Notes under the pieces: generated by a model
The model's database searches: none
What the model was told of the DNA's origin: nothing
Seen by the model: the letters and a program-made list of their open reading frames with translations, nothing else
In this document: one piece after another, positions 1 to 64,000 of the stretch
Layout: every line of letters begins with the position of its first letter
Position numbering within the stretch: the first letter of the stretch is position 1
Assembly: GCF_030144855.1 (NCBI RefSeq)
Contig: NC_082731.1
Coordinates: 25,296,001 to 25,360,000 of the forward strand
DNA length: 64,000 bases
DNA from: Hypanus sabinus
Lineage: Eukaryota
Direction: 5' to 3'
Position numbers and translations under genes: made by a program

Positions 1-3000
1 GATTCCAAGTCAATATCGAGACTTCTGGTATCTGCGTATCATGCATATTCTTCATTCACTTTGCAGTAAATTCGCCTGCATGATCAATTGATGTTTGGTC
101 ACGAATGAAATCAGGGATTATACGGAGGACACAAAGAAGCAGGAGCACCTTCATCACATTTCTTAACAGAACAAGTGTTGTGACGACAACAATTTTGACT
201 CTTCTATTTGCACCATAACGATTGCAAATAGAATTTTCGTGTTGAAGTAATGATTTGCATGCTGTTGTTTTTTTTTTAAGTCCAATTTACAGCTTTCATA
301 GTGCACGTCAGGATCCCTTTGGCGTTGCCAGAAAACATAAAGATAATTTGTGACAATGAAGTAACGAAGCCGAGTAACTGTACTCAAAACTCAGAAGTGA
401 CTGCGAGCTATCCACACCAGTCTTTATAATTTTACTTCTACTTTCAGTTTGAGCTCGTGTCATGAACTACCACAATACTGTCCCGCAGGCGCCAGAGGAG
501 ACAACTCGTCTTCCGTCTGGTCAATTTTCTACCTTTCAGAGGCAACGACTAATACGTATCTTTACCCAACTCACCTTGCTTTACTTTCCTTCTTGATCTT
601 TTCTTCGCTACTGGAACGGCATCTGTGGTGCGTGATGTGCTGCAGTGTATTTTGTGTTGATGGTTGACATGCTAAATGGACCGTGTGATAGTGAGCACCA
701 TAAGGCTGAATTTCGGAAATGAAAACTGCAGGTATAAATATAAACAACTCCAAATATATGAAGCCTAAATGCAGTGCGACGTTGTGGAAGATTGCGTATT
801 CTCAATTCCTCTCGCTATCAGTTTGAATTCACGAGTTCGCGACAACACATAAAACAACTTGCCAAAGCTTCATTCTATCCCTGGCCATCGGTTGACTCGA
901 TTATACTGCCTCCTATGTTAATGTATGATGTTTCTCTCTCTCTCTTAAGTACGAGTATAACGAAGGAGATACTTCTCTCTTTTACTTGGAACACGGAGAT
1001 CTCTCATGGTGTTTGGTATTGTGAGGTTTAGGAGATTATCATACATGTTTATGTGTTGGTATAGCCGTTTAATGCTACAGTTTATTTAGTTTCTTTGTTT
1101 TTTTTTTATTTAATGATTTATAAATGTTATGTGTGTTTGAAAGCCTATATCTATGAAGTACGTTAATCCTGCTTGCTTATCCGGTAATACAATATCTGCA
1201 AAGACATTATGAATGATCATATCAGTAAAGGGGTTATACATCCCGGCCTTAGCAATTCTTTCCCTTGCTAACAAGCAGATCACACTTCAGCATGTGTTTC
1301 GCATACTTAGCGCACCGTGCAGAGACCTGTAAAACAATAAACGCAGGTTGCGATGGTCATTTGAGCAACTGGTGCATATCAATGTTCTTGGCTATGTGAC
1401 ATTTGAGGTCATGAAGACATTTGCTGAAGAATATAGATTTTAACTGGCGTCTCCCGTATTCCAAAGTATCTGCTCTGAAGAATTCAATGACAAACCACTT
1501 CTGAAGAAAATTATCCAACAGCAAATATGATCATGAGATCATGATCACATATCAGATACTGAAGACGATAAACGTAGAAATAGGTTGGTCAGGAAATAAT
1601 TTACAAAAATCTAACTGTAAAACGCGATCAGGCTTTGTATCTCTAGTAAGATATGGTCTCTTTAATTATATTGCATTTTCAATCAAGATCAAGATGAATG
1701 ATGCTTCACACTCGACCCTCCCTGAGTAAGCAATCGGATGTAGTTATATTCCTTCACGATGCTGTAATTTTGTGCATTTTCTTTAGTTTCTTATGGCATT
1801 TTCTGCATTTAACATCATGGATTTGTTTATATTTTAATGTGTTTTGATATATTTTGAGTTAATAATCTGCTCCTATATTGCCATAAGGAACCACTGTGTA
1901 TCTGTGTAGAGGCCTCAAACTTTGCAACATGTGTTTGACGCATTCCTCTCGAAAATTAGACTGATCCGTTTGCCATTCGTTGAGAATATATCCTTACAAC
2001 ATTTATCACAGTGCTATGCATATTTTAAAATATATTATATTGCTCTTCGTACTTCTGGTTTAAATGGTTCGAGGTCACATTTTTTTCTTATATTTCACTT
2101 CAATTTCAAAATAATTATCATACCAAAATATTCTGCCAAAAGAATACATTATCAGAAGTGGAGCCAAACTGTAAATTGTTCTTTGGTGTGCATAATGCTG
2201 ATCGCTACTTAGCAGATTTTCTTAAGCCGATGCTTATTCTGTCTAAGGTTTTCCTTTTATCGTGCCATGATCTAATTTCTTTATTTGTTGATATCCGAGA
2301 TAAGTTTCTTACCTGTTTCATTTCCATCCATCAGTTCTATTGCATCCTGATGTTCTAGTTAATGTTCTACTCGTTCTACTGCACATTTGTATCTAATATT
2401 CTGCACTTAACCAGTACTAATCATTGTTCATATCTCCAAAAATATTCACACTATTTGAATTTATTGCTTCAGCAATACTGGTGAAGGTCTGAATGACTAT
2501 ATAGCGTCCATCTTCAGAAGTTATGTCAAATTTCAAAAAAAAATCGTTTTGTTATCTCGGATTTGATAACCTATTTTGTTTCATTCAGTTGTTTATTGAG
2601 CGTGTGTAAAGCTATACAAAATCATGGTTACTTTTGATATTCGCCATGCAAAAATAGCTGAAATATTTTAATTATGTTGCTGTTTTTTTAAGGTTGATAA
2701 TATTATTGCCGTGCAAGGTGTAATTTGTGTAGTTTACCATTTTTTTTATTTAATGTCCCTAAGTATTTCCGTAGTTAGCCTATTGTTGAGAATATCAACA
2801 TTTGCTATTTATTGCGACCAATGTTGATCGCCTGTTTTCACTGGGCATGCAGCGTCTCTTATGTTTGCTCATTTTCAATGTATTCTGTTAGTCTGGTATT
2901 AAATGTTGGCTTAATTTTGTCTGCAAGTCAGCTTCGTCATCAACATCCTGTACATTCTTTCCGTCTGTATTTTTTGAAGTTAACGTCTTCTGTGGAGCAA

Positions 3001-3639
3001 TTGTTGACGTACATGAACTTCGGTCACCTCTTAGGGCTTTGCAATGTCATTAATTTCTGTTATAGAATTGTTGCAGTCTTTAGATTGGTTTCATGCTCGA
3101 TCTTGTGCTAATTCATGTTTTTGATTGTTTAAACATTCCTTTAGAGAAGGAACATTAGGAAGGAAGATGGAAAATGTTGAAGAATCGTTTCACAGCTACA
3201 CCCAGACAGCAATACGTCGACAGGAAAACCAGAATGCAGCTCATCGACGACGGAAAGATATTGCATTTTTGGGGATCAACGGGGCATAGGCTTAGTAGGC
3301 ATTAAGATCTGTTTTGTCAACAATTCCCATGGGAAGAACTAGATAGTAAATTCCATTTGCAATGTGTTCTCCTCTACTTTCTTAAAAGTGTCCGTAAGTT
3401 CGGATGTAAACTAAAATTAGACAAATTTCAAATGCAGCACAAAGTAAAGGATCCTATATGACTGTGTCACGGCCTATTAAAATAAAGTTGCAGCAAATGT
3501 CCAGGTAAAAAAAATGCAGAAAGTGATAGATACAGCCCGATCTTTCACAGGCAGATATCCCCCTCTCGTATGCTATATGGAACGTTTCCATCAAAAAACA
3601 GTATACATAATCAAACACCCATTCTACACAAATCATGAT

Positions 3640-3810
3640 TTCTTTTATTTTTTTGTCTCTCTCTCTGTTACTTTGTACGAAGTTCAGTCTAGTTTTTGTG
3701 AAGTGTCACGTAACACCATGATACTGAAAAACGATGTCTGATTTTTACATAGCAGTTATGGTCGAAGTGGCAATAAAAGTGATTTGACTTAACTTGACTT
3801 GACTTGACTT
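3640..3810 (+). mobile_element. 5'-truncated LINE 3' end with (CTTGA)n tail, present only in copy 1 of the old duplication
   Basis: AATAAA followed by a CTTGA-repeat tail at 3784-3810; absent at the paralogous site (~33170). Confidence 0.6.
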
Positions 3811-4843
3811 CTCCAGTTTTGCTATCACAATGAATTCGGAAGCATAATTTCCACACGGCCCGATTCAGAAAACAGATGTTCTCCTAAAATAATCTGGTTC
3901 CTGATTCGTCGAGGATGAAAACACAGTCCTGAATTCCGAACTGATTCTGCAAACCTCAGACTGGCGTTCAAGTACTATTATTCGTCTTGTGATTTTTTTT
4001 ATTAAATGTGTACAATGTCTTCTTTTTTTACGAAGTTTATTTGTCATTAAGTGTTTATTTATCTTATCAGAACGTTCTTTTGTATGTATGTAATTACCCG
4101 TAAATGCATTAAAAAGTAACTCAAGTTAGTACAAAGTAATATTCATACTCTGATCATATTTACATTGAGGGCAGGGATGCTTAAATATTCCCTGTTAAGT
4201 ATAGTGGCAAAGTTCCATAGCATTATATGCGTTCATGAAATCAAATCAAACATTATAATCAAATCAATATTAATAATCAAAATCTGGAAGAGAGAAAATC
4301 TATTTGCCGACAAGTTATAAAACATTCACAACATTTCAAAATAACAATATATACATGTCCCAAAACAAGAATCACTCCAGGGGTCAAGGCCCAGCCGAAC
4401 TGGGACAGCATAGTGTGGTTTTTCCGCAACTCTCACCAGGTCTGCAGCAACAGGCCAGCCTGAGGGTACACAGCTCCCATGTCGACTGTCCCTACACGAA
4501 ACAAGGGTAGCAGGTGTGCTGTAAAAATATTATCAATTATCGGCATGGACTTGCGAACCCAACCGACAAATGTTACATAATCTCCCATGGCGATATGCAC
4601 GAACGTCAATGCGTCCGTGAAGCTGGAACCAACAGGTTCTGCAGCCGGGTCATCTGCTCATTACGTAAACTGGCGTCTGAACGCCGTTCGATCATTGGAT
4701 CGGCTCCGCCTCTGATAGCAGTCCAAATACTTCCATAAACGAACAGCTCACTGAGGAAGCAGCTCCGCAAAACCGATATGCTTTCAATAGGATTTTCGTC
4801 TGATTGTAATGAACGTTTTATTTTTACAGAGAAGGATCCATTG

Positions 4844-5108
4844 CACTGAGCGTCATAGGAAGTCATCTCTACCTGTAGCCATCAAACTTTACAACTCCTC
4901 CCTGGGGGTGTCAGACATCCTGTGCTAAGAGGCTGGTCCTGGATTTATTTCCACTTGGCATGATTAACTTATTATTTCATTATTAATGGTTTTATATTGC
5001 TATATTTCTTCACTCTTCTTGGTTGGTGGGGGTGTAACGAAACCCAATTTCCCTCGGGATCAATAAAGTATGTCTGAATGTCTGTCTGTCTGTCTGTCTG
5101 TCTGTCCT
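4844..5108 (+). mobile_element. 5'-truncated LINE 3' end with (TGTC)n tail, copy-1-specific insertion
   Basis: AATAAA at ~5062 then a (TGTC)n tail; empty site GGATCCATTGGATGGTCC at ~34195 in the paralog; TTG-like duplication at the ends. Confidence 0.7.
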
Positions 5109-6993
5109 TTGGATGGTCCCTGAGAAGCCGCTATAATTGCACGTGCCATTTTGTTTAAAAAGTCACAACGTGGAGTCGAACTGCTAAAGAGAAGGACGAA
5201 AGAATGGTAGCAGAAAGCAACGTGCTAGTAGGGGAAGGGGACGATGAATAGTTCATAAATATACAACTTTCGGCACTACTTATAGATGAAGCAATGGTGG
5301 ATCATGATGAAATCAGTGCGAAGAATATGCTCAGCTATTTTAAGAAAAATTAAAACTTGACAGAGTCGGTTATATAACCTGAAGGAAGGTAACATTACAG
5401 CAAATGATGGAACAATTTCCAAGCATTTCAGAGAATAATGGCGTATGGCAGTTTGGACACAGACCATCAATTTTCTGTACAGACACTGTCTATAAAAAGC
5501 CTTCTCCACTCTGGAGGTCTTCATGTTTTATTGCTGTACAACGTTGAACCACAGTCCGTTTAATTCTACTTTTTGGAAACTCGTCAACAGAAATTGACTT
5601 TTTCGTATCAACGTGGAAACAGATCTCTACAAAATTAACTAAATTTAATTCCAATATAAAGGTGTTCATGGCATATATGACACATGAAATAATCACAGTT
5701 GCAGCCAATTGATTTTAGAAATCACACAATTATTTAATGGACATCTGTGTTTGAATTGTCGGTTGCGAAATAAATTTGCATCTGAAAGGAACAGCTGCTG
5801 GTGAGTCATTCACCTGGCAAAGACTACACCAGGAAGATAAAGACGCATTCCAAACAACTCAGCAGAATGAATGTTAAAAATAACAAAATCTCAGATGGAT
5901 ACAAGAATATTTTCAAGTCACTAAGCATCACTTGTAGTTACTGTATGTCAATCAACAAAAATGGAAAGGATACGTCATCGCTGTAACTCTTTATTAGTGA
6001 AAGCCGCTCTCAAAAATGAGCGACCGTGCAGCATCTCTATTGATAGGCTCAAGATGGAATCTCATAAAGTACAGTCAGTTACAGAATTGCAACAAACGAG
6101 AATAACGCTTGGAAGTCTGAAACTGAAAGCTCGGTCAGCGCACACATATATGTAAGTCTGAGTATCGTTGGGAAGATACATACATTAGAGCTGGTATTCT
6201 TGGCATAGTAAAGCATTCACTGTAGATTAACCCAGCAAGTGAAAACACGAATCCACGGCACGGGTGTTTCTGCTATCTTGATCCTAAGAGGATTAGGTTA
6301 GTACAGTTCACATGTTTCAGGTGCTCACTGCTCACTATACTTCGATGATGCCGTCTTTTAATGCTTTCAGTAAATGGCTATCAGGAAAGAATGATTCCCT
6401 TTCCAATTAATTACTCTAGATTGGACCTTGTTCTGCAGCTGGAAATGGGATCCGCATTCGATGAACTGTTAATTTTGAGCACTTTGAATCACGAAGAGCT
6501 TGGGAATGCTCAGCATCTCAGACATCAAATACTTCTGCGGTTTGGTCGAGTCGGAAGATAAATAGCTTGTATATATTCGGCGGTATAATATCTGCCAAAT
6601 TGATTTTAATTGAACTTTTTCAGGAATTATTCACGACGTTAAGAGGAGTTGCTGAAACAAAAAAAAATATTGTACCAACTGTTTGGGGCACGTTAACAAG
6701 CTTTCTGTGTTGGAAGGAACAGGTCATAACTTTTTTTGTATATCCTGGCATAATTTGGCAACGGATGATGATAGCTGCTGATCAGGTTGGTTTGTAATTT
6801 GTCTTTGTACCGGCGAGAGCAAGAGTCGAATCACTGTGTACAGAAAAATAGTCTGCTTATTAAATGAGGTTTTGTCACAGCTGTTAAGTATATTAACACC
6901 TCAGTATCTCAAGATGTACATGGAAATATTCCAAAATCATTTCATTTTCCTTTCCTTCAGTATGAGTGAGAAGTTATTTCAAATTTTGCACAG

Positions 6994-7310
6994 GATAAAT
7001 ATGCAGAGCATGTCATGTTTGATTCAGAGTCCAAATGACAGAAGCTGAAACGTACACCGTGAGTTGAAAGGTTGACAATCAGGAAGGGAAAATCTACTGG
7101 TATTACCACCAAGTCCCTCACCCTAAAAATGTGCAAATAAGGTTTGATCTTCGAGCTGGTGTACCGTTTTTAGGGTATCAAGAATAACGGTGATTCATTC
7201 ACAAAAATGGACTGACTATTTGAGTTTTCCGCGGCCGTTCGGTTGGCATTAGTCAGAGACAGGGATGACTCTGATTTACCTGCTGCAAACAGATTGATTA
7301 TCGCTATGAG
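6994..7310 (+). pseudogene. Possible heavily decayed TCR-like V relic
   Basis: Acceptor TTTTGCACAG; frameshifted motifs LIQSP, TVS*KVDNQEGKIYWYYHQVP (stop at the Cys position, C-x10-W spacing) and a DDS..Y..C-like 3' end; no clear RSS. Confidence 0.3.
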
Positions 7311-7996
7311 CGGGTGCTTCTGTCTACGAATTATTCAACGTCACTGTGCGACACAAGACTTACAAGCAAGCAACTTATCAATCACAGAATACTCAGAATG
7401 TCGGACATGAGGGATCTTGGGTTTTGAAACAATGCAACGTGGAAAAACTGCTGAAAATGGAAAAAAGCAACTGACAATTGACAGTTTGTAGGAAACGTAG
7501 AAACGAAGAAATAGTATGGAGCACAAGCTGAAAATCAATAAAATAATAAAAGCCCACAGGTTCTTATTCATTTGCCACAGTTTACTCTCTGTAGGAATTA
7601 AATAGAGAACAATATGTTTTATGGATTGTTCCTTCATTGAAGAGAAATATACTGTTAAATTCTTCTACATCGTCGGATTTCACAGCAATCATGAAAGAAA
7701 AAAAAATACAGAATACATCATGTAATCCTGCCGTTATATTGTGTCCCACTTCTCAAGTTATTCGATACTTATTCTGCACTTTATTAAAATATTCCTGTGG
7801 ACAAACATACTTTTACCAATTTCCCCTGATTCAACAATCCTTTCCTCTTTGGGAATCTGCCAGTGTTTTCTTCATGCAGGAACACGCCGGAATGACCTCC
7901 AAGCATTATCAAGAATATTTGCCAATTTCAAATAAATGAACCCTGGAAAAAGCGCAGTCTACTGCTTTGGGAAGTACTTTCTGGACTATAGACCAC

Positions 7997-9552
7997 ACCA
8001 GTTCCCCAACACCACCACACTCCTCAGGTTGACGGAACTGGTACTCACACGTAATACCTTCTCTTTCGGCTCTTTCCACTTCTTCCAGACCAAGGGTATA
8101 GCTATGGGCCCTCGCATGGGCCCTAGCTATGCCAGCCTCTCCGCGGGTTATGTGGAACAGTCTATGCTCCAAATCTATACTGGTACTGCTCTCCAACTTT
8201 TCCTTCTATACATTGATACATTCGGCAATTTAATTGATTTTGCCTCTAACTTTCACCCAGCCCTCAAATTCACTTGGTCCATCTCGGACAGCTCTCTCCC
8301 CTTTCTCGATATCTCTGTCTCGATCTCTGGAGATAGACTGTCCATTGACAACTTCTATAAACCTACTAACTCCCATAATTATGTTGATTATACCTCTTTC
8401 CACCCTGCCAAATGCAAAAATTCTATTCTCTATTCCCAGTTCCTTCGTCTCCGCCGCATCTGCCCCAAGGATGAGGCTTTCCGTTCCAGAACATCCCAAA
8501 TGTCCTTTTACTTTAAGAATCGTGGTTTCCCTTCTGCCGTCATCAGTGATGCCCTCACCAGCATCTGCTCCATTTCCCGCACTTTCGCCCTCCACCCCAA
8601 ACTCTATTCACCACAACAGGGACTGTATCCCTCTTGCCCTCACCTATCCTCTGCAACTTCCGCCAACTTCAACAGGACACCACCACCAAGGACATCTTTT
8701 CCTCTCTACCCCTCTCTACTTTTCGCAGGGATCGTTCCCTACGCTATGCCAGGTCCACTCGTCCCTCCCCACAGATCTCCCACCTGGCATTTATAACTGC
8801 AAGCGTATGTGCTTCACCTGTCCCTACACCTCATCATTTACCACCATTCAGGGCCCCAAACAGACCTTCCAGGTGAGGCAACACTTCACTTGTGAGTCTG
8901 TTGGGGTAATCTATTGCATCCGGTGCGCCCGCTGCGGCCTCCGCTACATCGGCGAAACCCGACGCAGACTGGGGGACCGGTTCGTCGAGCACCTACAACA
9001 GACAGGATGTCCCGGTTGCCACTAACTTAAATTCTCCTTCACATTCCCAATCGGGTATGTCCGTACATGGCCTCCAATACTGCCTTGATGAGGCCAAACT
9101 TCGGCGGGAGGAAGAACATCTCTTATACCGTCTGGTTAGTCTCCAGCTCTTTGGTATGAACAGCGAATTCTCCAACTTCCGGTAGTACTCTCCCTCTCCC
9201 TCCCCCCATCCCACCTTCACTATGTCTCCTCTTCTAGCTGCCTATTACTTCTTATCACACTGCCTTCTTCTGCGACCAATAGTGTTTTCCCCTTAGATTT
9301 CTTCTTCACCTCTCCTGCCTATCCCCTACATGGTTCCCCTCCCCCACCACTTGATCTTTTCTCTGATTGGTTTTCCACCCTCCCCCACCTTCTTTATATG
9401 GTCCCTGCCCCCTCCCTCTTTAGTTCTGACGTTGGGTCTCGACCCGAAACGTTGACTGCTCCTTTCAACGGATGCTGCCCGACCTGCTGCGTTCATCCAG
9501 CTTGTTTTTGTACGTCTTGATTTGCACAGCATCTGCAGTGCACTTTGTGTTT
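7997..9552 (+). mobile_element. Penelope-like retroelement fragment (RT + GIY-YIG endonuclease) with 3' tail
   Basis: ORF 7936-8796 RT-like (QTKGIAMGPRMGPSYA..YID); ORF 8234-9025 GIY-YIG motif (VIYCIRCARCGLRYIGETRRRLGDRFVEH); frameshifted. Confidence 0.85.
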
Positions 9553-10009
9553 ACTTCTTCTGTTGTCGTGTACGCGCTGATAAGCAGTAAAATAATGGTA
9601 AATTGCCCTTTAATATTATCCGGTTACTGTTCCGTTGGTGTCTGACAATCGGCCTCTGCAGCCCTTTTATGATTGTGATATCGTCAACGTCAGCTTAGAA
9701 TACACAAAGTATACTCGTACTGAAAGTTGTGTTTTTGTTTTTTACAGCGGTATAGGAAATACCGTCTCGAGAGAACTATCTATGTCAGTTAAAATTTCAA
9801 AGTTGAGTCTAAACATTATTAACAAAGTACATACATACCCAGGAAATCTACAGCATACCACCACTCACAGAGTCAATGAAAGAAAATCTAGAATTCAGAT
9901 GACAAAATGCAGAAACGAAAATATGGAAATACTAATAAATAAGGAAAGCATGAGATAACAAGTTTAAAGGTCTTTAAAGACAGTAATTGTTTTTTGCTGC
10001 CCCTCAATA

Positions 10010-10245
10010 AATGGGCAGGCAATTGTCTGTCATCCCCTCTGTTGAAGAGCCTGATGCCTGTGAGTTAGTAACTGTACTTGAACATGGCGGTGTAAATCCT
10101 GAGGCTGACATCTTCGACCTGATGTCACAGGCGACAACAGCGTTTGGTGTCGCTAGTGGGTATGGTTTCCAATTACAACGACTCATGTCGATGTACACAA
10201 TTCTTGGAAGAGCTTTACCCATGATGTACTGGCCCGAATCCATTA
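10010..10245 (-). mobile_element. LINE 3' fragment (L2/Rex-like)
   Basis: Minus-strand IMGKALPRIVYIDMSRC resembles the C-terminal RT tail of fish LINEs; a related fragment lies at ~3510-3620 (+). Confidence 0.5.
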
Positions 10246-12378
10246 CCTTTGAATCCTGACGAAGTGTATCGGCCCGACACATCGACCGTGCTTCTCCTTA
10301 TAGATGCTGCCTGGCCTATTCTGTTCCACCAGCATTGTGTGTGTGTTGTTCCAATACCTTTTGTAGGATTTTCCATTCAATGGTCTTGCTGTTTACATAT
10401 TAGGCCGTGATGCGGTGTATCTACACACGTTCCACTCTACATCTGTAGTAGAGATAATGTAAGCAATTCTGTAAGGCGGTTGTCCTATTCGATCATAATG
10501 ACAAAAACTTCAATAGCCGGTTAACGATCTCTGCACACAACTCGGTGACAATGGTGTATACAATGCTGCAATTACTTCGTTCATATAACGTGATACAGAA
10601 CAGGAAGAGATCGGTACAAAGATCTCTGTGCGACGGATTGCAGACACAAATCGTTTCAAAACACGAGGACAGCATCATTGGACAATAATCGTTAAATTTT
10701 AACACAAATAATGTGAGTAAAAGGAAGCTAGCGAGCAAGCCAATTAGAGTGGGAGAGTTCTGGCATCACAGTCGATATCCTGTTGAAGATTCCCATGGTC
10801 ATTTTGTACGTGCCGCCACTAGCCTCTGAGAGAAGTCTGCTCATGTGTGACTTCATGTCGTAATCTTCTCGCTTCCAAATGTGTCTTTCACAAAACCAGT
10901 CCATCGCAATGTTTCCGAAAGCCGGACATTTAAAGATCAGCGCACGTCCGTGAGCTCACTAAAGCTCCATTGGCCACCAGGCAATAATTTGCACTAATAT
11001 GACACTAGCTATGTTTTACTCCCCCCAAAATCCATAAACCTGCTACCTGATACTAAGGCTCCATTACTTTCAAATGACTGAATAAAACGTGACCCTTTAC
11101 AAATGATGCAGAAGAGCGATTACACAGGGAAAACCCATTCGTAAAACGACGTTATGTATTATTTTGGAGTGCAGAGATGAAAGGGTTCAAGCTCTGAATT
11201 TCATGGCCTGAGGAGCTGGTTGCTGCTGGATTCACAAAGTACTCAATACAACTAATAAGCATAAAGGGTTTTTTTTTCCACCTAGTGGATACCAACATGT
11301 CGGCACGAATCGTCCACTCTTCCGCGATGGATCATGGAAGCAGAATGTGTGAACAGGAAAACACATTCAATCTGCTTCGAAAAATCTGTCGTGTTCATAC
11401 ATAGAGATATAAGATCGCCATTTATTCTGTCCATTTGTTTACATTCATTCCGTTTGGAAATGAGTTCACACTACGGATTTCTGACTGACGAAGTAACCGA
11501 ATTTATTTTCTGTTTTGTGTACGTCAAGAGTCTAGAATCTGTAGAAACGTCTTCTTTGAAACTCAGGTAAATAGTACTTGCAATACTTTCAATACAATGT
11601 TAAAAAAACCCTGAAATGTAACGGGTGAACATTACCTAGGAAATGGTAATGGAGAATTAAGATGTGGTTCAGATGACTCTAATGCCGAGAGAAGCGGATT
11701 CAAGGAACTTAGTGCTTGTGTTCTTTCCAGCATTTATAATGCATAATTTTGCCGTAATCTTCCACTCTTAGTCTGCAACTATCTGGACCAGGCGCACTTA
11801 AAACGTTTTTGTGATATGCAGGAACAACATTAATCAAGGCGTCTTCGTAACCCCGATTGGGAAATCCTCAATCGAGATGGATTCCAGAGTCCATGTTTTT
11901 ATCACACTAAACCACCATCTCTAGCAGTACATTCGAGGCATAGGAGGTAATTGGCGACAACGTCGATTTTGAACGATTTTTTCTAATTTAGTGGTTTGAT
12001 TTGCAACTCGACATCCAGCGCCTCCATTACCAACACCTCATCATCATGCGATCTATTGCATCCGTGTAGTGTGCTAGCCCCAAGAATCGAGGTACAAAAC
12101 CACAGTTCAACCAAGGTCGACCAATTGCGATGGTTCTCCGTATGAGATAATCACTTGTATCAATGTTTCAAGTTTATTCAGAAACTGTAACGTGATAACA
12201 TAGTTTACTTGCAGGTTGAATCTGTTTCTACGGTCCTGGTTGTTGTTTGTTTTCTTCTTCAGAAATTTGATTCACTCTTTAGTTTCCCTGCATGTTGTGG
12301 CAATAGGAAAACAAGCGAGTTTCTTGCATGTGCTACTCATATATCCCCGCGTCGGCAGGAACCGAACATACTATGCCA

Positions 12379-12664
12379 CAACTACTCATATGATATCGAG
12401 GTTGCTTCTATGCCGATGGCATGACATAGGTTTTTATATTTCAGCAGACGAAGGAATCTGAGAGGAGATGGCAGTGAATCATACGAGTAAGGCGACGTGC
12501 CGGGTCACCAGACCGTGGCGATGAGCAAGTGAGTAGAAGAGAAGGTGTAAGACGGGAGTCAGATTGCTGAATGCAATAATGAGAGAAATAGTAGAATGAA
12601 GAAATATAAAAACCTATGTCACGCCATCGGCATAGAAGCAACCTCGACATCATATGAGTCGTTG
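12379..12664. mobile_element. MITE-like 286 bp element with 64 bp near-perfect terminal inverted repeats
   Basis: 12379-12442 CAACTACTCATATGATATCGAGGTTGCTTCTATGCCGATGGCATGACATAGGTTTTTATATTTC is the reverse complement of 12601-12664 with 3 mismatches; no clear TSD. Confidence 0.65.
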
Positions 12665-12949
12665 CTGCTACAGACTGGGAGTGGCGTGACCTTGATCACA
12701 GAGATGCTAAGAACTGGATACAGTGTGATTTTTTAAATTGTCTGATAACTGCTCTTCCGCGATTACTCTGTCTCTATTCCTGGAAAATTATCCTTCACAG
12801 ACGTCTTTCGTAAACTTATGGACTGGCAGCTATATTCACTGCACATATCCCACGCCGTGGCTGATAAAAATGACACTCTCTTTACTGAGGTCATTGGCAT
12901 TTTAACTACAAATGACGACTACCATTGCATAACAGCACACCTGTTCTGT

Positions 12950-13070
12950 TCCTCACGGAACTGGGAGATCGCAGATGATGCGAAGATTCTCAGTGAAGCT
13001 GTGTCCCAATCTACGTCGGGACTCACCGACATGCCGGAGGCTACAGCAGGAGATTACGAACTGTACAGAT
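12950..13070 (-). mobile_element. Penelope-like GIY-YIG fragment
   Basis: Reverse complement resembles the 8890-8980 GIY-YIG segment. Confidence 0.55.
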
Positions 13071-15589
13071 TTACAGGTCGTATCAGCCAGTGGCCGCCAA
13101 TTTTAATTCAACTTCTTATTTTCATTCTGATATATGCATAGGGGCCTCCTCCACTGTCGTGATGAGGCCTCAATTAAGTTGGAGAAACAACCCCTTGTAT
13201 TCGGTTTAATTACTCTCCAACCTGATGGCATATACATCGGCTTCTCAAACTTCCATTAATGCCTCCAACACCAACAGTACTTCAAAATTTCCGATCTCAT
13301 TCCCGCGTTCACTTCTGATCTCTTTTCCCGCCCATCACCTGACTCTGGTCTTCCTTCTCAAACCTCATTTTTTTTTAATTTCTTAAAGATTCTTCTGTCT
13401 CTTTCACCAAATAACTTACGAGCATTTTGCTTCATACTTCTCTCTCAAAGTATCATCTATTTCCCTGTGTTTCCTTATCCCCACCCTTCACCTTTAAAAT
13501 CTATTCTCTGAATTTGTTCTTCAGTCTTGCAGAAGGAGTTCGGTTCGCAACGTTGACGGTGTTTTTTTTTTATTGATGCTCCCTGGCCGGCTGAGTTCTT
13601 CCAGGAGTTTGTGTGTCTAGCCTCATTGTCTCTCTAAATAGCAATCGCAAACAAATATTTGCTGATGGAATTCTGGTGTCTTGGCTTGAACTTGAGATCG
13701 CTGTTGTGTCACTATTCAACCACAGTTTCAACCATTCTGCTATAAATGCAGATTCATAAGCACAATTAATTTGACAAAAAAAAATAGTGTTTTCGTCACT
13801 GGTCTTAAATACGGCATTATTGAAACTGTTAGAAACGCAAACATTACGGACTATATAGTTAGCAAAGCAACAAACCAAACGCACAGACTTGTGGTGCACT
13901 GCCTCCAATGGTAAGTATGAAAGCCTTTCTGCTGCAAATCTGCACGTGAGTATATCGACACTTTAGATGCACAGAATTTTGTGGAGGTCCAGTATTTGGA
14001 GCTGAGGGACGATGTTCGAGGATATGCTAAATTAGAAGCGACTCTGCTACTCAGTGATGGCAAGTACCATGAATGTGTTGAAAATTACTTCCTATGGAAA
14101 GTTATTTTTTGAGACTGTCAGTAAAGAGAGAAAAGAAAACTCTCTGCATGTTGCCTTTTTAACAACTTGAAACAAACGACACATCTCTGATGTCGCACAG
14201 TATATATTCCCCGAATACGATGTACGGAATGTACGATGCACATTCCACTAGAGTGGAGTGCAGGCTGTGAGGCTGAGTGCAGACATATATCAAGATAATG
14301 CGAATCGTCAGTTCGGAATTCAAAGCAGTCTTACGAAATATAGCACACTGTCGATCTTTGATGTTGCTGTCTCTGATCGCGCTCTTTCCAATAACGCGAC
14401 TCAAATAGAGTAGAATGTATCTGTCTCTACCAGAAGTCAACTGGGTTTGCAGTGCTGGCTTTCAATGTGCTGGCGTGATGTTGTCACGCTTCAAAGAAAC
14501 ATTTTACGTTCCGAATGCTCCCCTGTATCTCAAAGGTTGATGTCTGTTGTTATACATATAAATTTTAACCATCGATATCACCTAGCCGAGGACATGAATG
14601 CCAAAACGATCCGTATTCTTCAGTCAGCTATCTGCCATACATAATTCAAGACGATATACTGCTTTATTAAGTGGAATTCATCAGCACAAGTGAGATAAAA
14701 CAAGAGGTATGGGTTAGCCTGCTTCACATTATTCTCTCCATGCCAGTAATTCAGCATTCCACGCTCTGACCCCTATGTCAATAACTCTGTGGACGGGGAA
14801 ACCTTAAGTTGACACAGACGCTCAGGTATCCTGAGTTCATTATTCTTCTACTGTCCAACCAATGCAATCCAGAAACCTGAGAAGTCAGATCACGTCTGAG
14901 GGAATGATCAACAAACTCCAAAGTTAGGTGGAACCGTCACATTATTAAGCTGATAAGAAATGTCATGTGCATCGCAGGTCACCTTGAAGTATGATACGGA
15001 AATTACAAAGGCTTACCAAAAAATAGAAAGTAGCCTCATCATGCTGCGTCTGTTTAATTGGCACAGTGTAGACGAGAGGGCATGGAAGGAAAATGGGTAG
15101 AATATAACAAAATAAAACTGTAGTCACCCTGTGTGGAAACAGCCCAAGTGCACGGTGAGAGACACTGAAGCAGGTCGATAGATCACAGACTTTAATGCGA
15201 AGTGTTAAAGGGAAAGAAAACAATAAACGCTAGGCCAAATAATGGTCATTAACTAAAACTCTCAAATGGAAAACGAAGCCTACTCTGCGGGATAAAAGAA
15301 CAAATAAGAATTATACAAACAACGCTAGTCTTCAGATACAGTTGACTAAACAGTCCAATTTCTTAGAAAAGGTGAACACAGGCAGCGAAGTGCCTTAACG
15401 AATGTAGGTAAATACTATCAAAATGAAAATATATTTATCTGACACCTGCGTATTCACGAACGCAATTGCCGAATCATCGGCGCCGATGAATCGGTTGTTG
15501 TGATACTGCAAGCGTAAAATGACTCTGATCGTAGTTATATACAGACCTTCCGACAGTTGCTGGGAGTTGGTTCACAGATTACAATAGGA

Positions 15590-17835
15590 AACAAAAACCT
15601 GGTGAAAAGAGCAATATTATGAAAGTCATGGGAGATTTTAACATGCCGTTCGGTTCTGAAAACCACGTTGGTAATGGAGAGTGAGTTTGTTGAGAGCCTA
15701 AGAGATGTTTTTGTTTTTATAAAGCACCTTGTATTTGACCCTACTGTGGATCAATTATACAGGATTGGGTGTTATGTAAGGAACCGGAGGCGATTAGGGA
15801 GCTTAAGGTAAAAGAATCCTTAGGAATAATTGATCACATTATGATTGCGTTCAACTTGAAATTTGATAAGTAGGAAGTAAATTCTCGCGTAGCAGTATTA
15901 CAGTGGATTAAGGTAAATTACAATGGAATGAAAGAGGTGCCGGGCAAAGTAAACTTGAATGAGCTGCTAGCAAGCTTGTTAGCAGAACCGCAATGGATCC
16001 GTTTATGGGTAAAATGAGGAAGGGCATGTGTACTCCAAATATGAAGAAATGCTCAAATGGCAATATTGCACAAACGTAGCTGACATGTGAAGTCTAAGCT
16101 AATCTAAAATAAAGGGAGGCTTACAACAAAGCAAACACCAGTGGAATGATAGAGGATACGGACGTGTCTAAAAAGCTGCTGAGAGCAACTAAAAGAATGA
16201 TTAGTAGGGGAAAGAAGACACAGGAAAGTCAGGTAGCAGATAATATCGAAGTGGGTCGCACACTGTTATTTTTTTTGAATTATATAAAAGATAAATGAAA
16301 AAAAATGAGAATGGATATAGCACCGGCATCAAATGTGGCAAAGAACTAATAACCGGGTACATGGATATGGCAGATGAGCTAAATGAGTATTTTTCATCAA
16401 TCTGTACTGCTGAAGAGACGAGCAGTGTGCTAGATGTTGAGTATATAAATGATTAGAACAGAGTGCAGTTAATATTACATGGGAGAAGGTACTCAAAAAG
16501 ACAGGCAAATACAAAAGTCACACTAGATGACTGAAACAGGTAGCTTTAGAGATTGTGGCGCCATTACCAATGATCATTCAAACATCACTGGACTCCGGCA
16601 TGGTGCCAGACGACTGGAAAATTTCAAATGTCAATCCACACTTTAAGAGAGAAGGAAAGCAGATGAAATGAAATTGCAGACAATTTAGCCTGACCTCAGT
16701 TGTTGGAAAGATATTAGAGTCAATTGTTCAGGCTGATGTGATGGAGTACATGATAACATGGGACAAGATAGGAGAAAGTCAGTCTGGTTTCCTTCTTGGC
16801 TGAAAAACGTTAGGAATTCCTTGAGGGCATTACAATCAGGAGAGGCAAACGGGATATAGTAGATGTTGTATATTTGTTCTTTCAGAAGGGTTCTCCTAAG
16901 TGTCAACATTAGTCTACTTACCAAGTTAAGGGATTGTTGTATTAGACGGAAAGTTACAGCATTGGCTGATTGGAAGTTGGCAGCGAATGGGAATAATGGT
17001 TATTTTTGTTTGGCTGCCAGTGACAGTAAAATTCAAAGGCATGCACTTTGGTCGCAGCAATACACTTCCGTACTATTTAATATATGGAAAGAAAATGCAA
17101 AACTCGAAATAGGTACCAAGAATTGGGACTCCTTGTATACAACCCACGAAAATTAAATTACCGGTTGAGTCTCTGGGGAGCAAGGCGACTGCAATGTTAG
17201 AATGTATTTCAAAGTTCTAGAATGCTAGTTCAGGAATATGATGCTGAGAATGTATAGGCAATGGTGAGGCATCGACTTGCGTAATAACAACTGTTTTGGG
17301 CTGCTCAGTTTAGAAAAGATCTGCTGGTATAGGAGAGGATCCAGAGCAGGTTCACACTGATGATTTCAGGAATGGGTGGGTTCGCACACGGAGATGTTTT
17401 GATAGCTGCGTATCTTAAATGTCTGGAGTTTAGAAGGATATTGGGAACATTTCGAATGTTGAAAATCCTAGTCAAAGTAAATGTGGAAAGGATGTTTTCA
17501 TTGTTGGCAGAGACTAAGACAAGAGCGCACAGCCTCAGGATAGAGAGGCGACTATTCAAATAACAGTGATGCGGAGAAAATTCATTTTGCAAAGGGTGGT
17601 GCATTGTGCAAATAATTGCCACACATAGCTGTGGTGGCCAAGTCGTTGGGTGCATTTAAGGGAGAGTTTGATAGGTTGTGGATTGGACATATCACCAAAG
17701 GTTACGAGGAGAAGACCCGGAAATTAGGTGTAGGTGGAGAAAAAGCAACAAGTGGAACAGCCATAATTGAATGGCGAAACAAATTCTTTAGGCCTTTAGA
17801 CAAAATATCTGTTTCTATGGCTTATGGTCTTATGG
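15590..17835 (+). mobile_element. Decayed CR1-type LINE ORF2 (endonuclease end, RT, 3' end)
   Basis: Degenerate DWKI.NV.P.FK...Q....R..SLTSVVGK region at 16610-16710 and a CR1-like 3' region; many stops and frameshifts. Confidence 0.8.
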
Positions 17836-18062
17836 ACTTATACGAATTAAATACCATTTATGCAATGAACTGTTATTTCTAATGTTGCCGCTGATGTGGT
17901 AAAATAATAGCCTAATCTGGTAACTACTGGCATAATTTGAGCAAAAGTGAACCTGCTTTTGAATCTCAGTGATCGCGCAATCGTTTAATCATAAACACTG
18001 TTTTTACATCTCACTTTTTCTGCCTAAGTCTGCAATTGTTATTGTATATCCGGAGACTGCTG

Positions 18063-18143
18063 CACGCACACAAACACACACACACACACACAGAGACATA
18101 CACACACGCACGCACGTGCGCGCGCACGCGCACACATTCACAT
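18063..18143. repeat. Compound (CA)n/(CG)n alternating purine-pyrimidine microsatellite
   Basis: CACACACACACACACAGAGACATACACACACGCACGCACGTGCGCGCGCACGCGCACAC. Confidence 0.9.
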
Positions 18144-19189
18144 AAAGCTACTCACGGACACACTTAAAATGCAAAGGACAATTGTTCCATCGCATTTATG
18201 TTAATCGTTCAAAAGTTAATATTGCAAAATCGTTTATAAACTTGTTGTGCATTAGTCTCCGGTAGGTTGCTGATAGTGGCGATGTGCTGCAGGCAGGGTA
18301 ACACTGGCTCAGGAGATTATGAAATGTCCTTTTTGTTTGTAGATTAGGAAAGGTAGGCATCAAGAAAGCATTACAATCCATATCCCGAAAATACCAAGCG
18401 CGGCAACGTTTTCTTTCTGATGGTGTGATTCTCTGACAGCCTTCAAGCTGTTAGTTACTCATTCCATTTGCACGATCCAAATCAAGGTAATTGGTTATAA
18501 AAATAGTGAGAGTGGCAGTGTGGGACATAGTGATATTATAAATAAGAAGAAGAATGTCAGAGAAAAAGAGAGAGACGGGTTGTTTCGCTTCATTTTGGAA
18601 CTACGTTGCATGACTTTCTTGAATGTATCTTCAAATAAAGTAACAAATTCAACCTCGCACTCATTTCGAATCGGCATTATCAAAATACACTGAATAAACT
18701 TGGCTCACAGTCCAACAGCAGTATTTGTAATTAAGAAGAACCGACGATGTTCTCGTACCGGTGCAGAAGTACATCGGCTTATTTGCATATCATTGCACGC
18801 AGTGCTGAGTGAGTTTTGTCGCAGCTGTTTTTGTTGATAATGCTATTGTGTGTACAGAAAAGACATTTTGTCGAAATTAGCTAGATTCTAATCTGATTGT
18901 ATCGCACACACTGTCTCATAAATAAACAGCCGGAAGTCGAAAAATACTGAGGAAATGTTTCAGACACACACAGGCAAACATTCTCGGATCCTTCCACTTT
19001 TTGCAAACACATGTTGTAGTTATGGAAACCCTCATGCTGCTCTCTCCCCAGCCGCCCCTTACAATGATATAAATATTTTTTCGTCACCTACGTAGAACAA
19101 TCATTGTCCCAAACCTACTCTGGGAATATTCAGTCCATCCACAACTCTTTATATTCTACACGTACGATTGCACTGGCATTGATGCATGT

Positions 19190-19460
19190 ACACTTTTTGA
19201 CGTCGTGAATTTCATCAATTTTGCCTCTAACTTCCACAGTGCCATTAAAATGACGTGTTCAAATTCTGACTCTTTCTGGACATTCTCTATCACTTTGACT
19301 CCATTCCTGGAGACATCTAGACATGGCTGATGATTCATTTATAAACCTAGTGACACTCTCAGTTATCTTGATAAGACGTGTTTTCACCCTGGCACGTGTC
19401 ATTTTTGTCATTTCCTTTCCACAGCTGCCCCATCAATTCGTACGTATTCAAAGGACGAGG
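19190..19460 (+). mobile_element. Penelope-like RT fragment
   Basis: Similar to 8220-8420 (NFINFASNFH..LK.T.S.SD). Confidence 0.6.
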
Positions 19461-19685
19461 CATTACTGATATTGCCTTTAAAACACTCGGGGAGGAAGTT
19501 CCTCATCAGTTGCTAGGAGCTAGAGTGGAAACAGAAGCTTAGCTATTGCTCTGTAAAACAGACGTTTTCTCGCACAAACGCAATTCCGAAATAACACAAC
19601 AATTGCATAAATCTGGAACAGTAACCGCCAGAGGTGCCTCTGCCCAGTTCTGAGAAACAACGTACATCGGCGGTTTAGCATCCTT

Positions 19686-19693
19686 CATATAAA
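19686..19693 (+). promoter_or_regulatory. TATA-like box upstream of the NAR V1 leader
   Basis: CATATAAA about 30 bp upstream of the ATG at 19719. Confidence 0.4.
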
Positions 19694-19718
19694 CATTCTG
19701 ACACCGGGAGACGAAACG

Positions 19719-19761
19719 ATGAACTTCCTCTTGAGTGCAACGTTCTGCCTCTGCTTTCGCC
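19719..19761 (+). CDS. Leader exon of NAR-TCR V1 (MNFLLSATFCLCFR)
   Basis: ATG + hydrophobic 14 codons + phase-1 donor GTGAGT; splices in frame to the V1 acceptor, giving MNFLLSATFCLCFRLVFSQSV, which resembles IgNAR leaders. Confidence 0.9.
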
Positions 19762-19903
19762 GTGAGTACCGTTTACAGTTTTGCCCAGGTTGCAAGTGAC
19801 AGATAAAACGGAACAATTTGAAAATTCAATAAGTCATAGCATTAGTTGTCTTGGGTGTTTTACATCTAATGACGCTTCGCTTCTCCATACTCTTCATTTC
19901 CAG

Positions 19904-20200
19904 TCGTCTTCAGCCAGTCCGTGATCCAGAGCCCGACAATGGTGACGAAAAATGAATGTCAGTCTCTCAGCATCACATGCAGGTTCCAAAAAAAATGGAG
20001 AAGCGATCAATTTATAACCGGAGAGTTCTTCATTCAGCCGCAGACAGGAACGGGGAGAGAGCTGATCCAAACCGGAGGAAAAATTATTATAACGGAAAAT
20101 AAAGCAGAAATGACAACCACCATGAAAATTATGAATCTTGGAGTTAAGGACAGCGCCACCTATTTCTGTAAAGTTAAATACCGATATGAAACTTACTCTG
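19904..20200 (+). CDS. NARTCRV: NAR-TCR variable segment 1 (IgNAR-like V, no CDR2, extra FR1 Cys)
   Basis: Open exon VFSQSVIQSPTMVTKNECQSLSITC...GGKIIITENK...KDSATYFCK; 47 aa from the Trp-equivalent to the second Cys (59 aa in the neighbouring TCR V), so C'/C'' is deleted; acceptor TTCATTTCCAG. Confidence 0.9.
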
Positions 20201-20239
20201 CACAGAGGTTGGAAAGGGATTCTGGCCGTACTCAAATAC
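20201..20239 (+). other. 23-RSS of NAR V1
   Basis: CACAGAG + 23 nt + CTCAAATAC (non-consensus nonamer). Confidence 0.8.
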
Positions 20240-20548
20240 TCGTTGTAATTTATCCCATCAACAGCTTAAGGCGGGTACTTAATCTTCCGGTAATTGAACG
20301 AAGCACTTCACCAGCGTTCCTTACAGTATCGCATTCAATGGCACAGGATGTTTATTGTTAATACTCGAATTCTTTTTCTCTTTTCTGAATATGCAGGTAT
20401 AATGTCACCTTTCGCATTTTTTTAGCAGCAGTACATGAAATTATTTCCCCACTTAACAATCCCGTACATCAGATGGGACTCTGCTCCGACTGTGTGGAAA
20501 CTGGAATAGCAGTTGGAAAGCTGTTATATTCTGCCCATCCCTGTTCTA

Positions 20549-20619
20549 CATTATTAGCTTGACATGAAACACTGTGGATTTTTGGCACATACACAATAGA
20601 GGATAATGGAACAAAAATT
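20549..20619 (+). other. NARTCRD: NAR-TCR D1 (coding 20577-20591 GATTTTTGGCACATA) with 12/12 RSS
   Basis: Weak nonamer CATTATTAG-12-CACTGTG / D / CACAATA-12-ACAAAAATT; D open in all 3 frames. Confidence 0.85.
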
Positions 20620-20920
20620 TGTGGGCACGATAAAGAATATATTCTAGAGTAGGAAAAAAATATTTTATTTGGGATTACTTTCGCGCTGCAATTCGATGAA
20701 TGCCATTGAACTATTCCACTTTCAGGAATTTTTCTTTGATATTTTCTGCAGTTTAAGGAGTCGACATTCGGAAATGATGATGTGGCATTTTACAATTGTC
20801 CTTTTCTTAGGCTGTTTCACAATAGTCTGTGAAACACTGAATGATATTGTTAATGCTTTAATAGTCTGCCATAGTTTTGTACTGTCCAATAACGGTTGCA
20901 GAATAAAAATAGTTGATGAT

Positions 20921-21014
20921 GATTCTTGTACCAGTGAGAGTGAGAATCGAAGCACGGTGAGTATGGCCACGGGTTATGTAGAAGGAACCGGGTCCAAGGT
21001 CACTGTCACAGCCG
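20921..21014 (+). other. NARTCRJ: NAR-TCR J1 (coding 20960-21014 SMATGYVEGTGSKVTVTA) with 23-RSS and phase-1 donor
   Basis: GATTCTTGT-23-CACGGTG; NAR-type EG-x-G-x-x-V-T-V motif; GTAAGT at 21015. Confidence 0.9.
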
Positions 21015-21091
21015 GTAAGTGTCTCAATTGGCGAAATTAATAAAACATTTTCATCAATGTGCATGCATGGGCATTTTTGCTGAATATATCG

Positions 21092-21125
21092 TTAAATTCA
21101 GATTTAAATTCAGATTAAATTCAGA
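21092..21125 (+). repeat. (TTAAATTCAGA)x3 micro-tandem at the NAR cluster duplication junction
   Basis: Three copies at 21092, 21104 and 21115; the homologous J2 flank (~22495) has a single GTTAAATTGAG. Confidence 0.85.
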
Positions 21126-21142
21126 TTCCTTTCTCTTTTCAC

Positions 21143-21152
21143 GGCTTTCGCC
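21143..21152 (+). pseudogene. Truncated leader remnant of NAR V2 (3' end and donor only, no ATG)
   Basis: GCTTTCGCC|GTGAGTACC matches the end of leader 1; upstream in-frame TAA at 21116-21118 and no ATG after it. Confidence 0.85.
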
Positions 21153-21300
21153 GTGAGTACCGTTTCCAATTTTGCACATTATACGAGTTAAATATAAAAA
21201 TGAACAATTTGGAATTTCATGAATTCAAAGTTGTAGCTGTCTAGCGTGTATTTTTTTTTACATTTAATGCCGCTTCGCTTCTCCATATACTCATTTCCAG

Positions 21301-21597
21301 TCGCCTTCAGCCAGTCCGTGTCCCAGAGCCCGACAGTGGTGACGAAAAATGAATGTCAGTCTCTCACCATCACATGCAGTTTCCACAAACAAACGACATG
21401 CGGTCAATTTATAACCGGACAGTTCTTCAAACAGACGCGGCCAGAAACGGGGAGAGAACCGATCAACACTGGAGGAAGAATTACTACAACGGAAAATGAA
21501 GAAGAAATGACAATTACAAGGACAATTATGAATCTTGAAGTTAAGGACAGTTCCACCTATTCCTGTAAAGTTAAATACCGATATGAACGTTACTTTG
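21301..21597 (+). CDS. NARTCRV: NAR-TCR variable segment 2 (leaderless, intact; FR1 Cys plus CDR1 Cys)
   Basis: Open 297 nt exon AFSQSVSQSPTVVTKNECQSLTITCSFHKQTTCGQ...KDSSTYSCK; acceptor TCATTTCCAG; paralog of V1 at offset 1397. Confidence 0.9.
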
Positions 21598-21636
21598 CAC
21601 AGAGGTTGGAAAGGTATTCTGGCCGTACTCAAATGC
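21598..21636 (+). other. 23-RSS of NAR V2
   Basis: CACAGAG + 23 nt + CTCAAATGC. Confidence 0.8.
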
Positions 21637-21949
21637 TCGCTGTAATGTATCCGAACGACAGCTAAAGGAGGGGACTTAATCTGTCGGTAATTGAACGAAG
21701 CTCTTCCCCTTCGTTCCATACAGTATAGCATATAATGGGACAGGACGTTTACTGTTAATACTCCAGTTCCTTTCTCTTTTCTGAATTTGCAGGTATAAAA
21801 TCACCTTTCACATTTTTCTTTTTTACCAAGAGTAAATGAAATGATTTTCCCTCTTAACAATCCCTTAATTCAGATAGGACACTCCTCCAGCCGCATGGAA
21901 GCTGGAATAGAATTTGGAAACCTGTTATCTCTAGCCCGTACTTGTTCTG

Positions 21950-22019
21950 CGTTTTGAGCTTGTCATGAAACACTGTGGAACGGGGGTTATACACAACAGA
22001 GGATAATCGAACAAAAAAT
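21950..22019 (+). other. NARTCRD: NAR-TCR D2 (coding 21978-21991 GAACGGGGGTTATA) with 12/12 RSS
   Basis: CGTTTTGAG-12-CACTGTG / D / CACAACA-12-ACAAAAAAT; open in 3 frames, encodes no Cys. Confidence 0.85.
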
Positions 22020-22320
22020 TTCCTCCCCGATAAAATAATATATTCTGGTGTCCGGTAAAAATTATATGTTGGATTACTTTGGCGCTGTCATCCGATGAAT
22101 TCCATTGTACTTTTGCACTTTCACGATTTTTTTCTTTGATATTTGCTGCAGTTTATGGAGCCGACATTCGGAAAGTATGATACGGTATTTTTTATTTGAC
22201 GTTTTCTTCGGTAGCTTCACAGTGGTTTCTGAAGCAGCAAACAATGTCGTTAATGTTTTAAAAGTTTGGCTTAGTTGTACACTATCCAATAACGGCTGCA
22301 GAATAGACAGAGTTGAGGAT

Positions 22321-22414
22321 GATTCTTGTACCAGTGAGACTGCGAATCGGAGCACGGTGAGTTCCAAAACTGGCTATCGAGAAGGAACCGGGTCCAGGGT
22401 CACTGTCACAGTCG
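22321..22414 (+). other. NARTCRJ: NAR-TCR J2 (coding 22360-22414 SSKTGYREGTGSRVTVTV) with 23-RSS and phase-1 donor
   Basis: GATTCTTGT-23-CACGGTG; GTATGT at 22415. Confidence 0.9.
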
Positions 22415-23885
22415 GTATGTATCTGAATTGGCGAAATTTATAAAGTATTTTCATCAAATTGCTTGCATGGGCAATGTTGCTGAATATATCAAGTTAAATT
22501 GAGGTTTCGGAGTTGGAAGTTATAAGGTCGGGCTTTTGCAAAATAATGCGTTTATATTGTCAGCCATGAGCACGTATTAGGAAAAGCAGAATTAAAGAGA
22601 AAAAAAACAGCGCATCTGAACCAACGCAGTACAAGCGGAGCAGCAAAGATTCATTCACTTATACAGAGTGGCTATTTGTTTTGTCAGCAGGAGTTATTGG
22701 GAGCAGCAGAAGAAAAGCTAAATTTGGGTCAGCAGTTAGTGCTATCCAGTAAGACGGAGCTTCACAGGGAGGTCATGAGCTGAGTGACTCTGCAGGTCCT
22801 GAGAAACTGCATGTTGGAAGAGTGAGAAAGTATGTCTATCATGTACAAACTCCAGATAAATTTAGTTAGTGAAGACCGCTAGTTGCGAATGAGTCTGACA
22901 GCCACGTGTAAACTGTTATGCAAGCGACATCTAAGAGACTGCAGGAGAACCTTTTAAGATGAGAGGTTATGCAGAAAAAGTAGAACAAGCAGTGTCAGAG
23001 AAATGAAATAAAAACAACACATGATAACTGACGGAACTGTAAGGAAAGCGGAGGATGACCTGGCAGAGGGGAAACATCATAATATTTGCAGATGCTGGAT
23101 ACCCAAGCAAAACACCCAACATGCTAGATCTTCTCCGCAACTAAGGTAGCAGATAGGAATATCCCGATGAAGTAGCTCTGCGCGAAACATCGCCTGTTTT
23201 TCTCTTTTCTATAAATGCTGAGTTCCTTCAGCACTGATGTGTGTTACACCGACAGATTAGGAAGTTTTACCCCTGGGTGTGTGAAATTTAACATTCTGTA
23301 CTCCTTCCACACAAGTCCTTATCCCCAACATGGAATATCATTCATTTCTCTTGGATCCTAATCTGCCAAATCAAAGAGGAAAATATTTGTAGAGTGTGCA
23401 TCAGTCGTTAGAAATAAATATATTTTAATCCTTTTTCTCATTCGTCCTTCCTTTACAAAAACGGCAGAAAGGTAGAACTTTACACAATGTAATAAGATTT
23501 TCCGTCTCACTGGTAAAAGAATCATTCTCAACTCTGTCTTACCAGCAGCAGTTATTGGACTCCATCTCTCGGGGTGCGGGATCTGAGAAATTGTTTCATA
23601 AGGGTTCTATATATTAATTATTACTTCCCGGGAAATTTCACAGTTTCAGCAATTACTTGCAGTAATTCAAAGTCTCCTATTAGTAATATCAATTCTCCTT
23701 CTGCAGCACCTCCCAGTAATGTCCCCACATCAGCAAGTCGCTGGAAGAATTCCCAAAGGCAATAGAAGCATTTTGGAAACATAATGAACTCAGCCTGCCG
23801 GTGTGAACCCTTAAATTATTCCTATATGTGGCGGATCAAGTAATGATTGTCAAGTAATAGTGTTGCCTCCTTTCAATTCCTTTAG

Positions 23886-24191
23886 ATCCATTATCGCTGC
23901 TGTCCAAGAGTCCACGTCTACAGTCTTCTTATTCTAATGAGGTCGTCACCTTAACGTGCGAATATTTCGGGTTTTGTCCATACACGCTACACTGGTACAG
24001 GCAGCTGCAAGCAGAGCCTCCAAAACTTCTGCTCCAGAAACATACCTCTGGAGGTCAGGATCAGAACAATATTGCCGAAGGCCACATCTTCGGTTCTCTC
24101 GATCGTGACAAGAAAATCAGCATGTTAATGATTTCCAAACTACAAGTGAGCGACTCGGCTTTGTATCTATGTGCCCTGAGTCGGAGGGGAG
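23886..24191 (+). CDS. TRDV: Leaderless supporting TCR delta V with non-canonical CDR1 Cys
   Basis: Open exon (D)PLSLLSKSPRLQSSYSNEVVTLTCEYFGFCPYTLHWYRQ...ISKLQVSDSALYLCALSRRG; acceptor TTCCTTTAG in phase 1; no leader exon found between J2 and this V; Cys codon at 23975-23977. Confidence 0.88.
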
Positions 24192-24230
24192 CACAGTGAT
24201 AGACAGGAGGAAGCGGGATGTGCACAAACC
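24192..24230 (+). other. 23-RSS of the supporting V
   Basis: CACAGTG + 23 nt + GCACAAACC. Confidence 0.9.
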
Positions 24231-24385
24231 TCAAAGTGGTGGATTACACAGTGCTTCAGAAGACGAAAGGAACTGTTCAAAAACGTGCAAATGCCAAGAC
24301 CACAGAGAAGAGACCGAGAATTCTGCACCAGACTCTCAGGTTCGCAAAGACGCAAAGTTAAATCTTATGTACAATGTCCTGTGTA

Positions 24386-24973
24386 TGTTACTCAAAATGG
24401 CTTCTTTGGTTCGTTAAGGGTAGGAATGCTTCTTTGTCTGATAAGTGTATCTCTCGAAGTTGTTTACCTTTAGACTTGCTGATATGGGGATTGTATTCAT
24501 TTGTTAACCAATGGGGAATGTTATTTTGACTTGTGAGGCTGTGAAATTCGCGGTCTTTTGAGGAGAATCGAGAGGAAGACGCCGAGGAAGGTGGACTTGC
24601 GCTGCACTGCTTGGTTGACCTCCGGGGGTGGTCCCAGGTGCGAAGACGTGGAGGTCGGAGGCAAGCGACGAGGGTTCGAATGGTTCGATGGTTGAGCTCC
24701 AACGATGTGCACTAAACTGACTGAACTTTGATGTTGGCGCCTTTTGTTTTTTTTTTCTTTCCTTTTATATATATTGTATTGCCTAGTACTCTCTTAGTTT
24801 TAGTAAACTCTAAAGTGTATTTCATAACGGTATCTGGTGTGAATTTGATACTGTGTGCGGGCGCGAGGCATAAACTTGATTAACACAGCACCTGCGTGTA
24901 CGGGAGGTGGGGTTGGTGTGTGGCTGGATCTCCTTTTCCCCTAGATATACCAGCCTGTAGTGTAAGTGTTACA
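24386..24973. mobile_element. Probable solo LTR
   Basis: TG...CA termini (TGTTAC...GTTACA), GC-rich core; no matching TSD found. Confidence 0.45.
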
Positions 24974-26699
24974 CTTAGCATTCCATTTTCATATTCAATA
25001 GTTTCTGCGTCATCACCCAAAGGGAAAACTAGCTTCCAATTAAATGCCGACACTTCTGGCGTCCTCCGATTCAGAATCACTCCTCCGTCAGCCTCGACTA
25101 GAACAAATATATGGTGACGAACTTTCCTACCATGATGACAGACGGGATTTAAAAAAAAAATAATCCTTAACTTTAACTGACATCTTTATTGCGTTACGTA
25201 CAAAAAATACAAACAAACAAACAAACAGACTGGGCACCATGACACGAAAAAAATAGATCTCATTCATTCACATATATACAGCAGAGAGACGATTAACAAC
25301 ACCAGTTAGAGTCAGCATGCCCAACGAATCCAGAAGCGAATACTGGTAACTCAGGCCGATATGTAGCAATAAACATCCTAGAGTGTGTATCGGAAATGTA
25401 TTAAGGAATATTCGTTTAGGACAATTCTGATAAATTTAATTTTAAGAGCAAATGATCAAAATTTAAAGGTCAACTTAGTCCCTTATTTTGCTTCTCTATG
25501 AGATGATCGATCCGATGCATGTTACTCTCTCCTTTGATTCTTCTGTGTGGAACGATTCCTTGAATAATTTGAAGACAATTTTGTACCTTTTCCTGAAAAT
25601 TATTATGCAAACGTAACCGGGAACATTGTAATCGGGTTTTGAAATGATATTGAAATAATTTCAATTTGGATACAGCGGGCTTAATAACTACAGAGCCTCA
25701 GACCTTTTCCACATTCTAAATTTGGCATGAATCACATGGGAACATTCTATAATGAGATGCTACTGGTAAGAAATCAAAACTAATGTAACTGGTTTATTTA
25801 TTTTCCAAATATATTGACAGTGTATTTGAGCGCCTGATGAAGTTCGTTCCTGAAAATCCTATGATTCATGCTATAAATAACCGTGCCATTTCATTTTTCT
25901 TCTTTTGGTGGTCGGAAGCTGATGAACAAACGCACCCTTAGAAAAACTGACAAGGTGTTTCCCCAAAAGCTACGCAAAATAATTTAAGATTTTAACAGCA
26001 AATGAAATGTCGTTGACATGAATAAAATGATGAACTTATAATACTATTGGAGCTAGGAAAGGATCAAAACGATGGAGAATCTGCCGTTCGCCATCTGAAG
26101 CAAAGTAAAACAAAAAATCTCAGACGGGGCAGCACACTGCGGACACTTCGTCAGAGGCTGCTGTGCCAACTAGTTTAGAAAAACTACACTAATTGTCCTA
26201 ACATTCTGTCGTGGAAAGACAATATTTTATGTCTATGCAATAGTATTTCAAAAATATATCCTCATGAACCTTTTACCATCTCCGGCCTTACAGACACCAA
26301 CCATTCTCTTCGTAAAAAAAAAAAACACTATCTCTGATATCTGTGATACACACATTTACACGTTGTCGAATAGGGTTGCATTTCAATCTAGAGAATGTCC
26401 TTTTTTTCTGAGGTTAAGTACCTCTGAAGCTCCACGTTCCCCCTGCAGGATGTATCCTCCGAATGTCCACTGTACTCATTCCTCATTATGTACATAATGT
26501 TACAATGAGATGGGTATTATTTTTTCTACTCCATAGAGCCAAAAAACTGTCCAACTACGATAACTGTTTCATCCCGACGCTCTGTGTCTACTTTTCCGTC
26601 TTCAAAACCAATACTCCCTTCTTTTGGACAAAGGGCACAAAACTTCCAGAATTCTAAATATATTCCGTTTTACCCCTTTTAAATAAATAGAACTGCATC

Positions 26700-26977
26700 C
26701 CTGCTATAAAATGTCATTCCTGACAATTGAATTTCCATTATTTGGCACTGACTCAATCCTGAAGTTAATCGTAACGGAATCAAGCACGAGGACTATAAAG
26801 TTTGCGTATACCTTAGTTTTCCGAAATCTTTCCCAATTTGGAATACAGTCAACCGCTCTGTTTCTACGATTAAGTTACAGTTCCATAACGCCTGTTACAT
26901 CTGCCACTTATTTGTCTATGTTCGTAACTTGTCCTAGCTACTGTGAATGATCCTTGCCGCCTGCGTCATCAGTAGTA
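26700..26977 (+). pseudogene. Possible decayed TCR V with degenerate 23-RSS
   Basis: Frameshifted C..W spacing, FR3-like NRSVST / SSITPVTSATYL; TACTGTG-23-TCAGTAGTA whose spacer (AATGA..CTTGCC) resembles that of the 49.5 kb V. Confidence 0.35.
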
Positions 26978-27827
26978 CCTAACATCACACGCATGTTTGT
27001 GTAATAAGCAAATTTGGAAAAAAAAAGACAACTATTCTGTCCTGAAAAGGAGCCGACCAAACAGCGACTCGTACTGAACAGCACTAGTCATATATCAAGC
27101 GAAATTAAATCTCGCCTTTCCCTTTAGTCAGCTAGTAAATCTTCTATTAACGCTATCCCATTTTCTATAATGCTGGGGATTTCCAACTTGATTGTAAGCT
27201 CTTGTGCTCTTCCTTGTTTAATGTGCCTGCTACTTTTTCTGTGTGTCTTGTTACTTACTTAATTATTGCTGCGTTCCCGTCCTCCCTTTAACATCAAACT
27301 TGGCATGCTCCTCTATGATGCATTTGTAGATAAATTTAATGATCGCGTATTCTCAATATCCGGTTGTCCATCTCAAATTCCTGGGTGAATGTTATGATAT
27401 CGTTATCCCCGCCTACTAATGGTTTCTTCATCTTAGATTTCTTCATTAATTCCACGTTACTTCAACGAAATCAAACCAGGATATTATTTTTTCCCCAGCC
27501 GTCAAGATCATATTGAATGTAATACACATTAGGAAAATATTTCTAGTTACTTTTAATTAACTGCAATAATTATAACATATTATGAACAACAAATCAAATA
27601 CGTTAATTTACTTGAATGACCTTAATCAAATTTTGTTATTTCCGAAATACCAAATCTAGAGGGAAGGAATACTGCAGTTGCTGGAACTTTTATGCAGCAC
27701 AAACAGAAATTGCACCGGAAAGTAGGCAACACGAATGAAAGCGAATTGAACGTCTACAACTGATGAAGATCTGTGCAGTGATATGTGTAAATTATGTTTT
27801 ACTTCCTAAGAATCAATTTCCTGCCAG

Positions 27828-27980
27828 CATTTCTATCCCATTTGAGGTGCGAAAGGACTTGGGGAAATATACGGAACGCAGAGCTCATTAATGTATCCTG
27901 TCCTTATCGAACTATTCTTGATTATTCACCACATGCGAGGCAGTTTGCTCATAATCTCCGTAGGGGAAACAAAAACAGCT
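27828..27980 (+). pseudogene. Possible 5' fragment of a TCR V relic
   Basis: AELINVSCPYRTILDYSPHARQFAH aligns with GEMVTVNCAYSTTRLDYYVHWYRQSAQ of the 49.2 kb V; Trp lost, no 3' half. Confidence 0.35.
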
Positions 27981-29560
27981 GCTGAAGTTTCATTTCACTG
28001 AAAAGAATCCTTGACGGCAGGTCACGGACAGACTGGGGAAAATGCAGAAGGAAAATGTTGCATTACCTAACGGGCATTTCCAGAACATGAGATTAATTTT
28101 GTTTCCCAAAATATCAAGAACTGAAAACAATCTTAAATTTAGTACAAATTCCTTGTCCAGTTGACGAATTTCTCCACATTGTTAACTCAAAGCAGGTGTC
28201 CGGACCAGTGTTAATCATTTTCATCACTTTTTCTCAAATAGCGACATTGATAAAAGGAAACTATATCAATTGTTGCAGTCATGGAAAATTGCGACTTACC
28301 CAACCGTACCATGTTAGTTATATAGTTATTTGCATAGAAAACAAAACGTGATACAACACTGAGCGGAATTAAGCTACATCAAGAGTACTCAGCCAACCCA
28401 TCATGGAAGATCTTGCATCCCACTCTACTCCGTACATATGCCTTGTTGCAATGCATTTTGACTCCTTGACAAATCAGAAACGATCAACCCCCACCGTAAA
28501 TGTACTTAGCTTCCACTGCAGTCTGTGCAATTAGTTTTTATTTTCTGAACGGTCGACCCAGAAATGTCGCGCCTTTCATTTCTTCTAAAATGTCGTCCTT
28601 CAGCTGTGAGACCGTACCCTCTAGTTACGGATAGCCATAGGACACCATTGGAAACATCCTCCTCATATCCACTCTTTCTGCTCCTATCAACATTGCAAGA
28701 TTTCAATGAGAACTCCCCGCATCCTTCTAAAATTTAGTGAGCGTAGGTTCAAAGTTGCCAAACGCTCCTCATGGGTTAATTCGTCTGCCTCCATTGGACT
28801 CTCCCCAAGGACGACATATCCTCTCTGAGAATGCATCCAAAACTGCTGACAATATTCTGTGTAGCCTGACGAATGTCTTGTAAGAGTTCAGCATTTTCGC
28901 AGTGTTTTGTTTTATTTTCTACTCCCATTAAAATAAATTACAACATTGCATTCGTCTTCATTACCACAGATACAACTTGCAAATCAATCTTCTGGGATCC
29001 CTGATCAGATTCAACTCTATTCTAATTACGGTACAGTTCATAATGATTGCTACTGACTGGTAGGCAGTTGGACTGTGGCAGAAACCGGAACACGCTGTGG
29101 AATACTCCGACCACATGCAAGATAAAATACTATCAGGCTAGAAGAGGACGGCTTAATTTTTCTTCGACCTCTGGCTCTCCGAGCTTGTGCGATGTTTTTC
29201 TACCTCTTCCCGTATTGTGTGAGGTCTGGTGAGAATTAATGAACGCCTTACAGTTGCATGCCGCTGATTCATAAGTTTTTCTCTCTACCAGCATTTAGCC
29301 TGGTTCTTGCTTGAATGAAACATTAGAATGTAATCGACCGTTTGAGAGGCGGCAAAGTTCTCCGACGTTAAATTATTGAATACTGGAATAGCCATTTTTC
29401 TGTGACTGCAGGTGATACAGTGGTACATACCCTGCTTGTTTAGTGGCTATTATTTGACTATCACCGCGCTGCGCCCTGGGATTGTTTCACTGCAATAAAT
29501 GTACTTTTTTTCGATTCCTTAAAATTCAGCCCAACAATTAATGTTTACTGACCAATGTTC

Positions 29561-32500
29561 AATTCTAGGTCAATATCGAAACTTCTGGTATCTGCTTAAC
29601 ATGCACATTCTTCCTTCACTTTGTTGCAGATTAACATGAATGATCAATTGATGTTTGGACACGAATGAAATCAGGGATTATTTGGAAGCAGTAGCAGCTT
29701 CATCACATTCCCTAAAAGAACATGAGTTGTGACGACAACGTGTTTGACTCTTCTATTTGCACCATCTCAGACGCAAATAGAATTTGCGAATTGAAGTAAT
29801 GACTCGCTTGCAGTTGTGTTTTTTTTAGTCCAATGTACAGCTATCACAGTTCACGTCACGATCTCTTTGGAATTGCCAGAAAACATAAATATAATTGATG
29901 ACAACGAAGCAAGAAACTACACTCAAAACTCAGAAGCGACTGTAAGCTATCCACTACCGTCTTTATAATTTTACTTCTACTTTCAGTTTGAGCTCGAATC
30001 ATGCACTACTAAATACTGTACAACAGACGCCTGAGGAAAGAACTCGAGTTCCATCTGGGCAATTTTCTACCTTTCAGAGGCAACGACTAATACGGATCTT
30101 TATCTAACTCACCGTTCTTTACTTTCTTTCTTGATCTTCCCTGCCCTATTGGAACGGCACCTGTGTTGGGTGATGTGCAGCAGTGTATTTGCTGTCGATG
30201 TCTGTCATGCTAAATCCACGGTGCGATATTGAACACCTTAAGGCTGAGGATCGGAAACGAACTCTGCAGATTCGAAATATATGAAGCCTGTATGCAATGC
30301 TTCGTTGTGAAAAATGCGTATTTTCAATTCCACTCGCTATCACTTTGAAGTCAAGAGTTCAGTACGAAATAAACAAAACAACACGCCAAAGCTTCATCCT
30401 ATCCCTGTCCATCGGTTGATTCGATTATTTTGCCTCCTATGTTACTTGACGATGTTCCTCTCCATCTTAAGTACGGGTATAACGAAGGAAATACTTCTTC
30501 TCTCTTTTCCTAGGAACTGACGGAAAACTCTCGTGGTGTTAGTATTCGGAGGTTTAAGAGATTAACATAAGTATTGTTGGCATTGCCGTTTAATGCTACT
30601 GTTTATTGACTTCCTTTGTTTTTTTTAAATTTATTAATTTATCTATGTTATGTTTGCTTGAAAGCTTATATCTATGACTTAAGTTGCTCTTTCTTGCTTA
30701 TCGGGTAATACAATATCTGCCTGGCTATTATGAATTATCATATCGGTAAAGGAGGAATACATCCCTGCTTTAGCACTCCTTTACCCTACTAACATGCAAG
30801 TCACATTTCAGCAGGTTTTTCGCATTCTGAGCGCACGCAAAGTGTCACGTAAAACAATAGATGCCGGTGGTCGTGTTCGTTTGAGCAGCTGGTGCATATC
30901 AAAGTTCTTGGCTATGTGACATCTGAGGTCATGAAGACATTTGCAGAGTAAAATTCATTTTGGCTGGGGTCTCCCGTATTCCAAAGAAACTGCTCAGAAG
31001 AATGCAATGACAAACCACTTCTGAGGAAAGCTTGTCAAGATCAATCCTGAGCTTGAGACCATGATCAGAAAGAAGATATTCGTGACGATACACCTAGAAA
31101 TAGGTTTATCAGGGTATAATTTACAGAAGTCTAGCTGTAAAACTCGATAAGTCTTGTATCTGGAGTAAGATATGGTCTTTTTAATTAGATTGTATTTTCA
31201 ATCAAGGTTAAGATGAATGATGCTTCACACTGGTCTCTCCCTGAGTACGCAATCGGTGGTGTTTAGATTCCTTCGGGATACTGTAACGTTGGGTATGCTT
31301 TTTAGTTTCTCCTGGCATTTTCTGCATTTAACATCTTGTATTTGTTTATCATTTATAATGCATTTTGATATATTTTGAGTTAATAGGCTTGTCATGTTTT
31401 GCCATAAGGATCCACTGTGTATCTTAGTAGAGGCCTCAGATTTTGCACCATGCGTTTGAGGAATTCCTGTCGATAACTAGTCTGATCGGATCGCCATTCG
31501 TTGAGAATATATCCTTACAATATTTATCACACCGTTGTGTATATTTTTTTAAATATATTATATCGCTCTTCGTACTTCTGGATTAAATGGGTCGATTTCA
31601 CAAGGTGTTCTTATTTTTCATTTAAATTTCAAAGTCGGTATCATACCAAAATATTCTGCCAAAAGAACACATTGATAGAACTGGAGCAAAGCTGTAAATT
31701 GTTTTATGGTGCTCCCAATGCAGAGTGTTACCTCTCAGTTTTTCTTGAGATTATTCTGATTATTCTGTCTAAAGTTTTCCTTTTATCGTGTCATGATCTA
31801 TTTTCTTTGTTTGTTATCCGAGATAAGATTCTTATGCTTCATTTCCATCCAACAGTTCTATTGCATCCTGTTGCTTTATTTTATGTTCTACTCGTTCTAC
31901 TGCACATTCGCATCTAATATTGTTCACCTAACCTTACAAAGTTCTTGTTCCTATAACCAAAAATATTCTTATTATTTGAATTTATTGCTTCAGCAATACT
32001 GGTGAATGAAATGTATGACTTTATATCGTACATCTTCAGAAGTTGTATGAAATTCCAAAATAATTCATTTTGTTATCTCTGATTTGATGCACTATTTTTG
32101 TTTAATCAGTAAATTAGAGAGCGTGCATAAAGCAATACAGAGTCATAGTTGCCTTTGACATTCGCCCTGCAAAAATGGTTCGGATATTGTAATTATGTTG
32201 TTGTGTTTTTTCGGTTGAAAGTATTATTGCCGTGCAAGTTTTAATTTTTGCAGTTTTCCATTTTTTTTTTAGTTTCTCTAATTATTTCCGTAGTTAGCAT
32301 ATTGTTGAGAGTATCAACATCTGTTATTTTTTTGCCAATAATGATCGACTGTTTTCATTGGGCATATAACGTCTGTAATGTCGGCACAATGCCCAGGTAT
32401 TCTGTTCGTGTGGTGTTAGATATCAGCATAATTTTGTCTGTAAGTCAGTTTTGACATCAGCATTCTGTGAAAACTCTCCGTCTGTGTTTTTTCAGTTACG

Positions 32501-35105
32501 GTCTGATGTGCAGCAATTTCTTATGTAATTGAACTTCGGTCAACTATTAGGGAGGTGATATGTTATTAATTTCTTGTATAGCATTGTTGCAGTCTTTAGA
32601 TTGGTTTCATCCTCAGTATTGTGCTAATTCATGTTTTTGGTTGTTTAAACATTCCTTTAGAGAAGGAACGATTGGAAGCAAAATGAAAAATGTTGAAAAA
32701 TGACTTCACAACTACACCCAGACAGCCACACGTCGTCAGGAAAAACAGAATACAGCTCATCGACGACAGAAAGATATTGGAGTTCGATGAACAGGTCCTC
32801 ATTTGGGGATCCACGCGGGAATGCTTTAGTGGGCATTAGGTTCCGTTTTGTCAACATTTTCCATGACAAGAACTAGACAGTAAATACAATTTCCCAGGTC
32901 CGCTTCTCTACTTTCTCAAAAGTGTCCGTAAATTTGGATGCAAACTAAAATTTCACAGATTTCAAATTCAAAACAAAGTAGCAGATCCTACACTAATGCG
33001 TCACAGCCTATTACGATAAACTCGCAGCAAATGGCCAGGTAAAAAAAAATGCAGAAAATGATAGATACAACCCGATCTTTCACAGGCAAAAGTCCCCTCC
33101 ATTATGTTACATGGAACGTTTGCAAAATAAAGCAACATACATAATCAACCACCCATTCTACCCAAGTCATGGTGTCTTCTCCAGTTATGCTAACACAATG
33201 AATTTTGAAGCTTAATTTTCACACGGCCGGTTTCAGGACACAGATATTATCCTAAAGTTTCCGGATACTGATTCATCGTGGTTGAATGCACTGAGCTGAT
33301 TTACGAACTGATTCTACAAACTACAGACTGGCTTTCAAGCACTATTGTTCCTCTTTTTTTGTAATTTGCACAAGTTCTTTTGCACGATGTTTATTTGTCA
33401 TTCAGTGTTTATGTATCTTATCAGTACGTTCGTTTGTATTTATGTAATTTCGTGTAAATGCGTTTAAGAAAAAGTAACTCAAGTTAGTACAACGCAATAT
33501 TCGTATCTGACAATATACTCATTTACTTTGAGGGCAGGGATGCATACCTATTCCCTGGTAAGTTTAGTGGAAACGTTCCATAGCATTATAGGCATTAATG
33601 AAATCAAAACAAAAATCATAATCTAATCTAGTTTAATTATCATGCAGCTGGAAGAGACAACATCCTTTTGCCGTCAAGTTGCAAAACCTTCACAAATTTT
33701 AAAAATAGCAATATTACATGTACCAAAACACCAATCGCGCGAGCGGTCAAGGTCAAGCCGAACTTGGACAGCACAGTGTGGCTCTTCTCCAACTGTCACC
33801 AACTGTGGCAGTCTCAGGCCACCCCGAGGGTACACAGCTCCCATGTCAACGGTCGCTACACGAAACAAGGGTAGCAGGTGTGCGACAAATTATATTATCA
33901 ATCTCCAGCAGGGACTTGTGAACACAAGTGAAAAATTTGAGATAATGTCATTGGCTATACTGCACGAATGTCAATGCGTCCGAGAAGCTGGGAGCAACAG
34001 GTTGTGTAGCCAAGTCACCTGATCCGTACATAATCGTCATCTGAACATCGTTCGATCACTGGGCCGGCTGCGCCTCACATAGCAGTCGAAATAGACCAAT
34101 AATCGAGCAGCTCACTGACGAAGTAGCTCTGCAAAACCAATATTCTTTCAATACGATTGTCTTCTGATTGAAATTAACATTTTGTACAATGAAGGATCCA
34201 TTGGATGGTCCCTGAGAATCCGCTATATTTGGACGTGCCGTTATCTTATAAAAAATTACGTTGTGGAGGCTAACTGCTAAAGAGTCGGATGAAATAATGG
34301 TAGAAGAAAGCAACGTGCTAGTAGGAGAAGGGGACTATGGAGAGGTCATAAATATATACCTTCCGGCACTACTTATAGATGAAACAATTGTGGCTGATGA
34401 TGAAATCAGTGTGAAGAACACGCTAATAGACTGGGTCGGTTAAATAACATTAAAGAAGGTAAGTCCCAAGGCATGATGAAGCATAGTCCAAGTATTTCAG
34501 ACAAAATTGGCGTAAGGCTGTTGGGAGACAGACCATCAATTTCCTGTACCGACAGTTCCTATAAAAAGTCTTCCCCTCTCTTGGAGGTATTCATTTTTAA
34601 TTTCTCTACAACATTGAACCAAAGATCATTTAATTCTGCTTTTTGGAAACTCGTTAACAGAAAGTGACTTTTTCGTATCGACGCAGAAAAAAGCTCTACA
34701 AAATTAACTGAATTAATTTCAAATATAAAGATATTCATCGCATATATGGCAAATCAAATAATCACAGATGGAGCCAATTGAATTTAGAAATCACATAATT
34801 ATTTAATGGACGTCTGTGTCCTTTCAAGATGTTTGAATTGTCGTTTGCAAGAATACAATTGTAACTGGAAGGTTCAGCTGCTGGTGAGTCAGTCACCTGG
34901 CAAAGTATACACAAGAAAGCGAAAGACGCATTCGAAACAAATCAGCAGAAAGAAGGTTAAAAAGCTCAAATTAAGAGATGCTTACAAGAATATTTCCAAT
35001 TCACTGAACATCACTTGAATTTAGTGTTTGTCAATCAGTAAAAATGGAAATAATCTGGCGTCACTGCAACTCTTTATCAGTGCAGGCCGTTGTCAAATAT
35101 AAGCG
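29561..35105 (+). repeat. Old segmental duplication, copy 2 (paralogous to 1-6020)
   Basis: Colinear diverged similarity; lacks the two LINE-tail insertions of copy 1. Confidence 0.9.
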
Positions 35106-35109
35106 AAGA

Positions 35110-36046
35110 TGTAAGAAAATGGCTAATGAGGGAAGCCAGTAAGAAGCATATGAAAACAACTGAGGAGTTGTCATAGCTTCAGTGGCTGAGATGGCGACAT
35201 ACAACATCTGATGTACGGGTGTGTCACCCATCACAACTTTATGGCGAGTGGCAAAGAGAAATCTACGGTTGAATAAATATTCAGCAAGGCATATGGGCGA
35301 CTCCGAGGTCAGACGTAACGGGGCTCTATTCATTGTTGAAACGGAAATGTATCTTCTTGGCTAATTCTTGTTTAAATCTATTTAAGCGCTGTGTTTGTCG
35401 CAAGCGTAACACCACGCATCATCAAAAAACAAACATTCAAACCATGAAGCAAAATACAGGGCCCTCCTTGATGAAAACCAGATGCTCTCTGTAAAAAAAA
35501 AACCTGCGAGTTTTCAGAAGATATCTATTCCACCAAGACAATGACCCCAAGCATAAATCCAAAATTCCGCAGCAGTGGCTTACAAAACAACAAAGTTAAT
35601 GTCCTGTGGTTTGCAAGTCTTTGTGTATACCTCAATCCAACTGAAAATTTGTTGCGGACTTGAAAATGGCTGCTCAGTCAACATCCTCATGAAATCTGAC
35701 AGGGCTGCAGCAGATTTTAAAGAGAATGAGGAAATGATTGATGTGCCCAGATGGATCAAGCTGATAGAGATCTATAACACAGGCTCAGGGCTAATATCTG
35801 CTGAAGGAGTATCAACTACTTTCTGACTTGAACGTGGTGAATAGTTGTGCAATGAGTTACTTAGAGCTTTATGTTTGTAATTCATTTAGATCACTTTGCA
35901 GATATTTGTTTTCCCTTTTTCACAGGGAATCCTTCTTTGTGAATCCTTTTCAGGAAAACTATATTCAAACAACTGTGATTCAATATTGTAAATGAATAAA
36001 ACATGAAAACTTCCAATTTAGTGAATACCTTTTAAAGGAACTGTGT
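35110..36046 (+). mobile_element. Decayed Tc1/mariner transposon
   Basis: FHQDNDPKHKSK and LNP.ENL motifs at 35535-35660; Tc1-like terminal sequence near 36020-36046. Confidence 0.75.
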
Positions 36047-36991
36047 ACCTAGACGTGCACACACAATATATATAAACGAATATACCTTTTGAAACGGCTG
36101 TTAGTTTTACTTGTTGTTGTTCTGGACATTTGTCGCAGCTTTATTAATATCTACGTTGTCCGTTTTGGAGGTTTCTACAGAATTATCATTGCATTTATTT
36201 GTAGTTTATGAGCCGCCAGGTCATGCTACAGCTGTGTAAAACAGCGGGTAAACTACAATCGTAAAATTGCTTTCAATTCTGGGCTGCTGATTGTAGGAAG
36301 GATGTAGAAACCACAGAGACGGTGCAGAGGAGATATACAAAGAAGCTGCGTGGAATACAATGCATCTGTTAGGAGGGTATGTTGAGTGAACTCGAGCTTT
36401 GTTCTTGAGAGCGGAGAGAAAGAAGAGATTACTTCAAAAAGATGTACAATATTATAATAAGCATGAATCGAGTTTACAAACAGATGGATTATTTTCCCGG
36501 GTACAAACGGTAGAGTTAAAATGAACTCGACGATTTAAAATACTAGTGACCGAGTTCAATTCCTGCCGCTGATTATAAGGAATTTGTGCCATCACTCCGA
36601 CCGGCGGAGGTTTCCTTCCACCCGTCCAAGTTCTTACCTGTTGGTCATTGGTTTACTTGGTTTAATTTGTCATTGTAAATTGTCATTTCTCCCTTTATGT
36701 TATGAAAGGTTCCGTAAGACGAGGCATTATATGGTAATCAATACCTGCTGGAGAACATTCAAATGCTGAATGTAGAAGCCCAAATAAGCCAGAAAACGAA
36801 TTTTCTCAGTTATTGGACAGATATGAAGTCCTTCACTCTGTAACACGCTATCGAAAGAACTTATTTTATAGGTTGGTTCTATTTTAAACGTTTATTTTTG
36901 TTTCTCTTTTTGTGCTTGGATTCGCAGAGGATACATATATCGTCGAACCCGTCTGGACTTTAAACAGATAAATTTTTGTTGAAAGACTAAG

Positions 36992-37920
36992 TGTCATGGT
37001 CCGGATCTGTTCCCCTTTAAATTTATCTAGTTTAGGTTATGATCCGTACCGTTGACTCCTTGTTCCCCTTTAATCGCCTGTTTCACGTGTCCCTCGAGCT
37101 TGGGGATTAAGGTTATTGACTGTCGACCGATCCGGCAATTTATAAGCCACTGGCTTCCGCCTATCGGGATGAGAGCGTTAAGGAGCATTAGCAAGGTCAA
37201 CGTACCTACCACGAGCCAATGACGCCCAGTCGGAGCCAAAAACGTTTCGGGCGGGAGTAAGTCAGGTCCTCTCCCGTAGCAAGTGTCAGCTATTCGCCTT
37301 TCCTTGCCAGAGTGGGTCCGGGCCAGTTCACCCGGCAGGGTGAATTAAGTCCTCCCGCAGCTTGGACCAAACTTGGGTCCAGCAGTAGTACCATCCGTTG
37401 TCCTGTCGTCATGTTTCGAACGCAGTAGGTTACTGCTACACGGAAGGACGGTCGTTGGGTGGTCTCCGTATTCATGTCCTGTCTAAAGGCGGTCCCGGCC
37501 CGGTACCCTAGAAGGGTCCTGACCCCGGTGTTTCACGTCCTGTGTCTGCGTCTGTCCCTGTTCCATGCCTGGTATTCAAAGGCGGAGTCCCGGCTGAGTG
37601 TTTCATGTCCTGCGTTTGAGGTTGCGGTGATCAAATGCCCAAGTCTAAAGTGTCCAAGTTCTTGCTGCGGCAATCCAAGTCCGAAGAACCGGCTGCTGGC
37701 CTCGGCGGTCCAAGTGTCCAAGCCCTGGCCGCGGCGTTCCGAGTATCCAAGCACTGGACGCGGTGCCCCGTGTTCCTCGAAGTCCACGTGTCCAAGCTCT
37801 GTGTTCCTCCAAGACTCCTTGTGTAGAGTAATAAACTCTATTTTAGTTAACCTTATGAAACCGTGTTGTTTCTTGCATCTGGGTCCTCCTGTAGCACTCG
37901 TGCCCCACGGCACTGGGATA
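36992..37920. mobile_element. Solo LTR with 5 bp target-site duplication CTAAG
   Basis: Begins TGTCATGG, internal AATAAA and short CCAAGT repeats; CTAAG at 36987-36991 and 37921-37925. Confidence 0.75.
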
Positions 37921-39394
37921 CTAAGCTTGAATAAAGTCAAAGCCTATTTAAGAGAGACAATAGAATAGAAGAACGAGAAGATGAGACCGCAAGATCCGGC
38001 ATTCAACTTCGCGACTTAGAATATCATTGATATCTGTATACGTGCATAAAGAACCACTTATAGTTTTCTTTTTCTGTCTGCTTGTCTATCAGTTTCTCTC
38101 GCACGCAATCTCACTGTCCTCACCCCATTTACTCACTCACGCTCTGTCTCTTTCAACGTCTATCTGTATCTAACTTCATTTCTAACTATCTACATTATTC
38201 TCTATCTGCATTTGGATCTGAGTCATTTTGTGCTTTCATTTTTCCCCTCTGGTTCCCGATGGCTGTGTCCAGCTGTGAAATGGAGTTTACGAAACAAAAC
38301 AATTATGATCGGTATTAGCTCTTTATATTAATAAGATTAGGTTACATCATGGAGACTGGAAAAACATTAATACATGTAGACAATATAAACTCATCCAAAT
38401 ATGGTACGTCTTGGATTTTAGTTAATGTAGACACCGTTGACCATAGAATCAGATGGAGCACGCAATCATCCAGTCATTCATCAGAAAGAAAAAAAATCTA
38501 ACTGTTCTAGCTGGGATCCATAAATTTCCCGTAACTGGTAACTTCTCGAAACTAAGTGCCCCCACAAGTCCGGATCCAACATATATTTTGTTAGACATTA
38601 AAAAATTATTACATTGTCATTTAACCATTGATATTTATCAGATAGCAGTTTAATGTGGATAGAACAGGTTAATGTCTATAGAAGGTATAAATGCATGAAT
38701 GATTTCTTTTTTCAAACGCTTTTCTGCACAAAGCAGTTTCATCGATGTGATCCGTATGCTAATTAATAATCTATGCTGTTAAGTAAATCTAAAACGTCAT
38801 ACAATTGCATATGAAATATTTACAGATTTGAAGAACTTTCCAATGCATCGCCATTGTCAAATATGTGGAGAAGTGCTAATAATTAAATAATTATTTTGAT
38901 CTGACGCAATGCGTCTCATGTATTTATTTTTCCCTGTCTGGTAGAAATAAGTTATACCTATTGCCGAAAAACTGTTACACATTTATTTTCCTACGGATAA
39001 ATATTTCAGCATTGTCTCCCATTCAACACGAACTATTTGGCCTATTGACATTTCAAGTATCAACGTGATCAAATGCTTTTAATTCTAGAATAGCTCTTTA
39101 TAACCATAACGGAGATAATACTTGCGATAGCCGAAAAATGCATGGTAATCGTTAACTGTAGTAAAGCTGTTACTTTTTTTCCGTAATGGGTCTCAAATTT
39201 TAAGGCTTACACAAACTGTTGGCGATGAGGGCATTGTTCATCTAAGTCCCTTTCTCAATCTATATATTCAGCCAAAACCTCGCCTTTTGTTGGGGTGCTG
39301 AAATGCCTTTCATGGCTCCATCGTTCAAAGTTTCCGCTGTCAAATTGTCTTATGGAGTGGTGTTGAACCTTCCCGGATGGATATCACAGTAGAG

Positions 39395-39815
39395 TTAAGT
39401 CACTGACTTCAACCAACCTTCTTATAACTTACTTATCTCGTGAGAGACTGCGCTGTACATTTTACTCACTGTCATTCTTCTGTTACTCACAGTCGTTCTT
39501 CTGTTACATTCAGTCTCTCTACAATTTTATCGGCTAAATTCCAAAGACAGCAGTCATTGTGTTAAGATTGACCTTCAGGATTCCTTTCTTAATATTAAAC
39601 TTGCAGGTGTCCATTCCGATAACGTGTTGACTTAGCCACTGGTTGGGACAGCAAGACCCGTATGATCACTGAGGCCGACCTTAGTACCAGCATAGTACTT
39701 GTTCCCTCAAGTACATCGACAGGGACTGGAGCGGTAGTTTTCATACTACAGTCTTTCAAGCATGGGCTTCGCCCCAAGGATCCAGAGTTGATTTACCCCA
39801 ACCAAAGACACAGCT
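39395..39815 (+). pseudogene. Immunoglobulin heavy-chain-type V pseudogene (leader remnant to 39439, V exon from 39607)
   Basis: Leader end LLITYLS|GTGAGA; V exon RVHSDNVLT*PLVGTARPV*SLRPT..QVHRQGLER*FSYYSLSSMGFAPRIQS*FTPTKDT resembles shark VH (QGLEWLVSYYS..APAIQGRFT.SKD); stops, Cys/CDR1 deletion, 3' truncation. Confidence 0.8.
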
Positions 39816-40002
39816 GACACACAATTTGACACAGCTGTTCCTAATTGTGGAGCAAGTCATTTTCTTTTGTTTATTATGAATGGTACATCTAAAGAGTTAA
39901 GCCGTGCTCTGTTTAATTTCGATGCTTTTTTTGAATTATTCGGTTATTTAAAAACAGATTGAAAATCGATTTTCAGCGAATCGTTAATTTAAGCAGTGTC
40001 CG

Positions 40003-40084
40003 CATTTTTGATTCAGCCTGCTTCATTATGCCTGTAAAGTGGAGTCACTGTTTTGTAAACAAAAGGTTTTTCGTTCCAAAGCCT
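40003..40084 (+). pseudogene. Decayed DH1 (12-RSS / 23-RSS)
   Basis: CATTTTTGA-12-CATTATG / CCTGTAAAGTGGAGT / CACTGTT-23-CCAAAGCCT. Confidence 0.5.
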
Positions 40085-40282
40085 CAGCAACTACCTTACT
40101 GTTTCTCGAGGTTAACAGCTTATCCGCACAGGCTGCCGAATGTAGATTTATATAAAATATAAGCGAATATATACCGGACATGTCTGGCTTCAAGAATACA
40201 CACCGTAGTGTCATTCCTGGCAAGAAAAAAAAAACACGATTACATGAGAGGGAAAGGAAAGCATTTTGCTGATATTCTGCAG

Positions 40283-40350
40283 AGTATTTGTTGGGACATG
40301 CCTCACACTGGTAATTGGATAAAATAGTGGTTACCGCCTATAGAACAGGC
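40283..40350 (+). pseudogene. Decayed DH2 (12-RSS / 12-RSS)
   Basis: AGTATTTGT-12-CACACTG / GTAATTGGATAA / AATAGTG-12-AGAACAGGC. Confidence 0.5.
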
Positions 40351-40640
40351 TTCCGATCGTTAATTCTGTGGTTTTGTGTTATCATTCGATCATTATTACT
40401 GTTGTTAAGCGCCATTTGTGCACATCACTTTCATGAATGTGAAAGAACGAGACCTGGTGATTCTTCATATATCACTAAGTCTATTGATATTTCGCAGGTA
40501 TGCCTGAAAGACATCATTATGCTACCTGATATCGGTTAAAATGCTTTCTTTATCGCGCTTATCAATAATGGTGTCAAATTTGTTTTGAAGAAAATAATAC
40601 ATACATATTTTATCATTTTTGCACGTTATTTAGATTAGCT

Positions 40641-40727
40641 AATAATTGTGCGATACAGCCCAAGGGATGTTGTACTGTTACGATATTGAGTACTGGGAAA
40701 GAGACATCATTGTGACGGTAACAGATG
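40641..40727 (+). pseudogene. JH-like pseudogene (YDIEYWERDIIVTVTD) with degenerate 23-RSS and GTAAGT donor
   Basis: AATAATTGT-23-TACTGTT; YW..D..VTVT motif; phase-1 donor at 40728. Confidence 0.75.
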
Positions 40728-41896
40728 GTAAGTAACAGATACGTTTCATTTCAATATCCATTACAATTGTAATTTAATTCCACATTTCGGTGATGCTCTC
40801 AATTACTCTTTCCTCTACTCATATTGGGCCTTCAATTGAATTCTGCATTAATTTTGTTTTAATAATTGTGCTGTGATGCAGTCACAGAGATTTATGACTT
40901 GAGTTTGTTTTAATTTTGACACTAAAATGGGGGTGAATTAGTACTTATTTGCACAAAGATCAATGCTTCTGCTCTTATTCAATACGTTGATGCTTTTACA
41001 TTGTTTGGAATTGCGGCATTGATAAACTAGACCAATATCTGCCCATCCTCAACAACGGCACATAGCATGTTTCCATCTGTTTCTCCGGTTTGTGGAGAAT
41101 TATTCAAAGCAAAAATTGGTACACTCTGAGACAAAGCAGCAGCAACGATTCCGAAATGTATGTTTACTTGTACCGTATAACCAACTATTCAAACAGTCTT
41201 CAATAAGGCCTGGTGGAGGAATAACGAAAGCTTGCAATCTTTTAAGCTTCACAAACTGAAAAGTTTATTAATCGGTATTGATTGATCTACAGTGTTGTAA
41301 TTTGAGCAATATCGGAGGAATACAACACAATTCCTTTTGCAGTCAAATTGATCCATGGAATAATAATCAATATTTCTACCGTTTTTCAGCGTTACTTCTT
41401 TCACCACCTTGGAGCAATAAAGCCGTTAGACAGTGCTGCAAAAGGATGGATCAAGTGGAATTGCGGAGGTCGCTTGCTTGTGGAGCAGAGCCTAAGATCA
41501 GAGGTGCAACCTTAAATTAAATGTTCGGATTATTAGAATTGAAATGTGGAGGAATTTTCTTTTCAGGGGCGGAAGGAAAAATCTGTGGAATTAATTGCTA
41601 TATAAATTTGAGATCACCGCCACGTTATGTGTATTTCTGGAAGAAATTTATAGTTTTATTTTTATGAGTATGCAATTTAGACATTATTGGGAGAATGCAT
41701 GAGAATGGGTTAAACAAAGCATGATCGGTTGTCTATGGAGAGACAATGGTCTACTACATTATCCCCCACTTGCTGGTAATGTGCAAATATTGATTAATTT
41801 AATGTACTTGTAATTATTGTTTTTTCATGTGAAGTAATCAATTTCTATCTGTCTAGTTTGTGTATTACTAACTTGTTAGGATCTCTTTGTTTTCAG

Positions 41897-42160
41897 GAAA
41901 ACAAAGAGTGGTCGTACATCGAATCACAAGTAATTCAAAACATCCTTGTTAGTGTAATAGGTTATCTTCTGCCTACTGAGGCATCACCATTTGCAGTCAA
42001 GAAATAAAGACGAAAGAGACTGTGATTTGAACTTGCTTCAAGAATATGGCAAGAACTGTTTGTGTGGAAGAAGATTTTAAACATGGAAAGTAATTGACAA
42101 TGCGATTATCCGTTCCAAAGAGAACTTGTGGCAAGAATCTTCATCTTAAACCTGTTGTCA
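41897..42160 (+). pseudogene. Possible decayed Ig constant (C1-set) exon
   Basis: TACTAAC (41866) + pyrimidine tract + CAG acceptor; frameshifted YLLP..QEIKTKETVI*TC, TWKV and W-x5-*-T-C motifs; too short and full of stops. Confidence 0.35.
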
Positions 42161-43129
42161 GTACACCATTATATCATGTTTGCTGAGCTTTCTTTCTTTG
42201 AAAGGACACCAACCGTTGCAAGTATATTTCAGACATATTGTTTTCTTTAACTTCTTGTCGTAAAAGGATGCTGGACTCCAGATTTTAAATTGAAACTGAA
42301 AATCAGCTTGAAGGAAACAAAAACACTCTTCAGCGAACTGATGTACCCATACGGTATATGTTTTAAGACACATTGAATGCAGAGGGTCACTGCACCTGCT
42401 TCATAATAGCTTATCAACAGAGCATAACACAACGGGCTGTTTAATTTAGATTGTTTCAAGAAGACAAACTGAATCTTTACATGTTTATTGGAAGGATGTT
42501 CGGCGAATACATGGATCACAACATTGAATTATCAATGACTGATATGTTTATAGTTTAAAAGTTGTATTGTCGTTAAGAAATTAGGTTTTAAGCATTATTA
42601 GTCGATAGCTAAGATAGATGTCTGGAAAAGATTTTTTTCAACTGTGTGTTTAAAAAGATACTTGAGTAAATATCACGTAATTGTGAATTTACTCAAGCAG
42701 CTGAAAAGGTATCAATATATGGAACAGTTCAGGCTTATTAGTAATGGGGCATCAAGAAACAGGGAAAACTAAAACATATCCAACCAGTTTTGTTGCTTGG
42801 AACGGACAACTTGTTTCTCTGCAACTTTGGTGTACTGAATATTTTAGTGAATAGAAAAGGTACCCGCGTTTTGGAAATGCATTTATTATTTTTTCTTTAT
42901 TTGATTTATAACTAATTCCTTAAGTAAAATTGCTTCATAGGTTTTGAAAATAATTTGTGTTCCAGAATGGCTATTATTTGGAAAGTATTGATATCGCTTC
43001 ACAATTCAAGATAATGATTCAATAATAAAATATACGATGGAAATCCTCTGAGAGTGTTTCATGTATTTTAAGAAGGATTTCTGTGTATTTAGGCGTGCTT
43101 CACTGAAAATACGTTAACCGGGTTTTACT

Positions 43130-44480
43130 CCAATTAAAAGCAAGAGAAGATCCGCAGTTGCTGGAAATCTAAGAAGCAAAGAAAAAAATGCTGGAGAAAC
43201 TTAGCAGTGCAGGCAACTTCTATGGAAAAGTGTACAGTCCAGGTTTTGGGCCGAAATACTTAGATATAATTGAGAAAAAGGAAAGATCAAGGATAGAGTT
43301 AAAAGGTGTGAGAGCAGGAGGGAAGAATACATGGTGATAAGCGAAACTGGGAAGGGGGGGTGTTAAAGTAAAGAGCTGGAAATGTGATTGCTGAAAGAGA
43401 TGCAGAGCTGGACAAAAGGGAGTCTGATGGGAGACGATAGAAGGCCATGAAATCAATAAAAGACTGGCAGGAGTACCATAGGTAGTGGTTGTACAAGCAA
43501 AAAAATAACGCTGGAGGGTAAGAGATGATGGTGAACAGTGAAAAATGTGGAAGATATTACGCGAAATTCAAGAGGTCTATGTTTAAGCCATCAGTCTGGA
43601 GGCTACCAGACGGAATATAAGGTGTTATTCCTGTAAATTGATTCTGCCCTCATTACGACAGTGGGGGAGGGCATGGATAGATATATCGGAATGCGAATGC
43701 GAAGTGGAATTAAAACGGTGGGCACAGTATTTTTGTCTTCTAGCAGGCAGAATGCAGATGTTTGGCGGAGTGGTTTCCAATTCTACGCTGGGTCTCACCG
43801 GTATAAAAGAGACCACACCGGAAGCACAGGAGGCAGTACATGAACACAGCAGACTCAAAGGTGAAATGTAGCCTCAAATGGAAGGACTGTTCAAGTCCTG
43901 AATGTTAGTAATAAAGGAGATATATGGGTAGGTATAGCACTTGTTCCGCTTGCAAGCATAAGCACCGGGAGGGAGATCCGAGGGAAGGGATGAATGGCAA
44001 TGGAATCTCAAAGGGAGCGATCCCTGCCGACAGCAGAATGTGGGAGGGATGGAAGAATGAGCTTGGTTGTTGAACCCACTGTAGGTTGAGGAGATTTATT
44101 AGCTGAACGCAACGTCCGTTGGAATGGTAGGCGATGACAAGAGGAACCCTATCCCTGGTAGAATGGCGGGAGGGTGGGGAGAGAGCAGAGATGCATAAAA
44201 TGGAAGAAATGCGGCTGAAGGCTATGCTAATGATGGTTGAAGGGAAACGACTGTCTTTGGAGAAAGAGGGCATCTATTTTGATCTGGAACACAAAGCCCT
44301 ATCCTGAGAGCAGATGAGCTGGATACGGAGGAACGGACAGGACGGGGTGGCGGTTTTACAACAGGGTAGGAGGAGCTATGGGTCCAGGTAGCTGTGACAG
44401 TCCGTGAGTTTGTTATAGTCATGAGCAGATACGTTTTCTCCAGCAACAGAAGCAGAAAGATTGAGAAAGTGGAGGGTGTG
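43130..44480 (-). mobile_element. Decayed Penelope-like element with tail (copy A)
   Basis: Minus-strand SKDSRFPSTII and GIY-YIG remnants homologous to 8500-9200. Confidence 0.7.
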
Positions 44481-47400
44481 TTGGACATGAATCAGTGTCC
44501 TGGGGCAAAAGAAACTTAAAGCGCTGAGACCTTCCTGATTGGGGCTTGATGATGTGGAGGTCTATTATAACTGAACGTCGAGTACATAATTCACCGCAAT
44601 GTCCGCCATCTGCAACGGGTCCCTGCCGTCAAGAAAATATTTTCAACAGAACCCCCCCCCCCTCACAACCACCACCTATGGAAAAAGCGGAATTTCTCAG
44701 TGGCTGTGCATTTTAAATGCACACCATTCCATTTCCAATATAGCAGACCATCGTCTCCTCTACTTCCGTGATGAAGGCACACTCAGTTTGGAGTATCAAC
44801 ACCATTTATTACGCTTGGGTAGCGTGGAAAATCGATTTCTCGAACCTCCTGTAATGGACACCACACACTTACCAGCTCCCCTTTTACAATCCCCATTCCT
44901 TTTTCCCGCTCACATTTTATCTCCTTATCTTCTTTTATCTCCATAATTTACCACTCGGCTATTCGGATTCACCTATCACCTTGTTTTTTTCCCCCCTCCG
45001 CCTTTCAACTCAACCCCTCATGTTTTGCTTTTCCATCTCCAGTCCTGGAGTCGGTACGAAACGTCATCTGTACACTTTTCCATGGATGTTGCCTCGCCTG
45101 CTGAGTTCCTCCCGGACTCTGAATGCGTGTTCAAAACTTCCGGTGCTAGCTGGTAGTATCTTCCCCTTGGGATGGGGAGTAGATCTAATGTTCGAATCGT
45201 TGGTATTGACAGCTGTACCAGTCGGGAAGAATAAATATGTAAGTAAAGTAGTTTTTTAAAGATTGAGTATCGACAGTATATTTTCTCTTTAGTGACAGTA
45301 CTTTTGACTATTTATATCTTACAAGGCTTAAGGTCCTTACTGAGTTCAGAGCTTCTGTCTCAGCAAAGCCAATAGCAGCAAAATTTACGGATGGACGAGA
45401 CAAGCACAATTCAATCTATTCGTAGGCATGACTAATACTTGAGAGATAATTTCGAAATATCGACCACGACTCTTGAACTGTAGCATAGACATCGAAAAGG
45501 AAACCTACAGACCTACATTGGGAAATATGTAATCAGAGAAATGCTAAATTCGATGAAAATATACAGGAACTTGGAAAGATAATATGGGAGAGCAACTGAA
45601 CGAAAATACATGGAAGATACTTGAGGTTTATTATAGGCACATTCCTATGGATCAGCTTAGATTTGGATCACTGAGACGTGAAAAAGGGATAGTAAGTGGA
45701 AGAAATCGTGGATGCTATTACAGTTTGAGTATTTAATCATTTAGAGATTGTTCACCTTCAGGCTCATATTCATTGACTAGATGGTTGAATGATTTTCCAA
45801 GATTATTTTTCTCAATAATTGTAAAGACAAAGATCAATAAAGAAAGCAAACAGGCCCTTCGGTTTAGCTCCTGAGTACTGAGCAAGCATAGATATAAACT
45901 AATTCCACTTATCCACACTCGTTCCGTATACCAGTATCAGATTTCAAATGGTGTATAAGTGTCGTTTACCCACCGGCCAAGCAGAGGAATAATAATACGA
46001 CTTTCCGAGCCGTGACCTTCCAATAGAGATCTGTTGTCGGTAATGGTGATGAAGGAATTTGACGCAATAGATCAGCTGATTAGTGCTCTTCGTGGCCGCT
46101 GTCCGAACTGCTGAGTTCCACCAAAAAATTGTGTTCATCGCTCTGGGTTTCCAGCATCTTTAACATTTTCTGTTTTTTTTTTTTTATTGTAGATGCATCT
46201 ACCGTCACCCATGAATTTAGAGAATACTATCCGAGTGAAGTGATTTCCCCCGGATTTATTTTAAATATCTTCCCTCTTTGATGTTAAATCCACGCCCTCT
46301 TTTATTCCCGTGCGTATTCTTTCAGGTTTTCTAAAGGGCGGATAGTTGTGCTGACAGGAAAGGTTTCAATTATTCTCTCTCCATTTTAGCTACCATATAG
46401 TGAAATGCTTCGGACAAAAAAGAAAAACTCTCCTCCACTTTTCGATAAGTCGCGGCAAATTATTACAGAGAACTGATAAGCAGCAGCCGTATCCGTCTAT
46501 AATCTCCTCGAAAGTTTTGTTTGGGGCGAAAGTTTTCTGTAGAACATGATTCGTTGTTGCTTTGTTTTAACTGTTCATTATTAGTAGCACCAACAGAATT
46601 ACCGTCTGATTCATCTGCCACTTCTGTCAAGACCGCAATATCACAAAGGTTCATTTGAATGCAATCCATCGATTTGGAATCAGCCCGGAATTTTCCTACA
46701 GCAAACACAATGTCAAAGATAAAAGAGCCACAGTCCTCATCTTGCAACACATCGACAACCGTTGTGCGAGACAATCACTCGGTGATTTCAGCATTCCAAG
46801 TATCTTATCAAATAATTTATTTGAATCCAATTAAGTATTTATGATATTAGGTGGCATTTACAAAGAATTAAATGTGACATCATTTCCAGCAGATGAAATT
46901 ATAGAAGGTTCGAAAATACGCTATTCATTCAGAATTATAAACTTCGAACTAAGGACGAATTTACCGGGGCAAAGTCTTCAGTTCAATCATGCCGCCAGCA
47001 TTCAGTTGTCAGCACAGTCATTTCAATATTGATCACTTAACAAATTCCATGAATGATTGACGCGATTGTTTCCAGGACTCCTGTTGTTGGACAGAACAAG
47101 TCAGCGATTTAAAATTGCGCATCAAATATAAAATAAATATCAATGCTGTTATCACACCAGCTCTTCCATTAAAATGTGCTTGTCTTTCATTATCTCGTGT
47201 GACCAATTATTAACTACTAACATTTGCTGTTCTTCTGCTCAGGATGGGAATATTATTCCGTGTGATATGGGGCAAAATTGCTCTTCTGACATGTACAATT
47301 TTTTTCTGTCAATCCTTGTACTGACTCACTTTCACACAATCGTGCTGACCCCATGCAGCATGAGAGAAAGAGAGGAATGGCGGGGCCCTTCTTCGGAAGA

Positions 47401-47862
47401 AATCTTATCGTGGTTCCCAGTCACTTAAGTAGAATAAAAAATATGATTCCCTTCCAATCTACTTCCATTATAAAAACAATAGTATAAACTAATGCACCCA
47501 ATGCACCCCCTCCTCGAAATGGAGCCAATGTGAGTGTAACCATTGAATGGCTCCCAGCCTCCTCTGGCTGCCTTGCTCCGCAAACTACCATTACCTTAAT
47601 TTCCTCTAGGAGGGGCTTAATTATTGAGTCGGATGAGCCAAGAATAAGACACAATGCGCTCATTCAAATAGGTCGCATTTTGCAACCAGAACAATGCTAA
47701 TGCTGAGGGTCCATGACAAATGTTAAGGACATCCGTAACATCGTTGCAGAGGACATTAATCACGCTGCTGAAGTCGCATCACGCACATTTAAGAAACGGA
47801 CTATCAAAACATACCGGCCTCCAGGTTTCCGTAACTCAATTCATCTGACCCCTGCTAGAACG

Positions 47863-47905
47863 ATGGACATCTTCCTCATTCTTATCCTTTCTACATGTTG
47901 GCTCG
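47863..47905 (+). CDS. Leader exon of TCR V, copy A (MDIFLILILSTCWL)
   Basis: ATG + hydrophobic 14 codons + phase-1 GTGAGT; in frame with the 49178 acceptor (..CWLAQISTLSVTQ). Confidence 0.8.
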
Positions 47906-49177
47906 GTGAGTATCTTAGCACATTCGCAGGAGAAATTAAATAAAGACCATCCAGTTTATTTTGGTGCATATATCTGTGAATTCTCAATTGTTTTTTTCAT
48001 CTCGGATTAATACAATATTGCTGATATTAAACGAGTTATATGGTTTGAACTCAGCAGCGAGACCAGAAGTCTTGAGCCTTGTTTTTGAAGGTATTTTTCC
48101 CTGTTGGGAGTTCTACGCACCTGTACGCTATTTAGCACTCCAGTGGTTAAGATGCTGTATGCTGTCTATCGAAGTTGCTCCACAAGCCAAGGCGGCACGA
48201 TATGGGGACAACCCTGATTCCCATGTGCGTTTCTCCGTCTCTGCACTGGAATGATGAATCGAAAAGAACCGCAGGGGCCAATAGGGTTTTGCGTCGCAGG
48301 TGCTGGCAGTCAGCACTTAGCTCAATTTAATGTCTTTGAGACTCGAGTTGCCAGTTGTGCCTCCGATTTTACTGGGCAAGCCTTCCCGTGAGTAGTCTAG
48401 CCGATCGACAACAGAGATGTAAAAATGGTGTTTCTCTGTTTTTTTTTGAATGAGCTACGAATCACGGCTGACGAGCCACCCTTCCCTTTCAGGATTGTGC
48501 TGCTAACATCGGCTGAATCCGCAGAAATGTGCCTAGCACCTAAATTCACCTTTTTAGTTAAGGTGGCACGGCAATGGAATGATTCGTACAACACTTTATA
48601 GTCCAAGTAACATGGGCTCAATTCCCAACGCTGACGTACGGAGTTTGTCCGTTTCCACGTGACAGGGTCGTGTTGTCGTGACATCTTCTTCTAGAGGTCC
48701 CCGTTTCCTCCCACGTACTGTTTAGAAGTTTAACTTGCCTTTGAGTTTATTTTTTCCTGTGATTTGGCTGGAATAAATTTGCGGATTGCTGGGCAGCGTG
48801 CCCCGAAGTGCCAGAAGGGCCTATTCTCAGTTGTATTTCAGTAAACTAGAAATAAATAAAAGTACAGCTGCAATACACTGGCTTCCACCACGATTCATCA
48901 CCAAGCAGGTGTTATGGAGTGCTCGCTCCCTCGGTTTTTTCATAGCAGCGTCTGATCACAAACGGCATTTCTAGATACCCTGCAAGAATAAATCGATCTG
49001 CAGTTATTATTGTAAGCTGTTGCGTTTTCCACACAATTCGACGTGTAGTTCACTCTGTTCGTCAAACGGTTAGTTATATAAGGTGTTATTGTGAAAAGTT
49101 TGAAAATTGAATAGTTATTCGCTGGCAGCGTCTAATGACCGTTAAGCTTTTCTCTTTACCTTGACCTATTTTCACAG

Positions 49178-49487
49178 CCCAGATTTCCACCCTTTCTGTC
49201 ACTCAAAACCAGACTTTAGAAAGAAAAGGATCTGGTGAAATGGTGACTGTAAACTGTGCCTACAGTACTACAAGACTCGACTATTACGTGCATTGGTACA
49301 GACAATCAGCACAGAGTAAACTGCAGTTTATTGTGTGGAAACGTTCCTGGAACTCAGAGGAAATGAAAGGACAGTTGTTACAAAAACGATTCTCTGCAGA
49401 TTTCCACAAGGAGACTTCTGTCTCCAGCTTAACTATCTGGGGTCTCCGTATTGAAGACACTGCTGTGTATTATTGCGCCCTGAGCCT
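49178..49487 (+). CDS. Intact TCR alpha/delta V exon, copy A
   Basis: LSVTQ..VNCAYSTTRLDYYVHWYRQ..RFSADF..LTIWGLRIEDTAVYYCALSL; acceptor TTTTCACAG. Confidence 0.93.
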
Positions 49488-49526
49488 CACGGTGAATGAA
49501 ACTACTTGCCTCCTAGTTCAAAAACT
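49488..49526 (+). other. 23-RSS
   Basis: CACGGTG + 23 nt + TCAAAAACT. Confidence 0.9.
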
Positions 49527-52500
49527 AGCTTTATCGCTGGTATTATAATCCTTTTTGGTATCTATTCGTAGGGCATTGGAGATTCAGTTGCCGTGACGCT
49601 AGAGAGAATATTTACACCCGTTAACAGACAGATGGAGCGGAAACCAGATGAACTTCCGAACTTAACGTCAGCGCCTTCTTCACGATGCAAACGAGAAATG
49701 CAATAGATGTCAAATTTCAAGTCTTCTACGAAGACCTGCACCATCTTTGAGCCGCAAGTAACACCAGTGTAAAAGGCAAAGCAGTAGTTAATTACGGAAT
49801 ATTGAATGGGACAGCTGAGGGAACCAAATCACGGGACAAATGTATTTGAAGAGACGTCTTCCTGCATAAAACGTCAAGTACTTAAACAAGTTAAACGCAA
49901 GAATGAAATATCGTTACCATGACTGCCTTATTTCTGGAAATGCCCAGTCAAATTAATAGGCTTCTACTGATCACGAAATAGTTTCTCATGAAATTTATTT
50001 TGTACTACTGTAAACCTACCTACCGCTGAAACAAATTCATGACACACGACATCTCTCTCGTCCTGGAAACATCACCAGAGCATAAGAAAATTAATCCACC
50101 TCTGTGTTCGACTACAGTTTTTTGACAGTAACTCCGCAGTGAATCCCATGATTCCAAGGGAACTTATCGCACACACTTGGACATGGAACTCAATATGTCT
50201 GTTGCAGCTTGATCATTCATTTTCTGACAAACAGATGTCGAACAGCAAGGATAAACATGAAGGACTCCTTCATGAATATCATGAACACTCGTGCGTCAGA
50301 AAGCTGCGTTCTCAGAACATCACTCTCATTTTAATCACTGTCGACACAGAATTACATGTCAATTCCCAGCTCTATCTCCATCTGTTCTTTTGCAGATAGC
50401 AACTGCGTAGCAGGCTATAACACAAATACGAAGGAGTTTAAATGCATTACTGAGATCGATTGACTAAGGATATACTGCCATTGAAAAAAAAACAAAAAAA
50501 AAAAAACCTCGGCGTTAACACAAAAGAAAAGTAGCCAGTCATTGGCTTCAGGAGTACCGGTTTGGGATATGGTACATGTTTATGATTATCACAACTGTTA
50601 TGCGCATGACAGTATTGAGCGATTCGCATAACGACAGGAAAATTTCACTTATGGCCTGATTGTTTCTGAATGTGTTGACTCTATCCTCAACTACCTGAGG
50701 AGGATAAAGAAAATTCGGCATGTACCCATTGATACTTGTTATGCTCTACGGGTGCAGCAATTAAAACATTCTGTCTGGATGGATTGTAGAGTAGTATAGC
50801 ATCTGGAACCTCCAAAACCGACAGAAAAACAATAACTAGCCTCCCCGTCATTCGGTCTGCATTTCTCACAGAACGGAACAGCAGTCAAAATTAACCAAAG
50901 ACAGTTAGCACCCGAAAGTTCTCACAGACCTCCACCTTCCTATCTTGTATAAAATTCATAAGACTTAAAAAACTTAGCACAAGTTTCAGGGACAGATAGT
51001 ACCCAGCAATTTCCACGAGACACATGCATGATATCTTTATTTCTTGACCTCACAGATATCCACGTCATGACTTCGCCATTTATCGTCTCATTGCTCTTTA
51101 ATTTGTAAGTGTAAAACCTTATTCAAAATTTTCTTATTGATTCTCCATTGATCACCGTCAATGTAATTATGTGATCAAATGATGAATATGGTTTGAATAC
51201 AAAGCATATACTTCATTGTGTCTCAGGATATGTGCAAATATTAAACCAAATTTAGCAACTTAACAGTGCTGTGTGTGCTGGACATCGTAAGCTGATGCAC
51301 TTTTCTTAGGAGTACAAAATCTGCCTGTGCCTCGACAAGCAACTGCATAGGAATATAGCGGTCAATGCAATCGACCGGTTAAGAGGCAGCTGTCATGCGG
51401 TGAATGAAAATTATGTAACGATTAGTGTCGATATGAAGTATCAAAATGACAGTGAAATAACACGTATTAGAGACAGGATCATTGGTATTTGGTAAACCAA
51501 GGGATGAGTTGAATGATGATGAGTAGATCGAGGTATGTATGCCAACAGGGTTGAATTGGGAGAGTGAGTTAGTTGAAGGACATAAAGGGCGGAAGAAAAT
51601 CTATCATTCACTTTCTCTATCAGTCAACTAACAGTCACTCGGAACAGGTTTTGGGCACTTCTGCGTAGCGAGTTGATATTCACATGAGGGTTTCCTGAGA
51701 TTATTGAATTATGCACGATTCACTGCTATATGGTTGTACATTCTATGAATCAGAGGCAGGTTTCAAGGGTTACCTCGTACGTCTCTTGACAAAAGGCGGG
51801 TCCCGGCCCGGTACCCTAGAAGGGTGCTGACCCAGGTGTTTCATGTCCTGTGTCTGCGTCTGTCCCTTGAGGAAGAAGGGTCCCTGTTCCATGCCTGGTA
51901 TTCAAAGGCGTAGTCCCGGCTGAGTGTTTCATGTCTTGCGTTTGAGGTTGCGGTGATCAAATGCCCAAGTCTAAAGTGTCCAAGTTCTGGCTGCGGCAAT
52001 CCAAGTCCGAAGAACCGACTGCTGGCCTCGGCGGTCCAAGTGTCCAAGCCCTGGCCGCGGCGTTCCAAGTATCCAAGCACTGGCCGCGGTGCCCCGTGTT
52101 CCTCGAAGTCCACGTGTCCAAGCTCTGTGTTCCTCCAAGTCTCCTTGTGTAGAGTAATAAACTCTATTTTAGTTAACCTTATGAAACCGTGTTGTTTCTT
52201 GCATCTGGGTCCTCCTGTAGCACTCGTGCCCCACGGCACTGGGATACTAAGCTTGAATAAAGTCAAAGCCTATTTAAGAGAGACAATAGAATAGAAGAAC
52301 GAGAAGATGAGACCGCAAGATCCGGCATTCAACTTCGCGACTTAGAATATCATTGATATCTGTATACGTGCATAAAGAACCACTTATAGTTTTCTTTTTC
52401 TGTCTGCTTGTCTATCAGTTTCTCTCGCACGCAATCTCACTGTCCTCACCCCATTTACTCACTCACGCTCTGTCTCTTTCAACGTCTATCTGTATCTAAC

Positions 52501-53720
52501 TTCATTTCTAACTATCTACATTATTCTCTATCTGCATTTGGATCTGAGTCATTTTGTGCTTTCATTTTTCCCCTTTGGTTCCCGATGGCTGTGTCCAGCT
52601 GTGAAATGGAGTTTACGAAACAAAACAATTATGATCGGTATTAGCTCTTTATATTAATAAGATTAGGTTACATCATGGAGACTGGAAAAACATTAATACA
52701 TGTAGACAATATAAACTCATCCAAATATGGTACGTCTTGGATTTTAGTTAATGTAGACACCGTTGACCATAGAATCAGATGGAGCAGGCAATCATCCAGT
52801 TATTCATCAGAAAGAAAAAAAATCTAACTGTTCTAGCTGGGATCCATAAATTTCCCGTAACTGGTAACTTCTCGAAACTAAGTGCCCCCACAAGTCCGGA
52901 TCCAACATATATTTTGTTAGACATTAAAACATTATTACATTGTCATTTAACCATTGATATTTAGCCGATAGCAGTTTAATGTGGATAGAACAGCTTAATG
53001 TCTATAGAAGGTATAAATGCATGAATGATTTCTTTTTTCAAACGCTTTTCTGCACAAAGCAGTTTCATCGATGTGATCCGTATGCTAATTAATAATCTAT
53101 GCTGTTAAGTAAATCTAAAACGTCATACAATTGCACATGAAATATTTACAGATTTGAAGATCTTTCCAATGCATCGCCATTGTCAAATATGTGGAGAAGT
53201 GCAAATAATTAAATAATTATTTTGATCTGACGCAATGCCTCTCATGTATTTATTTTTCCCTGTCTGGTATAAATAAGTTATACCTATTGCCGAAAAACTG
53301 TTACACATTTATTTTTCTACGGATAAATATTTCAGCATTGTCTCCCATTCAACACGAACTATTTGGCCTATTGACATTTCAAGTATCCACGTGATCAAAT
53401 GCTTTTAATTCTAGAATAGCTCTTTATAACCATAACGGGGATAATACTTGCGATAGCCGAAAAATGCATGGTAATCGTTAACTGTAGTAAAGCTGTTACT
53501 TTTTTTCCGTAATGGGTCTCAAATTTTAAGGCTTACACAAACTGTTGGCGATGAGGGCATAGTTCATCTAAGTCCCTTTCTCAATCTATATATTCAGCCA
53601 AAACCTCGCCTTTTGTTGGCGTGCTGAAATGCCTTTCATGGCACCATCGTTCAAAGTTTCCGCTGTCAAATTGTCTTATGGAGTGGTGTTGAACCTTCCC
53701 GGATGGATATCACAGTAGAG

Positions 53721-54141
53721 TTAAGTCACTGACTTCAACCAATCTTCTTTTAACTTACTTATCTCGTGAGAGACTGCGCTGTACATTTTACTCACTGTCA
53801 TTCTTCTGTTACTCACAGTCGTTCTTCTGTTACATTCAGTCTCTCTACAATTTTATCAGCTAAATTCCAAAGACAGCAGTCATTGTGTTAAGATTGACCT
53901 TCAGGATTCCTTTCTTAATATTAAACCTGCAGGTGTCCATTCCGATAACGTGTTGACTTAGCCACTGGTTGGGACAGCAAGACCAGTATGATCACTGAGG
54001 CCGACCTTAGTACCAGCATAGTACTTGGTCCCTCAAGTACATCGACAGGGACTGGAGCGGTAGTTTTCATACTACAGTCCTTCAAGCATGGGCTTCGCCC
54101 CAAGGATCCAGAGTTGATTTACCCCAACCAAAGACACAGCT
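53721..54141 (+). pseudogene. VH-type pseudogene, copy B (V exon from 53933)
   Basis: Duplicate of 39395-39815 with the same stops. Confidence 0.8.
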
Positions 54142-54328
54142 GACACACAATTTGACACAGCTGTTCCTAATTGTGGAGCAAGTCATTTTCTTTTGTTTAT
54201 TATGAATGGTACATCTAAAGAGTTAAGCCGTGCTCTGTTTAATTTCGATGCTTTTTTTGAATTATTCGGTTATTTAAAAACAGATTGAAAATCGATTTTC
54301 AGCGAATCGTTAATTTAAGCAGTGTCCG

Positions 54329-54675
54329 CATTTTTGATTCGGCCTGCTTCATTATGCCTGTAAAGTGGAGTCACTGTTTTGTAAACAAAAGGTTTTTCGT
54401 TCCAAAGCCTCAGCAACTACCTTACTGTTTCTCGAGGTTAACAGTATACCCGCACAGGCTGCCGAATGTAGATTTATATAAAATATAAGCGAATATATAC
54501 CGGACATGTCTGGCTTCAAGAATACACACCGTAGTGTCATTCCTGGCAAGAAAAAAAAACTCGATTACATGAGAGGGAAAGGAAAGCATTTCGCTAATAT
54601 TCTCTAGAGTATTTGTTGGGACATGCCTCACATTGTTAATTGGATAAAATAGCGGTTACCGCCTATAGAGCAGGC
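54329..54675 (+). pseudogene. Decayed DH1 (54329-54410) and DH2 (54608-54675), copy B
   Basis: Duplicates of 40003-40084 and 40283-40350. Confidence 0.5.
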
Positions 54676-54965
54676 TTCCGATCGTTAATTCTGTGGTTTT
54701 GTGTTATCATTCGATCATTATTACTGTTGTTAAGCACCATTTGTGCACATCACTTTCATGAATGTGAAAGAACGAGACCTGGTGATTCATCATATATCAC
54801 TAAGTCTATTGATATTTCGCAGGTATGCCTGAAAGACATCATTATGCTACCTGATATCGGTTAAAATGCTTCCTTTATCGCGCTTATCAATACCGGTGTC
54901 AAATTTGTTTTGAAGAAAATAATACATACATATTTTATCATTTTTGCACGTAATTTAGATTAGCT

Positions 54966-55052
54966 AATAATTGTGCGATACAGCCCAAGGGATGTTGTAC
55001 TGCTACGATATTGAGTACTGGGGAAGAGACATCATTGTGACGGTAACAGATG
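54966..55052 (+). pseudogene. JH-like pseudogene, copy B (YDIEYWGRDIIVTVTD)
   Basis: Retains the WG of the WGxG motif; heptamer TACTGCT; GTAAGT donor. Confidence 0.75.
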
Positions 55053-56221
55053 GTAAGTAACAGATAAGTTTCATTTCAATATCCGTTACAATTGTAATTT
55101 AATTCCACATTTCGGTGATGCTCTCAATTACTCTTTCCTCTACTCATATTCGGCCTTCAATTGAATTCTGCGTTAATTTTGTTTTAATAATTGTGCTGTG
55201 ATGCAGTCACAGAGATTTATGAATTGAGTTTGTTTTAATTTTGACACTAAAATGGGGGTGAATTAGTTCTTATTTGCACAAAGATCAATGCTTCTGCTCT
55301 TATTCAATACGTTGATGCTTTTATATTGTTTGGAATTGCGGCATTGATAAACTAGACCAATGTCTGCCCATCCTCAACAACGGCACATAGCATGTTTCCA
55401 TCTGTTTCTCCGGTTTGTGGAGAATTATTCAAAGCAAAAATTGGTACACTCTGAGACAAAGCAGCAGCAACGATTCCGAAATGTATGTTTACTTGTACCG
55501 TATAACCAACTATTCAAACAGTCTTCAATAAGGCCTGGTGGAGGAATAACTTAAGCTTGCAATCTTTTAAGCTTCACAAACTGAAAAGTTTATTAATCGG
55601 TATTGATTGATCTACAGTGTTGTAATTTGAGCAATATCGGAGTAATACAACACAATTCCTTTTGCAGTCAAATTGATCCATGGAATAATAATCAATATTT
55701 CTACCGTTTTTCAGCGTTACTTCTTTCACCACCTTGGAGCAATAAAGCCGTTAGACAGTGCTGCAAAAGGATGGATCAAGTGGAATTGCGGAGATCGCTT
55801 GCTTGTGAAGCAGAGCCTAAGATCAGAGGTGCAACCTTAAATTAAATGGTCGGATTATTAGAATTGAAATGTGGAGGAATATTTTTTTCAGGGGCGGAAG
55901 GAAAAATCTGTGGAATTAATTGCTATATAAATTTGAGATCACCGCCACGTTATGTGTATTTCTGGAAGAAATTTATAGTTTTATTTTTATGAGTATGCAA
56001 TTTAGACATTATTGGGAGAATGCATGAGAATGGGTGAAACAAAGCATGATCGGTTGTCTATGGAGAGACAATGGTCTACTACATTATCCCCCACTTGCTG
56101 GTAATGTGCAAATATTGATTAATTTAATGTACTTGTAATTATTGTTTTTTCATGTGAAGTAATCAAGTTCTATCAGTCTAGTTTGTGTATTACTAACTTG
56201 TTAGGATGTCTTTGTTTTCAG

Positions 56222-56500
56222 GAAAACAAAGAGTGGTCGTACATCGAATCACAAGTAATTCAAAACATCCTTGTTAGTGTAATAGGTTATCATCTGCCTA
56301 CTGAGGCATCGCCATTTGCAGTCAAGAAATAAAGACGAAAGAGACTGTGATTTGAACTTGCTTCAAGAATATGGCAAGAACTGTTTGTGTGGAAGAAGAT
56401 TTTAAACATGGAAAGTAATTGAGTCATAACACGGACAATTCGATTATCCGTTCCAAAGAGAACTTGTGGCAAGAATCTTCATCTTAAACCTGTTGTCAGT
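56222..56500 (+). pseudogene. Possible decayed Ig constant exon, copy B
   Basis: Duplicate of 41897-42160; TACTAAC at 56191. Confidence 0.35.
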
Positions 56501-57469
56501 ACACCATTATATCATGTTTGCTGAGCTTTCTTTCTTTGAAAGGACACCAACCGTTGCAAGTATATTTCAGACATATTGTTTTCTTTAATTTCTTGTCGTA
56601 AAAGGTTGCTGGACTCCAGATCTTAAATTGTAACTGAAAATCAGCTTGAAGGAAACAAAAACACTCTTCAGCGAACTGATGTACCCATACGGTATATGTT
56701 TTAAGACACATTGAATGCAGAGGGTCACTGCACCTGCTTCATAATAGCTTATCAACAGAGCATAACACAACGGGCTGTTTAATTTAGATTGTTTCAAGAA
56801 GACAAACTGAATCTTTACATGTTTATTGGAAGGATGTTCGGCGAATACATGGATCACAACATTCAATTATCAATGACTGATATGTTTATAGTTTAAAAGT
56901 TGTATTGCCGTTAAGAAATTAGGTTTTAAGCATTATTAGTCGATAGCTAAGATAGATGTCTGGAAAAGATTTTTTTCAACTGAGTGTTTAAAAAGATACT
57001 TGAGTAAATATCACGTAATTGTGAATTTACACAAGCAGCTGAAAAGGTATCAATATATGGAACAGTTCAGGCTTATTAGTAATGGGGCATCAAGAAACAG
57101 GGAAAACTAAAACATATCCAACCAGTTTTGTTGCTTGGAACGGACAACTTGTTTCTCTGCCACTTTGGTGTACTGAATATTTTAGTGAATAGAAAAGGTA
57201 CCCGCGTTTTGGAAATGCATTTATTATTTTTTCTTTATTTGATTTATAACTAATTCCTTAAGTAAAATTGCTTCATAGGTTTTGAAAATAATTTGTGTTC
57301 CAGAATGGTTATTATTTGGAAATTATTGATATCGCTTCACAATTCAAGATAATGATTCAATAATAAAATATACGATGGAAATCCTCTGAGAGTGTTTCAT
57401 GTATTTTAAGAAGGATTTCGGTGTATTTAGGCGTGCTTCACTGAAAATACGTTAACCGGGTTTTACTCC

Positions 57470-58820
57470 AATTAAAAGCAAGAGAAGATCCGCAGTTGCT
57501 GGAAATCTAAGAAGCAAAGAAAAAAATGCTGGAGAAACTTAGCAGTGCAGGCAACTTCTATGGAAAAGTGTACAGTCGAGGTTTTGGGTCGAAATACTTA
57601 GATATAATTGAGAAAAAAGAAAGATCAAGGATAGAGTTAAAAGGTGTGAGAGCGGGAGGGAAGAATACATGGTGATAAGTGAAACTGGGAAGGGGAGGGT
57701 TAAAGTAAAGAGCTGGAAATGTTTTTGCTGAAAGAGATGCAGAGCTGGACAAAAGGGAGTCTGATGGGAGACGATAGAAGGCCATGAAATCAATAAAAGA
57801 CTGGCAGGAGTACCAGAGGTAGAGGTTGTACAAGCAAAAAAATAATGCTGGAGGGTATAAGATGATGGTGAACAGTGAAAAATGTGGAGGATATTAAGCG
57901 AAATTCAAGAGGTCTATGTTTAAGCCATCAGTCTGGAGGCTACCAGACGGAATATAAGGTGTTATTCCTGTAAATTGATTCTGCCCTCATCACGACAGTG
58001 GGGGAGGGCATGGATAGATATATCGGAATGAGAATGCGAAGTGGAATTAAAACGGTGGGCACAGTATTTTTGTCTTCTAGCAGACAGAATGCAGATGTTT
58101 GGCGGAGTGGTTTCCAAATCTACGCTGGGTCTCACCGGTATAAAAGAGACCACACCGGAAGCACAGGAGGCAGTACATGAACACAGCAGACTCAAAGGTG
58201 AACTGTAGCCTCAAATAGAAGGACTGTTTAAGTCCTGAATGTTAGTAATAAAGGAGATATATGGGTAGGTATAGCACTTGTTCCGCTTGCAAGCATAAGC
58301 ACCGGGAGGGAGATCCGAGGGAAGGGATGAATGGCAATGGAATCTCACAGGGAGCGATCCTTGCCGACAGCAGAATGTGGGAGGGATGGAAGAATGAGCT
58401 TGGTTGTTGAACCCACTGTAGGTTGAGGAGATTTATTAGCTGAACGCAACGTCCGTTGGAATGGTAGGCGATGACAAGAGGAACGCTATCCCTGGTAGAA
58501 TGGCGGGAGGGTGGGGAGAGAGCAGAGGTGCATAAGATGGAAGAAATGCGGCTGAAGGCTATGTTAATGATGGTTGAAGGGAAACGACTGTCTTTGGAGA
58601 AAGAGGGCATCTATTTTGATCTGGAACACAAAGCCCTATCCTGAGAGCAAATGAGCTGGATACGGAGGAACGGACAGGACGGGGTGGCGGTTTTACAACT
58701 GGGTAGGAGGAGCTATGGGTCCAGGTAGCTGTGACAGTCCGTGAGTTTGTTATAGTCATGAGCAGATACGTTTTCTCCAGCAACAGAAGCAGAAAGATTG
58801 AGAAAGTGGAGGGTGTGTTG
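57470..58820 (-). mobile_element. Decayed Penelope-like element (copy B)
   Basis: Duplicate of 43130-44480. Confidence 0.7.
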
Positions 58821-61800
58821 GACATGGATCAGTGTCCTGGGGCAAAAGAAACTTAAAGCTCTGAGACCTTGCTGATTGGGGCTTGATGATGTGGAAGTCT
58901 ATTATAACTGAACGTCGAGTACATAATTCACCGCAATGTCCGCCATCTGCAACGGGTCCCTGCCGTCAAGAAAATATTTTCAACAGAACCCCCCCCCTCC
59001 TCAAACACCACCTATGGAAAAAGCGGAATTTCCCAGTGGCTGTGTATTTTAAATGCACACCATTCCATTTCCAATATAGCAGACCATCGTCTCCTCTACT
59101 TCCGTGATGAAGGCACACTCAGTTTTGAGTATCAACACCATTTATTACACTTGGGTAGCTTGGAAAATCGATTTCTCGAACCTCCTGTAATGGACACCAC
59201 ACACTTACCAGCTCCCCTTTTACAATCCCCATTCCTTTTTCCCGCTCACATTTTATCTCCTTATCTTCTTTTATCTCCATAATTTACCACTCGGCTATTC
59301 GGTTTCACCTATCACCTTGTTTTTCTTTTCCCCCCTCCGCCTTTCAACTCAACCCCTCATGATTTGCTTTTCCCTCTCCAGTCCTGGAATCGGTACGAAA
59401 CGTCATCTGTTCACTTTTCCATGGATGTTGCCTCGCCTGCTGAGTTCCTCCCGGACTCTGAATGCGTGTTCAAAACTTCCGGAGCTAGCTGGTAGTATCT
59501 TCCCCTTGGGATGGGGAGTAGATCTAATGTTCGAATCGTTGGTATTGACAGCTATACCAGTCGGGAAGAATAAATATGTAAGTAAAGTAGTTTTTTAAAG
59601 ATTGAGTATCGACAGTATATTTTTCCTTTAGTGACAGTACTTTTGACTATTTATATCTTACAAGGCTTAAGGTGCTTACTGAGTTCAGAGCTTCTGGCTC
59701 AGCAAAGCCAATAGCAGCAACATTTACGGATGGACGAGACAAGCACAATTCAATCTATTCGTAGGCATGACTAATCCTTGAGAGATAATTTCGAAATATC
59801 GACCACGACTCTTGAACTGTAGCATAGACATCGAAAAAGAAACCTACAGTCCTACATTGGGAAATATGTAATCAGAGAAATGCTAAATTCGATGGAAATA
59901 TACAGGAACTTGGAAAGATAAATTGGGAGAGCAACTGAACGAAAATACATGGAAGATACTTGAGGGTTATTATAGTCACATTCCTATCGATCAGCTTAGA
60001 TTTGGATCACTGAGACGTGAAAAAGGGATAGTAAGTGGAAGAAATCATGGATGCTATTACAGTTTGAGTATTTAATCATTTAGAGATTGTTCACCTTCAG
60101 GCTCATATTCATTGACTCAATGGTTGAATGATTTTCCAAGATTATTTTTCTCAATAATTGTAAAGACAAAGATGAATAAAGAAACCAAACAGGCCCTTCG
60201 GTTTAGCTCCTGAGTACTGAGCAAGCATAGATATAAATTAATTCCACTTATCCACACTCGTTCCGTATACCAGTATCAGATTTCAAATGGTGTATAAGTG
60301 TCATTTACCCTCCGGCCAAGCAGAGGAATAATAATACGACTTTCCGAGCCGTGACCTTCCAATAGAGATCTGTTGTCGGTAATGGTGATGAAGGAATTTG
60401 ACGCAATAGATCAGCTGATTAGTGCTCTTCGTGGGTGCTGTCCGAACTGCTGAGTTCCACCAAAAAATTGAGTTCATCGCTCTGGGTTTCCAGCATCTTT
60501 AACATTTTCTGTTTTTTTTTAATGTAGATGCATCTACCGTCACCCATGAATTTAGAGAATACTATCCGAGTGAAGTGATTTCCCCCGGATTTATTTTAAA
60601 TATCTTCCCTCTTTGATGTTAAATCCACGCCCTCTTTTATTCCCGTGCGTATTCTTTCAGGTTTTCTTAAGGGCGGATAGTTGTGCTGACAGGAAAGGTT
60701 TCAATTATTCTCTCTTCATTTTAGCTACCATATAGTGAAATGCTTCGGACAAAAAAGAAGAACTCTCCTCCACTTTTCGATAAGTCGCGGCAAATTATTA
60801 CAGAGAACTGATAAGCAGCAGCCGTATCCGTCTATAATCTCCTCGAAAGTTTTGTTTGGGGCGAAAGGTTACTGTAGAACATGATTCGTTGTTGCTTTGT
60901 TTTAACTGTTCATTATTAGTAGCACCAACAGAATTACCGTCTGATTCATCTGCCACTTCTGTCAAGACCGCAATATCACAAAGGTTCCATTGAATGCAAT
61001 CCATCGATTTGGAATCAGCCCGGAATTTTCCTACAGCAAACACAATGTCAAAGATAAAAGAGCCACAGTCCTCATCTTGCAACACATCGACAACCGTTGT
61101 GCGAGACAATCACTCGGTGATTTCAGCATTCCAAGTATCTTATCAAATAATTTATTTGAATCCAATTAAGTATTTATGATATTAGGTGGCATTTACAAAG
61201 AATTAAATGTGACATCATTTCCAGCAGATGAAATTATAGAAGGTTCGAAAATACGCTATTCATTCAGAATTATAAACTTCGAACTAAGGACGAATTTGCC
61301 GGGGCAAAGTCTTCAGTTCAATCATGCCGCCAGCATTCAGTTGTTAGCACAGTCATTTCAATATTGATCACATAACAAGTTCCATGAATGATTGACGCGA
61401 TTGTTTCCAGGACTCCTGTTGTTGGACAGAACGAGTCAGCGATTTAAAATTGCGCATCAAATATAAAATAAATATCAATGCTGTTATCACACCAGCTCTT
61501 CCATTAAATTGTGCTTGTCTTTCATTATCTCGCGTGACCAATTATTAACTACTAACATTTGCTGTTCTTCTGCTCAGGATGGGAATATTATTCCGTGTGA
61601 TATGGGGCAAAATTGCTCTTCTGACATGTACAATTTTTTTCTGTCAATCCTTGTACTGACTCACTTTCACACAATCGTTCTGACCCCATGCAGCATGAGA
61701 GAAAGAGAGGGATGGCGGGGCCCTTCTTCGGAAGAAATCTTATCGTGGTTCCCAGTCACTTAAGTAGAATAAAAAATATGATTCCCTTCCAATCTACTTC

Positions 61801-62196
61801 CATTATAAAAACAATAGTATAAACTAATGCACCCAATGCACCCCCTCCTCGAAATGGAGCCAATGGGAGTGTAACCATTGAATGGCTCCCAGCCTCCTCT
61901 GGCTGCCTTCCTCCGCAGACTACCATTACCTTAATTTCCTCTAGGAGGGGCTTAATTATTGAGTCGGATGAGCCAAGAATAAGACACAATGCGCTCATTC
62001 AAATAGGTCGCATTTTGCAACCAGAACAATGCTAATGCTGAGGGTCCATGACAAATGTTAAGGACATCCGAAACATCGTTGCAGAGGACATTAATCACGC
62101 CGCTGAAGTCGCATCTCGCACATTTATAAACGGACTATCAAAACATACCGGCCTCCAGGTTTCCGTAACTCAATTCATCTGACCCCTGCTAGAACG

Positions 62197-62239
62197 ATGG
62201 ACATCTTCCTCATTCTTATCCTTTCTACATGTTGGCTCG
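62197..62239 (+). CDS. Leader exon of TCR V, copy B
   Basis: Identical to 47863-47905. Confidence 0.8.
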
Positions 62240-63511
62240 GTGAGTATCTTAGCACATTCGCAGGAGAAATTAAAAAAAGACCATTCAGTTTATTTTGGTG
62301 CATATCTCTGTGAATTCTCAATTGTTTTTTTCATCTCGGATTAATACAATATTGCTGATATTAAACGAGTTTTATGGTTTGAACTCAGCAGCGAGACCAG
62401 CAGTCTTGAGCCTTGTTTTTGAAGGTATTTTTCCCTGTTGGGAGTTCTACGCACCTGTACGCTGTTTAGCACTCCAGTGGTCAAGATGCTGTATGCTGTC
62501 TATCGAAGTTGCTCCACAAGCCAAGGCGGCATGATATGGGGACAACCCTGATTCCCATGTGATTTACTCCGTCTCTGCACTGGAATGATGAATCGAAAAG
62601 AACCGCAGGGGCCAATAGGGTTTTGCGTCGCAGGTGCTGGCAGTCAGCACTTAGCTCAATTTAATGTCTTTGAGACTCGAGTTGCCAGTTGTGCCTCCGA
62701 TTTTACTGGGCAAGCCTTCCCGTGAGTCGTCTAGCCGATCGACAACAGAGATGTAAAAATGGTGTTTCTCTGTTTTTTTTGAATGAGCTACGAATCACGG
62801 CTGACGAGCCACCCTTCCCTTTCAGGATTGTGCTGCTAACATCGGCTGAATCCGCAGAAATGTGCCTAGCACCTAAATTCACCTTTTTAGTTAAGGTGGC
62901 ACGGCAATGGAATAATACGTACAACACTTTATAGTCCAGGTAACATGGGCTCAATTCCCAACGCTGACGTACGGAGTTTGTCCGTTTCCACGTGACAGGG
63001 TCGTGTTGTCGTGACATCTTCTTCTAGAGGTCCCCGTTTCCTCCCACGTACTGTTTAGAAGTTTAACTTGCCTTTGAGTTTATTTTTTCCAGTGATTTGG
63101 CTGGAATAAATTTGCGGATTGCTGGGCAGCGTGCCCCGAAGTGCCAGAAGGGCCTATTCTCAGTTGTATTTCAGTAAACTAGAAATAAATAAAAGTACAG
63201 CTGCAATACACTGGCTTCCACCACGATTCATCACCAAGCAGGTGTTATGGAGAGCTCGCTCCCTCGGTTTTTTTCATTGCAGCGTCTGATCACAAACGGC
63301 ATTTATAGATACCCTGCAAGAATAAATCGATCTGCAGTTATTATTGTAAGCTGTTGCGTTTTCCACACAATTTGACGTGTAGTTCACTCTGTTCGTCAAA
63401 CGGTTAGTTATATAAGGTGTTATTGTGAAAAGTTTGAAAATTGAATAGTTATTCGCTGGCAGCGTCTAATGATCGTTAAGCTTTTCTCTTTACCTTGACC
63501 TATTTTCACAG

Positions 63512-63821
63512 CCCAGATTTCCACCCTTTCTGTCACTCAAAACCAGACTTTAGAAAGAAAAGGATCTGGTGAAATGGTGACTGTAAACTGTGCCTACAGT
63601 ACTACAAGACTCGACTATCACGTGCATTGGTACAGACAATCAGCACAGAGTAAACTGCAGTTTATTGTGTGGAAACGTTCCTGGAACTCAAAGGAAATGA
63701 AAGGACAGTTGTTACAAAAACGATTCGCTGCAGATCTCCACAAGGCGACATCTGTCTCCAGCTTAACTATCTGGGGTCTCCGTATTGAAGACACTGCTGT
63801 GTATTATTGCGCCCTGAGCCT
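63512..63821 (+). CDS. Intact TCR alpha/delta V exon, copy B
   Basis: 310 nt, 6 substitutions vs copy A, open frame, canonical C/W/YYC. Confidence 0.93.
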
Positions 63822-63860
63822 CACGGTGAATGAAACTACTTGCCTCCTAGTTCAAAAACT
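63822..63860 (+). other. 23-RSS
   Basis: CACGGTG + 23 nt + TCAAAAACT. Confidence 0.9.
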
Positions 63861-64000
63861 AGCTTTATCGCTGGTATTATAATCCTTTTTAGTATCTATT
63901 CGTACGGCATTGCAGATACAGGTGCCGTGACGCTAGAGAGAATATTTAAACCCGTTAACAGACAGATGGAGCGGAAACCAGATGAACTTCCGAACTAAAC

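What the first reader, a model, noticed from the sequence alone, without database searches (positions are those of the whole stretch)
19719..24230. Candidate triply rearranging, three-V-domain T-cell receptor (NARV1-NARV2-Vdelta)
Seen: L-V1-D1-J1, then a leaderless V2-D2-J2, then a leaderless supporting TCR V with a 23-RSS. All junctions are phase 1 and in frame: J1(..VTA G|)+V2 gives ..TVTAVAFSQSV.., and J2+supporting V gives ..TVTVDPLSLL... All ORFs, heptamers, spacers and splice sites are intact. Established: shark NAR-TCR is a doubly rearranging TCR delta chain in which one NAR V-D-J is spliced onto one leaderless supporting V-delta with a CDR1 Cys. Inference: V2 has become an intermediate supporting domain, so one chain could carry three independently rearranged V domains with three CDR3s. 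I do not know of such a receptor, but I cannot search the literature.
Basis: partly seen in the sequence, partly recalled or inferred. Interest (0 to 1): 0.95.

Follow-up and report, generated by a model that had tools for sequence, protein, structure and literature searches.

The report
Two-NAR-V, one-Vdelta T-cell receptor cassette
A ray-like fish's T-cell receptor locus has two complete rearranging shark-type (NAR) V-D-J units in a row, the second with no leader or promoter, ahead of one leaderless V-delta, so a delta chain with three variable domains is possible but is not shown by any RNA data.

Summary
All V exon and J reading frames, RSSs and phase-1 splice sites are intact.

- **Not an artefact.** The two NAR units are 81% identical, so the duplication is old. 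Contigs from independent whole-genome runs cross the unit junction.
- **Both units look constrained.** RSS heptamers, splice sites and frameworks are more conserved than the background. D coding, the 5' end of J and CDR1 have diverged. V1 and V2 changed equally (7:7) against a Mobula outgroup.
- **New support for a three-V chain.** V2 carries an orphan CDR1 Cys that is absent from the 49 other aligned NAR-TCR V domains. The same Cys, at the same offset, occurs in a leaderless, germline-joined NAR V exon of the horn shark that also lies between an L-V-D-J unit and a supporting V-delta. The great white shark has tandem germline-joined NAR V exons with dead leaders and dN/dS of 0.35-0.68.
- **Limits.** I found no RNA evidence and no paper describing this arrangement. 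Every other cassette inspected was 1:1.

A three-V chain is plausible (about 0.4). It competes with alternative use of the two units in ordinary two-V chains.

The parts
19690..19718 (+). Promoter-proximal region of unit 1 with a TATA-like CATATAAAC box
   Evidence: The box aligns with the same box upstream of NAR-TCR leaders in Heterodontus and, more degenerately, in Pristis and Amblyraja. Unit 2 has no counterpart.
19719..19761 (+). Leader exon L1 (MNFLLSATFCLCFR, phase-1 donor GT at 19762)
   Evidence: The leader is very similar to that of the Mobula hypostoma NAR-TCR gene model P0103.
19904..20200 (+). NAR-type V1 exon (a-b loop Cys, no WYRK Trp, no CDR1 Cys)
   Evidence: Pfam V-set, E = 3e-7. 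Translation.
20201..20238 (+). V1 23-type RSS (CACAGAG, 22-nt spacer, ACTCAAATA)
   Evidence: Against unit 2 the heptamer matches 7/7, the spacer 21/22 and the nonamer 8/9.
20549..20619 (+). D1 (20577-20591) with a 5' 12-RSS (weak nonamer CATTATTAG) and a 3' 12-RSS (CACAATA, 12-nt spacer, ACAAAAATT)
20921..21014 (+). J1 23-RSS (GATTCTTGT, 23-nt spacer, CACGGTG) and J1 coding 20960-21014, phase-1 donor at 21015
21092..21152 (+). Duplication junction: a 12-nt tandem repeat (21092-21127), then the 9-nt remnant of the leader exon (21144-21152) with its old donor
   Evidence: No in-frame ATG.
21301..21597 (+). NAR-type V2 exon. It has no leader or promoter, an intact acceptor, the a-b loop Cys, and an extra CDR1 Cys (TTCG)
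   Evidence: Cys census.
21598..21635 (+). V2 23-type RSS (CACAGAG, 22-nt spacer, ACTCAAATG)
21950..22019 (+). D2 (21978-21991) with 12-RSSs on both sides
   Evidence: D coding is only 7/14 identical to D1, while the flanking RSSs are conserved.
22321..22414 (+). J2 23-RSS and J2 coding 22360-22414, phase-1 donor at 22415
23886..24191 (+). Leaderless supporting V-delta exon with a CDR1 Cys (CEYFGFCPYT)
   Evidence: Pfam V-set, E = 2e-10. It is 71% identical to the V-delta part of Mobula P0103 and 64% to Pristis P0078.
24192..24230 (+). V-delta 23-RSS (CACAGTG, 23-nt spacer, GCACAAACC)

Best explanation
This is a NAR-TCR cassette in the V region of a TCR alpha/delta locus. The species is a batoid whose nearest relative in the databases is Mobula. 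The NAR V-D-J unit was tandemly duplicated long ago. The breakpoint fell inside the leader exon, so unit 2 has neither promoter nor leader. It kept its splice acceptor, V reading frame, RSSs, D, J and splice donor.

V2 can therefore be expressed only as an internal exon. The mechanism I favour has four steps:
1. RAG assembles V1-D1-J1.
2. RAG assembles V2-D2-J2.
3. RAG joins V-delta to D-delta and J-delta further downstream.
4. The primary transcript from the L1 promoter is spliced L1 / V1DJ1 / V2DJ2 / V-delta-DJ / C-delta.

The product would be a delta chain with three V domains. The a-b loop Cys of V1 would bond to the orphan CDR1 Cys of V2. The a-b loop Cys of V2 would bond to the CDR1 Cys of V-delta, as is proposed for ordinary NAR-TCR.

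Shown: the anatomy, its age, the signs of constraint on unit 2, and the Cys pattern. Inferred: that all three rearrangements occur on one chromosome, that J1 splices to V2, and the disulfide ladder. The same locus will also yield two-V chains, and their share is unknown.
For: - **Anatomy.** The elements are intact and in frame. V2 has no leader, no usable ATG and no promoter.
- **Age and constraint.** The duplication is 81% identical. The four heptamers match at 27/28 positions, the J nonamer at 9/9 and the V spacer at 21/22, against 77-81% in intergenic DNA. D coding (7/14) and the 5' end of J have diverged, as expected for two working units.
- **V2 versus neutrality.** The V2 frame has no stop or indel. 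Neutral simulation gives 0.17-0.22 for keeping no stop and both canonical Cys. Multiplied by my estimate of about 0.2-0.3 for no indel, taken from the gaps in the non-coding alignment, this is roughly 0.04-0.07.
- **Equal rates.** V1 and V2 have equal unique changes against Mobula, 7:7, so V2 is not decaying faster than the leader-bearing V1.
- **Orphan Cys.** The V2 CDR1 Cys has no germline partner in D2, J2 or the end of V2. In a 50-row alignment of NAR V plus supporting V-delta, 49 rows have the a-b Cys and 48 have the V-delta CDR1 Cys. The only NAR V with a CDR1 Cys is the leaderless horn-shark V2b, at the same offset (8 residues after Cys23) as window V2.
- **Horn shark (L001).** The order is leader, V1, D, J1, then two leaderless germline-joined NAR VDJ exons with phase-1 acceptor and donor, then a supporting V-delta.
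- **Great white shark (L002).** At least three tandem germline-joined NAR VDJ exons have leaders killed by three different lesions. Their V frames are intact, with dN/dS 0.35-0.68 at dS 0.21-0.26.
Against: - No transcript evidence exists. Both run searches found only DNA-like runs, and no contig joins 21014 to 21301.
- No protein in 5.8 billion sequences resembles a spliced product of this locus.
- Three productive joins on one allele are needed, about 1 in 27 by reading frame alone.
- V1's 23-RSS can join D2's 12-RSS, and D1's 3' 12-RSS can join J2's 23-RSS. Either event deletes V2 and gives ordinary two-V chains.
- dN/dS between V1 and V2 is 1.8, which is not significantly different from 1.
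- All other cassettes inspected are 1:1: Pristis (three), Amblyraja, Rhincodon, and Mobula judged by gene span.
- The CDR1 Cys aligns with the type II IgNAR CDR1 Cys, which pairs with a CDR3 Cys, so another use for it is conceivable.
- The horn-shark copy nearest J1 carries a stop codon.
- The great white shark exons have no CDR1 Cys.
Confidence: 0.42

Rival explanations
1. The two NAR units are alternatives, and only two-V chains are made. The duplication adds combinatorial choice. V1 joins D1 or D2 and J1 or J2 by deletion. V2DJ2 is expressed by leader-to-V2 splicing when V1 is unrearranged, because a germline V1 exon has no donor and is skipped. V1DJ1 splices past an unrearranged V2 straight to V-delta.
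For: - The RSS layout, V(23)-(12)D(12)-(23)J in both units, permits every cross-unit deletional join.
- Leader-to-V2 splicing is in frame and gives a normal-looking signal peptide junction.
- All published NAR-TCR descriptions I could search have two V domains.
- The cDNA-like database proteins P0074, P0076 and P0100 are two-V chains.
- The rival needs fewer productive joins.
Against: - It leaves the orphan CDR1 Cys of V2 unexplained. That Cys is absent from the 49 other aligned NAR V domains and shared only with the horn-shark leaderless V2.
- Leader-to-V2 splicing must skip the nearer, intact V1 acceptor.
- When both units are rearranged, the J1 donor meets the V2 acceptor only 286 nt away, so a three-V product is the default splice.
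- The germline-joined leaderless exons in the horn shark cannot be switched off by leaving them unrearranged.
Confidence: 0.38
2. V2 is an unexpressed relic of the duplication. Only D2 and J2 are kept by selection, because V1 uses them. The V2 exon is intact by chance or through occasional gene conversion from V1.
For: - V2 has no leader and no promoter.
- dN/dS between V1 and V2 is not below 1.
- Synonymous divergence (0.096) is lower than intron divergence, which could reflect gene conversion.
- V2 has YSC where relatives have YFC or YYC.
Against: - The joint chance of keeping no stop, no indel and both canonical Cys is roughly 0.04-0.07 under neutrality (plus my indel estimate from the alignment).
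- The acceptor and the V2 RSS heptamer and spacer are conserved above background.
- V2 has not changed faster than V1 (7:7).
- Framework regions differ less than CDR1.
Confidence: 0.15
3. The tandem arrangement is an assembly error.
For: The region is repetitive and lies in a multigene locus. No run holding the exact window sequence at high share was available.
Against: - The units differ at 19% of positions and by several indels.
- Independent WGS-like contigs cross from the J1 intron through the truncated leader into V2 (X22 record 21, X2 record 11).
Confidence: 0.02

Closest known systems
Shark/chimaera NAR-TCR (doubly rearranging TCR delta; Criscitiello et al. 2006, as described in PMC1845163 and PMC12227049)
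   Same: It has a NAR-type V with a leader, an a-b loop Cys and no WYRK Trp, plus its own D and J and a phase-1 J donor. It has a leaderless supporting V-delta with a CDR1 Cys and a 23-RSS. It lies among conventional TCR alpha/delta V segments. The V(23)-(12)D(12)-(23)J layout and the dimensions match the Pristis and Heterodontus cassettes read here.
   Different: Here two NAR V-D-J units precede one V-delta. The second unit has no leader or promoter and carries a CDR1 Cys. The known receptor has one NAR V, giving three extracellular domains. This locus could encode four.
TCR mu of marsupials and monotremes (V-mu on a supporting V-mu-j or V-mu2; PMC7615758)
   Same: An extra V domain is stacked on a supporting V in a delta-like chain. 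Platypus has a rearranging supporting V and marsupials a germline-joined one. The window (rearranging V2) and the horn shark (germline-joined V2) show the same contrast. The AF2 model of horn-shark V2b plus V-delta has its highest query-normalised TM-score (0.46) among the listed top PDB matches against the marsupial TCR chain 7k0z_A.
   Different: TCR mu has an independent origin. Its V domains are VH-like, not NAR. It has two V domains, not three, and sits at a separate locus.
Type II IgNAR V domains
   Same: These are the best solved-structure relatives of V2 (E = 1e-11). Their CDR1 Cys aligns with the V2 CDR1 Cys.
   Different: In IgNAR that Cys pairs with a D-encoded CDR3 Cys. D2, J2 and the end of V2 encode no Cys. 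There are no IgNAR C exons here. The a-b loop Cys and the splice onto V-delta are TCR-type features.
Heterodontus francisci cassette found here (GCA_036365525.1 CM071069.1, locus L001); I found no paper on it
   Same: The order is leader, V1, D, J1, then leaderless NAR V exon(s) with a phase-1 acceptor and donor and a CDR1 Cys at the same offset, then a supporting V-delta. In both species the duplicate begins at or within about 10 nt of the 3' end of the leader exon.
   Different: The intermediate exons are germline-joined VDJ with no RSS. There are two copies and one has a stop codon. The lineage groups with lamniform joined NAR Vs, whereas window V1 and V2 are each other's sisters.
Engineered dual-variable-domain antibodies (DVD-Ig, CODV)
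   Same: V domains are stacked in tandem on one chain. They are among the best fold matches of the two-domain model (5hcg_H, 4hjj_H).
   Different: They are man-made and carry paired VH/VL at each level.

Membership tests
NAR-TCR (TCR delta with a NAR V on a supporting V-delta) | The membrane-distal V is NAR-type: VNAR-like, with a Cys in the a-b loop and without the Trp of the WYRK motif | tested here: met
   V2's best PDB relatives are VNARs (E = 1.4e-11). V1 and V2 both have KNEC in the a-b loop and FFIQ or FFKQ in place of WYRK. The criteria come from PMC1845163.
NAR-TCR (TCR delta with a NAR V on a supporting V-delta) | The NAR V has its own leader and its own D and J with RSSs obeying the 12/23 rule | tested here: met
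   Met for unit 1. Unit 2 has the D, J and RSSs but no leader.
NAR-TCR (TCR delta with a NAR V on a supporting V-delta) | The J of the NAR unit ends in a splice donor in phase with a leaderless supporting V-delta that has a CDR1 Cys and its own RSS | tested here: met
   The J2 donor at 22415 and the V-delta acceptor at 23885/23886 are in frame. The V-delta has CEYFGFC in CDR1 and a 23-RSS.
NAR-TCR (TCR delta with a NAR V on a supporting V-delta) | It lies in the TCR alpha/delta locus and is expressed with C-delta | tested here: inconclusive
   Two conventional TCR-type V segments with RSSs lie downstream on the same strand (49198-49485 and 63532-63819). No C-delta is in the window and no RNA is available.
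   The runs that held the region were DNA-like. The one RNA-labelled run matched only a 30-nt repeat.
   V2 has both and V1 has only the a-b Cys. In the 50-row alignment the only NAR V with a CDR1 Cys is the horn-shark leaderless V2b; the other 49 lack it.
   RSS and splice sites are conserved above background. Change relative to V1 is equal, 7:7. The neutral-survival estimate is about 0.04-0.07 (plus my indel estimate). However, dN/dS is 1.8 and not significant.
IgNAR heavy-chain cluster | V-D-D-D-J followed by IgNAR constant exons | tested here: not met
   Each unit has a single D. Each J splices onto another V exon. No C-type Ig exon lies in the window.

The most novel reading that the evidence does not exclude
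Some elasmobranchs make TCR delta chains with more than one NAR V domain stacked on the supporting V-delta, held by a ladder of a-b-loop-to-CDR1 disulfides. In this ray both NAR domains rearrange, giving three CDR3s on one chain. In the horn shark the middle domain has been germline-joined. This repeats the platypus-to-marsupial transition seen in TCR mu. It would be a second case of germline-joined V genes in a TCR, which a 2023 review says are known only for TCR mu.
Probability: 0.4. Interest if true: 0.92.

Novelty: new variant of a known kind. Interest (0 to 1): 0.77.

Why it matters
All known antigen-receptor chains carry one V domain, except NAR-TCR and TCR mu, which carry two. A chain with three independently diversified V domains would extend the known limits of receptor architecture and of V(D)J regulation, because it needs three ordered rearrangements within 4.5 kb plus the delta D-J join.

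It would also give natural precedents for the stacked single-domain binders that are now engineered. The shark parallels found here suggest that leaderless internal NAR V exons arose more than once. They also suggest that germline joining of TCR V genes is not confined to marsupials.

Even if only two-V chains are made, the locus shows how a tandem duplication inside a cassette creates new V/D/J choice. The question can be settled with one long-read cDNA experiment.

Tried and rejected
**RNA evidence**
- Both run searches and the single read-laying run (16) returned only WGS-like contigs. No spliced joints were seen. The one RNA-labelled run (X21, another organism) matched only a 30-nt repeat.
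- A lone contig joint, 19734 to 21251 (X1, 38 nt on the shorter side), is too weak to interpret.

**Searches that returned nothing usable**
- V2 alone against the 5.8-billion-protein set found no candidate.
- The representative search had no hit above 45% identity, so no close relative of this species is in those sets.

**NCBI gene models are not evidence of real VDJ joining or splicing**
- The ~234-aa models of the form leader, NAR V, DJ, V-delta looked germline-joined. In Pristis they are stitched across RSSs by invented introns.
- Only the horn-shark and great white exons, which I read directly as continuous V-to-J frames, count as germline-joined.

**Candidate leaderless NAR Vs that turned out ordinary**
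- Amblyraja P0105, Pristis P0007 and Rhincodon P0077 all have ordinary leaders upstream.

- DNA for Mobula P0103, Carcharodon P0054 and Heterodontus P0042 could not be fetched.

**Other ideas dropped**
- An own start codon for V2 is ruled out. The nearest upstream ATGs either hit a stop or end in the wrong phase.
- The inverted copy of the J2 RSS at 23496-23539 is not a conserved cassette feature. It is absent from five other cassettes.
- The longer V2 branch in the tree is not backed by the relative-rate count.
- The AF2 model of horn-shark V2b plus V-delta is confident (pLDDT 89.5), but its coordinates are not exposed, so Cys-Cys distances could not be measured.
- I did not model the window's three-V product. 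It has no contiguous reference and would have had to be typed in.

Full report
**What is there.**
- Unit 1: a 43-nt leader exon (19719-19761, phase-1 donor); a 297-nt V1 exon (19904-20200) with an RSS of CACAGAG, 22-nt spacer and ACTCAAATA; D1 (20577-20591) with 12-RSSs on both sides; J1 (20960-21014) behind a 23-RSS, ending in G|GTAAGT.
- Unit 2: V2 (21301-21597), D2 (21978-21991) and J2 (22360-22414), built the same way.
- Supporting V: a leaderless V (23886-24191) with CACAGTG, 23-nt spacer and GCACAAACC.
- Conceptual splicing gives ..TVTAVAFSQSV.. and ..TVTVDPLSLL.., both in frame.
- The V(23)-(12)D(12)-(23)J layout obeys the 12/23 rule. It is the same layout I read in horn-shark and sawfish NAR-TCR cassettes.

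**What kind of genes these are.** V1, V2 and the third V are V-set domains. V2's best solved relatives are shark VNARs (E = 1.4e-11), well ahead of TCR or antibody V domains. V1 and V2 have the a-b loop Cys and lack the WYRK tryptophan. The third V is leaderless with a CDR1 Cys. PMC1845163 gives exactly these criteria for NAR-TcRV and its associated V-delta. Two conventional TCR-type V segments with RSSs lie downstream on the same strand, so this is the V region of a TCR alpha/delta locus. The nearest database relative is a Mobula hypostoma gene model with an almost identical leader. It is 62% identical to V1, 59% to V2 and 71% to V-delta, with Pristis next. The window therefore comes from a batoid, probably close to the myliobatiforms.

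**The duplication is real and old.** Unit 1 (19753-21105) and unit 2 (21144-22507) are 80.8% identical over 1369 nt, with several indels. The copy starts 9 nt before the end of the leader exon, at a short 12-nt tandem repeat. V2 therefore inherited the intron and acceptor but no start codon. The upstream frame is full of stops. The TATA-like box conserved upstream of NAR-TCR leaders in other species is missing. Contigs from three WGS-like runs cover introns and intergenic DNA. Two of them run from the J1 intron across the junction into V2. An assembly artefact is effectively excluded.

**Is unit 2 maintained?**
- Across the two units the heptamers match at 27 of 28 positions, the J nonamer 9/9, the V spacer 21/22 and the D spacers 11/12 each. 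Intergenic DNA matches at only 77-81%. D coding (7/14) and the 5' end of J are the most diverged parts. This is the pattern expected for two working units.
- The V exons are 86% identical in DNA and 68% in protein. Differences are concentrated in CDR1. dN/dS is 1.8, not significantly above 1.
- Neutral simulation gives 0.17-0.22 for V2 keeping no stop and both canonical Cys. With my estimate of about 0.2-0.3 for no indel, taken from the gaps in the alignment, the joint chance is roughly 0.04-0.07.
- With Mobula as outgroup, V1 and V2 each have 7 unique changes. V2 has not drifted faster than the leader-bearing V1.
- Together this makes a dead V2 unlikely but not excluded.

**A new argument from the cysteines.** V2 has a Cys in CDR1, 8 residues after Cys23. 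V1 does not. Neither D2, J2 nor the end of V2 encodes a partner.
- In a 50-row alignment of NAR V plus supporting V-delta from about 20 elasmobranch species, 49 rows have the a-b loop Cys and 48 have the V-delta CDR1 Cys. This is the putative interdomain pair.
- The only NAR V in that alignment with a CDR1 Cys is a leaderless exon from the horn shark.
- A three-V chain would pair every Cys: V1 a-b with V2 CDR1, and V2 a-b with V-delta CDR1.
- The caveat is that this position aligns with the type II IgNAR CDR1 Cys, which pairs with CDR3.

**Parallels found in sharks.** The representative search returned a Heterodontus francisci model whose peptide runs from a J straight into a NAR V. The DNA (L001) shows a leader, V1 with a 23-RSS, a D with two 12-RSSs and J1. 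Two leaderless NAR exons follow in which V, D and J are already fused in the germline. Each has a phase-1 acceptor and donor and the CDR1 Cys. One copy carries a TGA stop. A supporting V-delta comes next. The duplicated unit again begins at the 3' edge of the leader exon.

In Carcharodon carcharias (L002) at least three germline-joined NAR VDJ exons stand in tandem before one V-delta. Their leaders are dead in three different ways: a lost donor; an early stop plus a lost donor; and ATG changed to ATT. The V frames, acceptors and donors are intact, with pairwise dN/dS of 0.35-0.68 at dS 0.21-0.26. In the tree the horn-shark leaderless V groups with this lamniform lineage with modest support. 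Window V1 and V2 are sisters at 100/99, so the ray duplication looks independent or has been homogenised.

Not every cassette is like this. Three Pristis cassettes, one Amblyraja and one Rhincodon are 1:1 with normal leaders. The Mobula gene spans only 3.0 kb.

**What could not be shown.** No RNA data could be laid on the locus. No database protein looks like a spliced product of it. The NCBI models cannot be trusted for splicing because in Pristis they bridge RSSs with invented introns. The anatomy equally allows V1-to-D2 or D1-to-J2 deletions, leader-to-V2 splicing, or J1-to-V-delta splicing, all of which give normal two-V chains. An AF2 model of the horn-shark V2b plus V-delta is confident (pLDDT 89.5). 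Its highest query-normalised TM-score among the listed top PDB matches is with the marsupial TCR chain 7k0z_A, with engineered dual-V antibodies close behind. This says nothing about a third domain.

**Literature.** Searches for NAR-TCR, NARTCR, 'doubly rearranging', 'triply rearranging', 'three V domains', 'tandem NAR' and 'germline-joined' found only the two-V description. A 2023 paper states that marsupial TCR mu is the only TCR known with germline-joined V genes (PMC7615758). The 2006 discovery paper and the 2021 Immunogenetics review are not held, so prior mention there cannot be excluded.

**Verdict.** It is a new variant of the NAR-TCR cassette.

| Reading | Probability |
|---|---|
| A three-V chain is made | about 0.42 |
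| The two units are used as alternatives in two-V chains | about 0.38 |
| V2 is a relic | about 0.15 |
| Assembly artefact | about 0.02 |

One long-read cDNA experiment would decide between them.

Noticed in passing
L001:10851-12315 (Heterodontus francisci, GCA_036365525.1 CM071069.1): Two leaderless NAR V exons in which V, D and J are fused in the germline. They are 94% identical in protein, and one has a TGA stop. They lie between a rearranging L-V-D-J unit and a supporting V-delta. Germline-joined V genes in a TCR are said to be known only for marsupial TCR mu (PMC7615758).
   Followed up: partly
L002:5879-15543 (Carcharodon carcharias, GCA_017639515.1 CM029991.1): A tandem array of germline-joined NAR VDJ exons. 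Their leaders are inactivated by three different lesions. The V frames are intact and under purifying selection (dN/dS 0.35-0.68). A single V-delta follows. Basking-shark and great white gene models (P0047, P0051) share an almost identical joined CDR3.
   Followed up: partly
window:23496-23539: An inverted copy, 89% complementary, of the J2 RSS nonamer and spacer region (22305-22348). It lies between J2 and V-delta. It is absent from five other cassettes checked, and its origin is unexplained.
   Followed up: partly
window:37485-49666 and 51792-64000: A 12.2-kb segmental duplication, 97.8% identical. Each copy carries a conventional TCR-type V segment (49198-49485 and 63532-63819) with an RSS.
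   Followed up: partly
window:2-4843 and 29562-34203: An older duplication of about 4.7 kb at roughly 79-81% identity. This is the same divergence as the NAR unit duplication, so the events may be of similar age. Its content was not identified.
   Followed up: no
window:22944-23271 and 24256-24400: Summed contig depth in the WGS runs jumps to hundreds or thousands here, which indicates high-copy interspersed repeats. A 30-nt piece (23086-23115) also occurs in an RNA-labelled run of another organism.
   Followed up: no
window:19500-24400 (runs X1, X2, X22): Many contigs lie on the cassette at 90-95%, at 95-99% and at 99% or more. This suggests paralogous cassettes or very divergent haplotypes in the same species label. 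One X1 contig joins 19734 to 21251.
   Followed up: no
L003, L004 (Pristis pectinata) and the NCBI gene models P0078 and P0085: The automatic gene models for NAR-TCR cassettes bridge V, D and J of unrearranged DNA with invented introns and read into RSSs. Their CDR3 regions, and any Cys in them, are not real.
   Followed up: yes

What the first reader, a model, noticed from the sequence alone, without database searches (positions are those of the whole stretch)
19957..23977. Cysteine relay that fits a daisy chain of inter-domain disulfides
Seen: V1 has only the FR1 extra Cys (19957). V2 has the FR1 Cys (21354) plus a new CDR1 Cys (21399; TGC where V1 has AGC). The supporting V has a CDR1 Cys (23975). 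D2 and J2 encode no Cys in any frame, so a germline type-II CDR1-CDR3 bond is not provided. Established: NAR-TCR V FR1 Cys is proposed to pair with the supporting V CDR1 Cys. Inference: V1(FR1)-V2(CDR1) and V2(FR1)-Vdelta(CDR1) leaves no free thiol, as a three-domain stack would need.
Basis: inference. Interest (0 to 1): 0.8.

Follow-up and report, generated by a model that had tools for sequence, protein, structure and literature searches.

The report
Cysteine relay in tandem NAR-TCR cassette
A ray T-cell-receptor gene unit has a second, leaderless antibody-like V segment between the usual tip V and the supporting V, and its cysteines fit a three-domain stack pinned by two disulfides; the sequence supports this, but nothing yet shows that the protein is made.

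Summary
The extra cysteine codons are at 19957 (V1, A-B turn), 21354 (V2, A-B turn), 21399 (V2, CDR1; V1 has AGC there) and 23975 (supporting V-delta, CDR1). D2 and the productive J2 frame encode no Cys.

The setting is a germline NAR-TCR cassette of a stingray-type genome. It reads leader, V1-D1-J1, leaderless V2-D2-J2, leaderless V-delta. All splice sites are in phase 1.

Of about 74 public NAR-TCR V domains, none of 47 with a recognisable leader has a CDR1 Cys. The only other V with a Cys at V2's exact CDR1 position is a horn-shark gene model (XP_067869961.1), in which that V also follows a J in frame.

V1 and V2 have both stayed intact despite 14% divergence.

Nothing here shows a J1-to-V2 splice, a three-V protein or any disulfide. 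The Cys gain alone could be chance (P about 0.16). The "no free thiol" argument is weak, because 24 of 66 public two-domain models have an odd Cys count. V2's Cys also aligns with the type II IgNAR CDR1 Cys, and an in-frame ATG (21267) lies just upstream of V2.

The scan's other notes list many canonical single-V cassettes in this genome and no second tandem one. Verdict: plausible and partly supported; confidence in the relay is about 0.4.

The parts
19719..19761 (+). Leader exon of V1 (MNFLLSATFCLCFR), donor GTGAGT, phase 1
   Evidence: The leader closely resembles that of the Mobula hypostoma NAR-TCR model P0108.
19904..20200 (+). NAR-type V1 exon. The extra A-B-turn Cys is at 19957; the canonical Cys are at 19978 and 20167; Ser (AGC 20002) occupies the position where V2 has Cys.
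   Evidence: 62% identical to the Mobula NAR-TCR V.
20201..20238 (+). V1 recombination signal (heptamer CACAGAG, spacer of about 22-23, nonamer ACTCAAATA)
   Evidence: conserved in V2.
20577..20591 (+). D1, flanked by heptamers CACTGTG and CACAATA; no Cys in the forward frames
20960..21014 (+). J1 (..GYVEGTGSKVTVTA), 23-type RSS upstream, donor GTAAGT in phase 1
   Evidence: Joining J1 to V2 reads in frame as ..VTVTA-V-AFSQSV...
21141..21158 (+). Remnant of the last ~12 nt of the leader exon plus its donor. This is the 5' edge of the duplicated cassette. There is no ATG in frame (stop at 21116).
21267..21300 (+). ATG in the former leader intron that reads in frame through the acceptor into V2 (MPLRFSIYSFPV-AFSQSV..). 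TATAAAA lies at 21193-21199. This is a caveat to 'leaderless'.
   Evidence: The matching ATG before V1 is out of frame because of a 1-nt length difference.
21301..21597 (+). NAR-type V2 exon, acceptor TTTCCAG in phase 1. A-B-turn Cys at 21354; canonical Cys at 21375 and 21564; CDR1 Cys at 21399.
   Evidence: The CDR1 Cys aligns with the type II VNAR CDR1 Cys in solved structures. 68% aa identity to V1, with no stop or indel.
21598..21635 (+). V2 recombination signal, same heptamer and nonamer type as V1
21978..21991 (+). D2 (GAACGGGGGTTATA); no Cys codon in any of six frames
22360..22414 (+). J2 (..GYREGTGSRVTVTV), donor GTATGT in phase 1
   Evidence: Joining J2 to V-delta reads in frame as ..VTVTV-D-PLSLL.., the same junction as in Mobula P0108.
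23886..24191 (+). Leaderless supporting V-delta exon, acceptor TTTAG in phase 1. Canonical Cys at 23957 and 24170; CDR1 Cys at 23975.
   Evidence: 71% identical to the Mobula supporting V. An RNA-type contig of the same species label shows a J end spliced exactly at this acceptor in a 97%-identical copy.
24192..24230 (+). V-delta 23-type recombination signal (CACAGTG .. GCACAAACC)

Best explanation
**What the locus is.** It is a NAR-TCR cassette in which a 1.4-kb duplication, starting inside the leader exon, placed a second NAR-type V-D-J unit between the first unit and the supporting V-delta.

**How a three-V chain could arise.** The second unit (V2) has no leader exon, but it keeps a phase-1 acceptor. 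When V1-D1-J1 and V2-D2-J2 have both rearranged, default splicing gives leader, V1DJ1, V2DJ2, V-delta-DJ and C-delta. That is a delta chain with three V domains.

**Why the cysteines fit.** V2 combines two marks. It has the A-B-turn Cys of a NAR-TCR V, at the membrane-proximal pole of the domain. It also has a CDR1 Cys, at the distal pole, which is the mark of a supporting V. The germline-encoded extra cysteines can therefore pair as V1(Cys19)-V2(Cys34) and V2(Cys19)-V-delta(Cys31).

**What happens if V2 is left out.** V2 can be bypassed by a V1-to-D2/J2 joining or by a J1-to-V-delta splice. The canonical V1(Cys19)-V-delta(Cys31) pair then remains.

**Shown versus inferred.**
- Shown: the codons, phases, signals, intactness and comparative distribution.
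- Inferred: inclusion of V2 in transcripts, stacking of the domains, and both disulfides.
For: 1. **Anatomy.**
- Every junction is in frame, and both cassettes keep their RSSs and splice sites.
- V2 has no in-frame leader exon.
- The duplication begins inside the leader exon.

2. **Both V copies look constrained.**
- They differ at 42 of 294 nt, yet neither has a stop, an indel or a lost structural Cys.
- In the neutral simulation, P(no stop) = 0.17 and P(three Cys kept) = 0.33. P(no indel), from the non-coding gap rate, is 0.056.

3. **The two partner cysteines are strongly conserved.**
- The A-B-turn Cys is present in 73 of 75 NAR-type V domains.
- The supporting-V CDR1 Cys is present in about 76 of 79 domains from about 17 species.
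- Both were reported as conserved in PMC1845163.

4. **A CDR1 Cys is almost never seen in NAR-TCR Vs.**
- It occurs in 0 of 47 leader-bearing domains.
- The only other domain with a Cys at V2's exact position (8 residues after the canonical Cys, with 7 residues between it and the FFxQ motif) is horn-shark XP_067869961.1 (P0001).
- That V follows a J in frame and has no CDR3 Cys as modelled.
- By exact count, P = 0.001 with V2 included, and 0.03-0.05 with V1 and V2 left out.

5. **The Cys is derived in V2.** V1 has Ser there, and the closest outgroup (Mobula P0108) has Tyr.

6. **V2 has no germline CDR3 partner.** D2 and J2 supply no Cys.

7. **Position in solved structures.**
- V2's Cys34 aligns with the exposed CDR1 Cys of type II VNARs.
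- Cys19 aligns with the Gly of KETGESL in the A-B turn.
- Placing these at opposite poles of the domain rests on general V-domain topology, not on a tool result.
Against: - There is no transcript evidence for a J1-to-V2 splice. The only RNA-type contig covers a J-to-V-delta junction of a 97% copy.
- No structural model with distances could be obtained, and the complex prediction gave no verdict.
- A new CDR1 Cys arises by chance in about 16% of neutral simulations.
- Cysteine parity is not a firm rule: 24 of 66 public two-domain models carry an odd total. The extras lie in the modelled CDR3, at N-terminal position 3, or in supporting-V FR2.
- The horn-shark parallel is an automatic gene model. 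Its DNA could not be fetched, so its V may have a leader of its own.
- A white-shark model with a J-preceded V (P0040) has no CDR1 Cys.
- An in-frame ATG at 21267 could let V2 start on its own.
- The leader could also splice straight to V2.
Confidence: 0.4

Rival explanations
1. V2 is an alternative tip domain, not a middle domain. It would be expressed as a two-V chain, either by splicing the V1 leader directly to rearranged V2DJ2 or from the in-frame ATG at 21267. Its CDR1 Cys would work as in type II IgNAR, bonding to a CDR3 Cys made at the junction.
For: - V2's Cys34 aligns exactly with the type II VNAR CDR1 Cys in solved structures.
- If V1 stays in germline form, its exon has no donor, so exon definition would favour a leader-to-V2DJ2 splice. 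This is an inference from the anatomy.
- An in-frame ATG lies at 21267, with TATAAAA at 21193.
- NAR-TCR CDR3s can hold Cys, in a predicted rearranged chain (P0099) and in many gene models.
Against: - D2 and J2 encode no Cys. Only a minority of junctions would supply a partner, and the rest would carry a free thiol. Type II IgNAR genes encode the partner in their D segments (established knowledge).
- The horn-shark V with the same Cys also has no CDR3 Cys as modelled.
- The putative 15-residue signal peptide is short and only weakly hydrophobic by my own estimate.
- The in-frame ATG could easily be chance.
Confidence: 0.25
2. The CDR1 Cys is a chance substitution in a duplicate that contributes little or nothing. 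V2 would usually be deleted by V1-to-D2/J2 joining, or skipped by J1-to-V-delta splicing. The apparent relay would be coincidence.
For: - A new CDR1 Cys arises in about 16% of neutral simulations.
- Amino-acid divergence between V1 and V2 (31 of 98) matches the neutral expectation of 29, and pN (0.157) exceeds pS (0.09).
- Compatible RSSs allow V1 to join D2 or J2.
- Odd cysteine counts are tolerated in many gene models.
- Decayed NAR-TCR cassettes exist elsewhere in this genome. This comes from an unchecked scan note (s1-187745).
Against: - Keeping the frame, all three structural Cys, the RSS, the acceptor, D2, J2 and its donor across 14-20% divergence is unlikely without selection. The joint probability is roughly 0.003 for the V exon alone.
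- The same rare Cys at the same position recurs in a J-preceded V of a distant lineage.
Confidence: 0.25

Closest known systems
NAR-TCR, the doubly rearranging TCR-delta of cartilaginous fish (Criscitiello, Saltis and Flajnik 2006; elephant shark: Venkatesh et al. 2007, PMC1845163)
   Same: - A leader-bearing NAR-type V with an A-B-loop Cys and no Trp in the WYRQ motif.
- Its own D and J.
- A J donor spliced to a leaderless supporting V-delta with a CDR1 Cys.
- A location among V-alpha/delta segments.
   Different: - A second complete NAR-type V-D-J unit, without a leader exon, sits between the first unit and the supporting V.
- That V carries both the NAR-type Cys and a supporting-V-type CDR1 Cys.
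- No paper that I could search describes a three-V form.
Type II IgNAR V domains (CDR1-CDR3 disulfide)
   Same: V2's CDR1 Cys aligns with the type II CDR1 Cys in solved VNARs 8hgi_C and 9bn7_D.
   Different: - V2 has no germline CDR3 Cys, whereas type II genes encode one in their D segments.
- V2 keeps the A-B-turn Cys that IgNAR V domains lack (P0024).
- V2 lies in a TCR cassette, not an IgNAR cluster.
TCR-mu of marsupials and monotremes
   Same: A TCR chain with an unpaired, antibody-like distal V stacked on a supporting V (PMC3457774).
   Different: - TCR-mu arose independently and uses VH-related Vs.
- It has two V domains, not three.
- The text I read mentions no inter-V cysteine pair.
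Horn-shark gene model XP_067869961.1 (P0001)
   Same: - A NAR-type V with both the A-B-turn Cys and a Cys at the identical CDR1 position.
- It is preceded in frame by a J and followed by a J and a supporting V with a CDR1 Cys.
   Different: - It is an automatic model with repeated, partly truncated V-J units.
- Whether that V has a leader, and whether the joins are transcribed, could not be checked because no DNA was available.

Membership tests
NAR-TCR cassette | NAR-type V with leader, lacking the Trp of the WYRQ motif | tested here: met
   V1 has the leader MNFLLSATFCLCFR and FFIQ in place of WYRQ. V2 has FFKQ but no leader exon. The best PDB matches are VNARs.
NAR-TCR cassette | Extra Cys in the A-B loop of the NAR-type V | tested here: met
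   Cys19 is present in both V1 (19957) and V2 (21354). It is present in 73 of 75 public domains.
NAR-TCR cassette | Own D and J with RSSs, and a J donor in phase with a leaderless supporting V-delta | tested here: met
   The junction reads ..VTVTV-D-PLSL.., as in Mobula P0108.
NAR-TCR cassette | Supporting V-delta without leader and with a CDR1 Cys | tested here: met
   Exon 23886-24191 has the acceptor TTTAG and Cys31 at 23975. The conventional V-alpha/delta segments at 49198 and 63532 lack this Cys.
NAR-TCR cassette | Expressed as a multi-V delta chain | tested here: inconclusive
   One RNA-type contig shows a J end spliced at the supporting-V acceptor in a 97% copy. Nothing covers V1 or V2.
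Supporting-V role (applied to V2) | No leader; a phase-matched acceptor behind an upstream J donor | tested here: met
   Caveat: an in-frame ATG at 21267.
Supporting-V role (applied to V2) | CDR1 Cys | tested here: met
   TGC 21399, 8 residues after the canonical Cys. The supporting V-delta has its CDR1 Cys 6 residues after, in a shorter loop.
Supporting-V role (applied to V2) | TCR-delta-type V able to pair with V-gamma (WYRQ motif) | tested here: not met
   V2 is NAR-type (FFKQ) and only about 21% identical to the supporting V. It could act only as an unpaired middle domain.
Type II IgNAR V | CDR1 Cys with a germline (D-encoded) CDR3 Cys partner | tested here: not met
   The CDR1 Cys aligns, but D2 and J2 encode no Cys.
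Inter-domain disulfide relay | Cys pairs within bonding distance, and the bonds observed | not testable with these tools
   The structure tools return no coordinates. The complex job gave no verdict.

The most novel reading that the evidence does not exclude
Some rays, and convergently horn sharks, make a TCR-delta chain with three rearranging V domains. The middle NAR-type domain has been adapted for this: it gained the CDR1 cysteine of a supporting V and kept its own A-B-turn cysteine. Two germline-encoded disulfides would then pin the stack into a rigid stalk that holds two unpaired binding domains.
Probability: 0.3. Interest if true: 0.85.

Novelty: new variant of a known kind. Interest (0 to 1): 0.6.

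Why it matters
NAR-TCR is the textbook case of an antigen receptor chain built from two separate V(D)J rearrangements. A third rearranging V domain, with cysteines adapted to lock it in place, would extend the known limits of antigen-receptor architecture. It would also show how a tip domain can be turned into a supporting domain by one deletion (the leader) and one substitution (the CDR1 Cys). And it would give a natural template for rigid tandem single-domain binders.

It also makes the long-standing, untested proposal of an inter-V disulfide in NAR-TCR directly testable. This locus predicts two such bonds and specific Cys-to-Ser phenotypes.

Tried and rejected
- **Transcript evidence.** Two run searches and the single read-laying run gave only DNA-type contigs at 90-95% identity. 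These are paralogous cassettes. There was also one short RNA-type contig on the supporting V. The J1|V2 junction could not be tested.
- **Complex prediction of V1 with V2**: no verdict, with scores of 0.09 and 0.02 and low fold confidence. This is not evidence either way. The germline V exons lack the J-encoded last strand, and the domains are normally tethered.
- **Folding the spliced three-domain chain.** I did not attempt this.
- **Homologue search with V2 alone**: no candidates.
- **Fetching other loci.** DNA for the horn-shark, Mustelus and Mobula loci was unavailable because the files were too large.
- **Literature.**
  - Criscitiello et al. 2006 and Ott et al. 2021 are not held, so the original wording of the disulfide proposal is unchecked.
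  - Two broad searches returned only irrelevant papers.
- **Mustelus P0085 rejected as support.** It has a CDR1 Cys, but at another position. It lies at a contig end, and its supporting V has lost a canonical Cys.
- **Cysteine parity rejected as a strong argument**.


Full report
**1. The observation**

I fixed the exon boundaries by string search and in-frame translation.

| Segment | Coordinates | Notes |
|---|---|---|
| Leader exon | 19719-19761 | MNFLLSATFCLCFR; ends in phase 1 at GTGAGT |
| V1 exon | 19904-20200 | Cys at residues 19 (TGT 19957), 26 (19978) and 89 (20167) |
| V2 exon | 21301-21597 | Cys at 19 (TGT 21354), 26 (21375), 34 (TGC 21399) and 89 (21564) |
| Supporting V-delta exon | 23886-24191 | Cys at 25 (23957), 31 (TGT 23975) and 96 (24170) |

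- V1 has AGC (Ser) at the codon that matches V2's Cys34 (20002-20004).
- D2 (21978-21991) has no Cys codon in any of six frames, and the productive J2 frame has none.
- Every coordinate in the finding is therefore right. The only slip is that J2 has a Cys codon in an unused frame.

**2. The setting**

The stretch is a germline NAR-TCR cassette with one extra unit.
- J1 (20960-21014) ends ..VTVTA with a GTAAGT donor in phase 1.
- V2 begins behind a TTTCCAG acceptor in phase 1.
- J2 (22360-22414) ends ..VTVTV with a GTATGT donor in phase 1.
- The supporting V begins behind a TTTAG acceptor in phase 1.
- The J1-to-V2 and J2-to-V-delta joins both read through in frame.

The two NAR units are duplicates.
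- Aligning the cassettes shows that the copy begins inside the leader exon. Only its last ~12 nt and the donor survive before V2.
- The copy then runs past the J at 78-86% identity, in coding and non-coding parts alike.
- Walking back in frame from the remnant donor reaches a stop at 21116 with no ATG, so V2 has no leader exon.
- V, D and J recombination signals are conserved in both units.

Other context:
- The window holds only this one NAR unit, plus two conventional V-alpha/delta segments at 49198-49485 and 63532-63819. Neither has a CDR1 Cys.
- The closest public relative is a canonical leader-V-J-supporting-V model of Mobula hypostoma. It is 71% identical in the supporting V, and 62% and 59% identical to V1 and V2.
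- Scan notes call this genome a stingray with many canonical cassettes (unchecked).

**3. Is V2 alive?**

- V1 and V2 differ at 42 of 294 nt and 31 of 98 residues. pN is 0.157 and pS is 0.09. The amino-acid sequence has therefore changed as fast as neutral drift, or faster.
- Neither copy has a stop, an indel or a lost structural Cys.
- With 42 random substitutions, only 17% of trials stay stop-free. Of those, 33% keep all three Cys.
- The non-coding gap rate predicts 2.9 indels in 297 nt, so P(none) = 0.056.
- The intact signals, D2, J2 and splice sites point the same way. V2 looks maintained, as expected for a V gene under diversifying but frame-preserving selection.

**4. The cysteines in comparison**

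- PMC1845163 states that NAR-TCR Vs have a leader and a Cys in the a-b loop. It also states that the associated delta Vs lack a leader and share a conserved CDR1 Cys.
- I could not open the 2006 paper that, as I recall, proposes that the two bond. That step rests on memory.
- I collected public gene models with a library-wide HMMER search and two word-indexed searches. I then parsed 75 NAR-type V domains and 79 supporting Vs from about 17 shark, ray and chimaera species.

| Feature | Count |
|---|---|
| A-B-turn Cys in NAR-type V domains | 73 of 75 |
| CDR1 Cys in supporting Vs | about 76 of 79 |
| CDR1 Cys in NAR-TCR Vs with a recognisable leader | 0 of 47 |

- Exactly one other domain has a Cys in V2's alignment column: horn-shark XP_067869961.1 (P0001). 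The spacing is identical: 8 residues after the canonical Cys, with 7 residues between it and the FFxQ motif.
- In that model the V follows a J in frame (..VTITAD|SLSQSV..). It has no Cys in its modelled CDR3. It is followed by a J and a supporting V with the usual CDR1 Cys.
- A white-shark model (P0040) also has a J-preceded V, but without a CDR1 Cys.
- A Mustelus fragment (P0085) has a CDR1 Cys at another position. It sits at a contig end and has a degenerate supporting V.
- Exact counts give P = 0.001 with V2 included. With V1 and V2, which generated the hypothesis, left out, P = 0.03-0.05.
- The Cys is derived in V2: V1 has Ser and Mobula has Tyr at that position.

**5. Geometry, as far as sequence allows**

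- Against solved structures, V2's best matches are shark VNARs. HMMER aligns V2 Cys34 with the CDR1 Cys of type II VNARs (8hgi_C, 9bn7_D). It aligns Cys19 with the Gly of KETGESL in the A-B turn.
- By standard V-domain topology (established knowledge, not a tool result), CDR1 lies at the distal pole, next to the N-terminus. The A-B turn lies at the proximal pole, next to the end of the last strand.
- A domain placed N-terminal to V2 would therefore present its A-B turn to V2's CDR1. This is the same relation as between a NAR V and its supporting V.
- The lengths are similar too. The canonical Cys is residue 26 in V2 and residue 25 in the supporting V. The CDR1 Cys lies 8 and 6 residues beyond it.

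**6. What weakens the reading**

- No transcript data reached V1 or V2. The runs that hold the stretch are DNA-type contigs of paralogous cassettes. The only RNA-type contig shows a J end (GTCACTGTCATAGTC) spliced at the supporting-V acceptor of a 97% copy.
- The Cys gain alone is not improbable (16%).
- 'No free thiol' is not a dependable rule. Of 66 public two-domain models, 30 have the expected six Cys and 24 have seven. The extras lie in the modelled CDR3, at N-terminal position 3 (including the Mobula relative), or in supporting-V FR2. Part of this reflects how gene models read through D and RSS.
- V2's Cys sits exactly where type II IgNAR has the Cys that bonds to CDR3. An intradomain bond to a junction-encoded Cys therefore cannot be excluded.
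- An ATG at 21267 reads in frame through the acceptor into V2 (MPLRFSIYSFPV-AFSQSV..), with TATAAAA at 21193-21199. The matching ATG before V1 is out of frame. This could be a weak unspliced leader.
- If only V2 rearranges, the V1 leader would probably splice straight to V2DJ2. V1 can also join D2 or J2 and delete V2.
- The horn-shark parallel is an automatic model, and I could not inspect its DNA.

**7. Isoforms and their extra cysteines (inference)**

| Isoform | Extra Cys | Outcome |
|---|---|---|
| V1-V-delta (V1 joined to D2/J2, or J1 spliced to V-delta) | two | one pair |
| V1-V2-V-delta | four | two pairs |
| V2-V-delta (leader spliced to V2, or start at ATG 21267) | three | CDR1 Cys left over unless CDR3 supplies a partner |

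Only the isoforms that contain V1 are balanced by germline-encoded residues. This is what one would expect if the CDR1 Cys was fixed for the three-V form.

**8. Verdict**

Expression, stacking and bonding remain inferences.
- My weights are: disulfide relay in a three-V chain 0.4; type II-like use as an alternative tip 0.25; chance in a little-used duplicate 0.25; other 0.1.
- No three-V NAR-TCR appears in the literature I could search.
- If real, it is a new variant of a known kind.

Noticed in passing
window 21193-21300: An ATG at 21267 reads in frame through the V2 acceptor into the V2 exon, with a TATAAAA box at 21193-21199. The matching ATG before V1 is out of frame because of a 1-nt length difference. 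V2 might be able to start on its own.
   Followed up: partly
window 23044-23195 (J2 to supporting-V intron): Contig depth in three DNA-type runs of the same species label jumps 20- to 50-fold here (288, 615 and 1160, against about 5-80 elsewhere). This suggests a high-copy repeat inside the intron.
   Followed up: no
window 19755 joined to 21147 (also 19734 to 21251), run X8: DNA contigs join the V1 leader exon directly to V2-type intron sequence, skipping about 1.4 kb. This is either a paralogous single-V cassette whose V is V2-like, or a haplotype without the duplication. Whether that V carries the CDR1 Cys is unknown.
   Followed up: no
window 23885-24048, run X3: A 184-nt RNA-type contig has a J end (GTCACTGTCATAGTC) spliced exactly at the supporting-V acceptor. 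It is 97% identical to this V-delta, so it comes from a close paralogue or allele that is transcribed.
   Followed up: partly
public proteins P0108, P0083, P0086, P0087, P0078, P0092, P0110; also P0064, P0066, P0072, P0073, P0075: One NAR-TCR V subfamily has an extra Cys at N-terminal position 3 (..FCQSV..). This includes the Mobula relative. Some supporting Vs have a Cys in FR2 (WYCQSP). In all, 24 of 66 two-domain models have an odd Cys count, and the partners of these extras are unknown.
   Followed up: partly
public protein P0001 (XP_067869961.1, Heterodontus francisci; gene span 8.1 kb): The gene model chains a germline J (read through its heptamer), a truncated V-J unit, a full V-J unit whose FR3-to-J part is identical to the truncated one, and a supporting V. 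This suggests a very recent tandem array of V-J units in horn shark, possibly germline-joined.
   Followed up: partly
window 49198-49485 and 63532-63819: Two conventional V-alpha/delta segments on the + strand, 14 kb apart, are near-identical duplicates (about 6 differences in 96 residues). Neither has a CDR1 Cys.
   Followed up: no
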